A stretch of DNA of 57,186 nt, taken from positions 1 to 57,186 of IMG/VR virus record IMGVR_UViG_3300012201_000004, one strand, 5' to 3'. Under the pieces are notes generated by a model. That model was not told where the DNA came from and ran no database searches. It worked only from the letters and a program-made list of their open reading frames with translations. The translations under genes were made by a program, and so were the position numbers. Within the stretch, counting starts at the first letter, position 1. Each line of letters opens with the position of its first letter. The stretch is from a virus (taxonomy: Duplodnaviria; Caudoviricetes). Positions 1 through 57,186 of the stretch are shown here, in pieces.

Positions 1-149
1 GAGACACTAGCAGTAGAACACAAGGCACGTTCGCACGGAGCGAGATAGCAGCGTAAGAGTCTTTCTTGATTGAGAGACGCGCATTCATCCCACCTCACGG
101 TCGGATTGCTTCTCATCGCACGCTCAGGTAAGACGGGCAAGCCTTTCTC

Positions 150-301
150 ACGGTACCGTAGGGCATACGGGAACCGACACGGTTGCCCGTGTACAACGCT
201 TCTGGACATGCGGGCCTCTACTTTCTGGATAGCACTATTCAGTGAGCAAGTCTCATGGATGAAGGAAGAATTCCCCTGCTTTTTAAGCGGGGAAATGTCA
301 A
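150..301 (+). mobile_element. IS200/IS605 (or IS607) tnpB 3'-end remnant with right-end RNA (reRNA/omegaRNA) scaffold, no TnpB ORF
   Basis: Encodes degenerate TnpB C-terminal words GTVGHTGT, NASG and QVSWMKEEFPCF, and ends in the hairpin CCCCTGCT-TTTTA-AGCGGGG followed by AAATGTCAA, typical of a right end. No RuvC or Zn-finger coding sequence lies upstream. Confidence 0.7.
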
Positions 302-396
302 TATACCTCCTGGTATAAAATGACATTCCCCTTCAGGCTACAACGAAGTGAGGCGTGATAGGTAATAGTGAGGTACATGTGTGCTACACGCAACGC

Positions 397-435
397 ATAA
401 TGAGGGGATAGTCGTTTTGACTATCCCCTCATTAT
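397..435. terminator. Perfect 17-bp inverted repeat, likely terminator
   Basis: ATAATGAGGGGATAGTC-GTTTT-GACTATCCCCTCATTAT. Confidence 0.6.
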
Positions 436-876
436 TCTCTATCTATGCTAAGACGTGAATAAGACTTGTTTTGCGCATGGATAGTTGGTGTCCCGTTCTC
501 TGAAACTTAGACATTTAGGACAGGCCCAAATGATGTTCAGTTCCTGCATCAACGATCAGAGTTCCACTCAAAGACTGCTCTCTGAGCCAGCGCTCCAATC
601 TCAGTCAGGCGTAAATTCCGGTCGAACTGACCGTACTGACGAATGGAACTTGGTTATCATCCCATCCATAGACCTATTCTCTCACACCGTGTCAAAAGCG
701 GAGATGGGAGAGAAGTCCAGAAAAAGGAACGGATATCCCTGTTTTCAGAAACTAGTTGCTACCCCCTGAGAAGGAGCGCCGTCAAAGCGCGCTACGTGTA
801 AACTTTCTCATGTCTACTGAGACGAGCCAGCACACCAGAGGTAATACTGAGGACATCTAGGCTATGCGGGGAGTGC

Positions 877-927
877 GGACAAGAGGAGAGGCTCGGAGCA
901 ATCCACTCCGAGCCTCTCCTCTTGTCC
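877..927 (-). terminator. 22-bp perfect hairpin just downstream of the leftward operon
   Basis: GGACAAGAGGAGAGGCTCGGAG-N7-CTCCGAGCCTCTCCTCTTGTCC, 10 nt after the stop of 938..1204. Confidence 0.65.
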
Positions 928-937
928 ATGTGGCTAC

Positions 938-1204
938 TTACACGCAACGTAGCCACTCTCGATACTGCTCTACATACTCAGCTATGGCAAGCGCCTCACC
1001 AGAGCCGTACCAGATATCATCGATGACAATACCACGTCTTCCATCTGCTTCTGCTATGCAGATGGTCAAATCGCTGATCGAAGTGAGAGGCTGAGGTCTG
1101 CTTCTGGCCTCAAAGCCGATGTACGGTTTCTTCGTGATGACATAGCGCCGTGGCGGACCAGCGCCCTGGCGAGTGCCGCCGCTATGCCCTTTTGTCCCAC
1201 TCAC
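938..1204 (-). CDS. Small putative DNA-binding protein with N-terminal GGxRxGAG (AT-hook-like) arm
   Basis: MSGTKGHSGGTRQGAGPPRR; start overlaps the stop of the upstream gene. Confidence 0.6.
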   Translation of the reverse strand: MSGTKGHSGGTRQGAGPPRRYVITKKPYIGFEARSRPQPLTSISDLTICIAEADGRRGIVIDDIWYGSGEALAIAEYVEQYREWLRCV

Positions 1205-1443
1205 TTGGCACTCTCTCCATAGACATATTCCACGTCACCATCCTGGTTGTGTACCAAATGCACGGGCGGGAAACTTGCAAGCTTCTGTTGGTACTCTTCA
1301 TAGGTACAACCGCGCCGTGCATTCGCCTCTTGCTTTGCGCGCGCTGCATGCTCTGGATAGTTCGCTGCCAATGCATCCATTTCACTGTCATCGCCCCACA
1401 TTATGATGCTCATTTCTTGCTCTTTGTATTCTTCGTAGGTCAT
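1201..1443 (-). CDS. Hypothetical protein with internal TYEEYxxQ/K repeat
   Basis: SD GAGAGGA, directly downstream of a consensus promoter. Confidence 0.7.
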   Translation of the reverse strand: MTYEEYKEQEMSIIMWGDDSEMDALAANYPEHAARAKQEANARRGCTYEEYQQKLASFPPVHLVHNQDGDVEYVYGESAK

Positions 1444-1472
1444 GATCGTTATCCTCTCTTCATTGTTTTATC

Positions 1473-1511
1473 TCGCATTTGAATAATACAACAATCAAAT
1501 GCGAATGTCAA
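1473..1511 (-). promoter_or_regulatory. sigma70 promoter with inverted-repeat operator
   Basis: TTGACA-17-TATTAT on the minus strand; TCGCATTTGA-N12-TCAAATGCGA straddles the -10. Confidence 0.75.
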
Positions 1512-1523
1512 TCCTTTTCCCTA

Positions 1524-1745
1524 TCAGTTTTCGAGACGAGGGAAAATTCGTGCTATACTTCCTCTGGCGACACGGACACTTCCTGACACTAGACAATGCC
1601 ATACATCTTTTCGGGCGTTATGCCGTGATGGACGCACATTGGCGTATCCCACAAAAGATGATATCTTCCCGACCTGCTCCCGTTGCTCGTACATCTTCCG
1701 TACAAGCTCCTGCACCTCGGGATGGTTCTCTGGCAAGTAGTTCAT
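1524..1745 (-). CDS. Hypothetical protein
   Basis: ORF in the leftward early region; weak SD, and an antisense TGCTATACT promoter overlaps it. Confidence 0.35.
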   Translation of the reverse strand: MNYLPENHPEVQELVRKMYEQREQVGKISSFVGYANVRPSRHNARKDVWHCLVSGSVRVARGSIARIFPRLEN

Positions 1746-1927
1746 AAAACTACTACAACTGCTGTATAGGATGCTTTGGGCAGTAGCAGTAAAAGCAATT
1801 CTTCACTAAATGCTGCCGATCTGGCGGTACCTGTTCTAATGGGACAATCTGGCGTCTTTTCATTCCTGTGATCTATCCCCTTGCGCTCCATCTTCCCTTG
1901 CCACGGCGGGGTTGATCAATCGGCTTG

Positions 1928-2146
1928 TCAGGTGCATCGGCAAAGCCGTTTGCGAGGGGCGTCGCTATTCTGTTGTGCAAGAGCGGGTGGAGCGCAAGGA
2001 AACAACGCAGCAAGGAGCGCCGCGTCCTGGTCCGCCTGGTGCTGTTGTCGCCAGTAGGCTTGTCTATGCGCGTCGTTACAATATTCCCGTTGGCGATGCC
2101 CGCCCGGTTTCTCTTCCACTGGCTGGCCACAAAACTTACAATTCAT
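1928..2146 (-). CDS. Zn-finger DNA-binding protein (CxxC...YCxxxH), C-terminus possibly frameshifted
   Basis: MNCKFCGQPVEEKPGGHRQREYCNDAHRQAYWRQ; SD GAGAGGG; upstream TTGTAA-17-TACGAT promoter with TGT(A/C)ACGCTT direct repeats. Confidence 0.6.
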   Translation of the reverse strand: MNCKFCGQPVEEKPGGHRQREYCNDAHRQAYWRQQHQADQDAALLAALFPCAPPALAQQNSDAPRKRLCRCT

Positions 2147-2256
2147 TGCTTGCTTCCCTCTCTTCAATCGTTTGTAACGCTTCAATCGTATCATGGTTGT
2201 GTCACGCTTACAAGGCAAAGAAAAGAGCGCCACTCCGAAGAGTGACGCCCGTCCTT

Positions 2257-2517
2257 CTACCAATTGGCCGGATCGCCTTTTTCAGCGCCCTTTGCCATTT
2301 CTTCATATTCCTTGAATAGCTGGTTTTTGCGCTCCTGCTCTCGTTGGGCAATGGCAGCATTCCAGCCTCTCAAGAAGTCTGCGCGCCGCTCGCCCGTGTA
2401 GAGGCCGACGCGCACGGACTCTTGCTCTGCTGTCGTCTCATGCCACCAGTCCCAGGACCGCGCTGCTATAGAGCCTGCGAGGTAGGGATCGGTGCGCGCC
2501 AGTGCGTTGTCGGTCAT
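2257..2517 (-). CDS. Hypothetical phage protein
   Basis: Coupled ATGA overlap with the upstream ORF; contains FLRGWNAA motif. Confidence 0.65.
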   Translation of the reverse strand: MTDNALARTDPYLAGSIAARSWDWWHETTAEQESVRVGLYTGERRADFLRGWNAAIAQREQERKNQLFKEYEEMAKGAEKGDPANW

Positions 2518-3005
2518 GGCCTGCGCTCCCCCTTGACCAGGCCGACCTCATAGAGTGAGGTGTAGAACTCTATGAGGCTCTTGCTGTACGGCCCACGCCA
2601 GAATAACTCAACGGCGTCAATGATGGCCTGAGACTGCACTTCTGTGAGCGCGTCGATGCGTGCCAGGAATGCCGCCTGGTCTACATCGTAGCCGTGAACC
2701 ATTGCACCTGCTATATTGCCGTGCAGCGTGCCAGGAGTGCAGCGTACGCCGTTGAGCGCGTCACACAAGAGGAGCGCTTCAGCTTCTGTGAACTCTGGTA
2801 TGTCGTCGTCGTCGTACAGCGGTACTTTTTGCGGCCATGACGGAGCCGATTCAGGATGCATCAGCGCGACCAGATCGCCTCGGCGGTGATCGATCCAATC
2901 ACCGAGCAGGAGCGCGTCCTCTGGCGAGAGGGAGATGGTGTGTCCATGCATGTCCGTAATCTCGAACGTGTCGCCTTCTGTGGTAGTGATGTGTTCTAGT
3001 TTCAT
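2514..3005 (-). CDS. Hypothetical phage protein
   Basis: Strong SD GGAAAGGAAG, 163 aa, FTEAEALLLCDALNG motif. Confidence 0.7.
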   Translation of the reverse strand: MKLEHITTTEGDTFEITDMHGHTISLSPEDALLLGDWIDHRRGDLVALMHPESAPSWPQKVPLYDDDDIPEFTEAEALLLCDALNGVRCTPGTLHGNIAGAMVHGYDVDQAAFLARIDALTEVQSQAIIDAVELFWRGPYSKSLIEFYTSLYEVGLVKGERRP

Positions 3006-3033
3006 TTGCTTCCTTTCCTTTCCTGCCTTGGCG

Positions 3034-3240
3034 CTACTGTCTCTTGAGCGATTCGCATAGCGCTACGAAATCTTCATAGCTCATCTCTGGCAAGACTTCC
3101 ATCTCAAATGTCTCACCCGTTTCATCGTCAGTCAATGACTGGCCATCTAGCGTTTCCTTAATCTCCTGATGAAATCTCTGCATTTGTTCTTGGCGTTCGT
3201 TGTCCTGATTGTTGCCGAAAAGTTTGCTGAATAGGCCCAT
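3034..3240 (-). CDS. Hypothetical protein (MGLFSKLFG amphipathic start)
   Basis: SD GAAAGGAAG before the ATG at 3240. Confidence 0.65.
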   Translation of the reverse strand: MGLFSKLFGNNQDNERQEQMQRFHQEIKETLDGQSLTDDETGETFEMEVLPEMSYEDFVALCESLKRQ

Positions 3241-3344
3241 TGTTTGCTTCCTTTCTTGAATGGCGTATAGGAGCGCTCCTAACGTTCCTATACGCGTTAC
3301 ACTACTGCATGATAAGATAGTTTTCCTGATACCATCCCGATACA

Positions 3345-3542
3345 CTAACGTGCGGTATCTGCCTCAGTCTCATCGTTTGGAACAAAGCGCCTGACATACG
3401 ACGACACCGCGTCGAACTGATCTATCGCGTGTGTCAGCACGAGCTGCTGTAAGTGTTCAGGAAGTGCGTTGATACGCTGTTGCTCGTAGAGATCGTCAAG
3501 GGTTGTGTCGTCGGTCATCTGCTCAGGAGGCGTAATCTTCAT
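3345..3542 (-). CDS. Hypothetical protein
   Basis: SD GGAGG, overlaps the upstream stop. Confidence 0.6.
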   Translation of the reverse strand: MKITPPEQMTDDTTLDDLYEQQRINALPEHLQQLVLTHAIDQFDAVSSYVRRFVPNDETEADTAR

Positions 3543-3733
3543 AGCGTCCTCCCATGATAGATGTTATCCGCATCGTTGGCGGACACCAGCCCCTCCTGGT
3601 AGAATGCGCCCAACAGCGCGATCTCGTCGGCGTCTTCCTTGTCGCTACAATTCGGGTCCGTGCAAAACCTGTGCTCGCTGTGGTTGTCAGGGTTACGCGG
3701 GTCGGTGGCGCTCTCGTATTCTGGAACGATCAT
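3539..3733 (-). CDS. Small acidic Cys/His protein
   Basis: SD AAGGAG; HxxxHxxCxxxxC. Confidence 0.6.
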   Translation of the reverse strand: MIVPEYESATDPRNPDNHSEHRFCTDPNCSDKEDADEIALLGAFYQEGLVSANDADNIYHGRTL

Positions 3734-3802
3734 ATGCTATACTCCTTGTTATGCAAAGCCTACTTCGTGGGAACTTGGGAGGCTTTGCCGCTTAGCTATG
3801 GC

Positions 3803-3890
3803 GGTCGGTATTTCCAGTACCGACCGTTTATCGTTTCCTCCACAATCTAGGAGGCGTCTACCAGCCAGCAATGAACCGACTGGCACCCGT
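3803..3890 (-). repeat. Copy A of duplicated multi-hairpin leader RNA motif
   Basis: Minus strand CCTCC-TAGATTGT-GGAGG, A-rich linker, GGTCGGTA-CTGGAAA-TACCGACC; matches 4118-4200. Confidence 0.65.
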
Positions 3891-3902
3891 CTACTAACTG
3901 CA

Positions 3903-4088
3903 CTACTCTTCGTCAGGCTGGACCTGAGCCACTTTGACCAACTTCGCCAACGTCTGATCAGTCCAGCCTATGTACTGACGACTGAACTCTTCAGCCGCCT
4001 CTTTCTTGGAAGTCGCTTCCACTGGATAGGTCACTTCTTTGTCAGTGCCCTGTGCGAACGTGACTTCGTACTGTTTCTGCGTTGCCAT
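3903..4088 (-). CDS. Small hypothetical protein (VEATSKKEA motif)
   Basis: SD AAAGGAG; common small phage protein pattern. Confidence 0.7.
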   Translation of the reverse strand: MATQKQYEVTFAQGTDKEVTYPVEATSKKEAAEEFSRQYIGWTDQTLAKLVKVAQVQPDEE

Positions 4089-4117
4089 GATGTTGCTCCT
4101 TTGTGTTTGTGTGAGTT

Positions 4118-4200
4118 GGTCGGTATTTCAGCACCGGCCTTTTCTTTTGCCTCTCACAATCCGAGAGGCACTGACGTACCGACGTGAGCCGATACACCAG
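4118..4200 (-). repeat. Copy B of duplicated multi-hairpin leader RNA motif
   Basis: Minus strand GCCTCTC-GGATTGT-GAGAGGC, A-rich linker, GGCCGGTG-CTGAAA-TACCGACC. Confidence 0.65.
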
Positions 4201-4203
4201 GGT

Positions 4204-5037
4204 CTATCGACTGTCGCGCTGTACCGATTCTCTATAGATGCGTGCAAAATGCGCATCTGATGTTTCCAAATCTAAGAGAAAACGTGGAAAGCGGTCACCC
4301 TCCTGCTTTGGTTGCTCAATAAACCCCAATGCCCGACACAACTTTTTCCCATCATCCTCATCTGACACCGCATAGAGCCGTCGAATAACAATGTGTCGCT
4401 CTGCCAATTCTCCGAGGAAATCAATAAAACCAGATATGAGACGAAATCCGAAGCGTCGGGTGTGCTTCTCCACATCGGGTCTTACAGCGATGCCGATGTA
4501 CAAATCGTAGGCTCTCCCTGGCTTGTATGCTAAGTAGTCCTGTGGCGTCATATCCCACGAACGCCGTTTGCCGCTCATGATATCTTCTAATGCATCAGGC
4601 TTGAACGGAGCTGCATGGATGTAGCCAGCGATTTCACCATGAAACAGTACCACGTAGTCTAGATAGGGGTTGACGACGTACCATTCTCGTCTCTGCTCTG
4701 GCGTCGTCGTTTGCCATCCTAGCACGGCAAGAACATGTACAATGCCCTCAGCATCTTCAGGTAAAGCTGTGCGTGTCTCTGTCTCTGGCTCCTCTACTGT
4801 AGTCGTATGCAGATACAAAGCCATCTCATTAGCCAATCGATCTATTTCCCTTCTTTCATAATAACCTTCTACTTTCAGAGGCGGCACATATTTCTTGATT
4901 CGACCTTGCCGCACAAGGTAGCTGAAAGCAGAGGGTGTCATTCCTAGTCGCTCACGTGCCTGCTTGGCCGTGTAGTATCCTTGTGGCGCACGTTTCGGTC
5001 CCCCACCGGTCTTTTTTCTCTTCGGTTTTTCTGACAT
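4204..5037 (-). CDS. HTH (MerR/excisionase-like) plus GNAT-fold protein, candidate regulator or repressor
   Basis: YYTAKQARERLGMTPSAFSYLVRQGRI HTH; C-terminal GNAT pattern LYIGIAVRPD...FGFRLI...GKKLCRALGF. Confidence 0.75.
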   Translation of the reverse strand: MSEKPKRKKTGGGPKRAPQGYYTAKQARERLGMTPSAFSYLVRQGRIKKYVPPLKVEGYYERREIDRLANEMALYLHTTTVEEPETETRTALPEDAEGIVHVLAVLGWQTTTPEQRREWYVVNPYLDYVVLFHGEIAGYIHAAPFKPDALEDIMSGKRRSWDMTPQDYLAYKPGRAYDLYIGIAVRPDVEKHTRRFGFRLISGFIDFLGELAERHIVIRRLYAVSDEDDGKKLCRALGFIEQPKQEGDRFPRFLLDLETSDAHFARIYRESVQRDSR

Positions 5038-5046
5038 CTAACCCCC

Positions 5047-5116
5047 TTGACAGCGTGTGAAACCTGTGATATGTTTGACACATAAGAAATGTAACATACC
5101 GAATGGAGGATGTCAA
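5047..5116. promoter_or_regulatory. Face-to-face sigma70 promoter pair (switch region)
   Basis: Rightward TTGACA(5047)-17-TATGTT with TG extension; leftward TTGACA(5116)-17-TACATT. Confidence 0.7.
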
Positions 5117-5555
5117 GTCAGGTACCCCCGCTTAAAAAGCAGGGGGCTTGTAAGTAGGGCCGACTTCTAGCCGTCTCTTGCAAGCCCTGGACCTGACCAG
5201 ACTTAGTTTGCACGTACAGCCTGGAACAATCAGTCTGGTGCAAGCTACCTTACCGGCGAAATAGGTACGTCAGAATACGAGGCCAGTTCTGACCTCTACG
5301 GCATATGGTTAAACAGAGAAACGGGGTCTACTCAGTGCTGTATGCGTTAAACCGTCGGATAAGTTTGTCGAGGCCACCTTTACTTTGTGCGGAAAAGGGC
5401 TGGTTGAGCCATATTCTCAACCAGAGAAAGAGCACCGCACATGCTTCTTTCTCCCCCGTAAGGGGATGGTATTGGCACAAGGCGCGCGCAGCAGAGTGTG
5501 CGCCTTGCATTCCTCCCCTGGCTGAAGCCGTAGGGCTTCCTGAAAGGAAAATCCT
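5117..5555 (+). mobile_element. Non-autonomous IS200/IS605 element carrying a standalone IscB-type omegaRNA (HEARO)
   Basis: GTCAGGTACCCCCG..GGGGGCTTG start, ACCAGACT, ATAGGTACGTCAGAATAC..CCAGTTCTGACCTCTAC, TTAAACAG, TTGTCGAGGCCACCTTTAC, far end CATTCCTCCCCTGGCTGAAGCC..GGGCTTCC; no IscB ORF. Confidence 0.8.
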
Positions 5556-5810
5556 GTGATCGATGCCTATAGGAGAGGCTATCAATCTGGCAGTGAAGCA
5601 TCACACAAAGATCCTCAACTGCGCCTCTTGTCTGAGGAGGCAGTGAGTGATATTGCTCACCGCGTCTTTGCTGGCATGATGAAGCAAGGCTTTGCACACA
5701 TTGAACCAAAGTCGGACTTTATCGTGGGTTTCGTAGAAGGCGTTCAGATATCTTTCCTCCATCAAAATTTCTGTAGCGCGTCAGTAGTATCAAGACGGCT
5801 AACCATGTAG
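5556..5810 (+). CDS. Hypothetical protein
   Basis: GTG start immediately after the element end; AYRRGY and FIVGFVEG motifs. Confidence 0.55.
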   Translation: MIDAYRRGYQSGSEASHKDPQLRLLSEEAVSDIAHRVFAGMMKQGFAHIEPKSDFIVGFVEGVQISFLHQNFCSASVVSRRLTM

Positions 5811-5853
5811 TGAGCATGATTAGCCCTACCAACCAGAAAGGACATAACCCCTT

Positions 5854-6219
5854 ATGGCAAGCATTACCACTATACAACCAGCCACTGCGCCACTAGAGCG
5901 CGAGCAACCAAACACCCTAGAGAACGTTTGTCCCACCGAGGAGAGCGCCGCTCGCTTGTTCGCCATCGTACACGGACTCTGGCCGGTGACGCTCGCCTCC
6001 ATTCGTACCCTGATCGCGCTAGAGGATCAGGCCATACGCACACAACAGGCGAGCGCGCGCAGGGAGCGAGATGCGTCGATACGAGCGCTGGATCATGGGA
6101 CGCGTGGCGCGTGCGCGAAGATGTGTGGATCGGACTATTGCGACACATTCGGGTGCATGCTCGATCAGTCTCCACCGCTAGAGGGTGATCGTACTCCGTC
6201 GGGAGGAGGTACGCAGTGA
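5854..6219 (+). CDS. Hypothetical protein with C-terminal Cys cluster
   Basis: SD GAAAGGA; CAKMCGSDYCDTFGC. Confidence 0.6.
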   Translation: MASITTIQPATAPLEREQPNTLENVCPTEESAARLFAIVHGLWPVTLASIRTLIALEDQAIRTQQASARRERDASIRALDHGTRGACAKMCGSDYCDTFGCMLDQSPPLEGDRTPSGGGTQ

Positions 6220-6668
6220 GTACTACCGCGCCGCTTGATCGTCCTGATCGCTTTCATAGCTACACGCTAGAGGTGCTCCCGCCCGACTCACGTTTGTGGA
6301 TTGATCGTCAAACGCAAGTGGTCATCCTCATCGACGGGGATGGCCGGATCGTGAACCTGGAAATCCTGACGGGTTCTGAATGGTTGCTCATGATTACGCT
6401 GCTAGCAGAGATCCCGCCATTCTGTACGTACGAGAAGCTCTACGCGTCCTTCTTTGGCATGGATTTTGAGCAGTCGCAAGAGCAACTACACGACGCGTGG
6501 GGTTCACCCGCGTGGGATCTCATGATGAAACCGATCCGCAATATCCTCTCAAGGTTGCGTATCAAGATGCGCTCGTTTGGCTTCGAGATCTCAAATATTA
6601 GCGAGATCGGTTATACCTTCGTTCGTGCTGGACGGCGGTATATGACGAACGCGGAGGGGGAGTCATGA
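6216..6668 (+). CDS. OmpR/PhoB-type winged-helix DNA-binding domain protein
   Basis: LTGSEWLLMITL...IRNILSRLRIKM...ISNISEIGY; SD GGAGGAGG. Confidence 0.7.
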   Translation: MSTTAPLDRPDRFHSYTLEVLPPDSRLWIDRQTQVVILIDGDGRIVNLEILTGSEWLLMITLLAEIPPFCTYEKLYASFFGMDFEQSQEQLHDAWGSPAWDLMMKPIRNILSRLRIKMRSFGFEISNISEIGYTFVRAGRRYMTNAEGES

Positions 6669-6952
6669 TCATTCTCAATCCCGCCCTCTATCAAACGTGC
6701 CAGGTGGCCTTCTTCGTGTGCGGTGGTATGGCGTTGTCGATTGCGCTGTATCTGTTCGTTGAGTGGTGGAATGCGTTCACAGCGCATCCACCCGTTCGTG
6801 CCACTGTCCCCGTAGCGATGGGTCCGTATATCGTGAGTCGTGGCCGCCGTACGAGACGGCGCGACTATTTGACGGCTGGACGATTGCAGTGTGACTTGCA
6901 TAGGATGCGCATACTGCAACGTCAACTCAGCCTGCGAGGGATAGTGGCATGA
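6665..6952 (+). CDS. Small membrane protein with basic tail
   Basis: One TM segment, Arg-rich C-terminus, translationally coupled. Confidence 0.55.
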   Translation: MIILNPALYQTCQVAFFVCGGMALSIALYLFVEWWNAFTAHPPVRATVPVAMGPYIVSRGRRTRRRDYLTAGRLQCDLHRMRILQRQLSLRGIVA

Positions 6953-8532
6953 AGAACGACACAAAAGCGGCCATCTTCGCCGCGCTCACCATCATCGGTG
7001 GCGTCGCGGTTGCCATGCTCAGCTTTTTCTACGGACGCTACATTCTCTACGGGCTTGGTGTGATCCTTGCCATTCTGCTAGTCAAGCTCGTAGTAGTGCC
7101 AATGCATGACATCCGCGCACAGACGGCGCTCCAACGGGCGGAGGCCAAGAAGATACGCGCTGAGGCCAAACGAATACACAGAGAGACGCGCATTTTGAGC
7201 GAGTTGCATGATCAGAATATGGAGAGCTTTCCATCAGTCTTCTTCCACAAGCCTGATACGAATGGCAATTTTGCGCTCCCGATCGGTCGTGATGGCCGTC
7301 TCGTTACGCACCTCTTGCCTGGGAATACGGCGACTGGCAATGGTGGCATCCCACCGAAGATGGTGCTGGACTATCTCCAACAGCAGAATACGGTGGAGGG
7401 GGAAATCTGGGAAGAAGACGAAGAAGAGGAGCAGCAGCAGATTGCCCGCCCGAAGATCCTGCTGTCTCAGCAGATTGAGCAGGGTCTCACATCCTGGGGG
7501 GAAGAGGAAAGTGTCTTTGGCTACCCGATCGATACCTATGAGCCGTTCTGTGTACCGCTCTTCAAGAAAGAGGGCAATTTCATCGATAGCCTGATGGTCA
7601 TTGGTATGCAGGGACAAGGGAAAAGCACAATAGGAACCTACTTTGCCGGGTTGACGGTCAATCATGGCGGTCACTTGCTCCTGATTGATCCTGACGCGCA
7701 AGAGGATCAGAGTTTGAGCAATCGCCTGGGTCCGCTCAAATCGTTCTTACTCATGGAGGTTGCCGATACTCCTGAGAAAGCGGAGCGCCTTTTGAGGTTG
7801 GCAGAAGACGAGATCGATACGCCGTCAGACTTTCCTCTGTTGCTCTTGGTCGATGAGTTCTCCATGATCATGCGGCACAAGCAACTCAAAGGCAAGTGGC
7901 AAGAAGTCGCTGATATGGTGGCAAATACCGTTGAGAACTATGCGACTCGCGGAAGAAAGCGTCGTCGTCGCGCTATCGTGTTTGGGCAAATTAGCAATGC
8001 CACACGGACAGGTGGAACGGAGCTGCGTGATAGTTGCGCCTATATCATTTTCAATACGCCACTGAGGAAAGCGGCGCTGGTCCTGCAAGACGCCAGCGAC
8101 GAGGACATAGAGACGTTAGCTCCTTCATTAACACCAGGAATGGCGATTGTCTCACCTGCGAAGAGTAGCGATACGTACATCATGCAGTTCACCTTCCCCG
8201 ATGATCAGGGATTGCAGATCATTGCAGAAGTACGTAGTGAGAGCGATGAACTTGAGGGTTCAAGTCACGTTCAAGATACGTTCACTGATGGGCTTAGTAC
8301 CGACACGGTTCACGAACGTTCAGAACTGTTGAACGTTGATGAACTGGCTCTACAGGCCGACGTTCGCAAAGTGCGCAATCTCTATGGGAAACAGAACCAG
8401 GACGAAATAATCTATATGCTGTGGGGTGCTCGTAAGGGTGGCACGAAACGGTATCAAGAAGCACGTACGCGCTATCAAGCTATAGCGATGTTTATTGAGA
8501 CGGGACAATGGCCGGATGTGAGGCAGGCATAG
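6949..8532 (+). CDS. Membrane-anchored FtsK/HerA-superfamily ATPase (TraB-like DNA translocase)
   Basis: 2 N-terminal TMs, Walker A GMQGQGKS, LLLIDP, Walker B LLLVDE, RGRKR and GQ motifs, C-terminal helical domain. Confidence 0.75.
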   Translation: MKNDTKAAIFAALTIIGGVAVAMLSFFYGRYILYGLGVILAILLVKLVVVPMHDIRAQTALQRAEAKKIRAEAKRIHRETRILSELHDQNMESFPSVFFHKPDTNGNFALPIGRDGRLVTHLLPGNTATGNGGIPPKMVLDYLQQQNTVEGEIWEEDEEEEQQQIARPKILLSQQIEQGLTSWGEEESVFGYPIDTYEPFCVPLFKKEGNFIDSLMVIGMQGQGKSTIGTYFAGLTVNHGGHLLLIDPDAQEDQSLSNRLGPLKSFLLMEVADTPEKAERLLRLAEDEIDTPSDFPLLLLVDEFSMIMRHKQLKGKWQEVADMVANTVENYATRGRKRRRRAIVFGQISNATRTGGTELRDSCAYIIFNTPLRKAALVLQDASDEDIETLAPSLTPGMAIVSPAKSSDTYIMQFTFPDDQGLQIIAEVRSESDELEGSSHVQDTFTDGLSTDTVHERSELLNVDELALQADVRKVRNLYGKQNQDEIIYMLWGARKGGTKRYQEARTRYQAIAMFIETGQWPDVRQA

Positions 8533-8991
8533 ATGGAAGATTTACCGATGAAGCCGCAACCCGTGCCGCAGACCCAAACGCATGCTCCTCAGAAGCAGCG
8601 CGTCCCTAAGCATCTCGAGCGGTATGAGCGGCAATTCGGCGTGACACACGTTCCTCAACTGAGCACCGCGAAACGGCGGCTCAATCAGCAGGGACAGCCG
8701 CGCACAGGTGAGGGCCAATACGCCAACAAACCGGAGAGCAAGTGGAGGCAGGCCATGAGCGGGCAGCAACCCATAGCGCCTACATCTCTGAAACGGCAAA
8801 AGACGCCCGCTCGTCCTGGGACAACACGGCAACCGTTACTGCGCCTTGCTGCAAAGAAGCGAGCAAGACCGCTCCCGTCAATGGAGGCGATGATGGACAG
8901 GCCATTGCATCACAAGGTGGGATATGTGGTCAGGCGATGGTTCAGGCGCAAGAAGCAACATTTGAGAGCATTGTTTTCACTGAGAGGGTAA
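8533..8991 (+). CDS. Basic, low-complexity hypothetical protein
   Basis: Abuts the ATPase stop; Q/P/R/K-rich. Confidence 0.5.
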   Translation: MEDLPMKPQPVPQTQTHAPQKQRVPKHLERYERQFGVTHVPQLSTAKRRLNQQGQPRTGEGQYANKPESKWRQAMSGQQPIAPTSLKRQKTPARPGTTRQPLLRLAAKKRARPLPSMEAMMDRPLHHKVGYVVRRWFRRKKQHLRALFSLRG

Positions 8992-9009
8992 CGAGAGAGA
9001 GGAAAACGT

Positions 9010-10155
9010 ATGTCGTCAGAATTAATCAATCAGTATGTCAATCATTATCAAGGTGAGAAGTACCCAGGTCTGCCACGCTTGGATTACATGCGTCGGTATC
9101 TAGACGGGCTGGTGTCGATCCTAGAGGGGTATCTCATGACCTTCTCGACGATCCTCATCACCATAGGTATAAGCTTCTCAATGTATGATTTCTTAAGCGG
9201 TGGGACTGCTCTCAACGATCCGAACGTTTTCAAAGTTTGGGCGATTGTTCAGACGGTTGCCATAGATGCGCAATTCGTGAATATGTGGTACCGCCTGAAA
9301 GTCTCATTACGTGAGGAGAAACGTTGGCAGGCAGGAGGGTATCTGGTGTTGGGTGTCACGCTGGCATTTGTGACGTTCGGAGCCTCTGTTATTCCCGCGC
9401 TACAGAAGTCGTTAGGACTCAATTTCGACGCGGCAATTTTGCAGGCTGGACTCAACCCAACCGCAATGATTTGGGCACGTTCTTTTGTCGCTATTCTGCT
9501 AGCTATTATTGGAGCATTCCAGCGTACCGTGATCGTGTTCGATAAGTCCGGTCAGATTAAAAATACCGAACAGAAATCGAACACTGCAACACCCGTGAAG
9601 ACTAGCGTAAAACAGCCTGGGTTTTTTGCCAGAAAGTACACCCAAATCACGGCGCTTCTCGCAAAGAAATCGAACAGGTCACAAGATCCTAATGAGGTCG
9701 TAACCGATGGCGGTGAACCCGCTCTGCAAGTGCAACTAGTAGAGGTACAACCGGAAGTAAAAACGGAACCGCTCACATCTGCTAGCAAAGAGACTAAGCA
9801 GCAGAAACCGGAAGCAACGCCGGTAGTCGGGAGCATCATAACACCACCACAAAGAGAGGAGCCGATAACCGACCCTGAGCTAGACACTGCGAACGTGACG
9901 ACCTTCCCCGTGAGTGGGAGCACAAAGGGGCCAAAAACTACCGTCAAACTGAGTGATATTCCGGTAGCTATCGACATCAACAGCCGCCGTAAACCGCTCA
10001 CCACTTCGGAAGCAATGACGATCCTGGGAGTGTCTGAAAAGACGGTACGGGAGTGGAAGAAGTCAGGGAAGTTAGTAGCATCTGCCGACGGTAAAATGAT
10101 TACCGCCTCTTCCGTACGTAGGATGATAGAGAGCAGGCAGGAAAGAGTGTCATGA
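9010..10155 (+). CDS. 4-TM membrane protein with disordered linker and C-terminal HTH (SpdB/DUF2637-like)
   Basis: Four hydrophobic helices, WAxxxxxAID motif, P/T/E-rich linker, LTTSEAMTILGVSEKTVREW. Confidence 0.65.
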   Translation: MSSELINQYVNHYQGEKYPGLPRLDYMRRYLDGLVSILEGYLMTFSTILITIGISFSMYDFLSGGTALNDPNVFKVWAIVQTVAIDAQFVNMWYRLKVSLREEKRWQAGGYLVLGVTLAFVTFGASVIPALQKSLGLNFDAAILQAGLNPTAMIWARSFVAILLAIIGAFQRTVIVFDKSGQIKNTEQKSNTATPVKTSVKQPGFFARKYTQITALLAKKSNRSQDPNEVVTDGGEPALQVQLVEVQPEVKTEPLTSASKETKQQKPEATPVVGSIITPPQREEPITDPELDTANVTTFPVSGSTKGPKTTVKLSDIPVAIDINSRRKPLTTSEAMTILGVSEKTVREWKKSGKLVASADGKMITASSVRRMIESRQERVS

Positions 10156-10478
10156 AAAAAGCTGAATTGGAAGAGCAGCTTGAACAGCAGCGCGCGGTTA
10201 TCATAAAACAGCGCCAACAGATCGACGCGCTTTCGAACCGCTGGCAAGCAGAGCAAGAGCACTGGCAACACGTCTGCGACGAACACAATGCGATACTGCA
10301 CATGCTTGATGATCTCTTTTCGTTCAAGGTCGGTGCAACGGAGTTCGACGGTGATACGCCGCTGTGGGATATCACCGACCGCACAACCGGAGAGCGTCTG
10401 GTCTCGCAGCAACGGGATAGTGCAGAGGCGTATAGGCTAGCGATCTCGAAGAGGGTCAGCTACCCTCCCATAGAATGA
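10152..10478 (+). CDS. Coiled-coil hypothetical protein, 3' end interrupted by IS-derived element
   Basis: The last codons VSYPPIE come from the element end; excision would give ...AISKR-MEAKP*. Confidence 0.6.
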   Translation: MKKAELEEQLEQQRAVIIKQRQQIDALSNRWQAEQEHWQHVCDEHNAILHMLDDLFSFKVGATEFDGDTPLWDITDRTTGERLVSQQRDSAEAYRLAISKRVSYPPIE

Positions 10479-10846
10479 GAGGGCTTGTATCTCTTCTCAC
10501 TCTTGCCAGTGGATCAGAGAAGGATACATTAATCAGAAGCGAACTCCTGACCGTTGGGCCGGCTGACATCAGGGAGCTACCCTTGCCGTCCGTAGACGGG
10601 GCGACCCATACACCAGGCGAAGCGCAAGCTCTCGACGCCAGAACCGTTACCAATCCTTATAGCGAGGTGTACATGAGCCACAGTGGAGTGACCAGAGGCC
10701 CTCCGCGAGCGGAGCGCACGTTGTCCATCACTGTCGCTTCCTACTTATTCTTCTCAACGTGGGGAAAAGCGGAAGGAGAGCATCTGCGGATGCCCTTTCA
10801 TTCCTCCCCTGCTTTGAAAGCAGGGGTCCCCAGAAAGGAAACATCT
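10455..10846. mobile_element. Second non-autonomous IS200/IS605-type element with highly structured interior
   Basis: Ends GTCAGCTACCCTCCC..GAGGGCTTG and CATTCCTCCCCTGCTTTGAAAGCAGGGGTCCCCAGAAAGGAAAC match the ends of 5117-5555. Confidence 0.75.
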
Positions 10847-10908
10847 ATGGAAGCGAAACCGTAGTGCGTCAATTGAGCAACACAATACAAACGAGAAAGG
10901 GAAAGATC

Positions 10909-11109
10909 ATGGCGTGGCTCAGCAACAACGAGGAAGTGAGAACGATTGTCGTCCCTGACGATTGGAGTATGCCCTACGACCAGGAGAGCGGACACTTGTT
11001 CAACCCGTCCGAGGTGGAAGATCTTGTTGAGAATGGGCAGGTGCTTAATGCAGATGGCACCACTATGACGGTAGAGCAGTTTCAGCAGCAGTGCTATGGG
11101 CAAGACTAG
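10909..11109 (+). CDS. Small acidic hypothetical protein
   Basis: SD GAAAGGG before MAWLSNNEE. Confidence 0.6.
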   Translation: MAWLSNNEEVRTIVVPDDWSMPYDQESGHLFNPSEVEDLVENGQVLNADGTTMTVEQFQQQCYGQD

Positions 11110-11136
11110 CACACGACAGCAGAAAGGATACACATC

Positions 11137-11367
11137 ATGGCATGGTTCAACAGGACAAACAACACTGGTCCAGAGTTACCAACATTCACAGAAGAAGACG
11201 AACTTGTAGGGAAGCAGGCAACAGATAGCGAAGGGACGCCTGGTACCATCACAGCGGTGTACCTCAATCCTGATGGTACGAAATCTGTAGATCTCACGGT
11301 CAAAGGCGGCATCACAGGCCATGTCACCTATGGCGGTCTAGATTCTGAAGAGTACACATTGAAATAG
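11137..11367 (+). CDS. Small SH3-like beta protein
   Basis: SD GAAAGGA; LVGKQATDSEGTPGTITAV. Confidence 0.6.
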   Translation: MAWFNRTNNTGPELPTFTEEDELVGKQATDSEGTPGTITAVYLNPDGTKSVDLTVKGGITGHVTYGGLDSEEYTLK

Positions 11368-11421
11368 CCCACCATCACCTCCCTCACACGGCACTGGTTG
11401 CGATCTCGTCACCGCGCCGTC

Positions 11422-11450
11422 TTGCATCCATGACGCCTGCATGCTATAGT
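11422..11450 (+). promoter_or_regulatory. Extended -10 promoter ahead of the late region
   Basis: TTGCAT-17-TATAGT with TG extension. Confidence 0.6.
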
Positions 11451-11469
11451 TAGCGTAAGCTATCTACGG

Positions 11470-11754
11470 GTGTGGGATAGCGAGGGGTCTACTCAGGAAT
11501 GCAACGACATGACTCTGGGGGATGATACGAAGAAGATGTTAGCGGTGAGGTTTCCGAACTCTTGTCATCTCTTGCCTGAATTTGAAGAAGTGTGCGCAGA
11601 CATCAAGCACAACAATCGGGGAAAGTCCCACGTCGAGTTTAATGCACAAGGACTCGACATTCATGGACGGATCATTGTCAAGTTCTTTGATATCCTGAAG
11701 CGCCGCTTCTGTCATAAAGAGGACGATGGTGAGGACTGTAAACGCATCAGCTAA
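11470..11754 (+). CDS. Hypothetical protein (start uncertain)
   Basis: ORF directly downstream of the promoter. Confidence 0.5.
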   Translation: MWDSEGSTQECNDMTLGDDTKKMLAVRFPNSCHLLPEFEEVCADIKHNNRGKSHVEFNAQGLDIHGRIIVKFFDILKRRFCHKEDDGEDCKRIS

Positions 11755-11757
11755 CAC

Positions 11758-11825
11758 GCCTGTTTCGCGTAACGGGAGCGCGCCCCATTGAGGTGGGGAA
11801 GAACGGTTCGATTCCGTAGCAGGTA
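11758..11825 (+). tRNA. Degenerate tRNA-like element (6-nt anticodon loop, 4-bp T stem)
   Basis: Acceptor GCCTGTT/AGCAGGT, D arm GCGT-AACGGGA-GCGC, CCCCA-TTGAGG-TGGGG, ACGG-TTCGATT-CCGT. Confidence 0.6.
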
Positions 11826-11877
11826 CACCTTCAACAATTGAATACTGAACTGCGTGACAGAACTGTTTAAAAGTAAC

Positions 11878-11917
11878 GACGCCTTTGACTTACGAGAGTA
11901 GGTTGAGGGCGTCTTTT
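11878..11917 (+). terminator. Intrinsic terminator/attenuator
   Basis: GACGCCTTTGACTTAC-GAGA-GTAGGTTGAGGGCGTC-TTTT. Confidence 0.7.
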
Positions 11918-11935
11918 GTTTGTTAAGGGGGAACG

Positions 11936-12166
11936 ATGCATCCAGATGATGTGAAAGACTCAGAGATACCAGTAGTTGAGCACGGGATCACCGTATTGGG
12001 GAACTCTATTGGTACCATTATCGATCATGCGCAGATCATGGCGAAAGAGATTGCACGCGGTCCTGGCGGTCGTGAGGTAGCACTCGCTATCACTAACCTG
12101 CAACAAGCGAGACATTGGGTTGCTGACGCGCTCAGAGAGATTGAGCATCCTTTACCGGAAAAGTAA
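11936..12166 (+). CDS. Small phage protein, Acb2/Tad1-like helical motif
   Basis: GREVALAITNLQQARHWVADA resembles the RExSLAxTxLEEAxMW signature of Acb2/Tad1 nucleotide sponges. Confidence 0.55.
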   Translation: MHPDDVKDSEIPVVEHGITVLGNSIGTIIDHAQIMAKEIARGPGGREVALAITNLQQARHWVADALREIEHPLPEK

Positions 12167-12172
12167 GGCACC

Positions 12173-12415
12173 ATGAAAGACTACGAGAAGCGCGTGATCG
12201 TGCAGTACTTCCAGCAGTCTCACGCACTGCTCAGGGAGATACAGCATCACACGGAGGCGCATCCTGACGAGCCACTCACAGGAGAGCTGGCAGAGCGTGT
12301 ACAACGGCTCACGAGCGACTACGCGGTGTGGGTGTCCGACATGTGCGCGGTGGTCGGTCTCGACCTGGGACGTGTCGATTGGAGCAAGCCACCGTACTTG
12401 TTGCCGGTGTCGTAG
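12173..12415 (+). CDS. Hypothetical protein
   Basis: ORF in operon. Confidence 0.55.
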   Translation: MKDYEKRVIVQYFQQSHALLREIQHHTEAHPDEPLTGELAERVQRLTSDYAVWVSDMCAVVGLDLGRVDWSKPPYLLPVS

Positions 12416-12517
12416 TCGTTATGGAGAGGGAGCAAGCGAGCAGTAGACTACCTCGTCTCGTTCCCCTCTCCTTGCTCAGGTGACGCGCGTCGGGCCTGGG
12501 TTCTCATGTGAGGCAAT

Positions 12518-12658
12518 ATGACAGCACAGTGGCCGCAATGGAGTTACAAACCGAATAGGCAGCTACCGCGACACACGGCGTTGGTGCTGGTGTTGGTCGT
12601 GCCGGTTGTGATTGCGGGCGTCGTTGCGTTGGGCGAATTGTTGAGGATATGGCCGTGA
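12518..12658 (+). CDS. 46-aa single-TM protein (below the ORF-track cutoff)
   Basis: SD GAGG; MTAQWPQW...ALVLVLVVPVVIAGVVALG; stop overlaps the ParB start region. Confidence 0.45.
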   Translation: MTAQWPQWSYKPNRQLPRHTALVLVLVVPVVIAGVVALGELLRIWP

Positions 12659-13518
12659 GTGAACAGCGAATACAGGATCTCAAAGAGAATAGAGTCATTC
12701 CTCTCGCCGCCTTATATCCTCATAATAGAAATTACAAAAGTCATCCACCTGAGCAAATACGCAAAATCAAGGCGAGTCTTGAGCGATGGGGTCAAGTTCG
12801 GAGCATTGTCATCAAAGACGATGGCAACGGCTCATATACCATCGTTGCCGGTCATGGTGTGGTAGAAGCGGCACAACAACTCAAGATGAGCGACCTGCGT
12901 GCCGATGTTTTCCCTCAATGGGTTCCTGATGAAGAAATACTCGGGTATCTTGTGGCTGATAACGAGCTCGGCAATGACGCTGTAGATGATACGGAACTTT
13001 TAGCAAGCCTCCTGCAAGAGCAACAAGATGCGGGGTACGATCTGGCATCAATGGGTAGTGATGAGGAGACGTTGCGGCAGATGTTGGAGAGCCTGGGTGA
13101 TGAGTATGTGGGGGATGGTGAAACGCAAGAGGAGGAGGAAAGTGGAAGTCTCTTATCTTTACTGGACATCACTATAGCCGATCCTCGCCATGTGGTGTCG
13201 TCTGGCGACATCTGGAAGATGGGCAAACATACTCTCGTCATTGCCCATGTCTTCAAGGACTGGCATATCTGGACGCAGTACCTCAAAGATGAGTCGTGTT
13301 TATTCCTTCCGTTTCCTGGCCCGATGGTGGCACTTTCCGATAAGGCAGAGGAGTATACCCTCGTGCTCGTCCAACCTGACGCCTATATCGGCGGGCATGT
13401 GCTAGACCGCTACGCCGATATTCACGGTGAGAAGAGTGTTAAGAAGATTGAGCATGTGCAAGTAAGTGTGTTGCGGGAGGATGAAGCAGAGGTAGAGGAG
13501 GATATGGAGAATGAGTAG
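12649..13518 (+). CDS. ParB/Srx N-terminal domain protein associated with DNA modification
   Basis: LYPHNRNYKSHPPEQI..SLERWGQ..IVAGHG..A, YLVADN. Confidence 0.85.
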   Translation: MAVSEQRIQDLKENRVIPLAALYPHNRNYKSHPPEQIRKIKASLERWGQVRSIVIKDDGNGSYTIVAGHGVVEAAQQLKMSDLRADVFPQWVPDEEILGYLVADNELGNDAVDDTELLASLLQEQQDAGYDLASMGSDEETLRQMLESLGDEYVGDGETQEEEESGSLLSLLDITIADPRHVVSSGDIWKMGKHTLVIAHVFKDWHIWTQYLKDESCLFLPFPGPMVALSDKAEEYTLVLVQPDAYIGGHVLDRYADIHGEKSVKKIEHVQVSVLREDEAEVEEDMENE

Positions 13519-14449
13519 CGTCATCCGTACCGGTGGAGGCACCTTTGACCCACACGAGGAAAACGTATACTTTATCGCTTCGGGCGCTGAACAATTAGCT
13601 ATCGCTGAAGAGGTGCATCATCATCTTCTTATCGCAGTAAATGAAATTGAAAGCAGCGAGTCTTTAGCGTGTTTAGATAGATGGACGAAAGACAATAGGA
13701 AACGCATTTTCCTTGACTCTGGCGTGTTTAACTTGTCTATGTCCTATGCGCGCAACCACAATGTTTCTATGGATACCGCCTTATCTCTAGATCCTACTGA
13801 AATTGATGGCTTTGATAAACTATGGGAGCAATACGTATCACTTGTTCTCAAGTATGGCGATAAATTGTGGGGGTATATCGAGATTGACCAGGGCGGGCGT
13901 GAGAATAAGATTAAGACTCGCGCCAGGCTCGAAGCGTTGGGATTGCGTCCTACTCCCGTATATCACCCCCTTAATGATGGATGGGACTACTTTGATTACC
14001 TGGCAGAGCGATATGATCGTATTTGCTTTGGAAATATTGTTAAGGCGAATGCATCTACCCGTCAACGCCTTATCGCAACTGCTTGGGAACGGCACCGTAA
14101 ATACCCAAATTTGTGGATACACTTTCTTGGCTTAACTCCTAATCAGTGGCTCAATGCTATGCCACTGAACAGCGGAGACTCTTCATCATGGCTTCACCCT
14201 ATTCGTTGGACAGTCTATCCATCATCGTGCGATGGTCAACAATTTAGCGAGATGGGAAGAGGATATCGCTATCTACTTCAGAAGGATGGTGGTGAGACTC
14301 ATGCTGAAAACGGCTCAGCCAAGGCTATTAAACTGTGTGGCTACAAATCTCGTATGGATATGCTTACTTGGAGACGGCATATGAACGATCTGATCTCACT
14401 CGGTTTTGAGAAATATCCCGCGCCGCAATGTGAGGTGACACATGGGTAG
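13511..14449 (+). CDS. dpdA: DpdA-like 7-deazaguanine DNA transglycosylase (TGT fold)
   Basis: IFLDSGVF, EIDQ, PVYH, HFLG and DSSSW motifs; adjacent to queD/queE/folE. Confidence 0.8.
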   Translation: MSSVIRTGGGTFDPHEENVYFIASGAEQLAIAEEVHHHLLIAVNEIESSESLACLDRWTKDNRKRIFLDSGVFNLSMSYARNHNVSMDTALSLDPTEIDGFDKLWEQYVSLVLKYGDKLWGYIEIDQGGRENKIKTRARLEALGLRPTPVYHPLNDGWDYFDYLAERYDRICFGNIVKANASTRQRLIATAWERHRKYPNLWIHFLGLTPNQWLNAMPLNSGDSSSWLHPIRWTVYPSSCDGQQFSEMGRGYRYLLQKDGGETHAENGSAKAIKLCGYKSRMDMLTWRRHMNDLISLGFEKYPAPQCEVTHG

Positions 14450-14786
14450 AATGCTTGCAGTTGTGCGCTTCACGCGTGAGGGCTGGCACTCGTGGCCCGA
14501 CGCGCCAGAGTCACGCGCTTACCTTGCCTCACTGCATCGACACCTGTTTCATGTGGAGGTGCAACTAGAAGTGTTTCATGCTGAGAGGGAAGTTGAGTAT
14601 CACGATCTCCTTGATTTCTGCAAAGAGCATTTCCATGGTGGAGATAGGGGTGGAGTCTCCTGTGAGACAATGGCGAAAGGGTTAGCACAAAGAATTACCG
14701 CTCGGTTTCCAGAGCGGTGGGGGCAGGTGTCGGTATTTGAGGATAACGAGGTGGGAGCTGTTTACTCCTGGGAGGTACAGAGATAA
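14442..14786 (+). CDS. QueD-like T-fold protein, DpdL-like (putative CDG decarboxylase)
   Basis: HxWP, LASLHRHLF (LxxxHRHxF), SCE..A, VSVFED. Confidence 0.65.
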   Translation: MGRMLAVVRFTREGWHSWPDAPESRAYLASLHRHLFHVEVQLEVFHAEREVEYHDLLDFCKEHFHGGDRGGVSCETMAKGLAQRITARFPERWGQVSVFEDNEVGAVYSWEVQR

Positions 14787-14935
14787 TGGTGGGTAGTGGC
14801 AGACGTAACGACAAGTCGGTCTCCATTGGTCAGCGCGTAGACATGACCAAGCTCGTTCTGCTCGTAGTCCTCTACCATGTCAGTATACCCAAGTGTTTCA
14901 ATCAGATTGTCAGCCTGTTCAATAGTGGTGTTCAT
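14762..14935 (-). CDS. Antisense moron-like small protein with its own promoter
   Basis: SD CAGGAG; TTGTCA-17-GATACT at 15009-14981. Confidence 0.6.
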   Translation of the reverse strand: MNTTIEQADNLIETLGYTDMVEDYEQNELGHVYALTNGDRLVVTSATTHHYLCTSQE

Positions 14936-15053
14936 GTTGTTTTTCTCTCCTGTATAATAAAACATTCATTTGATGACTCTAGTATCACCTATCTCGCGCA
15001 ATATGACAAGCGGCTTTACTGGCATATTCTTCCCATTTTTCGAGGGAGTACTT

Positions 15054-15413
15054 ATGTACACAATTAGCAAGCAGTTCGCGTTTAGCGCATCGCACGCGTT
15101 ACTTCATCTTCCAGATGGACACGTATGCAAGAGACTGCATGGTCATAACTACATGGTGGAATTGCTCTTGCGCCGCCCTGCGCTGGATGGGAGCGGCTTT
15201 GTGGTGGACTACAATGACATGAAACCCTTTGGGCTGTACCTTGACGAGCACCTTGACCACCAACATCTGAACGACGTGCTTCCAGACATGCCTCCCACGG
15301 CTGAGAACATTGCGAAACATTTGTACGGGATTGCCTGGGAGATGTTTCACGATGTCGCTATCACGGTACGGGTGAGCGAGACGCCAAAGACTTGCGCAGA
15401 GTACACACAATGA
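15054..15413 (+). CDS. queD: 6-carboxytetrahydropterin synthase
   Basis: FSASH, CKRLHGHNY, LDHQHLN, PTAEN, VSET. Confidence 0.92.
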   Translation: MYTISKQFAFSASHALLHLPDGHVCKRLHGHNYMVELLLRRPALDGSGFVVDYNDMKPFGLYLDEHLDHQHLNDVLPDMPPTAENIAKHLYGIAWEMFHDVAITVRVSETPKTCAEYTQ

Positions 15414-16108
15414 GCAAACTTACCATCTCAGAGTGCTTTGGGCCAACGGTGCAGGGTGAAGGTGCCTTGATCGGGAAGCCCACCGTCTTTGTACGTACTG
15501 GCGGGTGCGAGTATCGCTGTTCCTGGTGTGATACCCTCTATGCCGTCCTCCCTGAATATAAAGACGAGTGGCGGCAGATGAGTACCCAGGAGGTGTTTAC
15601 TGAAATACAACGCTTATCGCCAAAGCCTATTCTCGTGACGCTCTCAGGTGGCAATCCAGCGATACAACCACTCGGAGACTTGATCGACCTGGGACATCAG
15701 CACGGGTACACCTTCTGCATGGAGACGCAGGGAAGTATAGCACGGTCCTACATGCGGCGGCTGGATTATCTCACGTTATCGCCTAAGCCACCATCTAGCG
15801 GGATGAAAACACGGTGGGAGCGATTAGATGGATGCTTCGAGACAGAGGCAAGTGTATTTCTCAAGGTGGTGGTATTCGATGACGCCGATTATGCCTATGC
15901 TCAACATATTCATGAACGGTATCCAACAACGCCAATGTACTTACAACCTGGGAATGCTACACCTCCACATGTGGGAGCATTCGATATCGAAGGGGTACTC
16001 AGTAAGACTCGTTGGCTCATTGAGAAGGTGACACAGGATCAGTGGAATGAGGTCACGGTGTTACCACAACTCCACACTCTTTTGTGGCAAAACCAGAGGG
16101 GGATGTAA
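15410..16108 (+). CDS. queE: 7-carboxy-7-deazaguanine synthase (radical SAM)
   Basis: FGPTVQGEG, RTGGCEYRCSWCDT, SGGNP, ETQG, SPKPPSS, LPQLH. Confidence 0.95.
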   Translation: MSKLTISECFGPTVQGEGALIGKPTVFVRTGGCEYRCSWCDTLYAVLPEYKDEWRQMSTQEVFTEIQRLSPKPILVTLSGGNPAIQPLGDLIDLGHQHGYTFCMETQGSIARSYMRRLDYLTLSPKPPSSGMKTRWERLDGCFETEASVFLKVVVFDDADYAYAQHIHERYPTTPMYLQPGNATPPHVGAFDIEGVLSKTRWLIEKVTQDQWNEVTVLPQLHTLLWQNQRGM

Positions 16109-16110
16109 AG

Positions 16111-16674
16111 GTGTCTGAGGTAAATTATCAAGCGTTGCTTACAATAGGGCGTGAACTGCTACAAGCCATAGGGGAAGACCCTGAGCGAGAGGGGATCAAG
16201 GACACGCCACGTCGTTTTGCAGATTGGTGGAAAGAGTTCATTGACTACCAACCTGGAAGTCTTGATACGTGTTTCGAGAGCATCACGACCGACCAAATGG
16301 TGACGGTATCAGGTATGCGGGTGTGGAGCCTCTGTGAGCATCATCTCCTCCCATTCTGGTGTGATGTCTCTATTGGGTATATCGCAGGTGAACAGGTTTT
16401 AGGATTATCGAAGTTTGCGCGGATCGCTCACAAGTATGCTCATACCTTGCAACTCCAAGAGCGATTATGTCACCAGATCGCCGATGAGATTACACGGATT
16501 GTCGGCACTGAGGATGTGGCGGTGTTAGCGCGTGGGCGACACCTGTGTATGGAGATGCGCGGTGTGAGGACACCTGGACTTATGTCCTCGTCCGTGATGC
16601 GTGGTTTGTTTCGTGATAAGAACGAGGCCCGTATGGAGTTTTTGCAGTTGGTGAAGGAGTCAAGACATGACTGA
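16111..16674 (+). CDS. folE: GTP cyclohydrolase I
   Basis: GEDPEREG, TPRR, SLCEHHLLPF, GLSKFAR, QERL, HLCMEMRG. Confidence 0.95.
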   Translation: MSEVNYQALLTIGRELLQAIGEDPEREGIKDTPRRFADWWKEFIDYQPGSLDTCFESITTDQMVTVSGMRVWSLCEHHLLPFWCDVSIGYIAGEQVLGLSKFARIAHKYAHTLQLQERLCHQIADEITRIVGTEDVAVLARGRHLCMEMRGVRTPGLMSSSVMRGLFRDKNEARMEFLQLVKESRHD

Positions 16675-17209
16675 TACCCGCAAACCATCCTTACAAAAAA
16701 ACACGAGTAGCCATGTCCGTACCAGCGCCCGCCGCCCTGGTCATCGTCTCACCGAAGAGCAGACGCACGAGGCACAAGAGAAGTTCCTCAAAGCTTTTGC
16801 CTCCAACGGTAATGTACGTGTCGCGTGTACCGCCGCTGGCATTGACCGCTCAACCGTTCACGCCTGGACTGAGCATGACGAACAGTTCTCGATGGAGTAC
16901 AACCTTGCTAAAGAGGATGTCAACGATGCGATCCGTGCTGAGATCTATAGACGCGGCATGTTTGGAGAGGAACGCTTTGTCGTCGCTCAGGGGAGGATTG
17001 TCAACGGGCCTGATGGGAAGCCGCTCACGTACCGGGAGAAGTCGGATACGCTACTCATCTTCCATGCAAAGAGTCGCATGCCTGAGTATCGAGATAAGCA
17101 ACAGGTAGAGCATTCGGGAAGCATTGATGTTTCTGGCGCGGCTGAATCACTCTTTCAGAAGGTGGCGATGGGTATGTCTCAAGAGTCGGAGGCACCCAAA
17201 GATGGGTAG
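16667..17209 (+). CDS. Terminase small subunit
   Basis: GNVRVACTAAGIDRSTVHAW HTH, SDTLLIF..K...PEYRD; directly precedes TerL. Confidence 0.8.
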   Translation: MTDTRKPSLQKNTSSHVRTSARRPGHRLTEEQTHEAQEKFLKAFASNGNVRVACTAAGIDRSTVHAWTEHDEQFSMEYNLAKEDVNDAIRAEIYRRGMFGEERFVVAQGRIVNGPDGKPLTYREKSDTLLIFHAKSRMPEYRDKQQVEHSGSIDVSGAAESLFQKVAMGMSQESEAPKDG

Positions 17210-18665
17210 TGCCGTTTCTCGCGTCCCCATGACCGATGAATACTTCCAGCGATGCCGGTGGTTTGCCCATCAGCCACGCGAGAAGAAACTGGAAATCATC
17301 AAGACGCTCAGCGACGAAGAAGCACTTATTTTCAAATATACGTGGGAAGCATGGGCGCGTGACAAGCAATTGGCACAGATAGAGGCTCCTGGGTATCGTT
17401 GGAGGAACTGGATTCACCTTGCGGGCCGTGGGAATGGGAAGACGCGAACGGGTGCGGAATGGATACGACAGCAGGCAGAGAGTAACAAGATTGAACGTAT
17501 GATCCTCGTTGCTCGCACCGCCGCCGATGTGCGAGATACGATGGTCGAGGGAGAGAGCGGCATCCTTGCCATTAGTCCCCCCTGGTTCGCGCCTAAGTAT
17601 GAGCCATCAAAACGGCGGCTTACGTGGCCTAATGGGAGTATGGCGATCACTTTTAGCGCAGATGAACCTGATGCGCTCCGTGGGCCTCAGTGCGCGAGGG
17701 CATGGGCAGATGAACGCGCATCTTGGCAGTATGACCAGGCGTGGGATAACCTCATGATGGGTATGCGTTTAGGCGAAGATCCTCAGTGTATCGTGACGAC
17801 GACACCGCGCCCGACAAAGGCCATCATTGAACTGAAGAAGGCGAAAACCTCTAAGGTTACGGTAGGCGTGACCTATGAGAATAGAGATAACCTTGCACCG
17901 TCATTTCTCACCGAGATATTACGCAAGTACGAGAATACTCGCCTGGGCAGACAGGAGATCTATGCTGAAATCCTCGAGGATATCGAAGGGGCGCTCTGGA
18001 ACTATGCCATGTTGGAGCGGAACCGCGTGGTCAAAGCTCCTGAATTGGTGCGTGTCGTGGTGGGCGTCGATCCGTCTGTGACCAATAATGAAGACTCTGA
18101 CGAGACGGGTATCATCGTAACGGGCCTGGGTGTTGATGGACATGCCTATGTGTTGGCAGATTACACTATCAAAGGCTCCCCGCTAGAATGGGCAACCGCC
18201 GTTGTGACTGCCTATCACCTGTTCCATGCTGATCGCGTCGTAGCTGAAGTGAACAATGGTGGAGATCTCGTAGAGCAGAATGTGAAGCTTGTTGATGAGA
18301 ATATTTCCTACAAGGCGGTTCATGCTTCACGCGGGAAGATTACCCGTGCTGAGCCGGTTGTGGCAATCTACGAGCAGGGGCGCGCTCACCATGTCGGCAA
18401 CCTGGCAAAGCTGGAAGACGAGCAATGTACATGGCTGCAAGGAATGAAGTCACCTAATAGGCTGGATGCGTGTGTTTGGACAATAAACGAACTAGTGTTG
18501 AATAGCGGTACTATCCCTCTTGTTATTTCTACAGGCGGCACACCCAATCCACTCCCACCATTCAACACGGTAGAAGACGAAGAAGAGAATGCCCGCTTGC
18601 AGGCAGAGCAAGAGCGCCGCGCCAACATCGTCGGGGTGCTACAGAGACTTGGAGGACTGATATGA
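17202..18665 (+). CDS. Terminase large subunit
   Basis: AGRGNGKTR Walker A, LRGPQ, WADE, TTTPRP, VGVDP nuclease domain, SPNRLDA. Confidence 0.95.
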   Translation: MGSAVSRVPMTDEYFQRCRWFAHQPREKKLEIIKTLSDEEALIFKYTWEAWARDKQLAQIEAPGYRWRNWIHLAGRGNGKTRTGAEWIRQQAESNKIERMILVARTAADVRDTMVEGESGILAISPPWFAPKYEPSKRRLTWPNGSMAITFSADEPDALRGPQCARAWADERASWQYDQAWDNLMMGMRLGEDPQCIVTTTPRPTKAIIELKKAKTSKVTVGVTYENRDNLAPSFLTEILRKYENTRLGRQEIYAEILEDIEGALWNYAMLERNRVVKAPELVRVVVGVDPSVTNNEDSDETGIIVTGLGVDGHAYVLADYTIKGSPLEWATAVVTAYHLFHADRVVAEVNNGGDLVEQNVKLVDENISYKAVHASRGKITRAEPVVAIYEQGRAHHVGNLAKLEDEQCTWLQGMKSPNRLDACVWTINELVLNSGTIPLVISTGGTPNPLPPFNTVEDEEENARLQAEQERRANIVGVLQRLGGLI

Positions 18666-18835
18666 GTATGTGGGGACCTCTCCGCTTTTATAGAGAGAGT
18701 CGATCATACATGGCTGGATACTCGATCTGGTATTTCTGGCGTCACTTCCCAAAGGCATTTGTGAGGTTTTATGCGATGAGTGCGCGTGACTTGCTTCGCG
18801 CAAGAAGATCAGTCGAATGGATTGACGAGGAGTAG
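18662..18835 (+). CDS. 57-aa hypothetical protein between TerL and portal
   Basis: SD GGAGG, ATGA overlap with the TerL stop; fills the gap. Confidence 0.45.
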   Translation: MSMWGPLRFYRESRSYMAGYSIWYFWRHFPKAFVRFYAMSARDLLRARRSVEWIDEE

Positions 18836-18838
18836 CCG

Positions 18839-20731
18839 ATGAGCCGACACAAGAAACGCCGTGGGACACTCAAGCCCGTTCCCGTGATGGCACAGGATGC
18901 GTATCGTCAGCTCGTCGAAGCGGTGGAACGCGCGAACGCTACAACGCCCCCAGGCCGCAATGCTGACCTCTCAGAAGCGGGTCGCATCCTCTCAGCCAAT
19001 CCCGCGCTCGTCACGATGCTGCAAGCCGTACAGGACCGTGAGTACGCCCGTCAAGATGCCCTTGCCCGTCTGGATGTGAAGGGCGCTCCCACAGGTGCAT
19101 ACCCACAGGCAGGGATGGCGGGATGGACAGGGACAAAGAACTACCCTCAAGGCGTCCCGAATGCTCGCCTCTTGCGTGATTGGGCGGATACGAATGAATG
19201 GACACGCGCCGCGATCAATGCCCGCCGTCAACAGGTTGAACGCGCTGACATCGCGGTCCTGCCCAACGATGAGAGCAAGCCCTATAACAAGCCGGTCATG
19301 AAGGCCATTCAGCAGCTCCTCGACCAGCCCAACGAACTACGCGATAGTTGGCGCTCGCTCATCGGGCCGGTCCTAGAGGATGTTCTGGTGTTAGATCGGG
19401 GCGTCATCTCGAAGAACATGACCGCCTCGCGTAAGCCGACCGCACTCTACTATGAGGACGGGAGTACGATCAAGATTTACCCTGAATGGTCAGGCAACCC
19501 AAAGGAGCCGCGCTATCTGTATGAGGAGCCAGGAAGCAACAACAAGAAACCGTTGCTCAATGATGAACTTATGGTCATCATGGCGAACAGCGCGTCCTAC
19601 CGCTACGGTCTCTCACCCGTGCAGGTGCTTCGTCAAACGATCGTTGCCGACCTTGAGGCCATGCGGAGCGGAGCCGACCTCGTAGCGAACAAGCCGCCTC
19701 CCCATGCTCTACAGATGACCGGTGCCAGCGATACGCAGATACGCGGCTTTATCAATGCGTATGACAACGAGATTGCCGGGCGGAAGCAACTCTTTGCCTT
19801 TGGCGGTCCCCAGGAGGCACACCTCTTCAAACTGGTGTATTCCGCGAAAGATAACCAGTGGATGGAGTGGCAAGAGTACCTTGCGCGTAAGATCTGCGCC
19901 ATATTCCAGATTAGCCCGCAACAAATCGGGTTGACCTTCGATATTAACAAGGCGACGGCTGGCACGCAACAGCAGATCTTTGAGGATACGGGACTGATCC
20001 CCTTGCTGCTGTTGTTGGAGGAGTACCTGAACCGTGAACTGCTTGCTGACTTTGCACCCAAGCAATCAGGAGACCGCTTCAACCTGGATGCGCTCAACTT
20101 GCGCATCGTGTTTCCAGAGGTGTCAGAGGCAGCAAGGCAGGTACACCTTGAACGCATGTTGTCGATGGCAGAGACGGGGCTAGCAGGACTGCCATCACAG
20201 ACGCCCAATCAGGTATTAATGGCGATGGGGCAGGAGCCTATCCCTGGTGGCAATACTTTATGGGTCATGACGACAAATGGCCCGATGCCCTGGTTGTCAT
20301 ATGACAACGAGTATGGGGACTATCAACCACCGATCACGGGCGGTCAACTTGGCGCTCAAGATGTGGCTGGCGGGCCTTCGGATAGCTCTGACGATGACTT
20401 AGGACTCAATGAGGATACGTCCTCATCGGAGAGTGATAGTAACGCGGCTGAGGCGGCTCAGAGTGCTTCTAGCGGCGGTTCACCCAATGGCGATGCTCAA
20501 TCATCTGAGAAACGCATGGTGTACCGTGATGTACGCCGTCCTGGGGTCAAGTGGAGTCCTACACTCCTCACATTAGCGCATGGCCGCCCGATGCCTGAGC
20601 GTCTTGCTCGTCCACATCGCACAGCGGAAGAGGAGCAAGCACAGCGGGTGTTAGAGCAGGCTGTGAAACGGGTGTTCGATGGTGCTGCGACACGTGGGAC
20701 GTCGGCATTGAAGGAGAGAGGAAAGTCATGA
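18839..20731 (+). CDS. Portal protein (HK97-like) with acidic C-terminal extension
   Basis: LLDQPN, YGLSPV, ARKICAIFQISPQQIG, TPNQV..GQEPIPGG. Confidence 0.9.
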   Translation: MSRHKKRRGTLKPVPVMAQDAYRQLVEAVERANATTPPGRNADLSEAGRILSANPALVTMLQAVQDREYARQDALARLDVKGAPTGAYPQAGMAGWTGTKNYPQGVPNARLLRDWADTNEWTRAAINARRQQVERADIAVLPNDESKPYNKPVMKAIQQLLDQPNELRDSWRSLIGPVLEDVLVLDRGVISKNMTASRKPTALYYEDGSTIKIYPEWSGNPKEPRYLYEEPGSNNKKPLLNDELMVIMANSASYRYGLSPVQVLRQTIVADLEAMRSGADLVANKPPPHALQMTGASDTQIRGFINAYDNEIAGRKQLFAFGGPQEAHLFKLVYSAKDNQWMEWQEYLARKICAIFQISPQQIGLTFDINKATAGTQQQIFEDTGLIPLLLLLEEYLNRELLADFAPKQSGDRFNLDALNLRIVFPEVSEAARQVHLERMLSMAETGLAGLPSQTPNQVLMAMGQEPIPGGNTLWVMTTNGPMPWLSYDNEYGDYQPPITGGQLGAQDVAGGPSDSSDDDLGLNEDTSSSESDSNAAEAAQSASSGGSPNGDAQSSEKRMVYRDVRRPGVKWSPTLLTLAHGRPMPERLARPHRTAEEEQAQRVLEQAVKRVFDGAATRGTSALKERGKS

Positions 20732-20935
20732 ACTGGACAATGCGCCACACCTCAAGCGTTACGTTGACTCGATGCCTGGTGCGCTCATGGCAATGCACGG
20801 ACGAGAGCAAGAAGGAGCAATCATTATGATGACGCTCATTGACCTGATAGCCGATTATGCCGTGTTGCATCTCACCGCAGAGTATCGGTACGAGTTGGCA
20901 GAGTTTGTCGAGGCGTATTTGGAGGAGATGACATC

Positions 20936-21313
20936 ATGCTCTTGATGCTCATTCCTGATCTGGCAACAAAACTACTGCTTTGGGGAATAGTCATTCATTT
21001 AGTGCTTGATTGGTTAGGGCAAAATGATTGGATGGCCCGCTACAAATCATCTTTGCTCCATCCCGCATCCTGGGTACATAGTGGCATACACTTTATCGGC
21101 TTGCTGCTCATCTTTCCCGTGTGGATGGCGGCTCTTGTTGCGATTGTTCACCTACTCGTAGATACCCGCGTACCGCTCCAATGGTGGCGCAAGTTCTACA
21201 GGCAGACACAGCAGGGAGAGGTAGCATTGCACGTGGCGCTATGGAGCGATCAAACCTTGCATATAGTTGTGATAGCCATTGCTGCATTAGTTATCGGGAG
21301 GATTGGGTTATGA
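20936..21313 (+). CDS. DUF3307-like membrane protein
   Basis: HLVLDWLGQNDWMA..K, H..IH, HLLVD, DQTLH. Confidence 0.75.
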   Translation: MLLMLIPDLATKLLLWGIVIHLVLDWLGQNDWMARYKSSLLHPASWVHSGIHFIGLLLIFPVWMAALVAIVHLLVDTRVPLQWWRKFYRQTQQGEVALHVALWSDQTLHIVVIAIAALVIGRIGL

Positions 21314-21639
21314 GCGAAGAGAGCAACCTATGTAAGCAATGTGGCAAGTTGCTCCATTTTGATTACATTGTGACCTTTGAGCAAGGGAGGCCGCATACCA
21401 TACGGATGGAACCTCATGTGCCTCAACATCAGTTTTGTCCTGGGCATCCTACTAGCGCGGGTACCGGCGATTGGGATCGGCTCAACAACGAGCAGCAGGG
21501 TGCGATAGATCGGGAGCGCAGTGATATGAGAGACTATTTCATTGCAATTACTGAATTATTCTATAAGACACATCCTGAGTTACGGCTCATCTGGCAATTC
21601 ACTCTCGACGCCGTACTGAGAGAGGAGCAAGCGAAGTGA
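21310..21639 (+). CDS. Hypothetical Cys/His protein
   Basis: CKQCG..CPGH; coupled start. Confidence 0.55.
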   Translation: MSEESNLCKQCGKLLHFDYIVTFEQGRPHTIRMEPHVPQHQFCPGHPTSAGTGDWDRLNNEQQGAIDRERSDMRDYFIAITELFYKTHPELRLIWQFTLDAVLREEQAK

Positions 21640-21721
21640 ACGGACTCATCATCGGGCTACCTTTCGCCTTTGCACTGCTTTTCCGATGGTGGCGGCGCAT
21701 ATTGGAGGCAAGCGACTAATC

Positions 21722-21970
21722 ATGTCATATGAAGAGAACAACATTTGTGAAGTAAAGAAGCACAACGGCGACCTAGGCCATAACGCGATGGTCAGCTTTG
21801 ACGAGTGCCGCTATTCCACATCAGACGGGGACACCTTCTACTTCGAAGAAGTGCTGATTAGTGATCAGATGCGTCACATCTTCCTCACCCCAAAAGAGGC
21901 GCTCTCACTGCTTGATTGGCTCCTACAGGAGAAACCCAAATTACAGCGATTGGTAGAAGAGCAGAGATGA
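21722..21970 (+). CDS. Hypothetical protein
   Basis: SD GGAGG; IFLTPKEALSLLDWL. Confidence 0.6.
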   Translation: MSYEENNICEVKKHNGDLGHNAMVSFDECRYSTSDGDTFYFEEVLISDQMRHIFLTPKEALSLLDWLLQEKPKLQRLVEEQR

Positions 21971-22020
21971 TAGATGACACTGAGAAGAAGCGAACTTAGA
22001 GAAACTGGCAAAGGAGCAAA

Positions 22021-22272
22021 GTGATGGTATCTGATTTATTCAAAGAGATGGAGGACAAGATAGGGAACCAACTTCTCCTCCAGAATGATCTGATCCAGGA
22101 GATTACAGACAGGTTAGGCAAGGACAAAACGGTTATTGAGCGGGCTGTGTATGGGGCATGCGTGGCAACCGGAGCACGTGTCATGGAGGTGACTGTTCTC
22201 GTGCATGAGTTCCTCGCAGCACTCGAAGAGACGGAACTATCAGAAGAGACAAAGGAGCAAGGCAATGACTGA
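22021..22272 (+). CDS. Hypothetical protein
   Basis: SD AAGGAG. Confidence 0.55.
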   Translation: MMVSDLFKEMEDKIGNQLLLQNDLIQEITDRLGKDKTVIERAVYGACVATGARVMEVTVLVHEFLAALEETELSEETKEQGND

Positions 22273-22597
22273 CAAACTCCCACGTTTTCGCTACAGCACG
22301 AATGATACGCATGACGAACAGATACATGCACTCATGATGCAAGTACCCGCCTATGCTGCATTACAAGAGCAACCTACGCCCAAATACGGCATGTTCCATT
22401 TGACGTTCAATAATAGCAAGCGGCGGGTAAAAGGGTATGAGTCCCATGAATGCATGGGCGTGCTCTATCCAGAGGGCAATGTACACATCAACACACGAGC
22501 CTTCCATCTCAGGGAGTTTGAGAGTCTGTCAGAGATGCGCGATATGTTGGAAGAATGGGGAGATGTCTGGATACGGTTTGAGGGAGGAGCGTCTTGA
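22265..22597 (+). CDS. Hypothetical protein
   Basis: SD AAGGAG, overlapping start. Confidence 0.6.
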   Translation: MTDKLPRFRYSTNDTHDEQIHALMMQVPAYAALQEQPTPKYGMFHLTFNNSKRRVKGYESHECMGVLYPEGNVHINTRAFHLREFESLSEMRDMLEEWGDVWIRFEGGAS

Positions 22598-22887
22598 GTA
22601 GCAAGCAGTTTGAATATATCTACCATCCTGGTGGAACACGTTCACTACGAGAAAGGGAATATTCCATGTCATCCTATTGGCCTTATACTCTACAACCAAG
22701 TTCTGTCGCAACCCACTATTACTCCCCATCACTGACCGAACATCAAGTACGTCAGATCGTTGCAGAGGAACTACAGAAGGCGCTCCATCCTGAAGAGAGC
22801 CGCCCATCAGCTACTGTCGAGTACGTGATAGAAGGGAAGCGATATAAGGGGACGGTCTATCTTGTAGAGGATGAGGAAGAGGAATGA
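22594..22887 (+). CDS. Hypothetical protein
   Basis: SD GGAGG, TTG start. Confidence 0.5.
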   Translation: MSSKQFEYIYHPGGTRSLREREYSMSSYWPYTLQPSSVATHYYSPSLTEHQVRQIVAEELQKALHPEESRPSATVEYVIEGKRYKGTVYLVEDEEEE

Positions 22888-23243
22888 ACTACTACGATGC
22901 GAGAGAGACGAGAGACGCACAGGGCAATCCTAGCGGTCTCTTTCACTATACCGCACAAAACGATGGGCGCATTTTCCCCGTTGGTTATTGCGCTCAGGGA
23001 TGCGCTGGACATGCGACACCTGAAGAAGCGCGAGAACACTACCGGCTCTATCTCCTCGATACTGCGAGATATGACGGCATGTTACAAGGTGAGCAACGTC
23101 AGTGTGAGATATGCGGTCTTTGGGTTCAGACGTATGCTCACATTCCGCTCGCTATGGAAGCACATTTCTTATGTGATGAACACTTGAATCGCGAGACACT
23201 GGATACCGTGATGTACCGCGTCGGACAGATCATTTCATCATAG
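22884..23243 (+). CDS. Zn-binding hypothetical phage protein
   Basis: GYCAQGCAGHATPEEA..H, CEICG, LCDEH. Confidence 0.65.
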   Translation: MNYYDARETRDAQGNPSGLFHYTAQNDGRIFPVGYCAQGCAGHATPEEAREHYRLYLLDTARYDGMLQGEQRQCEICGLWVQTYAHIPLAMEAHFLCDEHLNRETLDTVMYRVGQIISS

Positions 23244-23255
23244 GGAGGGCTAGAG

Positions 23256-23465
23256 ATGCTGGAAGAATTGAAGCGCATCGAAACGATGATGCAAAAGTGC
23301 ATCACTGCACAGGACGACAAGCAAGGGCATATCGAGGGCGATCACCTCATGGGCGATCTCGCGCTTGCCCTCTCAGAACGCCTCTACGACGATGAGCGGG
23401 CGTATGTTGAGCGTATTTGCGAGGCGTATATAGCCGCTACGGAAGAAAGGTGGTGGTATGCATGA
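23256..23465 (+). CDS. Small phage protein (H..D..WWYA C-terminus)
   Basis: SD GGAGG. Confidence 0.6.
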   Translation: MLEELKRIETMMQKCITAQDDKQGHIEGDHLMGDLALALSERLYDDERAYVERICEAYIAATEERWWYA

Positions 23466-23668
23466 GCGAAGAAGAAGTACGTATCCTCCTGAGCATCCTA
23501 CACGATCTCTTCCCGCAGAAGGTCATGCGCGTCGTGACCACGCTCATACAGGAGGATGTGAACGGGCTGTGCAAGCAGCTTGACCGTGCGACACCACTGC
23601 TCAAGGCAATGCTGCACGATCGCATAGGCCAACCCATACTCGTGAAAATTGGGAGGAAGGAGCAATAA
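23462..23668 (+). CDS. Hypothetical protein
   Basis: ATGA overlap. Confidence 0.5.
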   Translation: MSEEEVRILLSILHDLFPQKVMRVVTTLIQEDVNGLCKQLDRATPLLKAMLHDRIGQPILVKIGRKEQ

Positions 23669-23676
23669 ACACTACT

Positions 23677-23982
23677 ATGTCTGACACATTTCTCTTCCAT
23701 CCTCGTAGCCGCGCCGACGTGCTAGAAGAGGATGCCTGTCTCACGTACATCTGTTCTCGCTGTGGGCGTATCATGAACAAGATCGTCCCTTCCCTATCCG
23801 TACAAGAGCAGCAGGCGTTCTCTCGCTCTGTACGGGAGTGTCGCTGTGATCTGCCTAAGAGCGGTATGGACCCGCACGCGCTCCTGACAGAACTGTATCA
23901 ATCCATGCAAACCTGCTATACCCACGAGGAGGATCTACGGCTCGTACAGCGGCTGGTGTCACAATTGGAGATGGCATCGTGA
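23677..23982 (+). CDS. Cys-containing hypothetical protein
   Basis: CSRCG..CRC. Confidence 0.5.
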   Translation: MSDTFLFHPRSRADVLEEDACLTYICSRCGRIMNKIVPSLSVQEQQAFSRSVRECRCDLPKSGMDPHALLTELYQSMQTCYTHEEDLRLVQRLVSQLEMAS

Positions 23983-24521
23983 CAAGATACTACATCGACG
24001 AGGAATTTGCTGAAGATGGCAAGACGATAGCTCTCATTTCCATCGGGATTATCTCTGAGGATGGCAGGGAGTTATATCTACAGTCGGTAGACTTCGATGA
24101 ATATAAAGTAAACCCGTGGGTACAAGAACATGTCCTGCCTCATCTTCTGCTCTGTCCTTGTTGTGGACACAAGTGTAATCATGAAGATGTTGGGAAGTGT
24201 CGGTCTAAGCTCTGCATGTGGCGTACAGATGAGCAGATCAAGCAAGAAGTAACAGCATTCATGGACCCTGAAAAGTACGGCAAACCTCAGTTCATTGGGT
24301 GGTGCTGTTCCTACGATCATGTCGCGCTCTGCCAACTCTTTGGCCCGATGGTGAATATTCCAGCGGGTTGGCCCTATCACATCCATGATATTCAATGTGT
24401 GTTAGAAGATCGAAAGATACCTGACGATCAACTTCCACAGCAGGAGGGGCAGGTTCACAACGCCCTCCAAGACGCACGCCAGATCAAGAAGATATGGGAG
24501 ATGCTGTATCATGCCAAGTGA
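23979..24521 (+). CDS. DEDD 3'-5' exoribonuclease (RNase AS/Rv2179c-like)
   Basis: YIDEEFAEDG..LISIGI, WV..HVLP, YDHVALCQLFG, HNALQDAR. Confidence 0.85.
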   Translation: MTRYYIDEEFAEDGKTIALISIGIISEDGRELYLQSVDFDEYKVNPWVQEHVLPHLLLCPCCGHKCNHEDVGKCRSKLCMWRTDEQIKQEVTAFMDPEKYGKPQFIGWCCSYDHVALCQLFGPMVNIPAGWPYHIHDIQCVLEDRKIPDDQLPQQEGQVHNALQDARQIKKIWEMLYHAK

Positions 24522-24978
24522 GTACATAAAAGATCTCGTAGACCACAAGCGGCGTGTCGCGCGCCACATGCAGACCGTTGCGAATGACCTTTTCCATCGA
24601 GCCGCAGTACACGATAACTCGAAGTTCTCTCCTGAAGAGTACGAAGCCTATGAAGAGGCGTTCCCCAACCTGCAAAAGTACGCCTATGGCTCTGAGGAAC
24701 TGCGTGCTGAGTTGCGCAAGATCAAGCCTGCCATACAGCATCATTTCCAGCACAATCGGCACCACCCTGAATATCATGAGCACGGTATAGATGATATGAA
24801 CCTGCTAGACCTACTAGAGATGGTCTGTGATTGGCTGGCAGCCTCAGAGCGGAGCCAGACCGACATGAGGAAGGGGCTTGAGATCAACAGAGAACGTTTT
24901 CACATTGATGACCAACTCTATGGGATTATCAAGCGCACCATTGACGTGCTTCTCAAGGACAAAGAGGAGGGGTTATGA
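24511..24978 (+). CDS. DUF5662-like HD-fold protein
   Basis: H...V, HDNSK, HHFQHNRHHPEY, LLEMVCDW. Confidence 0.8.
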   Translation: MPSEYIKDLVDHKRRVARHMQTVANDLFHRAAVHDNSKFSPEEYEAYEEAFPNLQKYAYGSEELRAELRKIKPAIQHHFQHNRHHPEYHEHGIDDMNLLDLLEMVCDWLAASERSQTDMRKGLEINRERFHIDDQLYGIIKRTIDVLLKDKEEGL

Positions 24979-25214
24979 AAACGATAGAGCAGCGTATAGA
25001 GGATCTACAAAAGCTCACAGAAGTGCAGTGTGACAATGGGAATTGGAACTATGCTCCGTATATGATGGGACTGGCTAACGGGCTTATCCTAGCACTTCAC
25101 ATGATAAGAGACGACGAAGGAGAGCCGCCATTCAAAAGCCAACCCGATGAGTGGCTATGTGATCGTGATGCCCCCTCTATCGAGCCAGACCCATGCGACG
25201 CAACGGCGCAGTGA
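24975..25214 (+). CDS. Hypothetical phage protein
   Basis: VQCDNGNWNYAPYMMGLANGLILA. Confidence 0.65.
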   Translation: MKTIEQRIEDLQKLTEVQCDNGNWNYAPYMMGLANGLILALHMIRDDEGEPPFKSQPDEWLCDRDAPSIEPDPCDATAQ

Positions 25215-25317
25215 GATGGACCTACATCACGGTTGCCGCGCTCATGCTCACCCTGATCGTGATGCTCATCCTTGCCTACTGGTTGCCCGTGATCGTAGCG
25301 TTGGAGCAGCATAAACG

Positions 25318-25539
25318 TTGACGAAGATAGAGACGATCGTTGAGATGATGCGCCAGGGCCACGCCGTCGAGTTCTGTCCTGATCGACGCTCTACCGTCAT
25401 GGGCAATAAGGAGGTTATTCTCGAAATCGCCTCTAGTGGCATTCTGGCCTATTGCAAGATCTGTAAGGAAACACACCTGGTCAGTAGACAGCATATCCTA
25501 GACATATGGGCGGATATGGATAAGACGAGGCGCGCATAG
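25318..25539 (+). CDS. Zn-ribbon protein (Mu Com-like)
   Basis: FCP...ILEI...AYCKICKETH; precedes promoter and hairpin of the head operon. Confidence 0.5.
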   Translation: MTKIETIVEMMRQGHAVEFCPDRRSTVMGNKEVILEIASSGILAYCKICKETHLVSRQHILDIWADMDKTRRA

Positions 25540-25566
25540 CACCTGCATTGTGCTCTCGCTTCCCTT

Positions 25567-25632
25567 CATGCTATACTAGCCTCAAGAACGAAACGCCTGC
25601 GAGCTGGTGCCTATGCATCGGCTCGTTTTTTT
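25567..25632 (+). promoter_or_regulatory. Extended -10 promoter followed by terminator-like hairpin
   Basis: CATGCTATACT then CGAGCTGGTGC-CTAT-GCATCGGCTCG-TTTTTTT. Confidence 0.6.
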
Positions 25633-25653
25633 GTGCCCAAATGGGGGTCGCTT

Positions 25654-25875
25654 ATGATCGTCAAATCGCCAATCTGCCCAACATGCGGCAAATATACATC
25701 CTATACCCGCCGTGTACTCATTCAGAAGGCGAGCAGCACGACAGACAACCTACCCGCGCCGCCACATAACCAGTTGTGCCAGTGTGGCCTCCGTCGTGGG
25801 ATGCTCAAGCGCGCGGTCGTGAACAATAGAACATTTGGCACACTACATGGTGTGGATGAATACAGAGTCGAATAG
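25654..25875 (+). CDS. Small Zn-ribbon protein
   Basis: CPTCG..CQC. Confidence 0.45.
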   Translation: MIVKSPICPTCGKYTSYTRRVLIQKASSTTDNLPAPPHNQLCQCGLRRGMLKRAVVNNRTFGTLHGVDEYRVE

Positions 25876-25877
25876 GC

Positions 25878-26522
25878 ATGACCGACCTGCTTGATTACAT
25901 CTTACAAGTATTCGGCCTATCTGTCAGTGACCTTGCTGCTCTTGCCGCTTCCATCCGTGATGCATTGCTCGCTGCTGTACGGGGTGCATATAGACGGTGG
26001 AACAAGCTGACGGGTGCGTCGTCACAGGATTGGATGCCACTACCAGCACAGGTCAAGCAGATTGAGATGCAGGCACAGGAACACGCGGGAATGATAGCGC
26101 AGACGTACGAGCGTGAACTCTCAAACGCTGCCAGTACCTACATCGACGCATGGCGCTCTGCCAACGAAACACTAGACGGCATTGAAGAGCCGCTTATGTC
26201 GATGCTCAGTGAGTGGACAGCGGCGCGCACCCGCTACAAGTCAGTCCAGATCGCGGGATATGAGACGGGAACGGGTGCGGACCTGGGGACAACACAATTT
26301 GTACAGGATCTCATGAATGGTGATCTCATCGATGCGGATACGGGCGAGGTGATCGACTCCGAGCAGTACGAGATAGGCGTGGTACCGTCTGAGAGTAGTG
26401 GGGATATATGCAGTGCCTACGCAGGACAGGTATTTTCAATGGAAGAAGCTGATGAGATCCCCGAATTCCCCATGCACGGGAACTGCATACATGAAAAAAT
26501 ACTTATTGCAGCAGGAGAATGA
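25878..26522 (+). CDS. Head morphogenesis protein (MuF/SPP1 gp7-like)
   Basis: IAGYET, C...AGQVF, FPMHGNCIH. Confidence 0.7.
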   Translation: MTDLLDYILQVFGLSVSDLAALAASIRDALLAAVRGAYRRWNKLTGASSQDWMPLPAQVKQIEMQAQEHAGMIAQTYERELSNAASTYIDAWRSANETLDGIEEPLMSMLSEWTAARTRYKSVQIAGYETGTGADLGTTQFVQDLMNGDLIDADTGEVIDSEQYEIGVVPSESSGDICSAYAGQVFSMEEADEIPEFPMHGNCIHEKILIAAGE

Positions 26523-26527
26523 AATAG

Positions 26528-26842
26528 ATGGTAGAGACTCAAACAAAGGGGCGTGGTTGGTTCCGTGTTTCTTGGAAGGTCATACCCTTCCTACTGGAAA
26601 AGGGATTGCTTCTGCCTCCTGACTATCAAGTTGTAGAGGTTAGCGATTCTCTTCCCCGTATTGGGGAGGACAGTATCACGATTGTAGTAGAGAGTGAGCA
26701 TATTCCTGCCGTTGGTGATGATGAAGCATTGCCTGAAATCGTGCCTATCTACGCACGCGAGGACGATCAGGTGTTTCTCGATCGCATAGAACTCACAGAT
26801 GGAACAGTACTCTACAAACGGGAGGTGGTAGGCAATGGGTGA
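26528..26842 (+). CDS. Hypothetical protein
   Basis: SD AGGAG; V..GEALPEI motif. Confidence 0.6.
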   Translation: MVETQTKGRGWFRVSWKVIPFLLEKGLLLPPDYQVVEVSDSLPRIGEDSITIVVESEHIPAVGDDEALPEIVPIYAREDDQVFLDRIELTDGTVLYKREVVGNG

Positions 26843-29384
26843 AACACTTGTTGCGCCGTATGTTGCAGAACAAGGCTTGCTCAATGCCTGCCTTGGTCGT
26901 GGTGCTGACTTTGAGGTGTATACCGATGCGCTCAAAGTCGATGAGAATGCAGAGCCAGGGCACTATATCGTCAACATGATCGGATCGTCCACAGTGCAGG
27001 ACTTGCAAGGCGACATTATGAAAATGTCTGCACTTGACGATATGACCACAGTACCGGATGGCATGCTTATCTGGCTAGATCATTCTTATTCCGTTCCATC
27101 CGACCTCTTCGGCTCGCTCTATGGTCGTCCCTGGATCAAGTCGGCAAGCGGCATAGCTGACTTGCATTTGTCTGCTGAGGTGGAAACTGACAACCCGAGA
27201 GCACTGCAAACCTACAACATGATCACGAAGGGTCGTCGTAAGTTCGGATGTAGCATAGGCTGTCAGGTGCTTGACTATGAATATGACGATACAATAGATG
27301 CATTAATAATAAATCGGGTACAAGTGGTAGAATGGTCGGTAGTTGGCATACCAGCCCAACAGAGATGTTGGGTAGAGATCGCTACCAAGTCACTCTTTGA
27401 ACGCTCATTGCTTGACGGGCGCGGTGATGACGCGCTCCGGCTTGCTCCCGCCGTCAAGGGGATGCATTCACGATCCTATGACACGATCCTCAAACATATC
27501 GAAAGCCCAGGACTCCGGCGCGATCTTGAGCATGTGACACCTCGCGGGACATCTCCTCATCGTATCATGACCGCCTTTAATGATGGTGAGGCTGGTTTCG
27601 CGCTAGTAGACCGCAAAGGTATCACGAAGTCTCTCTCCCGCGATGAAGTAAGCACATTATTAGCAAAGGAGCCTACAATGGATGACCTCACCGCGAAAGC
27701 TGCAACCGGTAAAACGTCATGGCCGCTTATGGACATCAGGACCGAATGGACTGGCAGCAAAGCAGAGAAGCAAATATTTGCCTGGGCGCGCAATGATCAG
27801 GATGAGATTGTCGCCAGCAAAGCAAAACAGTGCTTCTTATACTGTAATCCCGATGACAGCGATAAACAGTCTGGATACAAAATGCCCTTCTGCTATATCC
27901 CAGGTGAAGCACCCCAGATTGTTCCGTTGGGCGTCCGAGCGGCAGCCGGAGTCTTGGCGGGCGGAATGGGCGGTGGAAAGTTCGGCGGTGACGATGCCGC
28001 CATGAAAGCCAAAGTCAAGACGATGTACGGGCGCATCAATAGTCAATTTAGCCCTGATCCTGAGTGGGTTGTGCCGTGGGAGAAAGACGACAAAGAGAAG
28101 AGTGTCGAGAAGGACATTCTCGGTACTGATAGCGGCGGGGAATTGATACGCCAAGACCTCGCAGAAAATGGAGATGACATGGAAGTAACGAAAGCCGCCG
28201 ATGTCAAGGTTGCCAGCGATGGCACACATGAGGCATGCACCGGATCTCATAGCCACGCACATAAGGCGTTTGGAACGCAAGGCAACGATGAGCAGCATTC
28301 ACATGAGCACAGCCACGATGGAGACTCGGCGCATGAGCACAGCCATGCTGAGAAAGCTGCTGAAGCTGAGCATACCACTGAGAGCGAGCCTGAGAGGGTC
28401 AAGGAAACGCTGCAAGAAGAGACACATACCGAAGTGGTAGACCCTGCTCGTATCGGCCTTCTTGCGGCGTACAACACCATAGGGAAGCAGTTGGGGTTCG
28501 ATGAGCAAACACTCGAAAAGAAATCCATCGACAATCCTGCTGATATGCAAGCGGCTATCTCCTGCATCTCTGAAGCTGATCGCTATATCGATCAGGCAAT
28601 GGCGCTTCTTGGCATTCCCGATGCTGACGATGTTGACGATGTTGACGCTCCTGCACCTTCAGGCCCGTCGCCACTGCTCTATAGCATGGATGCACAATTC
28701 ACTAGGTCACTCAGAGACTTCATGGTCAAAGAAGGCCGTGAGTTGAGCACCGCTAATGTTGCCGTGATTAAGACCATGCATGATCTCTGTGCGTCGATGC
28801 ATCCCGACGTATGCAAGGGTGCGTCAATGGGCAATCAAGGGACCGACGTAGAGAATGCGCGACAAGATGCAGAGTACCAGATGGGCAATGAGAACGGGGC
28901 AGGCAAAGCATACGAGCCGTTGACTGAGGCGATGCAATTGCTTGCTAAGGCGTTGGACAATCTACATATCCCTGCTATCACGAACGAGGTTCAGCAGGCA
29001 CAAAAAGCGTTGGACACGATCAAACAGCAGATCGGCGCGAAGGACCGTGAGCTGAAGACGCTCAGTAGCAATATTGCCGCGCTCAGTAATGCGCCACTTG
29101 GCCGCCCGACGCAACTCAACCGCTCCATTGTTGGTGAGGCGTCGTATGTCGATATGAAGCTTGCAAGCGGTGAGCGCGTCACTCCCCAGGACATCCTCGC
29201 GCTTACGAGCGTCAAGGCCATCGGGCAATCGCGCTATCGCTACTGGCCATCTGAGGTCGGGAATGGTATGCGTCCTGAACTTTCGACGGATCAGAAAAGC
29301 CTCATGCACCCTTATGATGTTATTGCCTATCAGGACGGCAAGGAAGCGTATATTCCCATGATCGATGACCCTGTTGGCATCTAG
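26835..29384 (+). CDS. Prohead protease (HK97 type) fused to extra domain, His-rich tract and scaffold
   Basis: DLQGDIM, WLDH, GCSIG, EWSVVGIPA; C-terminal coiled coil. Confidence 0.85.
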   Translation: MGETLVAPYVAEQGLLNACLGRGADFEVYTDALKVDENAEPGHYIVNMIGSSTVQDLQGDIMKMSALDDMTTVPDGMLIWLDHSYSVPSDLFGSLYGRPWIKSASGIADLHLSAEVETDNPRALQTYNMITKGRRKFGCSIGCQVLDYEYDDTIDALIINRVQVVEWSVVGIPAQQRCWVEIATKSLFERSLLDGRGDDALRLAPAVKGMHSRSYDTILKHIESPGLRRDLEHVTPRGTSPHRIMTAFNDGEAGFALVDRKGITKSLSRDEVSTLLAKEPTMDDLTAKAATGKTSWPLMDIRTEWTGSKAEKQIFAWARNDQDEIVASKAKQCFLYCNPDDSDKQSGYKMPFCYIPGEAPQIVPLGVRAAAGVLAGGMGGGKFGGDDAAMKAKVKTMYGRINSQFSPDPEWVVPWEKDDKEKSVEKDILGTDSGGELIRQDLAENGDDMEVTKAADVKVASDGTHEACTGSHSHAHKAFGTQGNDEQHSHEHSHDGDSAHEHSHAEKAAEAEHTTESEPERVKETLQEETHTEVVDPARIGLLAAYNTIGKQLGFDEQTLEKKSIDNPADMQAAISCISEADRYIDQAMALLGIPDADDVDDVDAPAPSGPSPLLYSMDAQFTRSLRDFMVKEGRELSTANVAVIKTMHDLCASMHPDVCKGASMGNQGTDVENARQDAEYQMGNENGAGKAYEPLTEAMQLLAKALDNLHIPAITNEVQQAQKALDTIKQQIGAKDRELKTLSSNIAALSNAPLGRPTQLNRSIVGEASYVDMKLASGERVTPQDILALTSVKAIGQSRYRYWPSEVGNGMRPELSTDQKSLMHPYDVIAYQDGKEAYIPMIDDPVGI

Positions 29385-29416
29385 AAGGCGAGCAACCAGT
29401 AGCAGAACTGGAATCC

Positions 29417-29725
29417 ATGACAGCACAGCCACAAGATCTATCGACGATTGCTTATCGGCTCAATACCCTAGAGCAGCAGGTACAGCAGTTGCATACTCAA
29501 TTGCAATTGTACGTACCAGTGAGAGAGAATGAGTTGCAGTTACAAGCCATCAAGTCAACGGTAGACCGTATTGAGACAGATGTGCTTGACACAAAAAAGC
29601 AAGTGGGTGCGATGCGCGAGTCTCAGGACAAATTACAAATTCGCGTCCTCCTGGGGATTATCACTACCGTCGTGACCATCCTGGGAGGCATCCTTATTGG
29701 CTATGTCACTCATCTGATCCATTGA
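29417..29725 (+). CDS. XhlA/holin-like coiled-coil plus C-terminal TM protein
   Basis: RLNTLEQ coiled coil, C-terminal TM. Confidence 0.6.
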   Translation: MTAQPQDLSTIAYRLNTLEQQVQQLHTQLQLYVPVRENELQLQAIKSTVDRIETDVLDTKKQVGAMRESQDKLQIRVLLGIITTVVTILGGILIGYVTHLIH

Positions 29726-30348
29726 AGAAGGGGAGAGAGCGTTCATTGAAACGAAAGAGCATCTATGCCTGGATCGCATTGCTCACGACGCTCCTGCTCT
29801 TGCTGATCCTCTTTGGCTTTCTCGGAATATGGGTACTCTACGGGAGCGCGGCGAACGTCATGAGTCTGGTAGGTGTGCAACGCGCGCGTGCGGAGCACAT
29901 GGTCAAGGATGTGCTCGTTCTGGAATATCGTTCGTCTTCGACAGAGCGTACAACCGCAATCAGTGAATTGCAGGATACGTTACCGCTATGGGAAAAGACA
30001 CAGCAAGGGTTACAGGTAGGGGATACCTCGTTGGGACTTCCTAGGCATCCCCCTGCTGATGTGCTCCTCTCAGTCATTCAAGCACAATCTGACTTTGTTC
30101 CGATGCAGGTAGCCTTGCAGAATATCCTTGCGCATCCAACACACATTGACCCGACACAACTCCAAATCGTGTTAGACCATGAACGGGGCTATTATGTGAC
30201 CATGAGCCAGACGAATGCGCTCTGGCAACAGCAGATTGATGAGATATTCTTCCAGCTCTTCTGGATTGAGACGGGACTCGTTGCAGCGATAGCAGGTATC
30301 GTGGTGGTCAACTTCGTGTTCGTCAGAAGAAGTTTGACAACGCTGTGA
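29722..30348 (+). CDS. TM-(PilJ/NarX-like 4-helix sensor)-TM protein without a cytoplasmic output domain
   Basis: Two TMs; NVMSLVGVQRARAEHMVK resembles the INxAGxQRxxxQ P-box region. Confidence 0.55.
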   Translation: MKKGRERSLKRKSIYAWIALLTTLLLLLILFGFLGIWVLYGSAANVMSLVGVQRARAEHMVKDVLVLEYRSSSTERTTAISELQDTLPLWEKTQQGLQVGDTSLGLPRHPPADVLLSVIQAQSDFVPMQVALQNILAHPTHIDPTQLQIVLDHERGYYVTMSQTNALWQQQIDEIFFQLFWIETGLVAAIAGIVVVNFVFVRRSLTTL

Positions 30349-30376
30349 TATACTGTACGAAAATAGGAGCAAGCGC

Positions 30377-30634
30377 ATGGAGATGGGATACAAGATTAAC
30401 GAGAGTACTGTTAGCCCCGATGGGGTGAGAGAACTGAAAGATATCACGGTCTATGAGTTGAGCATAACAGAGGAAGAGTTGGAGTGGATGAGGATCAAAG
30501 AAGAGATATACGAAGCTATCACCAGCGCCTTTGGCATCCCTCCCCAACTTTTGGGACTGCATGACGGTCAGATTGTCGAAGGGACAATTCAACCTGCGCC
30601 GTTGCCGTTGCCTCCTCCTACGCCGGACGTTTGA
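30377..30634 (+). CDS. Hypothetical protein containing a portal-like ITSAFGIPPQLLG segment
   Basis: SD AGGAG. Confidence 0.5.
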   Translation: MEMGYKINESTVSPDGVRELKDITVYELSITEEELEWMRIKEEIYEAITSAFGIPPQLLGLHDGQIVEGTIQPAPLPLPPPTPDV

Positions 30635-30659
30635 CAACGCCGTCACGACCGCGTATACT
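30631..30659 (+). promoter_or_regulatory. sigma70 promoter for the capsid gene
   Basis: TTGACA-17-TATACT. Confidence 0.7.
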
Positions 30660-30786
30660 TGAAACAACAACTTATCGTACACCGCAAATGTGCAGCACGC
30701 TACAACGCGTGTCTCCGGGAGCAAACTCCTGAGACCCCCACTGCGAGCCACGGCATGAAGGTTATCATGAAGGACTCGCATTTTTC

Positions 30787-32019
30787 ATGGAAACTTTTAC
30801 CCAGGCGTATCACCCCTCTGATCCACAGTACATGATCAAGAGGCAGCGCCAACTCAAAGAACTTTCCTCACTGTCCACGGCGCAACTCAAGCGCATGGTC
30901 AATAGCATGCTCACTAATCCTCTCCCTGAAGAGGCGAAGGAGCAGAACACCCAGGTCGCTAAACAGTTTGTTGGTCAGTTGCATGATGGTGCACTCCATC
31001 CAGCACTACGCCGCAGCATTCTCGATAGCACAGGCGGCGGTACATCGGGCGGTTCGGTCATGATCCGTCAAGACCTGGAAGTGCCTTTATATCTGCTTTT
31101 TGTTCGCAAGTTCCCATTTTACGAGAGAATAGAAGCGGGACCGTCGAATGGCTTAGTTCACGCATACAATCAGGTCACAGCCGTTGACGCTAATGCACTC
31201 GGCTCCTCGGTCATCACAGAGACAGGGGCCGTTACCTACTCTTCAAGCACTTATGCACGCGGCGCGACTACACCCATTGCGGTGTTTGCACAGGGTCGTG
31301 GCGTTACCCTCAAAGAGATTGCAGCGGTTCGTCAAGGCGGCGCGGCCTATGACCCTGCAAGGCAGGAGCTTGCCGATGGCATGACTCGTCTGAGCACGGA
31401 TACGCAGTACTTCATGTTTCAAGGGAATGCCACCAACTCTAGCGGTACAGCCGCGCAGGAGGCAGGACTCTACAATGCGAACGGTATTGATGGGGTACGT
31501 GGTGTGCTCGGCTCGGCTGGTTCCTTCTCTACCAATGGGGCGATCCAGGTGGATGTCGGTAGCCTCAATACTACAGAGAGCATCCAGGTAGCCGCAACGA
31601 AAGCCGCGAACAATGGCGGCAATCCTACCGCCGTCATCCTCTCGATCAACGCGAAGCAGGCCGTAGACATCGAGAACCAGGGCAACAAACGCTATACGGA
31701 CAATACCGTCGAGATTATCCCAGGTGTCGATACGACGCAGATCCCCTACGCCAATGGCATGCTCACACTCGTACCGGTTCCTGGCAACACGATCGGCACC
31801 TACAACCGCACGTCCGATAGTGCGCTTGTCGAGGACATTTACATCCTGGACGAGAGCACGATCAAACGGCGTTGGCTGTATTCTGAGAGCTTTACCACAT
31901 TGCAGATTCCATCAGGCGTAGACGGTGTACTATCGGACCGCTGGATCATTTTTCAAATGTCGGGACTAGAGATTGCCGCGCCGCTTTTTTGCGCGAAGGT
32001 GAGACGGCTCGCGGCTTAG
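30787..32019 (+). CDS. Major capsid protein (HK97 fold)
   Basis: Position after protease; N-terminal delta-like segment, then GGSVMIRQDLE, FQGNA, IDGV, FCAKV. Confidence 0.85.
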   Translation: METFTQAYHPSDPQYMIKRQRQLKELSSLSTAQLKRMVNSMLTNPLPEEAKEQNTQVAKQFVGQLHDGALHPALRRSILDSTGGGTSGGSVMIRQDLEVPLYLLFVRKFPFYERIEAGPSNGLVHAYNQVTAVDANALGSSVITETGAVTYSSSTYARGATTPIAVFAQGRGVTLKEIAAVRQGGAAYDPARQELADGMTRLSTDTQYFMFQGNATNSSGTAAQEAGLYNANGIDGVRGVLGSAGSFSTNGAIQVDVGSLNTTESIQVAATKAANNGGNPTAVILSINAKQAVDIENQGNKRYTDNTVEIIPGVDTTQIPYANGMLTLVPVPGNTIGTYNRTSDSALVEDIYILDESTIKRRWLYSESFTTLQIPSGVDGVLSDRWIIFQMSGLEIAAPLFCAKVRRLAA

Positions 32020-32080
32020 TAGACCATCTCGTCTCTCTCCTTTGACTCAGTAGGGTAGGGGAGCAATCCCTTACCCTCTC

Positions 32081-32521
32081 ATGAAAGAAAAGAACATGCC
32101 TACGATAGAAAAACATAGTGAAAAGGTGGAAGCGGTCCAGGTAGAGGAGCCACAGTTCAAGGATAGCGATGAAGTGACGGTACTCTTCGGATACGGCAAA
32201 GAGCCAGCGGCCAAGCAACATTACATTGACAACATCACCTTTGTTGGCGGTGTTGCTCGCAATGTCCCGTATGGCGTCGTGAAGCATTGGCAGAATGGTA
32301 CACGACCCGATGGAAAGCTTGCCACTTCACGGATCAAGGTCCAGGCAGTGCTTCCCAATAATGCCACAGAAGCTGACTTTATACGCGTCACCGGCATCAA
32401 AGGTGATATCTCCGATGCGCATCTCTCTGCATTAGTGAGCGGTCTGGACGCAGCACAACTCGAAAAGATGCTTACTCCTGCTCAGGCGAGAGCGTTAGCT
32501 ACAAGGTTGGGAGGGCGTTAA
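32081..32521 (+). CDS. Hypothetical head-associated protein
   Basis: Follows the capsid gene and hairpin; ITFVGGVA motif. Confidence 0.6.
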   Translation: MKEKNMPTIEKHSEKVEAVQVEEPQFKDSDEVTVLFGYGKEPAAKQHYIDNITFVGGVARNVPYGVVKHWQNGTRPDGKLATSRIKVQAVLPNNATEADFIRVTGIKGDISDAHLSALVSGLDAAQLEKMLTPAQARALATRLGGR

Positions 32522-33405
32522 TGGCAAATCCTGATAAGTGGCTTGGGCACCATCGGGATCTCCCGATAGCGGCAGGTGAGCAATTTACTTCTGCTACTGC
32601 TGGTACGGGCAGTGACTATGAGCATGTCATCTTTGCGCTCCCTAATCTCGCACTCAACGTTGCAAGTGGGACTGCTAGCGATCTGCCCGTCAACTCGATG
32701 AACGTGCGCTCCATCAATCTCACGACTGAAGCGAACCTGACCGGGACCGCAACGAATTACATGACCTGGAACTTCTGGCAGAAGCGTGCAGGGGCGATCT
32801 TAGTCAGCACCTCATCGTCTACCACCGTGACGGCTAGCACCATGGCGGTCACTCCCGCGTCCATGTCCAACATTTACGTTGGCTCGCAGTTGATCTTTGC
32901 CGGTGGCACCGGTGCGACGGAAACCGTGACGGTTGCATCTCTGACGCCAACAACTTTCACTGCCACCTTTGCGAACGGGCATAGCGGCGGTTACACCATC
33001 ACGTCGGCACCGCTGGCAACAGCCACGTATACCACGACATCCAGTAGCACGACCATCACAGCGAGCACGATGGCCGTCACTCCTGCTTCAATGGCGAGTA
33101 TCTATGTTGGCTCACAGCTCACCCTCTCAGGTGGTACGGGCTCTGCTGAGACGGTAGTGGTGACATCTGTTACCTCAACGACCTTTACCGCGACGTTCGC
33201 GAACGGACACAGCGGCGCGTATGTGATTGCGATTGCTGAGGTGGCTCTGGTGCCACATCAGTTCAATGTGCTCGTCAATAACGCACAGGCGTTGCTCCCT
33301 GGTGACATCGTGACGATCGCGCGCCTCTCGAATAATGCGACTGGACTCGCGAGTCCTGCCTTGACCGTGATCCTTGATCTGGTACCGGCTGGCATCGGGA
33401 GGTAG
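32521..33405 (+). CDS. Virion decoration protein with two tandem beta-modules
   Basis: Duplicated TPASM..IYVGSQL..GGTG..ETV.V..TFTATFANGHSG. Confidence 0.7.
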   Translation: MANPDKWLGHHRDLPIAAGEQFTSATAGTGSDYEHVIFALPNLALNVASGTASDLPVNSMNVRSINLTTEANLTGTATNYMTWNFWQKRAGAILVSTSSSTTVTASTMAVTPASMSNIYVGSQLIFAGGTGATETVTVASLTPTTFTATFANGHSGGYTITSAPLATATYTTTSSSTTITASTMAVTPASMASIYVGSQLTLSGGTGSAETVVVTSVTSTTFTATFANGHSGAYVIAIAEVALVPHQFNVLVNNAQALLPGDIVTIARLSNNATGLASPALTVILDLVPAGIGR

Positions 33406-33412
33406 TTGAGAA

Positions 33413-33955
33413 ATGGCACGTCATCAGCGATTTACTCCCGTCGGTGAATACCAGCCGCTCCACATATCGGGCGCGGGAACAATAGTTCCAGTTGGGCGCT
33501 GTGTGAGCACCACGTCAGCAACGACGATCACAGCGGGCTCTAGCATAGTAGTCACTCCCGCGTCGATGTCCAACATCACGCCTGGGATGCTCCTGAACTT
33601 CGCCAATGGGACGGGGACCGCTGAGGATGTACTGGTCATCTCTACCACTTCGACGACCCTGACCGCCAACTTTGTCAATAATCACAGTGGGGCCTATACG
33701 ATCATCTCGCGGCGTGGGATTGATCTGGGTAATGTGGTGATTGGGAAATCCGGTTCAGGGTGTACGCTCACCCTCTACAATGGGCACCCCTCGCTGCTCC
33801 CAGATGCGGGTGCCAGTATGGCGGTGATCGACCCTTCCGATCCGACGGGTCGAGAGTTCTTTTGTACCTGCGACAAAGGTCTATTCTACACGTACGCGGG
33901 TAGCACGCTTGGGGATATCACGCTTATGTATCTCGATCACGCCACGGCGTTGTAG
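33413..33955 (+). CDS. Virion protein with one copy of the same beta-module
   Basis: TPASMSNITPG..GTGTAEDVLV..FVNNHSGAY. Confidence 0.7.
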   Translation: MARHQRFTPVGEYQPLHISGAGTIVPVGRCVSTTSATTITAGSSIVVTPASMSNITPGMLLNFANGTGTAEDVLVISTTSTTLTANFVNNHSGAYTIISRRGIDLGNVVIGKSGSGCTLTLYNGHPSLLPDAGASMAVIDPSDPTGREFFCTCDKGLFYTYAGSTLGDITLMYLDHATAL

Positions 33956-33966
33956 GAGGGAAGAGT

Positions 33967-34998
33967 ATGCCACAAAATGTCTCACTCGTCGATCAGAATG
34001 GTAATGCTGTTTCCGTGAGCGGTGGCACGCAGTATACCGATGGCGCGGCGGCTCCTACCCATCCTATCGGGACGGAGCTAGTCTACAACAATGCGGGTAC
34101 CATGACGGCGGTGTCCAACTCGGCGGGATTACCTATCAGTGGGTCAATCACGGCATCTAACCCGTCAGTGGGGACGGACGGTTCTGCTATCCCGTCCTCC
34201 TCTACGCTCGTTGGAGCATCAGACGGGACGAACTTACAGCAGTTGCTCGTTGAGAGTGCATCGAACCGTAACTTGAGGACGGCTCTCTACAACGGCGCGA
34301 ATGAAGTAGCCGTCGATGCATCGGGACGCTTGAGCATCCTCTCAATCAATAATGCGCTCCCTGCTGGAAACAACGTCATCGGGCACATCATAGCTGATAG
34401 CGGATCAACCACTGCTGTTACGAGCCTACCGGCCTTGCCTGCTGGAACCAACGTCATCGGCCATGTCATCAATGATGCGGGAACAGCGGTTATCGGGAGC
34501 GTGCTGCTGCAATCCGTCAGTGGAACGGCGCTGAGTGCGGATGTCAGCAACACGGAACTCCGTGTTTCCAACTATGGCAAGAGCAGCGCTGCTGGTGACA
34601 CCGCGCTCCTGGTAGACTCGACGGGGCGCGTGCTCATCGGGCGCAGTGCCACAGCCGTGTACTCTCTTGCCTCAACGCAGACATCAGGCAGTACGCAAAA
34701 TAGCGGCGACTTGACCGTAGGGGCGTACACAGAAATCTCTCTTGATATCAACACCACCGCGCAAAGTGGAACCAGCCCAACATTGCAGCTTTTCTACGAG
34801 CGTAAAGGGGCAGACGGCATTTACTACGTCTTGTGGCAATCAGCAGTGTTGACAGTAGCTGCCAACACGCTTTCAACTAGTATTGGCTCTGGAATGGCGT
34901 ACAACCAATCATTAGGGCTTACGGGTCGTTTGCGTTGGGTTGTTGGTGGGAGCGCAACACCTACATATACGTTTTCAGCGAACATTCAAGGGAAATAG
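33967..34998 (+). CDS. Head fibre/decoration protein
   Basis: LPAG(N/T)NVIGH repeats, S/T/G-rich, C-terminal beta domain. Confidence 0.7.
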   Translation: MPQNVSLVDQNGNAVSVSGGTQYTDGAAAPTHPIGTELVYNNAGTMTAVSNSAGLPISGSITASNPSVGTDGSAIPSSSTLVGASDGTNLQQLLVESASNRNLRTALYNGANEVAVDASGRLSILSINNALPAGNNVIGHIIADSGSTTAVTSLPALPAGTNVIGHVINDAGTAVIGSVLLQSVSGTALSADVSNTELRVSNYGKSSAAGDTALLVDSTGRVLIGRSATAVYSLASTQTSGSTQNSGDLTVGAYTEISLDINTTAQSGTSPTLQLFYERKGADGIYYVLWQSAVLTVAANTLSTSIGSGMAYNQSLGLTGRLRWVVGGSATPTYTFSANIQGK

Positions 34999-35007
34999 GG
35001 GTGTTAC

Positions 35008-35544
35008 ATGCCTTACCCGACAACTATAGGAGGTGCGCTCATGAGTTCTCCGAGTACGGTTGATACCGGCCAGGTGTCACCGTGGACCGTCACACAAGCC
35101 GAGATTATCCAGGGCGCATCAAGTAGTACGCTTGGTGCAAACACGGTGTACTGCTACGTGTTTGAACTGCTCGCCACGACGACATTTTCAGGCACGAAGG
35201 TCAAGATGGGGGCTACTGTTACTGGAACCGTTGATGTGGGGATCTACGATTCTGGCGGAAATCTCCTCATCCATTCTGGTGCCACTGCGCCTACTGCCAA
35301 TACTGTCAGTAGCATTACCTTTACCAGTACAACGCTTAACCCAGGACGCTACATCATGGCAATGACGCCTTCCAATTCCACAGATACGTACTTCCGAACG
35401 GGATCAATAGCGGCAGGTATGGAACGAGCATACACCGCTACTACTACTGGCACATCGGGTGTGCTTCCAAACACGACGGGAACGCTCAACACCACGACCT
35501 CTTGTGCGTCAATGAGTCTTATCGTTGTTGGAGGGTCGGCATAG
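35008..35544 (+). CDS. Structural beta-sandwich protein
   Basis: VGIYD, LNPGRY; Thr-rich. Confidence 0.6.
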   Translation: MPYPTTIGGALMSSPSTVDTGQVSPWTVTQAEIIQGASSSTLGANTVYCYVFELLATTTFSGTKVKMGATVTGTVDVGIYDSGGNLLIHSGATAPTANTVSSITFTSTTLNPGRYIMAMTPSNSTDTYFRTGSIAAGMERAYTATTTGTSGVLPNTTGTLNTTTSCASMSLIVVGGSA

Positions 35545-37190
35545 TGGGCATTCTTGAGTCTGATACCGGAGCACGTGCAGTAGCACTCGCGTCATCCTGG
35601 GGAGCGGCGACCGATGGGAACACCTGGGTCGTTGCCGCAGGGTCGGCCTCCGCGCTCTCGACGACGACCAACCTGCTGCAAATCAAGGGAGTCTCAAACG
35701 TCAATATGACGATTGGGCCGCCTTCAGTGCAACAGGTGATGCTCTCCGTACAGACAACGATCAATGCCAGTGGAGACAGCCCCTCGCTCCTCTTGCGTTA
35801 TACCGATAACAACAACTTTATCAAGTGCGACGTGAGCGGCGGTCTCTTACGCATTCGTAAAAATGTGGCCCCAACCGGCTTTACTAACGTGGCTACGGTG
35901 TCCTTCACGCTTACGGCTGGTGTGCTCTATCAATTCGTTTTTCAGGTACAAGGGACAACCTATAGCGCAAAGGCATATCCTGTGAGCGCCGCTGATCCTG
36001 GCTGGTTAGTTACGGGCACTGCGAGTGATAGTATCCTGGCATCGGGCAAATGGGGTCTTTCCGCAACGTCAGCAAGTGTGGCAGTGCAGTACAGTCAATT
36101 CACCGTGACCAATCTGCGCGCCGATAACCCGTACACTACGATCGATAATCCCTATGGCGTCACCGTCTACTGCTCAAGTGCTACGCGCCTACCCCTCTCT
36201 CAGCTTATCCCTGATATGCAGAAACTTGGCTTAACCTGGTTGCGCTATCAGGTACCGTTCACGTCCATAGACTCGCCACAAGGAACGTACACCTGGACAG
36301 CACTTGATGCCGCAGTATCAGCGGCCAATGCTGCGGGGATCAATATCACCTTCTCACTGGATCAAGCGCCGTCCTGGGGGCTAGATGGTACAACCAACCT
36401 ACCGACACCAGCGTATACTACGACCGTCGCGGGATTGGTGGCCGCACGCTATAACGGGACGGCAGGGCACGGACATCTTGACGCAATAGAAATCTGGAAC
36501 GAAGAGTTTGACTTTGGCTCTTTCTCAAATACGACCTATGCGGCGATAGCCAACGCTGGCTATACGGCCATTCGCGGCGCGGGCTTCACGGGCAAGATCG
36601 GATGTGCCGCCATGTTGGGCATCTCATCGACGAGCCATATTACCACCTGGATAAACCAACTGTATACGAGCGGGATATCCTCACTCTTTGACTACTTGCA
36701 ACTGCACTACTACCCGAGCAATCAAGATCCATCGGTGACGACGAGCAGTTTTATTTCTTTTCATGCGGCAGTGCAGGCCATCAATGCTGCACTGCTTGCC
36801 AATAATGACATTTTGAAACCTGTCTGGATCACGGAGTTTGGTTATGCCACCTCAACCAATGGCGGACACTCAGCAGGCGCGTTGGTGAGCCAACTCACAC
36901 AAAATCAATACTATGCCTACATCGTCAATGCCGCGCGCTCCAACTCTCAGCAGATCGCGGGTGGCTCCGTGGCAAAAGTGATGTTCTACAGCATGGACAC
37001 GGACCCTGCCAATACCGACGGAGAAAGCATTACACAAGGACTGACACCCTCCGAAACCTATTATCAGGCGTACAACACGCTCAAAGGCTTTATTGATGCC
37101 TACTATATGTGGCCTGGGTATGCCGCCGTGTTTCCGCCTGCCAACCGTCGAACGGGCGTGTTTCCAGCCGCCAACAGGAGGGGAATCTAA
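35544..37190 (+). CDS. Lectin-like domain plus clan GH-A glycoside hydrolase (GH5/GH39, PslG-like)
   Basis: LGLTWLR, YTWTALDAAV, EIWNEE (acid/base), LHYYP, VWITEFG (nucleophile). Confidence 0.8.
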   Translation: MGILESDTGARAVALASSWGAATDGNTWVVAAGSASALSTTTNLLQIKGVSNVNMTIGPPSVQQVMLSVQTTINASGDSPSLLLRYTDNNNFIKCDVSGGLLRIRKNVAPTGFTNVATVSFTLTAGVLYQFVFQVQGTTYSAKAYPVSAADPGWLVTGTASDSILASGKWGLSATSASVAVQYSQFTVTNLRADNPYTTIDNPYGVTVYCSSATRLPLSQLIPDMQKLGLTWLRYQVPFTSIDSPQGTYTWTALDAAVSAANAAGINITFSLDQAPSWGLDGTTNLPTPAYTTTVAGLVAARYNGTAGHGHLDAIEIWNEEFDFGSFSNTTYAAIANAGYTAIRGAGFTGKIGCAAMLGISSTSHITTWINQLYTSGISSLFDYLQLHYYPSNQDPSVTTSSFISFHAAVQAINAALLANNDILKPVWITEFGYATSTNGGHSAGALVSQLTQNQYYAYIVNAARSNSQQIAGGSVAKVMFYSMDTDPANTDGESITQGLTPSETYYQAYNTLKGFIDAYYMWPGYAAVFPPANRRTGVFPAANRRGI

Positions 37191-37531
37191 TGGCCGTGAC
37201 AGTAGATTTTCAACCGTGTTATGTGGGCGCAACCTCGCCATCCTGGGATATCCCGATCACGGCTGGCGGGCAGCCTGAAAATCTCGCGGGCGTCGATGTC
37301 ACAAAGTTCACGCTCTACTTCAAGCTGAATTCAGGGAGTGAGACACCAGGGACCGGAACCTTTACCCTTAAGACCCCTTATCCTGGCGAGGTCTTTTACA
37401 AACCATCGGTCACTGACGTTGCGGCGATCTTTGGCGGGAGTATCGTCATCAAGGCGTTCTATCCACCGTCCTTTACCAATGCCGACGAGATGGTTTTTGA
37501 CCCGATTGCCTTCTCGATAGTGGCGAGTTAG
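37190..37531 (+). CDS. BppU-N-like adaptor protein
   Basis: G.T.P...I, ENLAG, GEVFY....D pattern. Confidence 0.55.
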   Translation: MAVTVDFQPCYVGATSPSWDIPITAGGQPENLAGVDVTKFTLYFKLNSGSETPGTGTFTLKTPYPGEVFYKPSVTDVAAIFGGSIVIKAFYPPSFTNADEMVFDPIAFSIVAS

Positions 37532-37544
37532 AGAGGAAACGCAC

Positions 37545-38474
37545 GTGAAATATATAACGCTCAGTCAGTACAAACTCTCCGATGACGGTATTCCTCTCTC
37601 CGATGTCACTGATGTGTCGCTTGCGCGCTACATTAGTCGTGCCGAGTCGGATCTGGATTCCTACGTTGGGCTCGACTTGAAACGCGGCGGATTTGAGCCA
37701 CACAACGTCTGGCTACAATCCAAGTTCGATGAGCGCACGCGCAAGATGCCATTCCCTAGCTATCCCGTTCCGATCAGGCAAGTGACGCGCTATCGTATCC
37801 AGGTGAGTAACATCAACACCAGCGGCGCGGGTTTCTTCGCCAATATCGATAGTAGCGATTGTGTGATCAATGTGGACGCGGGCTATGTGGAGATCGTACC
37901 ACTACAGGCAGTGACATACTCTCTCTCTCCGGTCATCTTGCAACTAGGTTTACATCCGCCGATTGTGCAGATGGACTGTGAAGTAGGCTATTTCCTTGCA
38001 CAGTTTGGGGAAACGCTCATCGCCACGGACAACACCTACCTGACGTACACAGCAGAACGCGGCTTTTGGGCGCAAACGTATACTCAGGCGCTTGCATCAC
38101 AGCCTCTACAGTTACCGCCTATACCACCAACTATCTATGTCAATGGGGCGGCTCAGAGGTTCGGGTATACCATCAACGCTACTGAAGGCACCGTGACTTT
38201 TACCACGTCTCAGCAAGCGAACACGATTAGTGCAGACTACACCTACACCATTCCTGATGAGGTACGGGATGCGTGCATAGATCAGGTGACGTACTTGCTT
38301 GCTATGAGGGCGCTCAACAAGCAAGGGATGGGGGGGCTAGCGATGGTACGCAACGCTGATGTGGAACTGAGAACGATTGAAAGCTATCCCGCTCGCTTCC
38401 CTAGTGACAACGGTTCTCTGTGTGAACGGGCGGCGCAACGACTCAAGCGACAAGTGGCTATTGCGATAGCGTAG
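37545..38474 (+). CDS. Head-tail adaptor (gp6/gp15-like) with insertion
   Basis: YIT..Y, ISRAESDLDSY, IPDEVRDAC. Confidence 0.7.
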   Translation: MKYITLSQYKLSDDGIPLSDVTDVSLARYISRAESDLDSYVGLDLKRGGFEPHNVWLQSKFDERTRKMPFPSYPVPIRQVTRYRIQVSNINTSGAGFFANIDSSDCVINVDAGYVEIVPLQAVTYSLSPVILQLGLHPPIVQMDCEVGYFLAQFGETLIATDNTYLTYTAERGFWAQTYTQALASQPLQLPPIPPTIYVNGAAQRFGYTINATEGTVTFTTSQQANTISADYTYTIPDEVRDACIDQVTYLLAMRALNKQGMGGLAMVRNADVELRTIESYPARFPSDNGSLCERAAQRLKRQVAIAIA

Positions 38475-38488
38475 GTGGGAGGGTATGC

Positions 38489-38878
38489 ATGCCGGTATTG
38501 CCAAATGTCTTGATCTGGACGACGCGTTCGTCTTATACACCCGCGACGGGTGTCACCAGCGCGGCGACCAACGCTGTCCAGACGGGCATTGTGGCACACA
38601 TCCGACCGATGACCGGCTCAGCCTACAAGATTTTACCTGAGGCAGCATTAGAGAGTGACTATGTGGCAACAGCAGACACGGGAGCGGATATCAGAGAGGG
38701 GGATATCCTCTCGACGATCACACTGATGGATGGGGTGACACCGTGGCCTGGGCTTGGGTTGGCGACCAATACGAATGAGACGTGGCGTGTGACCTTTGTG
38801 TCAGAAGCGACACCAGGACCGCTCGCACACCGCAACGTGTATATCAAGCGTGAAAGAGGGGGAGGGCCATCTTACTAG
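38489..38878 (+). CDS. Head closure/stopper protein
   Basis: Position; DIREGD motif. Confidence 0.65.
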   Translation: MPVLPNVLIWTTRSSYTPATGVTSAATNAVQTGIVAHIRPMTGSAYKILPEAALESDYVATADTGADIREGDILSTITLMDGVTPWPGLGLATNTNETWRVTFVSEATPGPLAHRNVYIKRERGGGPSY

Positions 38879-38887
38879 GTTTAATGC

Positions 38888-39037
38888 ATGACAAGACGTA
38901 GAACGCATAGAGCGCACAGAGTACGGGTGCATCGTGCAAGAGTACACAGACCGCATAAGGCGAGAGTGACGCATATGAGAGTAGTGCATCACAATATTTC
39001 ACATAGGGCATATATGTTTCGATTGTATGGAGCGTGA
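38888..39037 (+). CDS. 49-aa Arg/His-rich basic peptide (not in ORF track)
   Basis: MTRRRTHRAHRVRVHRARVHRPHKAR...; fills the gap between two neck genes. Confidence 0.5.
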   Translation: MTRRRTHRAHRVRVHRARVHRPHKARVTHMRVVHHNISHRAYMFRLYGA

Positions 39038-39041
39038 CAAC

Positions 39042-39524
39042 ATGAGACTGACGATCACAGGAGGAACCGACGAACTACGGGCGCGCATTGCCGATGCTCA
39101 GGCGCAACTGCCTGCACTCATTGAGGAAGCGATGCAAGAGGTTGGCCTCTCGGTCGTCGATGCACTCAGTGCAGCCGCTCCGCGTGGCGCGAATAGTGGT
39201 GGGACGCCTCTCGCGAGTGATGCAGCGGGACCGCTTGCAGACTCCTTCTTTGTGCAGGACGAGGGCGCGGTAGGTGATCCAGGTGCGGCTATCTCTGTCC
39301 AGACATCACAGCCCGCGAAGCTTGATCTGGTCTTGAATGGTCGTGGGGAGGTGAGACCAGTCACGGCGCGCGCGCTCTGGTGGCAGGGACTACAGCACCC
39401 TGTGATGAGGTCAGGACCTGTAGCGCCTAACGATTTCGCCAGTCCGGTGATCGACTCGATCGACGCAGAGGCAGAGTTGCAGACGCTTTCCGATGAGTTT
39501 GCCGCGATATTGGAGGGTGTGTGA
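39042..39524 (+). CDS. Tail completion protein (HK97 gp10-like)
   Basis: AP..G.L..S, VRPVTARALWW, PNDF. Confidence 0.7.
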   Translation: MRLTITGGTDELRARIADAQAQLPALIEEAMQEVGLSVVDALSAAAPRGANSGGTPLASDAAGPLADSFFVQDEGAVGDPGAAISVQTSQPAKLDLVLNGRGEVRPVTARALWWQGLQHPVMRSGPVAPNDFASPVIDSIDAEAELQTLSDEFAAILEGV

Positions 39525-39733
39525 TGCTCCCATGCTGTCCTGTATGCCACAAACCCATATCATTTCAGTCTACGGCGAACACGCTCTATTGTCAGTGTTC
39601 CTGTGGACAGTTCCCCGTACAACGCACCGTTTCCGGTTTCACCATCATGAAGAGCGTCAAGGGAGTCGAGAGGACAGCCGTACCCCAGGCGTTCTACGAC
39701 GCATTCGGTGAGGATGAGGAGGTGCAACCATGA
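39521..39733 (+). CDS. Zn-ribbon protein
   Basis: CPVC..CQCSC, PQAFYDAF. Confidence 0.5.
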   Translation: MMLPCCPVCHKPISFQSTANTLYCQCSCGQFPVQRTVSGFTIMKSVKGVERTAVPQAFYDAFGEDEEVQP

Positions 39734-40107
39734 CTCAGATGCCGCCATTGCCACCCAATACCCATAGCGAGTTACTTGATGAGATGAGAGCAGTGAGGAC
39801 GCTTACAGAGACGCTGGTGACACGTCTCCCCCAACCTGTTGCGCCTCAGCAGGAAAGCATATTACAGCGGTGGCGCTGGCTTATCGGTCTTTGCGCCACG
39901 GGGATTATGACCATAGGCATCATCTCAGGCATTATTTCAGGGGTCATCTGGGGCTCTCGTACTGTCGATGGAACCCTGCTTGCACATCTCGTCACACTGA
40001 CCTTTTGTGTCTTGCTCGTTCTTGCGAATATCTTTGCGATCGGGTGGGTCATCTTGACGCTCTTGGAAAAGGCGTATCGCGGGAAGTACGAGGTGGCACA
40101 ATCATGA
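39730..40107 (+). CDS. 2-TM membrane protein
   Basis: Two hydrophobic helices, coupled starts. Confidence 0.6.
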   Translation: MTQMPPLPPNTHSELLDEMRAVRTLTETLVTRLPQPVAPQQESILQRWRWLIGLCATGIMTIGIISGIISGVIWGSRTVDGTLLAHLVTLTFCVLLVLANIFAIGWVILTLLEKAYRGKYEVAQS

Positions 40108-40631
40108 CGCTCCGGACCGCAAATAACCCGATGCTCGATTCTGTGGTGTTGAACGTTCTTGCACAGCTTTTACCCAACGATCCTGTAACGGGACTTCCCA
40201 ACACGGTGATCGGACAAAATCAGGTGGCATTAGGCAGCTCACTCGTCTATGTGCAAAATAAATATCTCATGTCACTAGGGCAGTTTCCCGCTGTCCATCT
40301 CTCATCAGGGGAACAACACTACCGCATTGTGACACGGGCTGGATACGTCGGTCTCTTCATCGCAGAAATCGAGTATTACGATAGATGGGATACGCAGCCT
40401 TCGACAATAGACGCAATACGCACTAACATCGCAACCGACTTAGAACGCATGAAAGCCAATATCGAAGACCAGGACTCACTCGCGTATCAGGGACAAGCCT
40501 ATGCAATCAGTATCCCTGAGATGTCCCTCTCCCCATATAAGGGAGAGATAGATACACAGTTCCCAGGACTTACCCTGGTTTATAGGACGCTCACATTACA
40601 CGTAAATCTGCTTCCTTACGATGCAGCTTAG
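40104..40631 (+). CDS. Tail terminator
   Basis: Position; FPAV motif. Confidence 0.65.
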   Translation: MTLRTANNPMLDSVVLNVLAQLLPNDPVTGLPNTVIGQNQVALGSSLVYVQNKYLMSLGQFPAVHLSSGEQHYRIVTRAGYVGLFIAEIEYYDRWDTQPSTIDAIRTNIATDLERMKANIEDQDSLAYQGQAYAISIPEMSLSPYKGEIDTQFPGLTLVYRTLTLHVNLLPYDAA

Positions 40632-40640
40632 GAGAATTAC

Positions 40641-41090
40641 ATGGAAACACCACAGAAGATCGCCGCTCGCTACATCGGCAACCACGCCGTCCTGTTGCAG
40701 GCTGGCATGGGGCCGTACTACGACGCGGACGGCAAGCGCTTGACCTCACTTGTCCTCTCGTACGGGGATACGCTCATGATGCCAGCCGAAGAAGTACTCG
40801 GCAAAACCTACCTTCGGCAAGGCGAGACGTTGCTCTCTCTCGGTATCGGGAAGGTGGTACTGCCTGAAAACGCGCACAAGTCGCCGGAGGAGTTAGCGGC
40901 GTCGAATTATGAGTTTCATAGCGGGCGCTCTGACTTTGAGCCGGTTGTACTGTCAGTCCTGGAGCCTCCGGTAGAGGAGCCGGCACAGGCAGAGGAGCCA
41001 CCAGCGCCCGTAGAGGAACCTACGCCCGACACGTCATCACAGCCAGAACAACCTGCAAAAGATGCATCACAGATAGAGGAGGTACAATAG
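40641..41090 (+). CDS. Hypothetical protein with P/E-rich tail
   Basis: SD AGGAG, RYIG motif; precedes the tube gene. Confidence 0.6.
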   Translation: METPQKIAARYIGNHAVLLQAGMGPYYDADGKRLTSLVLSYGDTLMMPAEEVLGKTYLRQGETLLSLGIGKVVLPENAHKSPEELAASNYEFHSGRSDFEPVVLSVLEPPVEEPAQAEEPPAPVEEPTPDTSSQPEQPAKDASQIEEVQ

Positions 41091-41091
41091 C

Positions 41092-42594
41092 ATGCCAACG
41101 GTACTAGTTCCCATCAGGAGCGATAATGCTTATTGGGGCTTTAGCAAGGAGGTAGTTCCTGGTACGCCTGTTGCACCTTCTGTCTTCCCACGCTGGCAAG
41201 ACGGCTCAAGCCTTGAGTACGACCTGAAGATGGAAGAGATTTGGGAAGGTGACGGCTCCCGTCGTCTCTCGCAGCTCGTCAAGAACCAGCAAGGCGTCAA
41301 GATCAAGCTCACCATCATGCCGCGCATGAACGAGATCGGCTTTTTCGAGATGCTCGCAATGGGAGCCAGTTCAGACACGATCACGACGGCCTCACCCTCG
41401 ACAACGCTCTCAGCAGGTGCGACGGGCGGGACATCGACGAGCCTGTCAGTAGCCGCCAACACTGGTCTCACTGGTACCGGCAACATCCAGATGGTTGTCG
41501 GGCAAGGCACCGCAACCGTCGAGACGGCCACCTTCACCCTGCCTGTGACCGGTGGGGGACCGTACGTGCTTGCAGTGGCTGCTAGCTACAATGGTGGCAA
41601 GATCGCCAATAACCACAGTAGTGCTGATACCATTGCCAGTGTTGCCACTGCGAATACTGCCTTTACGAGTGGTGCCTCCGCAGGTGCTACGACCATTATT
41701 GTCGGCAACAACAACGGCTTGACTGGCTCAGGTACCGCGTCGGTCGTGCTCTCTCCTGGCACTGCTAATGAGGAGATTGTGACCATTACCACTCCTGGCA
41801 CTGGCGCAGGGCCATACACCTACACGCTCGCCAATGCCGCCACGCTCAAGAATGCGCACACCAGCGGAGACTTCGTGAGTACTCCGGTGATTCATGTCAT
41901 CTCAGATCAGACGGACGGGGCCTATGCCACCATTGAAGTCGGACTCGGCTCACTCTATGGCTCATCCGGCATTGCGTTACGTGTGCGCTCCTGCAAGGTA
42001 GAGAGTATCAAACGATCGGGCAAAGCTGGCGGTGTAATCGCCTATGAGATGGAGTTTGCTGGTATCGCATCAACCGTTCAATCGACACCGCCAACGATCA
42101 CACTAGAGAAGCACAACATCTTTCTCTACACACAAGGCACCTGGACATTGGATGGAAGCACAAGCGGGGATGCGCTCAATATCGAGATGTTTGACATTCA
42201 GCAGAAAAACAATCTCGCCACGGAGATCCAGACCGAACAACTCACGCGCGCGGCGCTCATCTTTGGCAATCTCGCGGTAGATCTTGGCTTCGATGTGGTC
42301 TACCAGAACGGTTCACGTATCCAGGAAGTCTACTTCGGATCTTCGACGGGTACAACTGATAGCCAGACCATCTACCTGGGAGCGTTCAACGTGAGTTTTC
42401 TCCAACCAAGCGGCTTTGACCAGCTCGTCCTCAACGTCCCGACCATCGCTTACACGAAGGTTGGCATGCCAGCTCCGAAGAAGGACGGCAAATACTTCAA
42501 GCAGTCGCTCAGTGCGGTGGGTACGAGCAATCAGGGGGCTAATACCTACGTTGCACAAACGACCGTGTACAACACGCAATACTCGCAAAACTAG
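41092..42594 (+). CDS. Tail tube protein with two inserted beta-modules
   Basis: KEVVPGTPV, SLEY, KNNL; G/T-rich inserts. Confidence 0.8.
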   Translation: MPTVLVPIRSDNAYWGFSKEVVPGTPVAPSVFPRWQDGSSLEYDLKMEEIWEGDGSRRLSQLVKNQQGVKIKLTIMPRMNEIGFFEMLAMGASSDTITTASPSTTLSAGATGGTSTSLSVAANTGLTGTGNIQMVVGQGTATVETATFTLPVTGGGPYVLAVAASYNGGKIANNHSSADTIASVATANTAFTSGASAGATTIIVGNNNGLTGSGTASVVLSPGTANEEIVTITTPGTGAGPYTYTLANAATLKNAHTSGDFVSTPVIHVISDQTDGAYATIEVGLGSLYGSSGIALRVRSCKVESIKRSGKAGGVIAYEMEFAGIASTVQSTPPTITLEKHNIFLYTQGTWTLDGSTSGDALNIEMFDIQQKNNLATEIQTEQLTRAALIFGNLAVDLGFDVVYQNGSRIQEVYFGSSTGTTDSQTIYLGAFNVSFLQPSGFDQLVLNVPTIAYTKVGMPAPKKDGKYFKQSLSAVGTSNQGANTYVAQTTVYNTQYSQN

Positions 42595-42615
42595 CTATAA
42601 GGTAACAATATACGT

Positions 42616-43116
42616 ATGAACGTACATATAAAAGAAGATGAGGATTTGACCGCCATTGATGTAGCGGCGCTCAGAGAGCAGGCACAGGCTGAGCAGGCGC
42701 TGAACACGCTTGATCGGCTCGGTTCGGTCAATCTCGACGAGGTGACTACTGACATCGTGCCAGTGGCCTTCGTCGAGTTTGAGCCGCATGAGTCTGGTGG
42801 TGTGAAGCGCATGAAACCGAGAGTGCGGCATGCGGAGATCATCGACTACGTGCCGATGTACCTGCTCAACCGTGCGCTCGCCAACGAAAGAAAGATCAAG
42901 AAGATACGCGCAAAGATTGATGCGGAAGAGATGGAGGAACCGGAAGAAGATGTGCAGATGACCTCCTTGCAACGATCGGTCTACGAGGTGTGGAAGCTCT
43001 CTGAGCCGGAGATGACGTTTGACCGCTTCAAGGTTGGGCTTGAGTTGAGTCAGGTCATGGGGCTGTACAATCGTTTTTTCGGCGTGCGCTTCCGCCAGAT
43101 GACGAGCAAAGCGTAG
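42616..43116 (+). CDS. Tail assembly chaperone (gpG-like)
   Basis: Between tube and TMP; slippery T-TTT-TTC at 43074-43080. Confidence 0.75.
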   Translation: MNVHIKEDEDLTAIDVAALREQAQAEQALNTLDRLGSVNLDEVTTDIVPVAFVEFEPHESGGVKRMKPRVRHAEIIDYVPMYLLNRALANERKIKKIRAKIDAEEMEEPEEDVQMTSLQRSVYEVWKLSEPEMTFDRFKVGLELSQVMGLYNRFFGVRFRQMTSKA

Positions 43117-43637
43117 CGCGTCGAGAGCATACCGCACGGGAGCATGGAATAGCACTCCTTGCAGGAGAACAAGACTTCTCCGAAGTGACGATTGATGAGT
43201 CGTGTGAGTGGGACGAGGAGGCGATAGAGCAAGCGTATGAGCAGGCACGGACACTGGATACGTGCGATCCGGCGGCAGCAAAGCAGTTGAGAGCACAGGC
43301 GCACTATGCACAACAGAGAAAGAGGGGACAGGTATCAAGTGATGAGACGATGCTACTGGGCAAGACGTACGATCCGATGCGACTCTACGCTCGCATGGCA
43401 AAGTACTATGGCTTCTCTCATCGCACGATGGACACAATGCACATTCCAACTTTCTTTGGCTATGTCCGTGAGGCGTCCATTATGATCGACGAGGAGCAGG
43501 CAGAGATCGACAAGAAGAACAAAGCAGGCAACACCGCAAAGCAACCGCTCAGCCCACAGGAGGCGGAGGCGTTCGTCAAGCGCGAGTTTGGGGTAGCGCA
43601 ACCGTATCCTGGGGAGGTCGTGGCGTATGCAGGGTAA
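43077..43637 (+). CDS. Tail assembly chaperone -1 frameshift extension (gpT-like)
   Basis: -1 frame is open from the slippery site to 43637; YYGFSH..MDTM. Confidence 0.75.
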   Translation, partial: FRRALPPDDEQSVARREHTAREHGIALLAGEQDFSEVTIDESCEWDEEAIEQAYEQARTLDTCDPAAAKQLRAQAHYAQQRKRGQVSSDETMLLGKTYDPMRLYARMAKYYGFSHRTMDTMHIPTFFGYVREASIMIDEEQAEIDKKNKAGNTAKQPLSPQEAEAFVKREFGVAQPYPGEVVAYAG

Positions 43638-46600
43638 TGGCGTGATGTGGCAGGCGAGTCTTGACGCCTCAGAGGTCATGGCCGCGCTTGATGAAATCAT
43701 GACTGGTCTGGATGCAGTTGACCAGTCCATGTCCTCATTAGGAGCGTCGGGCGCTCAACTTTCCGGCATGGATGACGTGCTCACGTCGCTGCAAAACGTG
43801 GTCACTGAACTTTCAGTTGGTTTTGATAATCTCGACAACTCACTGCAACAAGTCATCGCCAACACAGACGCCACGACGACCGCCGTCACCGACCTGGAAG
43901 GCTCAATTGCCGGGGTATCCGCTTCTATCGACGCGCTCGGAGCAAGTGCGGGCACGGCAGGAGCGCAAGTCGGGGCTTTAGGGCCAGAAGCTGATGCTGC
44001 TGTTGGACCGCTTGAGGCACTACAAGGCGCAATGGGGCCGCTCATGATGATCGGCACCGTCGCGGCCATGGTGGGCGGCAAGCTCGTGTCGATGGGCATG
44101 GACGGCCAGAAAGGCGAGGCGTTGCTACGCGGAATGGCCGGGGCAAGCCAGGCCGATATCAATGCGCTGGAGACTGATGCAGAGAAGCTTGGCGTTGGCA
44201 TGGATCAGGCGACCGCCGGCTTCTACCGAATCGAGAGCGCGGGGTATGATGCGGCTCATGGTGGTATCCAGGTCTTCGATGCATCCATGCGGCTTGCTAA
44301 GGGCGGGCAGGCCGACGCGAGCGACGTGATGACGGGCCTCACCGCGATCATGCATGATTATGGGCAGGGAGCGAATCAAGCGAGCAATGATACAGACCTC
44401 ATGGCGCAGGCCGTCTTCGAAGGCAACCAGTCCATGCAGGACTTTGCACAGAGCGTCGGACCTCTTGCCGCAGCCGCCCACAATGCAGGCTTCTCGCTCA
44501 AGGAAGTGTTGGCCGCTGAGGCTGCCATGACCCTGGTCAATCCCCACGTGCGCCAGGACACGCAGCAGCTTACCGGCCTCATGCAGTCGCTTAGTCCAGC
44601 CATGGGCAAGACGGCGGCAACCGCGAAAACACTTGGCCTCTCCTTCGACGAAGCGCATTTCAAGAGCCTGGACCTGCTGGGCAAACTAGAGTACCTGGCG
44701 CAGATCTCCGGCGGCACAGGAACCGCTGCATTCGTGAAACTCACCGGCGGCGTGCGTGGCAGTACGGCGGCAGTGGATCTGATGATGGGGAAGGCAGGGA
44801 AGTTTAAGCAGGACCTGGAGGGCATGAATCAGGCCGCAGGCAGGGCAGGCAATTCCTTCAATCAGTGGGAAAATACCATCCCAGGCGCGCTAGATCACGT
44901 CGGAGCGTCTCTCTCCATTTTTTCCACAAAACTTCTGGATGCTATCGGACCCAAAGTCGGGCCACTTATCGCACAAGTAAGCACCGGCATATCGAATATG
45001 GCTGACCTCATCCTCAATCATACTAATGAGGTTATGCCTGTCTTGACTGGTCTGGCAGGAGTGGTCGGCGGTGCTCTGGTACTAGCCATCGCTGCCTTTA
45101 TAGCATCAGCCTGGCCGGTGCTCGCGGTCCTTGCTGGAATCGGTCTAGCGGTGGCCGGAGTGACCTTTGTGATTCAGCATTGGGGGCAGATCACCACGTC
45201 TGTCGGGACGTTTTTTCAATCGACCTGGACTACCGTATCTTCTACCTTCAAGGGGGCTCTCTCTGGCATCGGAAGCGCACTGACGCAGGCTGGTAACACC
45301 GTGTCTTCCGTTGGGGCTGGGATAGTCAACTGGTTTCATCAGTGGGAAGGGGTCATTAAAGGGGTTGCTATCGTGCTTGGTGTCTTCTTCGGACCTGCTT
45401 TAATTAAGGCTGGTGTTGAAGCAGTGGTGAGCGGTGCTAAGATCGCGGGACAATTTGTGGGGTCGCTCATCAAAACAGGCATAGAAGCGGCGGTGAGCGG
45501 TGTGAAACTCAGTATATCCTTTGTGCAGACTATGATCAAGGCTGGTGTTGAAGCAGTGGTGAGCGGTGCGAAAATCGCTGCTAGTTTTGTGGCAAGTATG
45601 GTCAGGGCAGGGATAGAAGCCGTCATTAATGGTGCAAAAATCACTGCCAGTTTTGTAGCAAGCCTAATCAAAACGGGCATTGAAGGTTGGCAGTCAGCCG
45701 GAAAGCTGGCTACCTTCATTGGCTCTATGATTGCTAGCGGTACGCAAGCGGTACTTGCCGGGGCAAAAATCGCGGCAAGCTTTGTCGCCAGCATGGTGAA
45801 GGCAGGTGTGGAGGCGGCGGCAGCAGGCGCAAAAATTGCAGCACAATTTATTGCTACGCTCATCAAGACCGGAATCCAGGCCGCTATTACGGGCGCGCAA
45901 ATGCTAGCTTCGCTGGTACCTGCCATCGCATCGGTGGTTGCTGAAGCAGTCGTAGCCGCTGCAACGGCTATCCCTGGATTAGTCATAGGCTTCATCGCCT
46001 GGGCAGGGGCAGCCTGGACAGCAGCAGCAGGCACTATTGCTGCCACATGGCCCGTACTGCTTATAATAGTTGCTATTGCAGCTCTCATCGCTATCATCGT
46101 CTTGTTGGCTACGCATTGGAAGCAAGTCACGCAGGCAGTAGGGAACGCTATGTCTGCCCTAGGCACAAAGGTGCATCAGATCCTTGAGGGCATCGGGCAA
46201 AAATTTTCAGAACTTGGCACAAAAGCGAATCAAATGAAAAATACGATCGGGCAAAAATTTTCAGAACTTGGCACAAACGTCCATAATTCCGTCACGACAC
46301 TAGGTACCAATGTGCTCGCACAGTGGAATAAACTCAACGGCTCTAGCGATAAGTCGTGGTCGGATATTGCGCACACGGCAGCCACACGTGCAGGTCAACT
46401 CAAGGATATGGTGCTAACCAGTATCAGGCAGATGGTGACCAATTTTGGGCTCTTGATCATCAGGATGGTATCGAGTTTCAGGCCATTTTTCGAGATGCTT
46501 TCGCATGTACCAGGACCGGTCGGGGACATGGCAAAGGGCGTGCTGAAGCAGATGGATACGCTCAAAAATGGTGTGTCGGACAAAACGGCGCAAATGAAGG

Positions 46601-47487
46601 TACTGGCATTACAGCATACCGCAGACATGCACAATGAAGCCGTTGCTCAGCTTGAGCAGATGCGTCAAAAGATCATTCAGCAAATTCAGGACACCAAAGA
46701 TCCGGTAACAAAGAAAATGCTGGAGATGAAAGAGCAATCCGTCCAGCATATGGAAAATATGCATCATGATGCCGCTAATCAAGCTCTGCAAATGAAGAGT
46801 GAGATTGTCCAACATACGCAGGATATGTCTAACCAGGTCGTGGGACACAGCATCATTCCCGATATGGTCAATGGCGTCGTATCCTGGTTTCAGCAACTCC
46901 CAGGTCGAGCGGGGGCTGCACTACAATCTATGGTGAGCACCGGTATAGGTATCCTTAATGGCATGATAGGACAAGCTATGACCGCTGGCTCCAATATCGT
47001 CAATGGCATCGCCAACGGGATTCGAGGGGCGATCGGCGCGGTTGGCTCGGCGATCGGGGCCGTCACCTCGTTTATCTCCGACCATCTCCCACACTCACCC
47101 GCGAAAGTCGGCCCGTTGCGCGATCTTCCACAAGCCGCAGCGAATATCTCTAAACAGATTGCTGAAGGGATGCTCACGGAGATACCAACCATTCAGGCAT
47201 CCATGACACATCTCCTCCAACCAGTGATCACCATGCCAAAGGTGCCAGTCGGAGCGGCAACCGGCTTTGGAGGAGGCGGCAGCGCACAGACGAACGCGCA
47301 ACTGCAACAGATCATCGCACTCTTGCAACAGCAACAACAGGTGCAAAACACGATCTCGCATACGAATATGAATAACACGATCAATGCACCTGGAATATCG
47401 GATGTTCAGAAGCTCTATCGCTTGCTACAGTCGCTTGGAGGGTATGGATATGAATCCGTCCAGAGGGGTTCCTACGGCATTGGATAA
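43627..47487 (+). CDS. Tape measure protein (TP901-like)
   Basis: 1286 aa, A/G-rich; FYRIESAG, 11/22-aa AKIA repeats, HSIIPDMV, PHSPAKVGPL. Confidence 0.92.
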   Translation: MQGNGVMWQASLDASEVMAALDEIMTGLDAVDQSMSSLGASGAQLSGMDDVLTSLQNVVTELSVGFDNLDNSLQQVIANTDATTTAVTDLEGSIAGVSASIDALGASAGTAGAQVGALGPEADAAVGPLEALQGAMGPLMMIGTVAAMVGGKLVSMGMDGQKGEALLRGMAGASQADINALETDAEKLGVGMDQATAGFYRIESAGYDAAHGGIQVFDASMRLAKGGQADASDVMTGLTAIMHDYGQGANQASNDTDLMAQAVFEGNQSMQDFAQSVGPLAAAAHNAGFSLKEVLAAEAAMTLVNPHVRQDTQQLTGLMQSLSPAMGKTAATAKTLGLSFDEAHFKSLDLLGKLEYLAQISGGTGTAAFVKLTGGVRGSTAAVDLMMGKAGKFKQDLEGMNQAAGRAGNSFNQWENTIPGALDHVGASLSIFSTKLLDAIGPKVGPLIAQVSTGISNMADLILNHTNEVMPVLTGLAGVVGGALVLAIAAFIASAWPVLAVLAGIGLAVAGVTFVIQHWGQITTSVGTFFQSTWTTVSSTFKGALSGIGSALTQAGNTVSSVGAGIVNWFHQWEGVIKGVAIVLGVFFGPALIKAGVEAVVSGAKIAGQFVGSLIKTGIEAAVSGVKLSISFVQTMIKAGVEAVVSGAKIAASFVASMVRAGIEAVINGAKITASFVASLIKTGIEGWQSAGKLATFIGSMIASGTQAVLAGAKIAASFVASMVKAGVEAAAAGAKIAAQFIATLIKTGIQAAITGAQMLASLVPAIASVVAEAVVAAATAIPGLVIGFIAWAGAAWTAAAGTIAATWPVLLIIVAIAALIAIIVLLATHWKQVTQAVGNAMSALGTKVHQILEGIGQKFSELGTKANQMKNTIGQKFSELGTNVHNSVTTLGTNVLAQWNKLNGSSDKSWSDIAHTAATRAGQLKDMVLTSIRQMVTNFGLLIIRMVSSFRPFFEMLSHVPGPVGDMAKGVLKQMDTLKNGVSDKTAQMKVLALQHTADMHNEAVAQLEQMRQKIIQQIQDTKDPVTKKMLEMKEQSVQHMENMHHDAANQALQMKSEIVQHTQDMSNQVVGHSIIPDMVNGVVSWFQQLPGRAGAALQSMVSTGIGILNGMIGQAMTAGSNIVNGIANGIRGAIGAVGSAIGAVTSFISDHLPHSPAKVGPLRDLPQAAANISKQIAEGMLTEIPTIQASMTHLLQPVITMPKVPVGAATGFGGGGSAQTNAQLQQIIALLQQQQQVQNTISHTNMNNTINAPGISDVQKLYRLLQSLGGYGYESVQRGSYGIG

Positions 47488-47508
47488 TAAAAGAGGTATA
47501 GACTAGAT

Positions 47509-48579
47509 ATGCCGACGTATTCGTATGGGGCGTTTGCCCTCAATCAAAACGCTTCTGGGCTTGGGTACTACCTGATCGCAAAGCAACTTCCGATACCAGA
47601 GGTCAAGCCGGTCACGTTTCCAGTCGCCCGTCTCGCCGGACTGAAAAAATCGGGAGAGCAGGTCACAGAGCGTACCATCACGGTCAAGATCGTCGTCGTC
47701 GGGACTTCACGCGTTGATCTTATCGCCCGTGTCGATGCACTACAGGCCGCACTCTCCCTACGATCTCAGACGCTCATCATCCACGAGGACGGACGCTACT
47801 ACCAGAGCGTCGATGCAATCTCCGCGCCGACGGACTTCCAGGCGGGCAACGGGATAGTACAGTGTCACATCGCGGTCGTTCTCACGGCGTACGATCCCTA
47901 CGCCTATGCTGCCAGCTCTACCACCTACGATAGCGGGAGTACCGTACTTACCTTGTCTAGCGGCTCCTGGGTCTTCCCAGCCATCAATATCACCGGAGGA
48001 GGTACGGTCTACAGTTACCCCTTCATTCGCTTAATCAATCTGACGAGTACGGGAAGCACGACACTCACGGCCAATCGAAATAGCGGGACTGCCTACACCA
48101 CCATCGCAGTAGCAGCAACATCCTTTAGCGGCTCGGTGGGAGATACCATCACGATTACGCATGGGGTGACGACACAGACCTTGACGGTTGGAACCGCCTT
48201 TAGTGTTGGAGCGACCACGATCACGGTGTCCTCTTTTACCGCTTCTGCCAACTATGTGAGTGGAGATGTCGCGGCCAAAGTGACGCAGTGGAACAGTTTC
48301 ACGATCGCGCAAACGACCGATACGCTCACGCTCTCTGGCAATACGTCAGTTGGTGCTCCATTGCCAGAGGTCAATGGGGACTATGTCGATATCCAGTGTG
48401 ATCCGGCTGCCGCTTCTGGATGGACTATCCAAACCAATAATTCAGGCGTCTACGCGGAGCCTGTGGGACTCTTCCCCGTGGTGGAGCCATTCTCAACTGC
48501 GTTCAGCATCTCGATTGCGAGCGGATCAGCGGTTACGGCTCAATGCCAAATTACGTACGTACCCCGCTACGCGAGTTAG
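47509..48579 (+). CDS. Distal tail protein (Dit) with beta-module insertion
   Basis: ERTITV, DGRYY, AYDPYAY, C-terminal YVPRY. Confidence 0.8.
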   Translation: MPTYSYGAFALNQNASGLGYYLIAKQLPIPEVKPVTFPVARLAGLKKSGEQVTERTITVKIVVVGTSRVDLIARVDALQAALSLRSQTLIIHEDGRYYQSVDAISAPTDFQAGNGIVQCHIAVVLTAYDPYAYAASSTTYDSGSTVLTLSSGSWVFPAINITGGGTVYSYPFIRLINLTSTGSTTLTANRNSGTAYTTIAVAATSFSGSVGDTITITHGVTTQTLTVGTAFSVGATTITVSSFTASANYVSGDVAAKVTQWNSFTIAQTTDTLTLSGNTSVGAPLPEVNGDYVDIQCDPAAASGWTIQTNNSGVYAEPVGLFPVVEPFSTAFSISIASGSAVTAQCQITYVPRYAS

Positions 48580-48591
48580 GAAAGAGGAACA

Positions 48592-49917
48592 ATGCCAAGT
48601 TACACCGCAATGGATAGCTCCCTACTAAAATCGCAAGTCGTAAAAGCGTATAGCAGTACAGGTGTCTATCTGGGCGTCATTGCCGATGCACCCTACCTCA
48701 CCGGCTTTACAGAGGCAGTCAACGCGGCAACTACCAGTATCACAGTAAATCTCCCGCGCCACATTGATGCCTATGACGGCGCGAACATGCCTGGAACGCA
48801 AAATACGGTGGTGCTCGGGAACGTCTGGAAGTGGTATCTCTACGGCCCTGGACTCCCGACGAATGGATTGATGAGGTATCAGGGCGTCGTAGATACCATA
48901 CGTCCCCACATCGATGAGGGCGGAGGCGAATCGGTGGATGTGACGATCACGCCCTATTCACAGATCCTCGGAGATCAGGCCGTCATCGGGCCGCTGAATT
49001 ACGGGACGGCGGGCAATCCACTGACGTATGTCGATAGCGGGACGATGTTCTCAGGCGTGCTCTCCGCGACCGATCCCGATACCGGTTCGCCCTACATGTA
49101 TCCCTTCACACTGGACGGTACCAATCCGGCAACGGTCGGCATTGCGGTACAATCGTCTTTCCAAAATCAGACGCTCCTCTCAGAACTCACGACGATCTTA
49201 CTGCTCTCACCTGCCAACTACTTTTTCCGGATGAATGATACGGCACTCACGATCACCTACAACCAGTTTCCAGTCGCGCCCAATCACTTTCTGAAGTTGG
49301 GGCAGCACATTACATCGATGGAGTACGCCGTAGACAATGTGCCACGCAAGAATATGATCCTTGTGCAAGGAAAAGGCGTCTCTGCAAAGGCGGTGGGAGC
49401 CAGCGTAGCCACCATCGGGAAACGTTCCTACTTCAAGAGCGACAACCGCATCACCGATGTGATCACCGCGCAAACGCTCGCCAATGGTCTGCTCGCCTTT
49501 TACGATCGCTCGCAGATCAGGACAAAGATCAAGATCCCCGATTATCGCGGAGATGCACGCCCCGGCATTGGCTACGACATCGAGTCATTCAAGGTCGGGC
49601 AAACCGTGACGATCCTGGACACCAAAGCGCCGCCAATTGCGACAGGTACCTCTTCGCCACCGTGGGGTCAGTTTACCTGGGGCTCGTCGAAGTGGGGTAT
49701 TAGCCCATCTACGCCGTCATTGTGGGGAACATTCACCTGGGGTCAGTCGAATTGGGGTTTCGGCGTCGGCGCGATCTTCAATGTGACCGTACCGATTGTG
49801 GCTATCAACTATTTGTATCATTCGGTTGAATTAGAAATCGGCTTTAGGCAGCCCTCTACAAATCGTTCTGTGTTCAATTTAGAGTCGAAATTCTCGGATG
49901 CGACACTTGTTTCGTAA
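48592..49917 (+). CDS. Baseplate hub/Tal-like minor tail protein with WG repeats
   Basis: N.ILVQG, SVATIG.R, IESFKVGQTV; WGQFTWG/WGTFTWG. Confidence 0.75.
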   Translation: MPSYTAMDSSLLKSQVVKAYSSTGVYLGVIADAPYLTGFTEAVNAATTSITVNLPRHIDAYDGANMPGTQNTVVLGNVWKWYLYGPGLPTNGLMRYQGVVDTIRPHIDEGGGESVDVTITPYSQILGDQAVIGPLNYGTAGNPLTYVDSGTMFSGVLSATDPDTGSPYMYPFTLDGTNPATVGIAVQSSFQNQTLLSELTTILLLSPANYFFRMNDTALTITYNQFPVAPNHFLKLGQHITSMEYAVDNVPRKNMILVQGKGVSAKAVGASVATIGKRSYFKSDNRITDVITAQTLANGLLAFYDRSQIRTKIKIPDYRGDARPGIGYDIESFKVGQTVTILDTKAPPIATGTSSPPWGQFTWGSSKWGISPSTPSLWGTFTWGQSNWGFGVGAIFNVTVPIVAINYLYHSVELEIGFRQPSTNRSVFNLESKFSDATLVS

Positions 49918-49937
49918 ATAGTAGAAAGGAATATACT

Positions 49938-50279
49938 ATGAGTCTCACACTTATAACTAACGGCACCCTCAGCGACGCGTCGCAGTTGAATCAAGTCATC
50001 AATGTGCTTATGCAGCCCTCGGGCGGCACGGAGGCAGGCCGCTGGTTCGTGGAGGCGGGCACCTACGAGACGAATTCAACGATTGGCTGTGATATTATCT
50101 CGCGGTCCTACGGCGGTGCGGCGGTCTCCGTCTCTATTGACACGTCGGATACATCTCCGACAAGTCTGGGGACACCAACCACGCAGGCGCTCACCACCGG
50201 AGGCTTCTACATTATCGCGAGCGGGACCAGCGCATCACATACACCACGAGCTGGTGGCAGGTATACAATTCAGAATTAG
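49938..50279 (+). CDS. Small tail tip protein
   Basis: SD GAAAGGA; ASQLNQVI. Confidence 0.65.
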   Translation: MSLTLITNGTLSDASQLNQVINVLMQPSGGTEAGRWFVEAGTYETNSTIGCDIISRSYGGAAVSVSIDTSDTSPTSLGTPTTQALTTGGFYIIASGTSASHTPRAGGRYTIQN

Positions 50280-50304
50280 TTTTGTATGGTATAAAGGGAA
50301 CCTC

Positions 50305-50946
50305 ATGCTAGAAACGATCTACGAGGATGGGTATTTTGCCTATCATTGCCATGATGAGGACTGTCATACCGCGTTATGTGCACATATCAGTGATAGCGCG
50401 GTAGAGCACCTCCACATGCCACAAGCGCCGGTACCGATGCGCCCGTTTGACCCTGAGCGCCCGTTGCTCTCATTGCGCGCCTCCCCGATGCAAGGCTCAG
50501 TCGTCGGTTTGCCTCCGTGTCCTCATTGCGGATCACGCATGTTCCTCAAGGCCGACTATTCGGTCAGAAACGTCATGAAGGAAAAGATGCTCCATACCTT
50601 CGTCTCGGATGGACGGGTGCGTGGCTATGCAATGGAGTTGCGCTATGCGAGGAGCTTCCGCCTGCTCAATATGCTCTATGACGTGGGCAAACTCAAAGCC
50701 CGTCCTTTGCTGCCTGTGCTTCCCTTCGACGCGATCAAGCAATCAGAGCTACGCGGATTGCCTCTCGATGTGGTAGACGCGTTCTGGCTCCCCTACGCGC
50801 TCTGTGGGCGGGTAATCGACTACGAGGGGATAGATCAGCATCTCATCGCTCTAGGGGGCGGTATGACGCCGCTCTTGCCGATAGGGACGGTGCTGGTGCA
50901 CGAGAAGATGCGGCATGGTGGGGAGTTGCCGCCACCATCTCACTAG
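50305..50946 (+). CDS. Zn-binding hypothetical protein
   Basis: CHDEDC, LPPCPHCGS. Confidence 0.55.
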   Translation: MLETIYEDGYFAYHCHDEDCHTALCAHISDSAVEHLHMPQAPVPMRPFDPERPLLSLRASPMQGSVVGLPPCPHCGSRMFLKADYSVRNVMKEKMLHTFVSDGRVRGYAMELRYARSFRLLNMLYDVGKLKARPLLPVLPFDAIKQSELRGLPLDVVDAFWLPYALCGRVIDYEGIDQHLIALGGGMTPLLPIGTVLVHEKMRHGGELPPPSH

Positions 50947-50963
50947 ACAAAAGGAGAAAGAGT

Positions 50964-51152
50964 ATGTCACTTATTGTTCACGGATTCGGAATCGGGCTCA
51001 TTGACTTTACCTTTTTTCTCATATGCGGGTACTTTGCGTCGCAGAATTTCCGACCGCCTGAGTTCTGGCGTTGGGTGATCTTTGCGCTCTTTACGCTTGT
51101 AGCGTTCTTGTTCTTTCTCGCGTGGTTGGTTGATCTTGGCGGGCATCTCTGA
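50964..51152 (+). CDS. Small 2-TM protein
   Basis: SD AAGGAG. Confidence 0.6.
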   Translation: MSLIVHGFGIGLIDFTFFLICGYFASQNFRPPEFWRWVIFALFTLVAFLFFLAWLVDLGGHL

Positions 51153-51161
51153 GAGCATAGC

Positions 51162-51350
51162 CTAATCGTGCTTCTGCTCATCCATTCCAAATTCACGACG
51201 TATCAGGTTCTCGATAAATGCTGACCGTTGCTTTTCAGGGATACGCTGCTCTAATTCCTTGAGCGTATCAGGGTAAAGGGTCACATTGATACGCAACTTG
51301 CGATCAGGCTTTGAGGGGCGACCTGCACCCCTCGTCTCTCGTTGGTCCAT
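51162..51350 (-). CDS. Ribbon-helix-helix regulator with GAGRP arm
   Basis: RGAGRP, RINVTL..LKEL..RSAFIENLI. Confidence 0.75.
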   Translation of the reverse strand: MDQRETRGAGRPSKPDRKLRINVTLYPDTLKELEQRIPEKQRSAFIENLIRREFGMDEQKHD

Positions 51351-51728
51351 TTATGCTTCCTTACCGTATCGATCATTAAGGTAATGAGAAACATCAATCT
51401 GTGTTGGGCATGCAGTATGTAGCTCATGGATGAGTTGAATGATCTCACGGACCTTCATGCTCTCAAGGACATGCTCAACAGGGATATTGAGGCGAAGCGT
51501 CTCTTGAGACCATCGGACTGCATAGGCTGTCCATCCGTAGGTCACTGAGATACCTTCCTCGTCGTTATAACGGGCGTATCGCTCAATATCGAGCAGGACG
51601 TTCTTCATGCGCTCGCGCCCATCCATATTGTTGTATTTGCGTATAACATGCTGCAAGTAGAGTACTAACCTTTGAGTGAACTCTCCCTTACTTAGATGAC
51701 TGTTGTCTTCAATGATAGTAGTTGTCAT
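51351..51728 (-). CDS. Moron hypothetical protein
   Basis: SD GAAGGAG, downstream of a consensus promoter. Confidence 0.65.
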   Translation of the reverse strand: MTTTIIEDNSHLSKGEFTQRLVLYLQHVIRKYNNMDGRERMKNVLLDIERYARYNDEEGISVTYGWTAYAVRWSQETLRLNIPVEHVLESMKVREIIQLIHELHTACPTQIDVSHYLNDRYGKEA

Positions 51729-51770
51729 GATCTCTCTCTCCTTCATTCGTGTGTTTTCTTCACTGTCTAT

Positions 51771-51799
51771 ATTATAGTGTGTACACACTGAATTGTCAA
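51771..51799 (-). promoter_or_regulatory. Perfect sigma70 promoter with palindromic operator
   Basis: TTGACA-17-TATAAT; AGTGTGTACACACT palindrome at 51776-51789. Confidence 0.85.
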
Positions 51800-51914
51800 G
51801 AGGTTTACAAGGCAATTTCCCATCTCGTCAAAAACCCGTCTACATGCTATACTCAGAGTGAGAGCCTGCGCGCCATGCGTCGGGCGTTTTTTCTTGTTCA
51901 AAAGGACTCATTGT

Positions 51915-53588
51915 ATGGTTGATTATCCACAGGCAATCACCTATCTTGTCGATGCAAGCCGCGTCTTCGTGGGGGAAAATGATCACGCGGCGTTGGTCAT
52001 TCATGGCACGGGCGGGAGCGCCACGCAAACGGCACAACAGTTAGGTGATTACTTCCGTACCACGCCTCTAGAGACGTCATCGCATTATGGCGTAGATCGC
52101 GCCGGTATCATCTGTCAGTACGTTCTTGAGCGTGACGGGGCTGGTGGAAACTGCTGTACAGAAGCAGGACATGACACCTTCTGGGATCAGTTCGGCGGGG
52201 ATAATCTCAATAAACATACGCTCTCTATCGAATGCGAGAACGATACTGAGAACAGTCTCACGCTCTCATCTGCACAGCAACATGCACTTTTCCCACTCAT
52301 AGCGCATCTCTGCAAAAAATATAGTATTGCGCCCGACCACATCAAGTCGCATGCCTCTATTGCGCCTGTGACACGTGCGAGTTGTCCAGGAAAGAACTTC
52401 CCCTGGTCGGCATTGTGGGACTATTTGAAAGGAGTCACCAGTATGACAGAAGTATGCAGCGTGACCGACACGTCACAATTTTCCCCGAATAAATCGGTTG
52501 AAAAATGTGGATTTTTCTCAATCGCACTCTTGAAATATGCCGGACATCCTGGGCAAGCACCATCAGGCAATGCAAGCGAGATCACGGCATGGGCGGATAG
52601 TGAATACGTGAAGTACGATGGGCAAGATACGAGCAGTAACAGTTCAGGAATGACCGTCCCGATGGAGTATCAAGTCATCCAGGATGCAGGCTTGCACTAC
52701 CAGGGAATAGGCGCGACGGAAACTGGTTTCCACGTCGATCATCTCACCGCCGACTACATACGCGCGTGGCTTAAGGACGGCTATCCCGTCCTGCTGGCAG
52801 TTGCAGAGGATGCCGTCTTCGACGAAGATCTGGGAGCAAAACCATACAGTTGGAATACGGCAGGCTTGTACCACATCATCACCGCAACGGGCTATGATGG
52901 GAAGGTGCTGCTCTGTCATGATACCGCATCCATCGGAACTGATGGAGTGAGGCCAGGACCGCGCCGTTACGACGCACAGAGACTACAGAGCGGGCTTATC
53001 TCAGCTACGGCGGTTGTACTCCCGTGGCTCTCTCGTCCCGCCTCAGATTTCGATCCTACGCAACCTACTCCTCACACACAATCAGCACTACTAGGAGAGA
53101 CACCTATGGATATCAAAGACCCCGACTTTGCAGCAAGGTTCTTTCAGCAAGTCACTGATGGTGACTGGTACTGTCCTACGAAGCGACAGCATATCATTGG
53201 TGACATCCTCAAGTTCTACCGCAAGACCTGGGGTGCGGCGCGTTTACCGCTCTCCGCAGAGATGACGGACGTTGCTGGTATCAAGTGGCAGCATTGTGAA
53301 GCAGGCGTGATCATCTTTGACCCGTCTCACGTGCATGACCATCCCGCAGGCGATCCGTGCTACCTGGCACGGCTAGACGATCCGATGGTGCAACGGCTCT
53401 TCGCCAAACAGCAGATCGTCATCACAGGCAACGCAGGCACGGCGCTTGATGCACTGTTGGCAAACATCACCTTGCAGAAGCAAACATTGGAGCAAGTAGC
53501 AGGCGACCTGACGGCGTTGGAACATGGAACGGATGCAGCGGCGGTGACGGTGGCGAACATAAAAACGGCGCTCGCGGCGGGGAAATGA
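51915..53588 (+). CDS. Endolysin: amidase_2, C39-like peptidase, cell-binding/coiled-coil domain
   Basis: VIHGT, SSHYGV, SIECE, H..CPG; C..F/HII..GY/HD triad; PLS.E..QHCEAGVI. Confidence 0.88.
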   Translation: MVDYPQAITYLVDASRVFVGENDHAALVIHGTGGSATQTAQQLGDYFRTTPLETSSHYGVDRAGIICQYVLERDGAGGNCCTEAGHDTFWDQFGGDNLNKHTLSIECENDTENSLTLSSAQQHALFPLIAHLCKKYSIAPDHIKSHASIAPVTRASCPGKNFPWSALWDYLKGVTSMTEVCSVTDTSQFSPNKSVEKCGFFSIALLKYAGHPGQAPSGNASEITAWADSEYVKYDGQDTSSNSSGMTVPMEYQVIQDAGLHYQGIGATETGFHVDHLTADYIRAWLKDGYPVLLAVAEDAVFDEDLGAKPYSWNTAGLYHIITATGYDGKVLLCHDTASIGTDGVRPGPRRYDAQRLQSGLISATAVVLPWLSRPASDFDPTQPTPHTQSALLGETPMDIKDPDFAARFFQQVTDGDWYCPTKRQHIIGDILKFYRKTWGAARLPLSAEMTDVAGIKWQHCEAGVIIFDPSHVHDHPAGDPCYLARLDDPMVQRLFAKQQIVITGNAGTALDALLANITLQKQTLEQVAGDLTALEHGTDAAAVTVANIKTALAAGK

Positions 53589-53675
53589 TGAGAATAGGCA
53601 AGAAAGATGCGAGCGATTAAGCGGAATCTTACCAGTGTTGGCACTGTTCCATAAAGTTTAGAAAGAGCAATCATT

Positions 53676-54023
53676 ATGGCCTTACCAACCATCCCAGGCG
53701 TACTCATCACCGCTGGCTCTGTCGTGATCGCCTATCTCGCCAGTTGGCTCAAATCAGACGGTCTACCACAGCGAACCAATGTCGTGATCGGGTGGATAGC
53801 GGTGATCATCCTCGCCGCTCTCACGCTCTGGCTCACGGGGAACTTCACCAGCAATATTGCTCAGGACCTCGTGTTGGTTGCAGTATCGGCGGGCGCGCTC
53901 TCGCAGCAACTCATCTCGCTGCTACAGACGGCACAGAAGACACCCTCGCCACTGTTGCCCCAGGTGCAACCTGCACAGGCGTACAAGCCTCTTGCAGCGG
54001 GGAGTGATCCGGCGGCAAAGTAG
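53676..54023 (+). CDS. Holin
   Basis: 2-3 TMs, follows the endolysin. Confidence 0.7.
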   Translation: MALPTIPGVLITAGSVVIAYLASWLKSDGLPQRTNVVIGWIAVIILAALTLWLTGNFTSNIAQDLVLVAVSAGALSQQLISLLQTAQKTPSPLLPQVQPAQAYKPLAAGSDPAAK

Positions 54024-54134
54024 ACAGGAGCGGCGCGTTCTGCTATACTAGCGGCGCAGACCAGCAGAGAGCCAGGGTCAGCACGGACAATACCATCACA
54101 TGTAGGGGTTTCACCGTGCCAGCCCTGGCTTTTT
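54021..54134 (+). ncRNA. Putative sRNA of about 80 nt with its own promoter and terminator
   Basis: TAGACA-17-TATACT, then AGCCAGGG..GCACGG..CCGTGC..CCCTGGCT-TTTT; no ORF. Confidence 0.45.
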
Positions 54135-54220
54135 GCACATAAGACGGACCTGCCCCCACCAGGTCCGTCTCAATCCTCTCCTCTCTTTCTTATTCCATTT
54201 CTTGCGACGTAGAACGCTTG

Positions 54221-55000
54221 TCATACAGCCGATGCAGGCACGGGTGCTTCCCTCAACACTTCCAGAAGCTTCTCCGCCTGCCGCTTTGTGGCAGCGTCCC
54301 AGGCAGAGTCCCGGGCAGCGGCCCTGTCAGCGGGGCTGGCAGCGTCCCTGTCAGCGGCCCTGGAAGCGGTCCGGGCAGCGGCACTGGCCGCGTACCAGGC
54401 AGCGTCCCAAGCAGCGTCCCTGGAAGCGACACTGGAAGCGACACTGGAAGCGTCCCTGGCAGCAGCCCAGGCAGCGTCCCTGGCAGGGCCGCTTCCAGCG
54501 CCATTGGCAGCGTCACTGGCAGCGTCCCAGGCAGCGGCCCACTCTGAATCCGCCACCTCCCCACCATGCAGCAGCCGCTGATAGAGGCCCGCAACCAGCA
54601 CGATGACTTCTTTGCCTGCCTCGTCGGCAAAACGAATCACTCCATCTTGCGCGTCGATCAGGAGCCATACCAAGAAGCGCGGGATGATCCTCGAGAGATC
54701 AGCGCCAACCGGGATCGCCTCAAGGAAGGCGAGCGGGAACGCCTGGTAGTAGTCAATCGGCGTTTTCTCGAAGAGATGATCTTCGAGATATGCCACCTGG
54801 CGCGGGATGCCGAGCTCCGGCTCGAATTGCTCATGGATATTCTCGCCATCGGGGATCTCCAGAGTGCATGCGACACCGCATCCGGTACGCGTCCGGGGAT
54901 CCCAATAATGGCCGCGCACCAGCTCATCTGCGGCCATATGCGCCTTCATCTTTTCGATGTAAAAATCTTTGGTGGCTTGCTTGCCGTGAAATGCTTTCAT
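54221..55000 (-). CDS. Phage protein with AAWDAA-type repeats
   Basis: KAFHG, GCGVACTL, LGIP, EAIPVG, 4-aa AAxx repeats, QAEKLL. Confidence 0.85.
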   Translation of the reverse strand: MKAFHGKQATKDFYIEKMKAHMAADELVRGHYWDPRTRTGCGVACTLEIPDGENIHEQFEPELGIPRQVAYLEDHLFEKTPIDYYQAFPLAFLEAIPVGADLSRIIPRFLVWLLIDAQDGVIRFADEAGKEVIVLVAGLYQRLLHGGEVADSEWAAAWDAASDAANGAGSGPARDAAWAAARDASSVASSVASRDAAWDAAWYAASAAARTASRAADRDAASPADRAAARDSAWDAATKRQAEKLLEVLREAPVPASAV

Positions 55001-55142
55001 GATGTCTTTCCCTTTCGTTTTGTTGTTTCCAATTTCTTGAGCGTTTCGTAATGTGCAGCGATGACAAAAAGCGCCCGACCAGCGAGCGCCTCTTGTTTGC
55101 GTGAACGGACCTGATGGGGATCAGGTCCGTTGTGGGCAGCCG

Positions 55143-55382
55143 CTATCCCCGCCCGAGATAGAGCGGCTCGCGCTTGTCGCGTCGTGGGACATCCCACCTA
55201 CTTTCAGCATAGAGCATCGCAGGGGCGCTTTCCCCATTAATACCCTGCGTATCCACGATAAGTACCATTTGCTGCTCAGCGAGGTACGCTGTAAGCTGTT
55301 CTTTATCCATGCTCTCAAAGGCCGCTTTAATCTCTTGATCGCTCATGACTTCATTCCCTTTCATTTTGCCCGTCTCGGGCAC
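55143..55382 (-). CDS. Hypothetical protein (start uncertain)
   Basis: Downstream of TTGACT-17-TACAGT (55470-55442). Confidence 0.5.
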   Translation of the reverse strand: MPETGKMKGNEVMSDQEIKAAFESMDKEQLTAYLAEQQMVLIVDTQGINGESAPAMLYAESRWDVPRRDKREPLYLGRG

Positions 55383-55508
55383 TCTCGTTTGCTCTTCGCC
55401 AGTGCATCGGCACCGGCCTCACTTGTTTCTCGTCTATGAATACTGTACTACAGAAACGAATAGAAGTCAAGCCTTTTCTGACGAGTTTTGGCACTCTCAG
55501 AAAATTGG

Positions 55509-55790
55509 TTAGCAGATGATCGCACGTTCTTGCTCCTTCTCAATCTGATCGCAATATACCTCCCAGGCGGCATAGGCGATCTGTCGTGCCTTTTTTTCTA
55601 CTTTCTCATCTTCAGGGATGTAGCCTTCGTGCCATGCTATGGCATTGCGGAGGCGCTCTCTGTACCGCGTGTTCAGAGAGAGCGTAAGGGGCGTGCGCTC
55701 ATCTACCTTCTCTGCTTCCTCTTTGACCGCATTCTGATTGCCTTGTTGTGCACCACGCTTCCGCTTGTTGCTACCCTTTGTCGTTGTCAT
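55509..55790 (-). CDS. Small DNA-binding protein with GAQQGNQNA arm
   Basis: SD GAAGGAGG before MTTTKGSNKRKRG. Confidence 0.65.
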   Translation of the reverse strand: MTTTKGSNKRKRGAQQGNQNAVKEEAEKVDERTPLTLSLNTRYRERLRNAIAWHEGYIPEDEKVEKKARQIAYAAWEVYCDQIEKEQERAIIC

Positions 55791-56010
55791 GCTCTGCTTC
55801 CTCCTTCGGTTCGTCAACGATCTCCCACGCCTCCGAGAACTCTCTCTCCGCAAACATCTCAGCAAGCCCGCTAATCTGCTTGAGGCGTAGCACCTCATCA
55901 GGGTCCATCCCCAACTCGTGGGAAATCTTCGCATCTGTCCAGTTGCGACGGGATAACTCCTGCACGATCTCCGACATGGCCTGTACTTGATGCTTCCCAC
56001 GCGCGCGATC
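55771..56010 (-). pseudogene. C-terminal fragment of IbrB-like ParB protein
   Basis: RARGKHQV..MSEIV..LGMDPDEVLRLKQISGLAEMF..FSEAW; the N-terminal ParB domain is missing. Confidence 0.75.
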
Positions 56011-56231
56011 TTATAGCGTAGATAGCACGGCTCACCTTCGATCTGATAGAACCGTCGCACGATCTCACGCGCCTGCTGCTCTGAGGCAAGCGGGACAGAC
56101 CATGCCTGAAGGTCAGGCTTCCATCGTCGGCCAGGGATGCCCCGTATCTCTGCAACGAGCCTTGGATGATACGGGGCGCGAATAAAGAGGCCACCTTGCA
56201 TTCTGACGACCTCTGCTAGTGGCTGCTGCAT
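56010..56231 (-). pseudogene. HARP-like domain gene truncated at a junction with the ibrB fragment
   Basis: PYHPRLVAEIRGIPGRRWKPDLQAWSVP. Confidence 0.6.
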
Positions 56232-56232
56232 A

Positions 56233-56481
56233 TTACCTCACGATCCTGACCAGAGAATGCTTTGGCTCTGGATCGAGATAGCGATAATCGAAATCAGCGA
56301 AGTAGTCGATACCCAGGCCATCATCATGACCTCGGAGCTTGATCCACTGGCATTCTCCGAAACGGTTCTGAATATGGCATTCAACGATGCCATATTCCCA
56401 ATGACCAGGGAATGCCTCATTCTCAAAACGGACCTTCGCACCGATCGGAAAAATCTCTTCGTAGTTGGGTTCTTTCTCCAT
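56233..56481 (-). CDS. SH3-like hypothetical protein
   Basis: SD AAGGAG; FPIGAKVRF..YGIVE. Confidence 0.65.
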   Translation of the reverse strand: MEKEPNYEEIFPIGAKVRFENEAFPGHWEYGIVECHIQNRFGECQWIKLRGHDDGLGIDYFADFDYRYLDPEPKHSLVRIVR

Positions 56482-56491
56482 CACTCTCTCC

Positions 56492-56608
56492 TTCGTTTCT
56501 GTACTACACACAGTGTACTACGAAAACGAAACGATGTCAAGGGGTTTGAGGCGAACTTGGAGCACTCTCGAAAAACTGGTAGACATTCACCGATACTCAC
56601 GTTACAAT
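56492..56608. promoter_or_regulatory. Divergent promoters with operator
   Basis: Leftward TTGACA-17-TACACT; rightward TAGACA-17-TACAAT; TTCGTTT..AAACGAA inverted repeat. Confidence 0.65.
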
Positions 56609-56803
56609 GACACGGCTCAATCTACGCATGTAGAGAGAGCGAGAGGCTGGCGCGGGTTTTGTTGGTTATGTTCCACAGTTGAAATATCATTCAATGAACA
56701 GACCTGGGATGTTTACAAAATTGTCACCCCGCGCCGGTCTTTTTTGCGCGAGATGCGAGAGCCAGCGTTGGAAGAGCAACGCTGGCTGGTGAGGAGGAGA
56801 GAT

Positions 56804-57186
56804 GTCATGAACCCCCGGCTGAAGCCTGGGGGCTTGCAGTCATCTTTAACCGAACAGACGATTGTTCCGGCTGTTCTCAGATGCCACGATGGGTTGCATG
56901 ACGGCAGCCCTTGAGATGTTGATGGCGGCGTTGCGATCAGCGTTATCGGTGTAGCCGCAGTTCTGACAGACAAAGGAGGCTTGACTCTTGCGATTGGCTT
57001 TCTCGCAATGCTTGCAGACCTGGCAGGTCCGCGAGGTATTGCGTGGGTCTACCGTATGCAAGAGAACGCCAGCAAGAGTCGCCTTGTACTGAAGAAAGAA
57101 ACGAAGTTGCCAGAAGGACCAGGAGGAATGGCGAGCACGCTGAGACTTTCTTAACCGTGCCTCCGTACGCGTACGGATGTGCCTTA
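56804..57186 (-). mobile_element. IS200/IS605 element right end with reRNA (continues beyond the window)
   Basis: Minus-strand end GCCCCCAGGCTTCAGCCGGGGGTTCATGAC after tnpB. Confidence 0.85.
56846..57186 (-). CDS. tnpB: TnpB RNA-guided nuclease, C-terminal part
   Basis: SWSFWQLRFFLQYKA, VDPRNTSRTCQVC, FVCQNCG, NADRNAAINI. Confidence 0.93.
   Translation of the reverse strand, partial: RHIRTRTEARLRKSQRARHSSWSFWQLRFFLQYKATLAGVLLHTVDPRNTSRTCQVCKHCEKANRKSQASFVCQNCGYTDNADRNAAINISRAAVMQPIVASENSRNNRLFG

Follow-up and report, generated by a model that had tools for sequence, protein, structure and literature searches.

Two intergenic gaps in the early operon of a soil phage carry the same elaborate arrangement of hairpins; what is this repeated element, and is it RNA that matters? 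The question concerns the window, i.e., the whole 57,186-nt stretch of DNA analyzed here, which is a linear IMG/VR virus record estimated to be 48% complete. The large ORFs of the record are nearly all located on the plus strand, the exception being a leftward block at 1-5037, and divergent promoter-like sites lie at 5047-5116. The first gene of this block (4204-5037, minus strand) encodes a 277-aa protein with only a weak HTH_17 or excisionase-like match in Pfam and PHROGs, and it is followed leftward by small ORFs of 61, 64, 65, 103, 163, and 86 aa. A strong terminator-like hairpin with a T-run is present on the leftward strand at 2250-2225, and further ORFs lie beyond it. We found 54 relatives of the HTH protein, which in the genome collection is present at a single locus, in a Ktedonobacterales MAG. 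From such relatives, we infer that the host group of the window phage is Ktedonobacteria (Chloroflexota).

Copy A of the element fills the gap between the 277-aa HTH gene and the 61-aa ORF, and copy B the gap between the 61-aa ORF and the 64-aa ORF. Both are on the minus strand, 315 nt apart in one operon. In each gap, a long stem (H0) is followed by a hairpin with a GAUUGU loop (H1), an A-rich linker, and a second hairpin (H2). All of these parts had been pointed out in a sequence-only reading of the locus, and all of them are in the sequence. The H1 stems differ (GCCUCUC/GAGAGGC in copy A and CCUCC/GGAGG in copy B), while GAUUGU lies within both loops, as had been described. Hairpin 2 reads GGCCGGUG-CUGAAA-UACCGACC in copy A and GGUCGGUA-CUGGAAA-UACCGACC in copy B, with an exact 12-mer common to both. 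The identical core length of 52 nt reported there is correct as counted but varies with the chosen starting points of the stems. The element also reaches 5' of the end given to it in that reading, and the first helix strand of copy A (4214-4207) lies inside the last codons of the HTH gene. The features are as follows; A7 denotes the alignment of the four full family members described below, of which L068 and L189 are the two found in other genomes.

4207-4214, minus strand: 5' box of copy A, ACAGUCGA, the 5' strand of lower stem P1a, in the last codons of the 277-aa gene (A7 columns 8-15).
4202-4206, minus strand: UAGAC of copy A, invariant in all four members; the 277-aa HTH gene ends with its UAG.
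4171-4200, minus strand: upper stem H0 of copy A, 13 bp with four G.U pairs; 8 of the 13 pairs change on both sides across the family.
4148-4170, minus strand: H1 of copy A, 8-9 bp, with GGAUUGU as the loop; the 5' box may be an alternative partner for its 5' arm and loop (4164-4156).
4118-4147, minus strand: A-rich linker and hairpin 2 of copy A; read on the plus strand, a hairpin followed by TTTTCTTTT, terminator-like.
3903-4088, minus strand: 61-aa ORF, between copies A and B.
3903-3905, minus strand: UAG stop codon of the 61-aa ORF, 12 nt before the UAGAC of copy B and in frame with it; the same layout is found in L068 and L189.
3889-3901, minus strand: 5' box of copy B, GCAGUUAG, with UAGAC (A7 columns 8-20).
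3859-3885, minus strand: upper stem H0 of copy B, 11 bp with four G.U pairs; −15.7 kcal/mol on the minus strand versus −8.0 on the plus strand.
3837-3854, minus strand: H1 of copy B, predicted by folding, 5 bp, loop UAGAUUGU.
3801-3836, minus strand: A-rich linker and hairpin 2 (9 bp) of copy B; read on the plus strand, a hairpin followed by TTTATCGTTT.
3753-3788, no strand assigned: additional 9-bp hairpin H3, an inverted repeat located after copy B and before the ribosome-binding site of the 64-aa ORF.
3539-3733, minus strand: 64-aa ORF, the next ORF after copy B.

An extended −10-like sequence, TGCTATACT, is located just before the plus-strand stretch 3750-3840.

The likeness of the two copies exceeds chance. 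We built a covariance model (R1) from copy A only and ran it unfiltered on both strands of the whole window; it recovered copy B at 29.8 bits (E = 1.4e-5), and the next best match had 13 bits (E = 0.15). A third copy was sought across the window, including with R1 on both strands, and was not found; there are two copies only. In 5000 trials, copy A was randomly mutated to the extent by which the two copies differ (17 of 30 positions in H0 and 15 of 23 in H1), and a hairpin as stable as that of copy B was kept in 0.12% of the trials for H0 and in 0.4-0.9% for H1. The repeat is no apparent by-product of gene duplication, since the 61-aa and 64-aa proteins, compared by eye, show no likeness to each other. 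Contigs assembled from four DNA runs over 3300-5400 contained no natural differences within 3734-3902 or 4089-4214, and a search of sequencing runs for this DNA gave no RNA run.

The stems also differ in the strand on which they are stable. H0 is stable only on the mRNA strand in both window copies (in copy A, −14.4 kcal/mol on the minus strand versus −4.9 on the plus strand; the gain over the plus strand is 7-9 kcal/mol in the window), and it includes three to four G.U pairs in every member of the family. H1 is strand-neutral in stability. Hairpin 2 shows the reverse preference, the plus strand being favored with −10.0 versus −6.4 kcal/mol in copy A and −15.8 versus −14.0 kcal/mol in copy B; a C.A mismatch of hairpin 2 on the mRNA strand of copy A becomes a U.G pair on the plus strand.

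The element matches no family in Rfam 15. At gathering thresholds, the whole window gave only HEARO, at 5117-5383, and nothing over the element, in agreement with the sequence-only reading, which did not recognize a known family. Covariance-model searches of phage genomes and of genomes of the class to which the Ktedonobacterales MAG belongs did reveal relatives, and the family at present comprises four full members in three genomes (copies A and B, L068, and L189) and a partial one (L190). The alignment of six homologs of the 61-aa protein (68-84% identity) led to a single viral locus, L068, in which a full member at 3172-3248 (R1, 24 bits, E = 3.8e-5) directly follows the stop codon of the 61-aa-gene homolog. 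Just after the stop codon, 16 of 17 nt are identical to copy B. The lower stem of its H0 differs yet pairs, H1 is CCUCUC-AAUUGU-GAGAGG, and H2 is absent, the ribosome-binding site of the next gene coming right after H1. With a model of three sequences (copies A and B and L068; R2), which we ran on 151 genomes of the MAG's class, we found L189:1498-1580 in genome G110, on a contig of a Ktedonobacteraceae MAG (49.3 bits, E = 2.7e-9 per genome). It is also a full member, and its upstream gene is a 60-aa ORF 51% identical to the window's 65-aa protein; the window's own 65-aa gene carries no such element. The partial member L190 (R2, 24.4 bits) has an H0 close to that of copy B followed by an unrelated hairpin. 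A strict pattern from the box to H1 recovered only the L068 record and the L189 contig.

All five copies lie on the coding strand right after the stop codon of the upstream gene, and these genes vary: the HTH gene for copy A, the 61-aa gene for copy B and L068, the homolog of the 65-aa gene for L189, and an unrelated 51-aa ORF for L190. In copy A, the gene ends with the UAG of UAGAC itself; copy B, L068, and L189 have the stop codon of the gene, also a UAG, 12 nt earlier and in frame. The next start codon is between about 25 nt (L068) and about 150 nt (L189) away. The copies had been taken for leaders of the downstream genes. Because they keep a fixed spacing of 0 or 12 nt from the upstream stop, and that to the next start is variable, they are not leaders; it is the 3' end of the upstream gene to which the element is anchored.

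Other searches added no members. A distant DNA search of the phage collection with 3300-5400 gave no match, and no relative was found in viral contigs with the 277-aa and 163-aa proteins as queries. Thirty-eight loci with homologs of the HTH gene (L004-L041) gave no R1 match at E ≤ 10 and had no hairpin of at least 5 pairs around GATTGT downstream of that gene; the regions downstream of these homologs differ. Locus L003 is the same phage as the window. Neither R1 nor R2 matched the virus records G001 and G002 or the MAG G003. A homolog of the 61-aa protein was found in one of 169 class genomes (G168, locus L193), with unrelated hairpins at both ends of the gene. A loose pattern applied to the 169 class genomes gave mostly noise, and R2 rejected all 30 loci fetched. 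The model R3, run on 18 more genomes of the class and 150 more of a sample of the phylum, returned nothing new in a search that scored 30-150 candidates per genome, so that weak members may be missed. The likeliest place for more copies is on the contigs that carry P0058-P0063, which are the closest six homologs of the 61-aa protein.

Several candidates were rejected. R1 on the 151 class genomes gave eight weak matches (E 0.03-0.8 per genome), which we took as chance; the alignments of six were viewed, and the two for which ORFs were checked (L047 and L043) lie inside ORFs, L045 being the same gene as L047 by sequence. The exact hairpin-2 pattern matched once in viral contigs, inside ORFs of an unrelated low-GC contig, and 18 times in genome contigs of unrelated phyla, which is about the chance number by a hand estimate. 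R1 applied to the hairpin-2-pattern loci gave nine matches, eight of which covered only the hairpin-2 part and the ninth of which was weak and full-length (16.2 bits, E = 0.057). The 15-mer after the stop codon occurred at no fewer than 119 loci (at least this number), and among the matches listed only L068 is real, the others being coding or chance. The weak matches L191 and L192 were dropped as lying inside ORFs or being poorly paired.

Comparison of the members defines a conserved unit of about 65-80 nt on the mRNA strand, which consists of a 5' box CAGU-NNN-UAGAC, the upper stem H0, and a segment GCCUCYN-AUUG. H0 has 11-16 bp and is free in sequence, with conserved G.U pairs. A7 aligns the four full members with MAFFT and takes no account of structure; in it, CAGU, UAGAC, GCCUC, and AUUG are invariant among freely varying stems, and two G.U pairs are invariant in all four members.

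Two folds are predicted for this unit. In one, the GCCUCYN-AUUG segment pairs with the following GAGAGG-type arm as H1, which stands beside H0. When this two-hairpin form is scored on A7 together with the pairing between the box and the H1 loop, 95% of cells are paired and both partners have changed in 10 pairs, 8 of them among the 13 of H0. On four of five measures, 0 of 500 shuffles reached the observed values, and on the fifth 1 of 500 did; slid controls had 39-45% paired and at most three both-side changes. The other fold is one irregular long hairpin of 22-25 predicted pairs in all four members, with a lower stem of 7-8, a middle of 3-4, and an upper stem of 11-15 pairs. Its 8-bp lower stem joins the box to the end of the H1 5' arm plus the loop, and UAGAC pairs loosely with GCCUC; between the lower and upper stems, A7 has unpaired columns at 16/61, 19/58, and 21/56 and a bulge at column 64. 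In A7, this fold has 96.9% of cells paired and 11 pairs changed on both sides (8 in H0 and 3 in the lower stem), and 0 of 500 shuffles reached the observed values, with slid controls at 31-43% paired. In copy A, the box pairs with 4164-4156, and 3 of these 8 pairs show covariation; this lower-stem covariation amounts to three pairs over four sequences, and two of the three pairs represent a single adjacent swap in copy B. The change of UC to CU in the GCCUCY of copy B is accompanied by GA to AG in the box and GAGAGG to GGAGG in the H1 3' arm. The three middle pairs of the long hairpin never vary and are uninformative either way. The conserved GAUUGU, previously described as a loop, is probably not free: the modeled pairing places it against the conserved upstream box.

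The predicted minimum-energy fold is the two-hairpin form in three of the four members and the long hairpin in one, and each element folds better than its own shuffles (z = −2.9 to −4.7). Fold energies for three of the members, which are of similar magnitude for the two folds, are given below.

Copy A: two-hairpin form, −32.6 kcal/mol; long hairpin, −23.9 kcal/mol.
Copy B: two-hairpin form, −25.5 kcal/mol; long hairpin, −22.4 kcal/mol.
L189: two-hairpin form, −23.2 kcal/mol; long hairpin, −31.9 kcal/mol, its minimum-energy fold.

In the four sequences, the predicted folds are suggestive of a two-state element. The two further full members and the covariation counts show, at the level of sequence comparison, that selection acts on RNA structure, as had been proposed from the two window copies.

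The element is a new sequence family of a familiar kind, namely an intercistronic structured signal of phage early operons. As to its function, our tentative preference, which we hold at somewhat less than an even chance, is for an RNase III-type processing and stabilization signal of the early message. The early polycistronic mRNA of phage T7 carries RNase III signals at R0.3, R0.5, R1, R1.1, and R1.3. By analogy, the long hairpin would be cut by the host RNase III, a double-strand-specific endonuclease, as at the T7 early intercistronic sites; the upstream message would then end in a protective hairpin, and the downstream piece would refold into H1 at its new 5' end. RNase III substrates are described (PMC1540722) as having a helix of about two turns and as lying between cistrons in more than one copy per early operon, with internal loops or bulges, which restrict the cut to one of the strands so that a protective 3' hairpin remains. 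A further rule, under which certain base pairs are excluded from the proximal and distal boxes, was defined for the E. coli enzyme. The predicted long-form helix of every full member spans about two turns (at least about 20-22 bp), and the structure on A7 includes an internal loop and a bulge. The intercistronic, sense-strand position is found in all five copies, two of which are in the window's leftward operon. An RNase III gene (TIGR02191, above the cut-off) is present in all four genomes tested, including G110 and G150, the genomes of L189 and L190; this count refers to the class to which those two genomes belong. The processing signal is favored because the long form has the features of an RNase III substrate, the setting is T7-like, and the host class has RNase III.

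The likeness to the T7 sites extends to several properties. Both occur between genes of a phage early operon in more than one copy, both are predicted or known irregular hairpins of about two turns (here 22-25 pairs) with a loose middle between the stems, and in both the copies are alike in shape and partly in sequence. They differ in that the predicted fold here has a built-in alternative hairpin (H1), an invariant UAGAC with conserved G.U pairs, and a stop-codon anchor, and in that the host of this element is a Chloroflexota lineage. RNase III reads shape more than sequence, and the single-strand-like UAGAC and the conserved G.U pairs suggest a more specific partner, which argues against RNase III. 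The energies of copy A, in which the two-hairpin form is better by about 8 kcal/mol, argue against the long form. The sequence-only reading had offered a put- or nut-like antitermination element, a processing site, or a protein-binding RNA. Of these three functions, processing fits the predicted anatomy best, and for put or nut only the two-hairpin shape and the early-operon position are found.

Antitermination of the put type, the main rival reading, seems to us rather improbable. As modeled on HK022, whose put RNA binds the zinc-binding domain of the RNA polymerase beta-prime subunit and suppresses termination, the nascent two-hairpin form would bind RNA polymerase as a processive antiterminator, and downstream terminators would be read through. 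PMC9378689 describes put as a cis-acting RNA of the early transcript, about 70 nt long with two adjacent stem-loops, and present in one phage as two related copies, putL and putR, whose stems differ yet pair; one copy stands in each operon just downstream of PL and PR, with putR about 270 nt downstream of the PR start. The two-hairpin form here (box, H0, and H1; about 60-75 nt) resembles it in size and outline, the two window copies likewise differ in their stems yet pair, and this form is the predicted minimum-energy fold in most members. In L068, the element comes directly behind the first gene, and a TTGACT-17-TATACT promoter-like site is located about 230 nt upstream of it; in the window, the strong sense-strand terminator-like hairpin at 2250-2225, with ORFs beyond it, would be a possible target. 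However, two copies 315 nt apart in one operon are unexpected for put, and the promoter-like site at 5116-5088 is about 860 nt away from one and 1180 nt from the other. It is to the stop codons of unrelated genes and not to promoters that the element is tied; in L068, no strong terminator is present on the sense strand over the 3 kb downstream, and searches of the whole window and of 3700-4260 gave no likeness of the element to an Rfam family. Covariation also supports the pairing of the box with the H1 arm and loop, beside the put-like two-hairpin form.

The lambda nut site consists of boxA and the boxB hairpin and is read by N and the Nus factors. The element resembles nut in that a conserved box precedes a hairpin and, as in L068, follows the first gene of the early operon, but its hairpins are far longer than boxB and its box pairs with downstream sequence. 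No N-like antitermination protein was found among the eight leftward ORFs with Pfam and PHROGs.

A two-state regulatory RNA or protein-binding operator, which would control the decay or translation of the neighboring genes, is a distinctly improbable reading. In it, the box, UAGAC, and the G.U pairs would be recognized by a protein of the phage or the host, or the element would change from one fold to the other. It would give a role to the four invariant motifs among freely varying stems and to the two G.U pairs kept in all four members, and the change in the GCCUCY of copy B keeps complementarity to both possible partners. The two folds are also close in energy in copy B and L189, but bistability is not provable from four sequences. 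The distance to the next start is not conserved, no ribosome-binding site is masked, and the eight leftward ORFs searched include no recognizable RNA-binding protein.

We consider it highly unlikely that the element acts as DNA, either through GTCGGTA operator half-sites for the adjacent HTH protein or as a mobile or recombination boundary sequence at gene ends. Four of the window's 12 GTCGGTA heptamers do fall in 380 bp of this region, and copy B has a perfect 8-N7-8 palindrome at hairpin 2, but near the 38 other HTH-homolog loci the heptamer occurs 16 times in about 126 kb, which is the chance expectation, and sites of this type are absent from the divergent promoter-like region. The presence of the element beside unrelated genes in different genomes and its in-frame UAG codons would suit a boundary sequence, but we found no terminal repeats and no pairs of filled and empty sites. 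H0 forms only with G.U pairs, which points to an RNA and not a DNA element. A tRNA-like reading, based on the resemblance of the box to a D-arm, was dropped as ARAGORN and Rfam give nothing there, and stop-codon read-through was rejected because copy B, L068, and L189 have another in-frame UAG four codons further on.

Hairpin 2 and the A-rich linker call for a separate account. They had been counted as part of the motif, but they are not conserved, being absent from L068 and replaced by a different hairpin in L189. Judging from the members compared, they are a separate accessory specific to the window phage. A plausible function, on which we would stop a little short of an even chance, is that of an intrinsic terminator for plus-strand transcripts, e.g., short antisense RNAs. 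In a consensus scan of the plus strand, both copies are terminator-like: GGTCGGTA..CACCGGCC followed by TTTTCTTTT in copy A, and CGGTCGGTA..TACCGACCG followed by TTTATCGTTT in copy B, i.e., a G+C-rich hairpin with an immediate T-run in each case, the T-run of copy B being interrupted. The greater stability of hairpin 2 on the plus strand in both copies is consistent with this, and the plus strand of 3750-3840 (H3 and H2) folds with z = −3.4. When Rfam was run in E-value mode over 3700-4260, the only matches were three weak plus-strand small-RNA matches (E 1.5-9.3, i.e., at least 1.5) over hairpin 2 and the T-run of copy A. The other genomes also fit: L068 does without hairpin 2, and in L189 the element is directly followed by an unrelated hairpin that has a T-run on the antisense strand, with TTGACA-17-TAGAGT about 60 nt upstream of this hairpin on the same strand. 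On the other hand, terminator-like sites in 1-9000 are not clearly enriched (12 versus 7.1 ± 3.4 in shuffles), no convincing plus-strand promoter precedes hairpin 2 of copy A, and its stem and loop are nearly identical between the copies, which a plain terminator does not need.

For annotation, the motif seen by eye consists of two separable parts, the conserved one of which belongs to the end of the upstream gene. In the sequences compared, the element is found in early operons of Ktedonobacteria (Chloroflexota) phages and prophages. It is unlikely, but would be of wider interest, that it is a two-state device in which the long hairpin is cut and H1 caps the new 5' end, a polymerase-binding antiterminator, or a new class of self-cleaving RNA. 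If any of these is true, the invariant residues, UAGAC and the G.U pairs, would form a functional core rather than passive parts of the helix, and the element would be the first of its kind described for Chloroflexota phages; if it acts on RNA polymerase, RNA-only antitermination would be extended to a distant phylum. Gene expression in phages of Ktedonobacteria and other Chloroflexota is, to our knowledge, almost entirely unexplored. A covariation-supported RNA family provides a handle on how the early messages of Ktedonobacteria phages are punctuated.

The leftward block of minus-strand early genes (1-5037) opens with an HTH protein gene and carries a strong terminator-like hairpin in its interior. 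A hairpin was also observed in L068, a related viral contig with the full RNA element (stop-codon-anchored box, stem H0 and hairpin H1):

Window 4204-5037, minus strand: gene of the 277-aa protein
Window 2225-2250, minus strand: terminator-like hairpin, strong and canonical, with 11 pairs followed by TTTTCTTT
L068 3763-3799: antisense-strand hairpin of 16 pairs whose tail is T-rich, two genes downstream from the RNA element

The N-terminus of the 277-aa protein is basic; the protein contains an HTH_17-like motif, and its C-terminal part of about 200 aa matches no family. The protein has 54 relatives, 40-79% identical, from soil metagenomes and Ktedonobacteria, and the genes downstream of these relatives vary between loci. 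More ORFs lie beyond the hairpin at 2225-2250, a putative natural site for regulated read-through. The L068 hairpin adds one more terminator-like site with antisense orientation to those in early operons of this phage group.

Candidate antisense RNAs were observed in the window and in L189, a Ktedonobacteraceae MAG locus with the full element; a repeat is present in L190, a locus with a partial element:

Window 3735-3840, plus strand: extended -10-like TGCTATACT, then H3 (a 9-bp hairpin), then the phage-specific hairpin 2 with a T-run
L189 1585-1710, minus strand: promoter-like TTGACA-17-TAGAGT, about 60 nt before an 11-pair hairpin with a T-run
L190 1470-1515, minus strand: GGYGUCUAGAGAACA direct repeat (about 15 nt, two copies), between the partial RNA element and the next gene

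The window stretch possibly encodes a short antisense RNA, and the fold of 3750-3840 (plus strand) has a z of -3.4. On the antisense strand of the gap that separates the RNA element from the gene of a sigma-70-region-2 protein, the L189 stretch may encode a small antisense RNA of about 90 nt.

Plus-strand features of the window include the following:

5117-5383, plus strand: full-length HEARO RNA (RF02033; score 118 bits, cut-off 83)
11757-11826, plus strand: one odd tRNA-like gene (ARAGORN), no identity called, two-letter anticodon (ga)

The HEARO RNA is positioned within the divergent promoter-like region and is not followed by an ORF of IscB size; the plus-strand ORFs that come next encode 84, 84, 121 and 150 aa, and none of the four has a Pfam match. 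In soil runs, read depth over 5117-5383 is approximately 10-30 times that of the flanks, variants are numerous in this stretch, and loose ends occur at 5116. This read pattern would suit the boundary of a multi-copy mobile element.

Follow-up and report, generated by a model that had tools for sequence, protein, structure and literature searches.

A stand-alone IscB-type omegaRNA transposon in the divergent intergenic region of a tailed phage

The window analyzed here, a linear 57186-base record of a tailed phage that is estimated to be 48% complete, carries a protein-less mini-transposon of 439 bp at positions 5117–5555 (plus strand), in which several boundary alignments delimit a right end, an omegaRNA, and a left end of the ISC/IS605 type. 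Its identity as a stand-alone, non-autonomous IscB omegaRNA transposon that has retained both ends is secure. Its boundaries, family, and insertion point were observed directly, as were the absence of both IscB and TnpA from the window and the abundance of IscB in the likely host class. The element is best explained as a protein-less derivative of an IscB transposon that is selfishly retained, or homes, through an IscB of the host, and we give this explanation a probability of roughly 60%. Transcription, loading into host IscB, cleavage, and homing would follow the mode known for this family and are plausible by analogy with it.

Anatomy and boundaries of the element

A cmscan search placed the Rfam family HEARO (RF02033) at positions 5117–5383 of the plus strand, with a score of 118.4 bits (E = 7e-24) over model positions 1–211 of 211. 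The gathering score of RF02033 is 83 bits, and HEARO was the sole Rfam match at or above the gathering score across the 57186-base window. The first-pass annotation, which had recognized HEARO and omegaRNA landmarks in the sequence and proposed a covariance-model search to check them, was confirmed on this point. Compared with the Rfam family, the match is full-length, but its alignment contains two insertions of about 28 and 24 nt, and no HNH or IscB ORF adjoins it. The match and the covariation among relatives identified 5117–5383 as an IscB-type omegaRNA scaffold (HEARO core). The first HEARO hairpin (positions 5125–5146, plus strand; CCCCCGC-TTAAAAA-GCAGGGGG), located from the sequence and the cmscan alignment, is at the same time the subterminal hairpin of the right, omegaRNA-side end of the transposon, and relatives of the element have corresponding hairpins at both ends.

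On the 3' side of the HEARO match, an internal stretch (5384–5497, plus strand) contains three hairpin-forming segments, as read from the sequence. This stretch may represent the 3' portion of the omegaRNA; it was alignable in part among IscB-less copies, and RF02033 is described as a model without downstream structural elements (Meers et al., PMC10055086). The possibility of an IscB remnant concealed in 5384–5497 was rejected, as neither tblastn nor HMMER gave a signal. The left transposon end occupies 5498–5555 (plus strand), as assigned by its identity to the ends in contigs L005–L008, and includes a hairpin at 5516–5535 and a Shine-Dalgarno-like GAAAGGA at 5542–5548. Outside the element, the 5' flank in the guide position (5097–5116, plus strand) reads TACCGAATGGAGGATGTCAA and contains GGAGG at 5105–5109 and, on the other strand, the −35 box of a predicted leftward promoter, as seen from the sequence and a promoter scan. 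At the 3' side, the alignment of ends assigned the position of the target-adjacent motif to GTGAT (5556–5560, plus strand), whose GTG serves as start codon for the gene that follows.

The 5' boundary between 5116 and 5117 was established by many independent copies elsewhere that begin matching at window position 5117 (query base 21). All 13 copies inspected start with GTCA or GTCG, preceded by sequences that are unrelated to one another, and in a metagenome contig with another copy the differing flank stops exactly at 5116. At the opposite end, positions 5498–5550 showed 92–98% identity with the ends of elements from four Chloroflexota contigs (L005–L008), of which L006–L008 are labelled as Chloroflexia and Ktedonobacteraceae. 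The five aligned ends consist of a conserved block followed by 4–5 variable bases and, in 5/5, by TGTGA, which sets the 3' boundary between 5555 and 5556 with the flank GTGA(T). Because GT is present at both junctions of the 439-bp element, the cut can be placed 2 nt either way while the sequence of the empty site remains unchanged. These copy alignments, with boundaries at 5116/5117 and 5555/5556, bear out the earlier description of a 439-bp element with both IS ends. The contig L006 contained a complete element on one strand, in which HEARO (134 bits) is followed by a 432-aa IscB and then by an end like that of the window; the 432-aa protein has the Pfam domains RRXRR and HNH and scored 451.6 bits with NCBIfam guided_IscB.

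Profile searches of the 57186-base window, the record being estimated as 48% complete, gave no IscB match at E ≤ 1 and no match to Y1_Tnp (TnpA), the positive control for which was found in 10/14 known genomes. The two ORFs overlapping the element (5305–5559 and 5380–5709) matched no family. The statement that the element lacks IscB therefore stands, and tblastn gave no match in the relatives either. An assembly artefact was rejected on the grounds that independent assemblies bridge the junctions: in three sequencing runs (up to three studies, dated 2017–2019), contigs span the two filled junctions without any difference, and L066, a separate metagenome contig, shows 100% identity over a stretch of 2496 bases that includes the element. 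The element is a stable component of the phage.

The layout was compared with those of described systems. In the elements of Meers et al., the right end contains HEARO, with iscB downstream of it, and HEARO has the same placement and orientation in the window element (PMC10055086). Those authors took HEARO upstream of an iscB ORF, within about 500 bp, as their criterion (PMC10055086), whereas the next ORF in the window is an unrelated 84-aa gene and no IscB is present; the copy is therefore a stand-alone one, still a member of the RNA family. The ISC2 elements of Ktedonobacter racemifer are described with a GTCA 5' terminus, subterminal hairpins, and no target duplication (Kapitonov, Makarova and Koonin 2016, PMC4810608). 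The window element resembles ISC2 in terminus, hairpins, and target, but ISC2 elements are 1.3–1.7 kb long with IscB (PMC4810608), whereas the window element is 439 bp long without it. According to the same paper, ISC ends are common to TnpB-only IS605 elements, in which tnpB is oppositely oriented (PMC4810608). As a separate observation, the same end also follows a TnpB gene in L005 (unpublished genome G001), with an orientation that is not reconcilable with the published layout.

Insertion site and target motif

Genes to the left of 5037 run leftward and those from 5556 rightward, so that 5038–5555 constitutes a divergent intergenic region. A consensus scan predicted a rightward promoter (TTGACA-17-TATGTT; 5047–5075, plus strand) and a leftward promoter (TTGACA-17-TACATT; 5088–5116, minus strand), each matching the consensus at 10/12 positions; the scan found these two sites against 0.7 ± 0.7 in shuffled sequences, a count of consensus matches only. 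Both promoters of the first-pass annotation were thereby recovered together with their geometry, in which the element begins about 35 nt downstream of the predicted start of the rightward transcript. Its placement of the leftward −35 box within the guide flank also proved correct, the consensus site (5116–5088, minus strand) abutting the insertion point. No intrinsic terminator was found by scanning between the predicted rightward promoter and the gene, the element included, and no RNA runs containing the stretch were found in a search of sequencing runs.

The first rightward gene (5556–5810, plus strand) encodes 84 aa, and the leftward gene (4204–5037, minus strand) encodes a 277-aa protein with a weak N-terminal match to HTH_17 (19.5 bits, below the cut-off of 27). 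Among the 169 genomes of the class survey introduced below, homologues of the 277-aa protein occurred in 83, often with many per genome, and a homologue of the 84-aa gene occurred in one. The latter, L049, is a 1577-base contig of genome G091 that contains the same gene pair without the element and also the best match to the 277-aa protein (69% identity). In the orientation of the window, the start of the leftward gene in L049 is followed by TTGACT-17-TATAAT, a GGGGG ribosome-binding site, and a TTG-started ORF of 70 aa. The 84-aa ORF was 46% identical to this 70-aa ORF (E = 5e-19) in an ungapped alignment that begins at the first residue of both, which indicates that a real gene starts at the GTG at 5556. 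From the colinearity with L049, it follows that the element lies exactly between the native GGAGG (5105–5109) and the GTG start. The native GGAGG ends 7 nt before the junction, and the GAAAGGA of the left end is again 7 nt before GTG; it is plausible from this spacing that the GAAAGGA in the transposon end serves as a replacement ribosome-binding site. The split of ribosome-binding site and start codon had not appeared in the first-pass annotation, nor had the two further related elements of the phage.

The same annotation had referred to this region as a phage switch. Two overlapping divergent consensus promoters are indeed present, but the HTH_17 match is below threshold and neither an integrase nor a CI-type repressor was found among the 76 ORFs scanned in a record estimated as 48% complete, so that a switch is not established.

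We then examined the sequences that follow related left ends. RTG follows 17/17 of these ends, counted over the loci and the window, at 3–7 nt past GAAAGGR, and the flanks read RTG(R); the window has GTGAT, in contrast to RTGAA or RTGG in the majority of relatives, a difference that might alter the efficiency of cleavage. GAAAGGA is missing from other variants of the left end. The 3' flank GTGA, as originally proposed, fits both this pattern and the target sites GT|GA and N|ATGA reported for Ktedonobacter ISC elements (Kapitonov et al. 2016, PMC4810608). In addition, the motif of Geobacillus IscB (G. stearothermophilus), TTCAT, corresponds to ATGAA on the omegaRNA strand, and TnpA and the nuclease are described as recognizing a common transposon-adjacent motif (Meers et al. 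preprint, PMC10055086). Two of the 17 ends run off their loci; an ORF of at least 60 aa starts at the RTG in 8/15 judgeable ends, compared with 28% of 4761 RTGR sites in the same loci, and in 6/13 when the two ends of the unpublished genome G001 are left out. By inspection, several of the ORFs starting there have N-termini resembling signal peptides or membrane helices. The start-codon pattern is a tendency, and it is explained by a target motif that resembles a start codon together with selection against disruptive insertions.

The first-pass annotation had also stated that the guide matches the element-free allele. This is true by construction and not special to the present element: the guide is the flank adjoining the transposon end (PMC10055086), and the match to the empty site is therefore automatic for every IS200/IS605 omegaRNA and provides no evidence of a function directed at phages. 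It had further suggested looking for empty alleles, and none was found in metagenome contigs, assemblies, or viral contigs. Specifically, no contig joining 5116 to 5556 was found in four soil-metagenome runs, in which contigs can drop rare variants, and the 40-base left flank had no exact match in viral contigs. The 19-base guide had eight matches in metagenome contigs, none of them followed by GTGA; one was the same phage with the element (L066), and the other seven were unrelated chance sequences. Within the window, no second guide site was found with up to 3 mismatches. L049, the sole related locus found to lack the element, has diverged too far for the guide to target it.

Relatives of the element and its proposed mode of persistence

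The survey of relatives covered 169 genomes of the class to which genome G003 belongs, three of which are flagged as unpublished (G001, G078, and G123). DNA matches to the element were found in 47/169 genomes. The closest relatives, with 70–84% identity along the scaffold, are likewise short elements with both ends and without IscB. Ten loci matched from scaffold base 1 (L009, L014, L017, L020, L022, L023, L025, L026, L028, and L029), and two that matched from base 63–70 (L024 and L027) were counted with them once their starts had been located. L020 and L022–L029 are short, two-ended, IscB-less elements, and L009 is truncated; tblastn found no IscB within approximately 1.5 kb of the closest scaffold copies at 11 loci. 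Scaffolds linked to IscB matched only the 3' half of the scaffold of the element (69–80% identity), and their 5' half differs.

Ten IscB-less copies share a common fold with 72 predicted pairs, 40 of which show compensatory changes. This proportion indicates that the RNA structure has been under selection, at least in the past of the family; the covariation could stem from IscB-linked ancestors rather than from present selection. With respect to mobility, copies are distributed over many genomes of the class with unrelated 5' flanks, metagenome contigs contain further copies with other flanks, and sequencing depth inside the element is 2–10 times the depth of the flanks.

IscB exceeded the curated cut-off in 92/169 class genomes and was present in all five genomes (5/5) holding the closest IscB-less copies. 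Cross-tabulation gave IscB in 46/47 genomes with a DNA match to the element, a tally that is partly circular because many of the matches are IscB-linked scaffolds. G091, the source of the element-free locus L049, contains an intact IscB. From these genome contents, the supply of IscB in trans by the presumed host class (Ktedonobacteria) is plausible. For action in trans, the scaffold subfamily of the window, the 5' half of which differs from that of the IscB-linked scaffolds, would have to be compatible with such an IscB.

On the basis of these data, the following course of events can be proposed for selfish retention or homing through host IscB. A Y1 transposase (TnpA) from the host, probably a member of Ktedonobacteria, would have inserted the element at an RTGA-type target, one that coincides by chance with the start codon (GTG) at which the first rightward gene begins. 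The GAAAGGA of the left end probably keeps this gene translatable, so that the insertion could be tolerated. Transcription from the predicted rightward promoter would yield an RNA in which the 20-base flank, as guide, is followed by the omegaRNA scaffold and then by the gene. A compatible host IscB loaded with this RNA could cut phage copies in which the flank is joined to GTGA, namely genomes from which the element has been excised or, during co-infection, siblings without it. With an element-bearing genome as the repair template, the element would then be restored or passed on. Such homing would be selfish for the transposon and would not require a benefit to the phage, which is speculative.

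Meers et al. described a guide that lies outside the element and a nuclease that cuts the donor joint left by excision, and they reported minimal protein-less elements in G. stearothermophilus, the omegaRNAs of which would need TnpB in trans (PMC10055086). Stand-alone omegaRNAs in host chromosomes were described by Altae-Tran et al. (2021), as reported in PMC11610941. The window element is similar to PATE-like derivatives of IS200/IS605 in having both ends and an omegaRNA but no nuclease or transposase gene, so that the enzymes would have to come in trans. It differs from these and from the stand-alone omegaRNA cases in residing in a phage, in the leader of the first rightward gene and behind a predicted promoter; a limited literature search turned up no published example of a phage with a stand-alone omegaRNA of the IscB type.

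The most serious rival is that the element is an inert passenger, inserted by chance and tolerated in a leader that has a replacement ribosome-binding site, with an RNA that is unused and will decay or be lost. This would agree with the lack of IscB and TnpA in the window, with the failure to find an empty allele in contigs or a matching RNA run, and with the second protein-less element of the phage, which persists in a degraded state with an interior of 11.9 bits on HEARO; survival in tolerated places is, moreover, expected from selection alone. Nevertheless, the scaffold is full-length and high-scoring, the IscB-less family retains its structure across genomes, and IscB is widespread among the likely hosts' class, all of which argue against inertness, and we regard this explanation as credible but unlikely.

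Other readings assign the element a role in competition between phages. A gene drive consisting of the guide only, in which the omegaRNA made from an early promoter of the phage would direct the IscB of the host to the early control region of co-infecting element-free siblings and so convert or exclude them, while a left end adapted to start codons would supply a ribosome-binding site and avoid any cost, is rather improbable in our estimation. Slightly less support is given here to the view of the first-pass annotation that the omegaRNA is a weapon of the phage, which with host IscB would destroy or convert co-infecting relatives lacking the element at their early control region and thereby cause superinfection interference or marker exclusion. 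The geometry would permit it, the guide coming from an early transcript and the target lying within the intergenic region of early genes, and the element was present in every contig covering the site, in three runs. The concept is also in print: homing endonucleases of T-even phages cause marker exclusion between co-infecting phages, and non-restorative homing of transposons against co-infected phages or plasmids is a category in Table 1 of the same 2026 review (PMC13565253). The proposed action would be similar in principle to T-even marker exclusion, in that an element-bearing genome directs the cut and repair copies the element (PMC13565253); it would differ in its division of labor, with the nuclease provided by the host and just the RNA guide by the phage. 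However, the match between guide and empty site exists by construction and is hence no evidence, searches of metagenome contigs and assemblies yielded no competitor allele, contigs cannot reveal rare variants, the viral collections searched yielded no relatives of the phage, and the action would depend wholly on a host enzyme; a weapon is accordingly a poor candidate.

It is very improbable that the 439-nt structured RNA is a co-opted leader acting mainly in cis (on translation start, on RNA stability, or as an IscB sponge): the parting of the native GGAGG from GTG, with GAAAGGA supplied at the same spacing, and the excess of ORFs at the RTG after related ends would suit it, but the target motif and selection against disruptive insertions explain this pattern.

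Since stand-alone omegaRNAs are known, what distinguishes the present case is the location in a phage, the position separating a start codon from its ribosome-binding site, and the presence of two related elements. It would be a compact natural system for asking whether a mobile element can spread with nothing but an RNA guide, by means of a nuclease encoded elsewhere, and whether phage competition is affected as a result. The placement between a ribosome-binding site and a start bears on how elements survive in compact genomes. Overall, the element is a thoroughly documented case and does not establish a new principle.

The phage and its other related elements

The record encodes genes typical of a tailed phage, including a terminase small subunit (16667–17209), a terminase large subunit (17124–18665), a portal (18839–20731), a prohead protease domain (within 26835–29384), a major capsid protein (30787–32019), a tape measure protein (43627–47487), and an endolysin-like protein (51858–53588). 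A 7-deazaguanine gene set comprising tgt/DpdA-like, QueD-like, QueE-like, and GTP cyclohydrolase genes is located at 13511–16674; modified G in the phage DNA might hinder an RNA-guided nuclease.

Searches for relatives of the phage gave few matches. With the 277-aa protein as query, viral contigs yielded one weak partial match (L004, 37% over 52 residues), and a pattern search of genome contigs yielded none; the 527-aa protein had no match in viral contigs, and the element had no blastn match among INPHARED phages. Two viral contigs that matched an 18-base conserved word of the scaffold were rejected as chance, as they showed neither HEARO nor similarity to the window.

Two further elements of related type were identified in the window. 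The second protein-less element, at about 10455–10847, starts with GTCAGCTACCCTCCC and has a left end 80–84% identical to the ends of L017, L020, L024, and L033. It cuts the last codons of the gene at 10152–10478, and its pieces matched 12/169 class genomes. The third element, from 56804, has a like end and a partial HEARO match (17.4 bits). It encodes, on the minus strand, the C-terminal 112 residues of a TnpB truncated where the record stops (Pfam Cas12f1-like_TNB, 76.7 bits; NCBIfam guided_TnpB, 81 bits), an orientation that fits the opposite-orientation, TnpB-only layout of Kapitonov et al. (PMC4810608). The three elements indicate that the phage has been colonized repeatedly by this transposon family and carries a TnpB of its own. 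A 20-base exact copy of the hairpin of the first element was also found at 273–292 on the minus strand.

A truncated third element carrying a TnpB gene

A third element of the same transposon family as the first element, the 439-bp protein-less transposon with a HEARO omegaRNA scaffold, was found at positions 56804–57186, where it begins with a right-end hairpin at 56804 and is cut by the end of the record. On its minus strand (56846–57184) it encodes the C-terminal 112 residues of a TnpB, whose coding sequence is cut off where the record stops, and its flank, GGAGGAGAGAT, resembles a ribosome-binding site. A TnpB borne by the phage in this way could allow homing by itself.

A second protein-less element and a possible transposon-end remnant in the window

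The window also contained a second protein-less element of the IS605/ISC type (10455–10847, plus strand), with a hairpin-bearing start (GTCAGC...) and a left end at 10795–10847 that was followed on its 3' side by ATGGA. The interior of this element scored only 11.9 bits for HEARO, and the element replaced the final codons of the gene at 10152–10478. Pieces of it had matches in 12 of the 169 genomes of Ktedonobacteria, the likely host class. Additionally, the right-end hairpin of the first element had an exact 20-base match at 273–292 on the minus strand, with ATGAG 16 nt after this match; this copy may be the remnant of a solitary transposon end. Within the first element, an 84-aa ORF (5305–5559, plus strand), for which no family matches were found and whose terminal TGA overlaps the GTG start of the first rightward gene (GTGA), is probably spurious.

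Related elements in Chloroflexota contigs

Two loci of one genome, L007 and L008, each carried an element of approximately 390 bp (1646–2034 in both) with the same left end as the first element. These two elements were 94% identical to each other, lacked HEARO, and were directly followed on the 3' side by a GTG-started gene, encoding a histidine kinase in one case and an ABC permease in the other. Because they have internal sequence in common with the TnpB-side region of the third element, they are probably protein-less elements of the TnpB type. At a further locus (L005 799–2034; genome G001, unpublished), a gene for a 373-aa TnpB was followed by the left-end sequence on the same strand, an orientation at odds with the layout published for TnpB elements that have ends in common with ISC elements (PMC4810608).

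Other genes of the phage

A gene set for 7-deazaguanine DNA modification occupied positions 12649–16674, comprising ParB-like/methyltransferase-like, tgt/DpdA-like, QueD-like, QueE-like, and GTP cyclohydrolase members; no QueC was recognized among the scanned ORFs of the window. The 277-aa protein encoded leftward at 4204–5037 had no Pfam, PHROG, or NCBIfam family match except a weak one to HTH_17, and its relatives occurred in 83 of the 169 class genomes, with a top copy number of at least 14 per genome.
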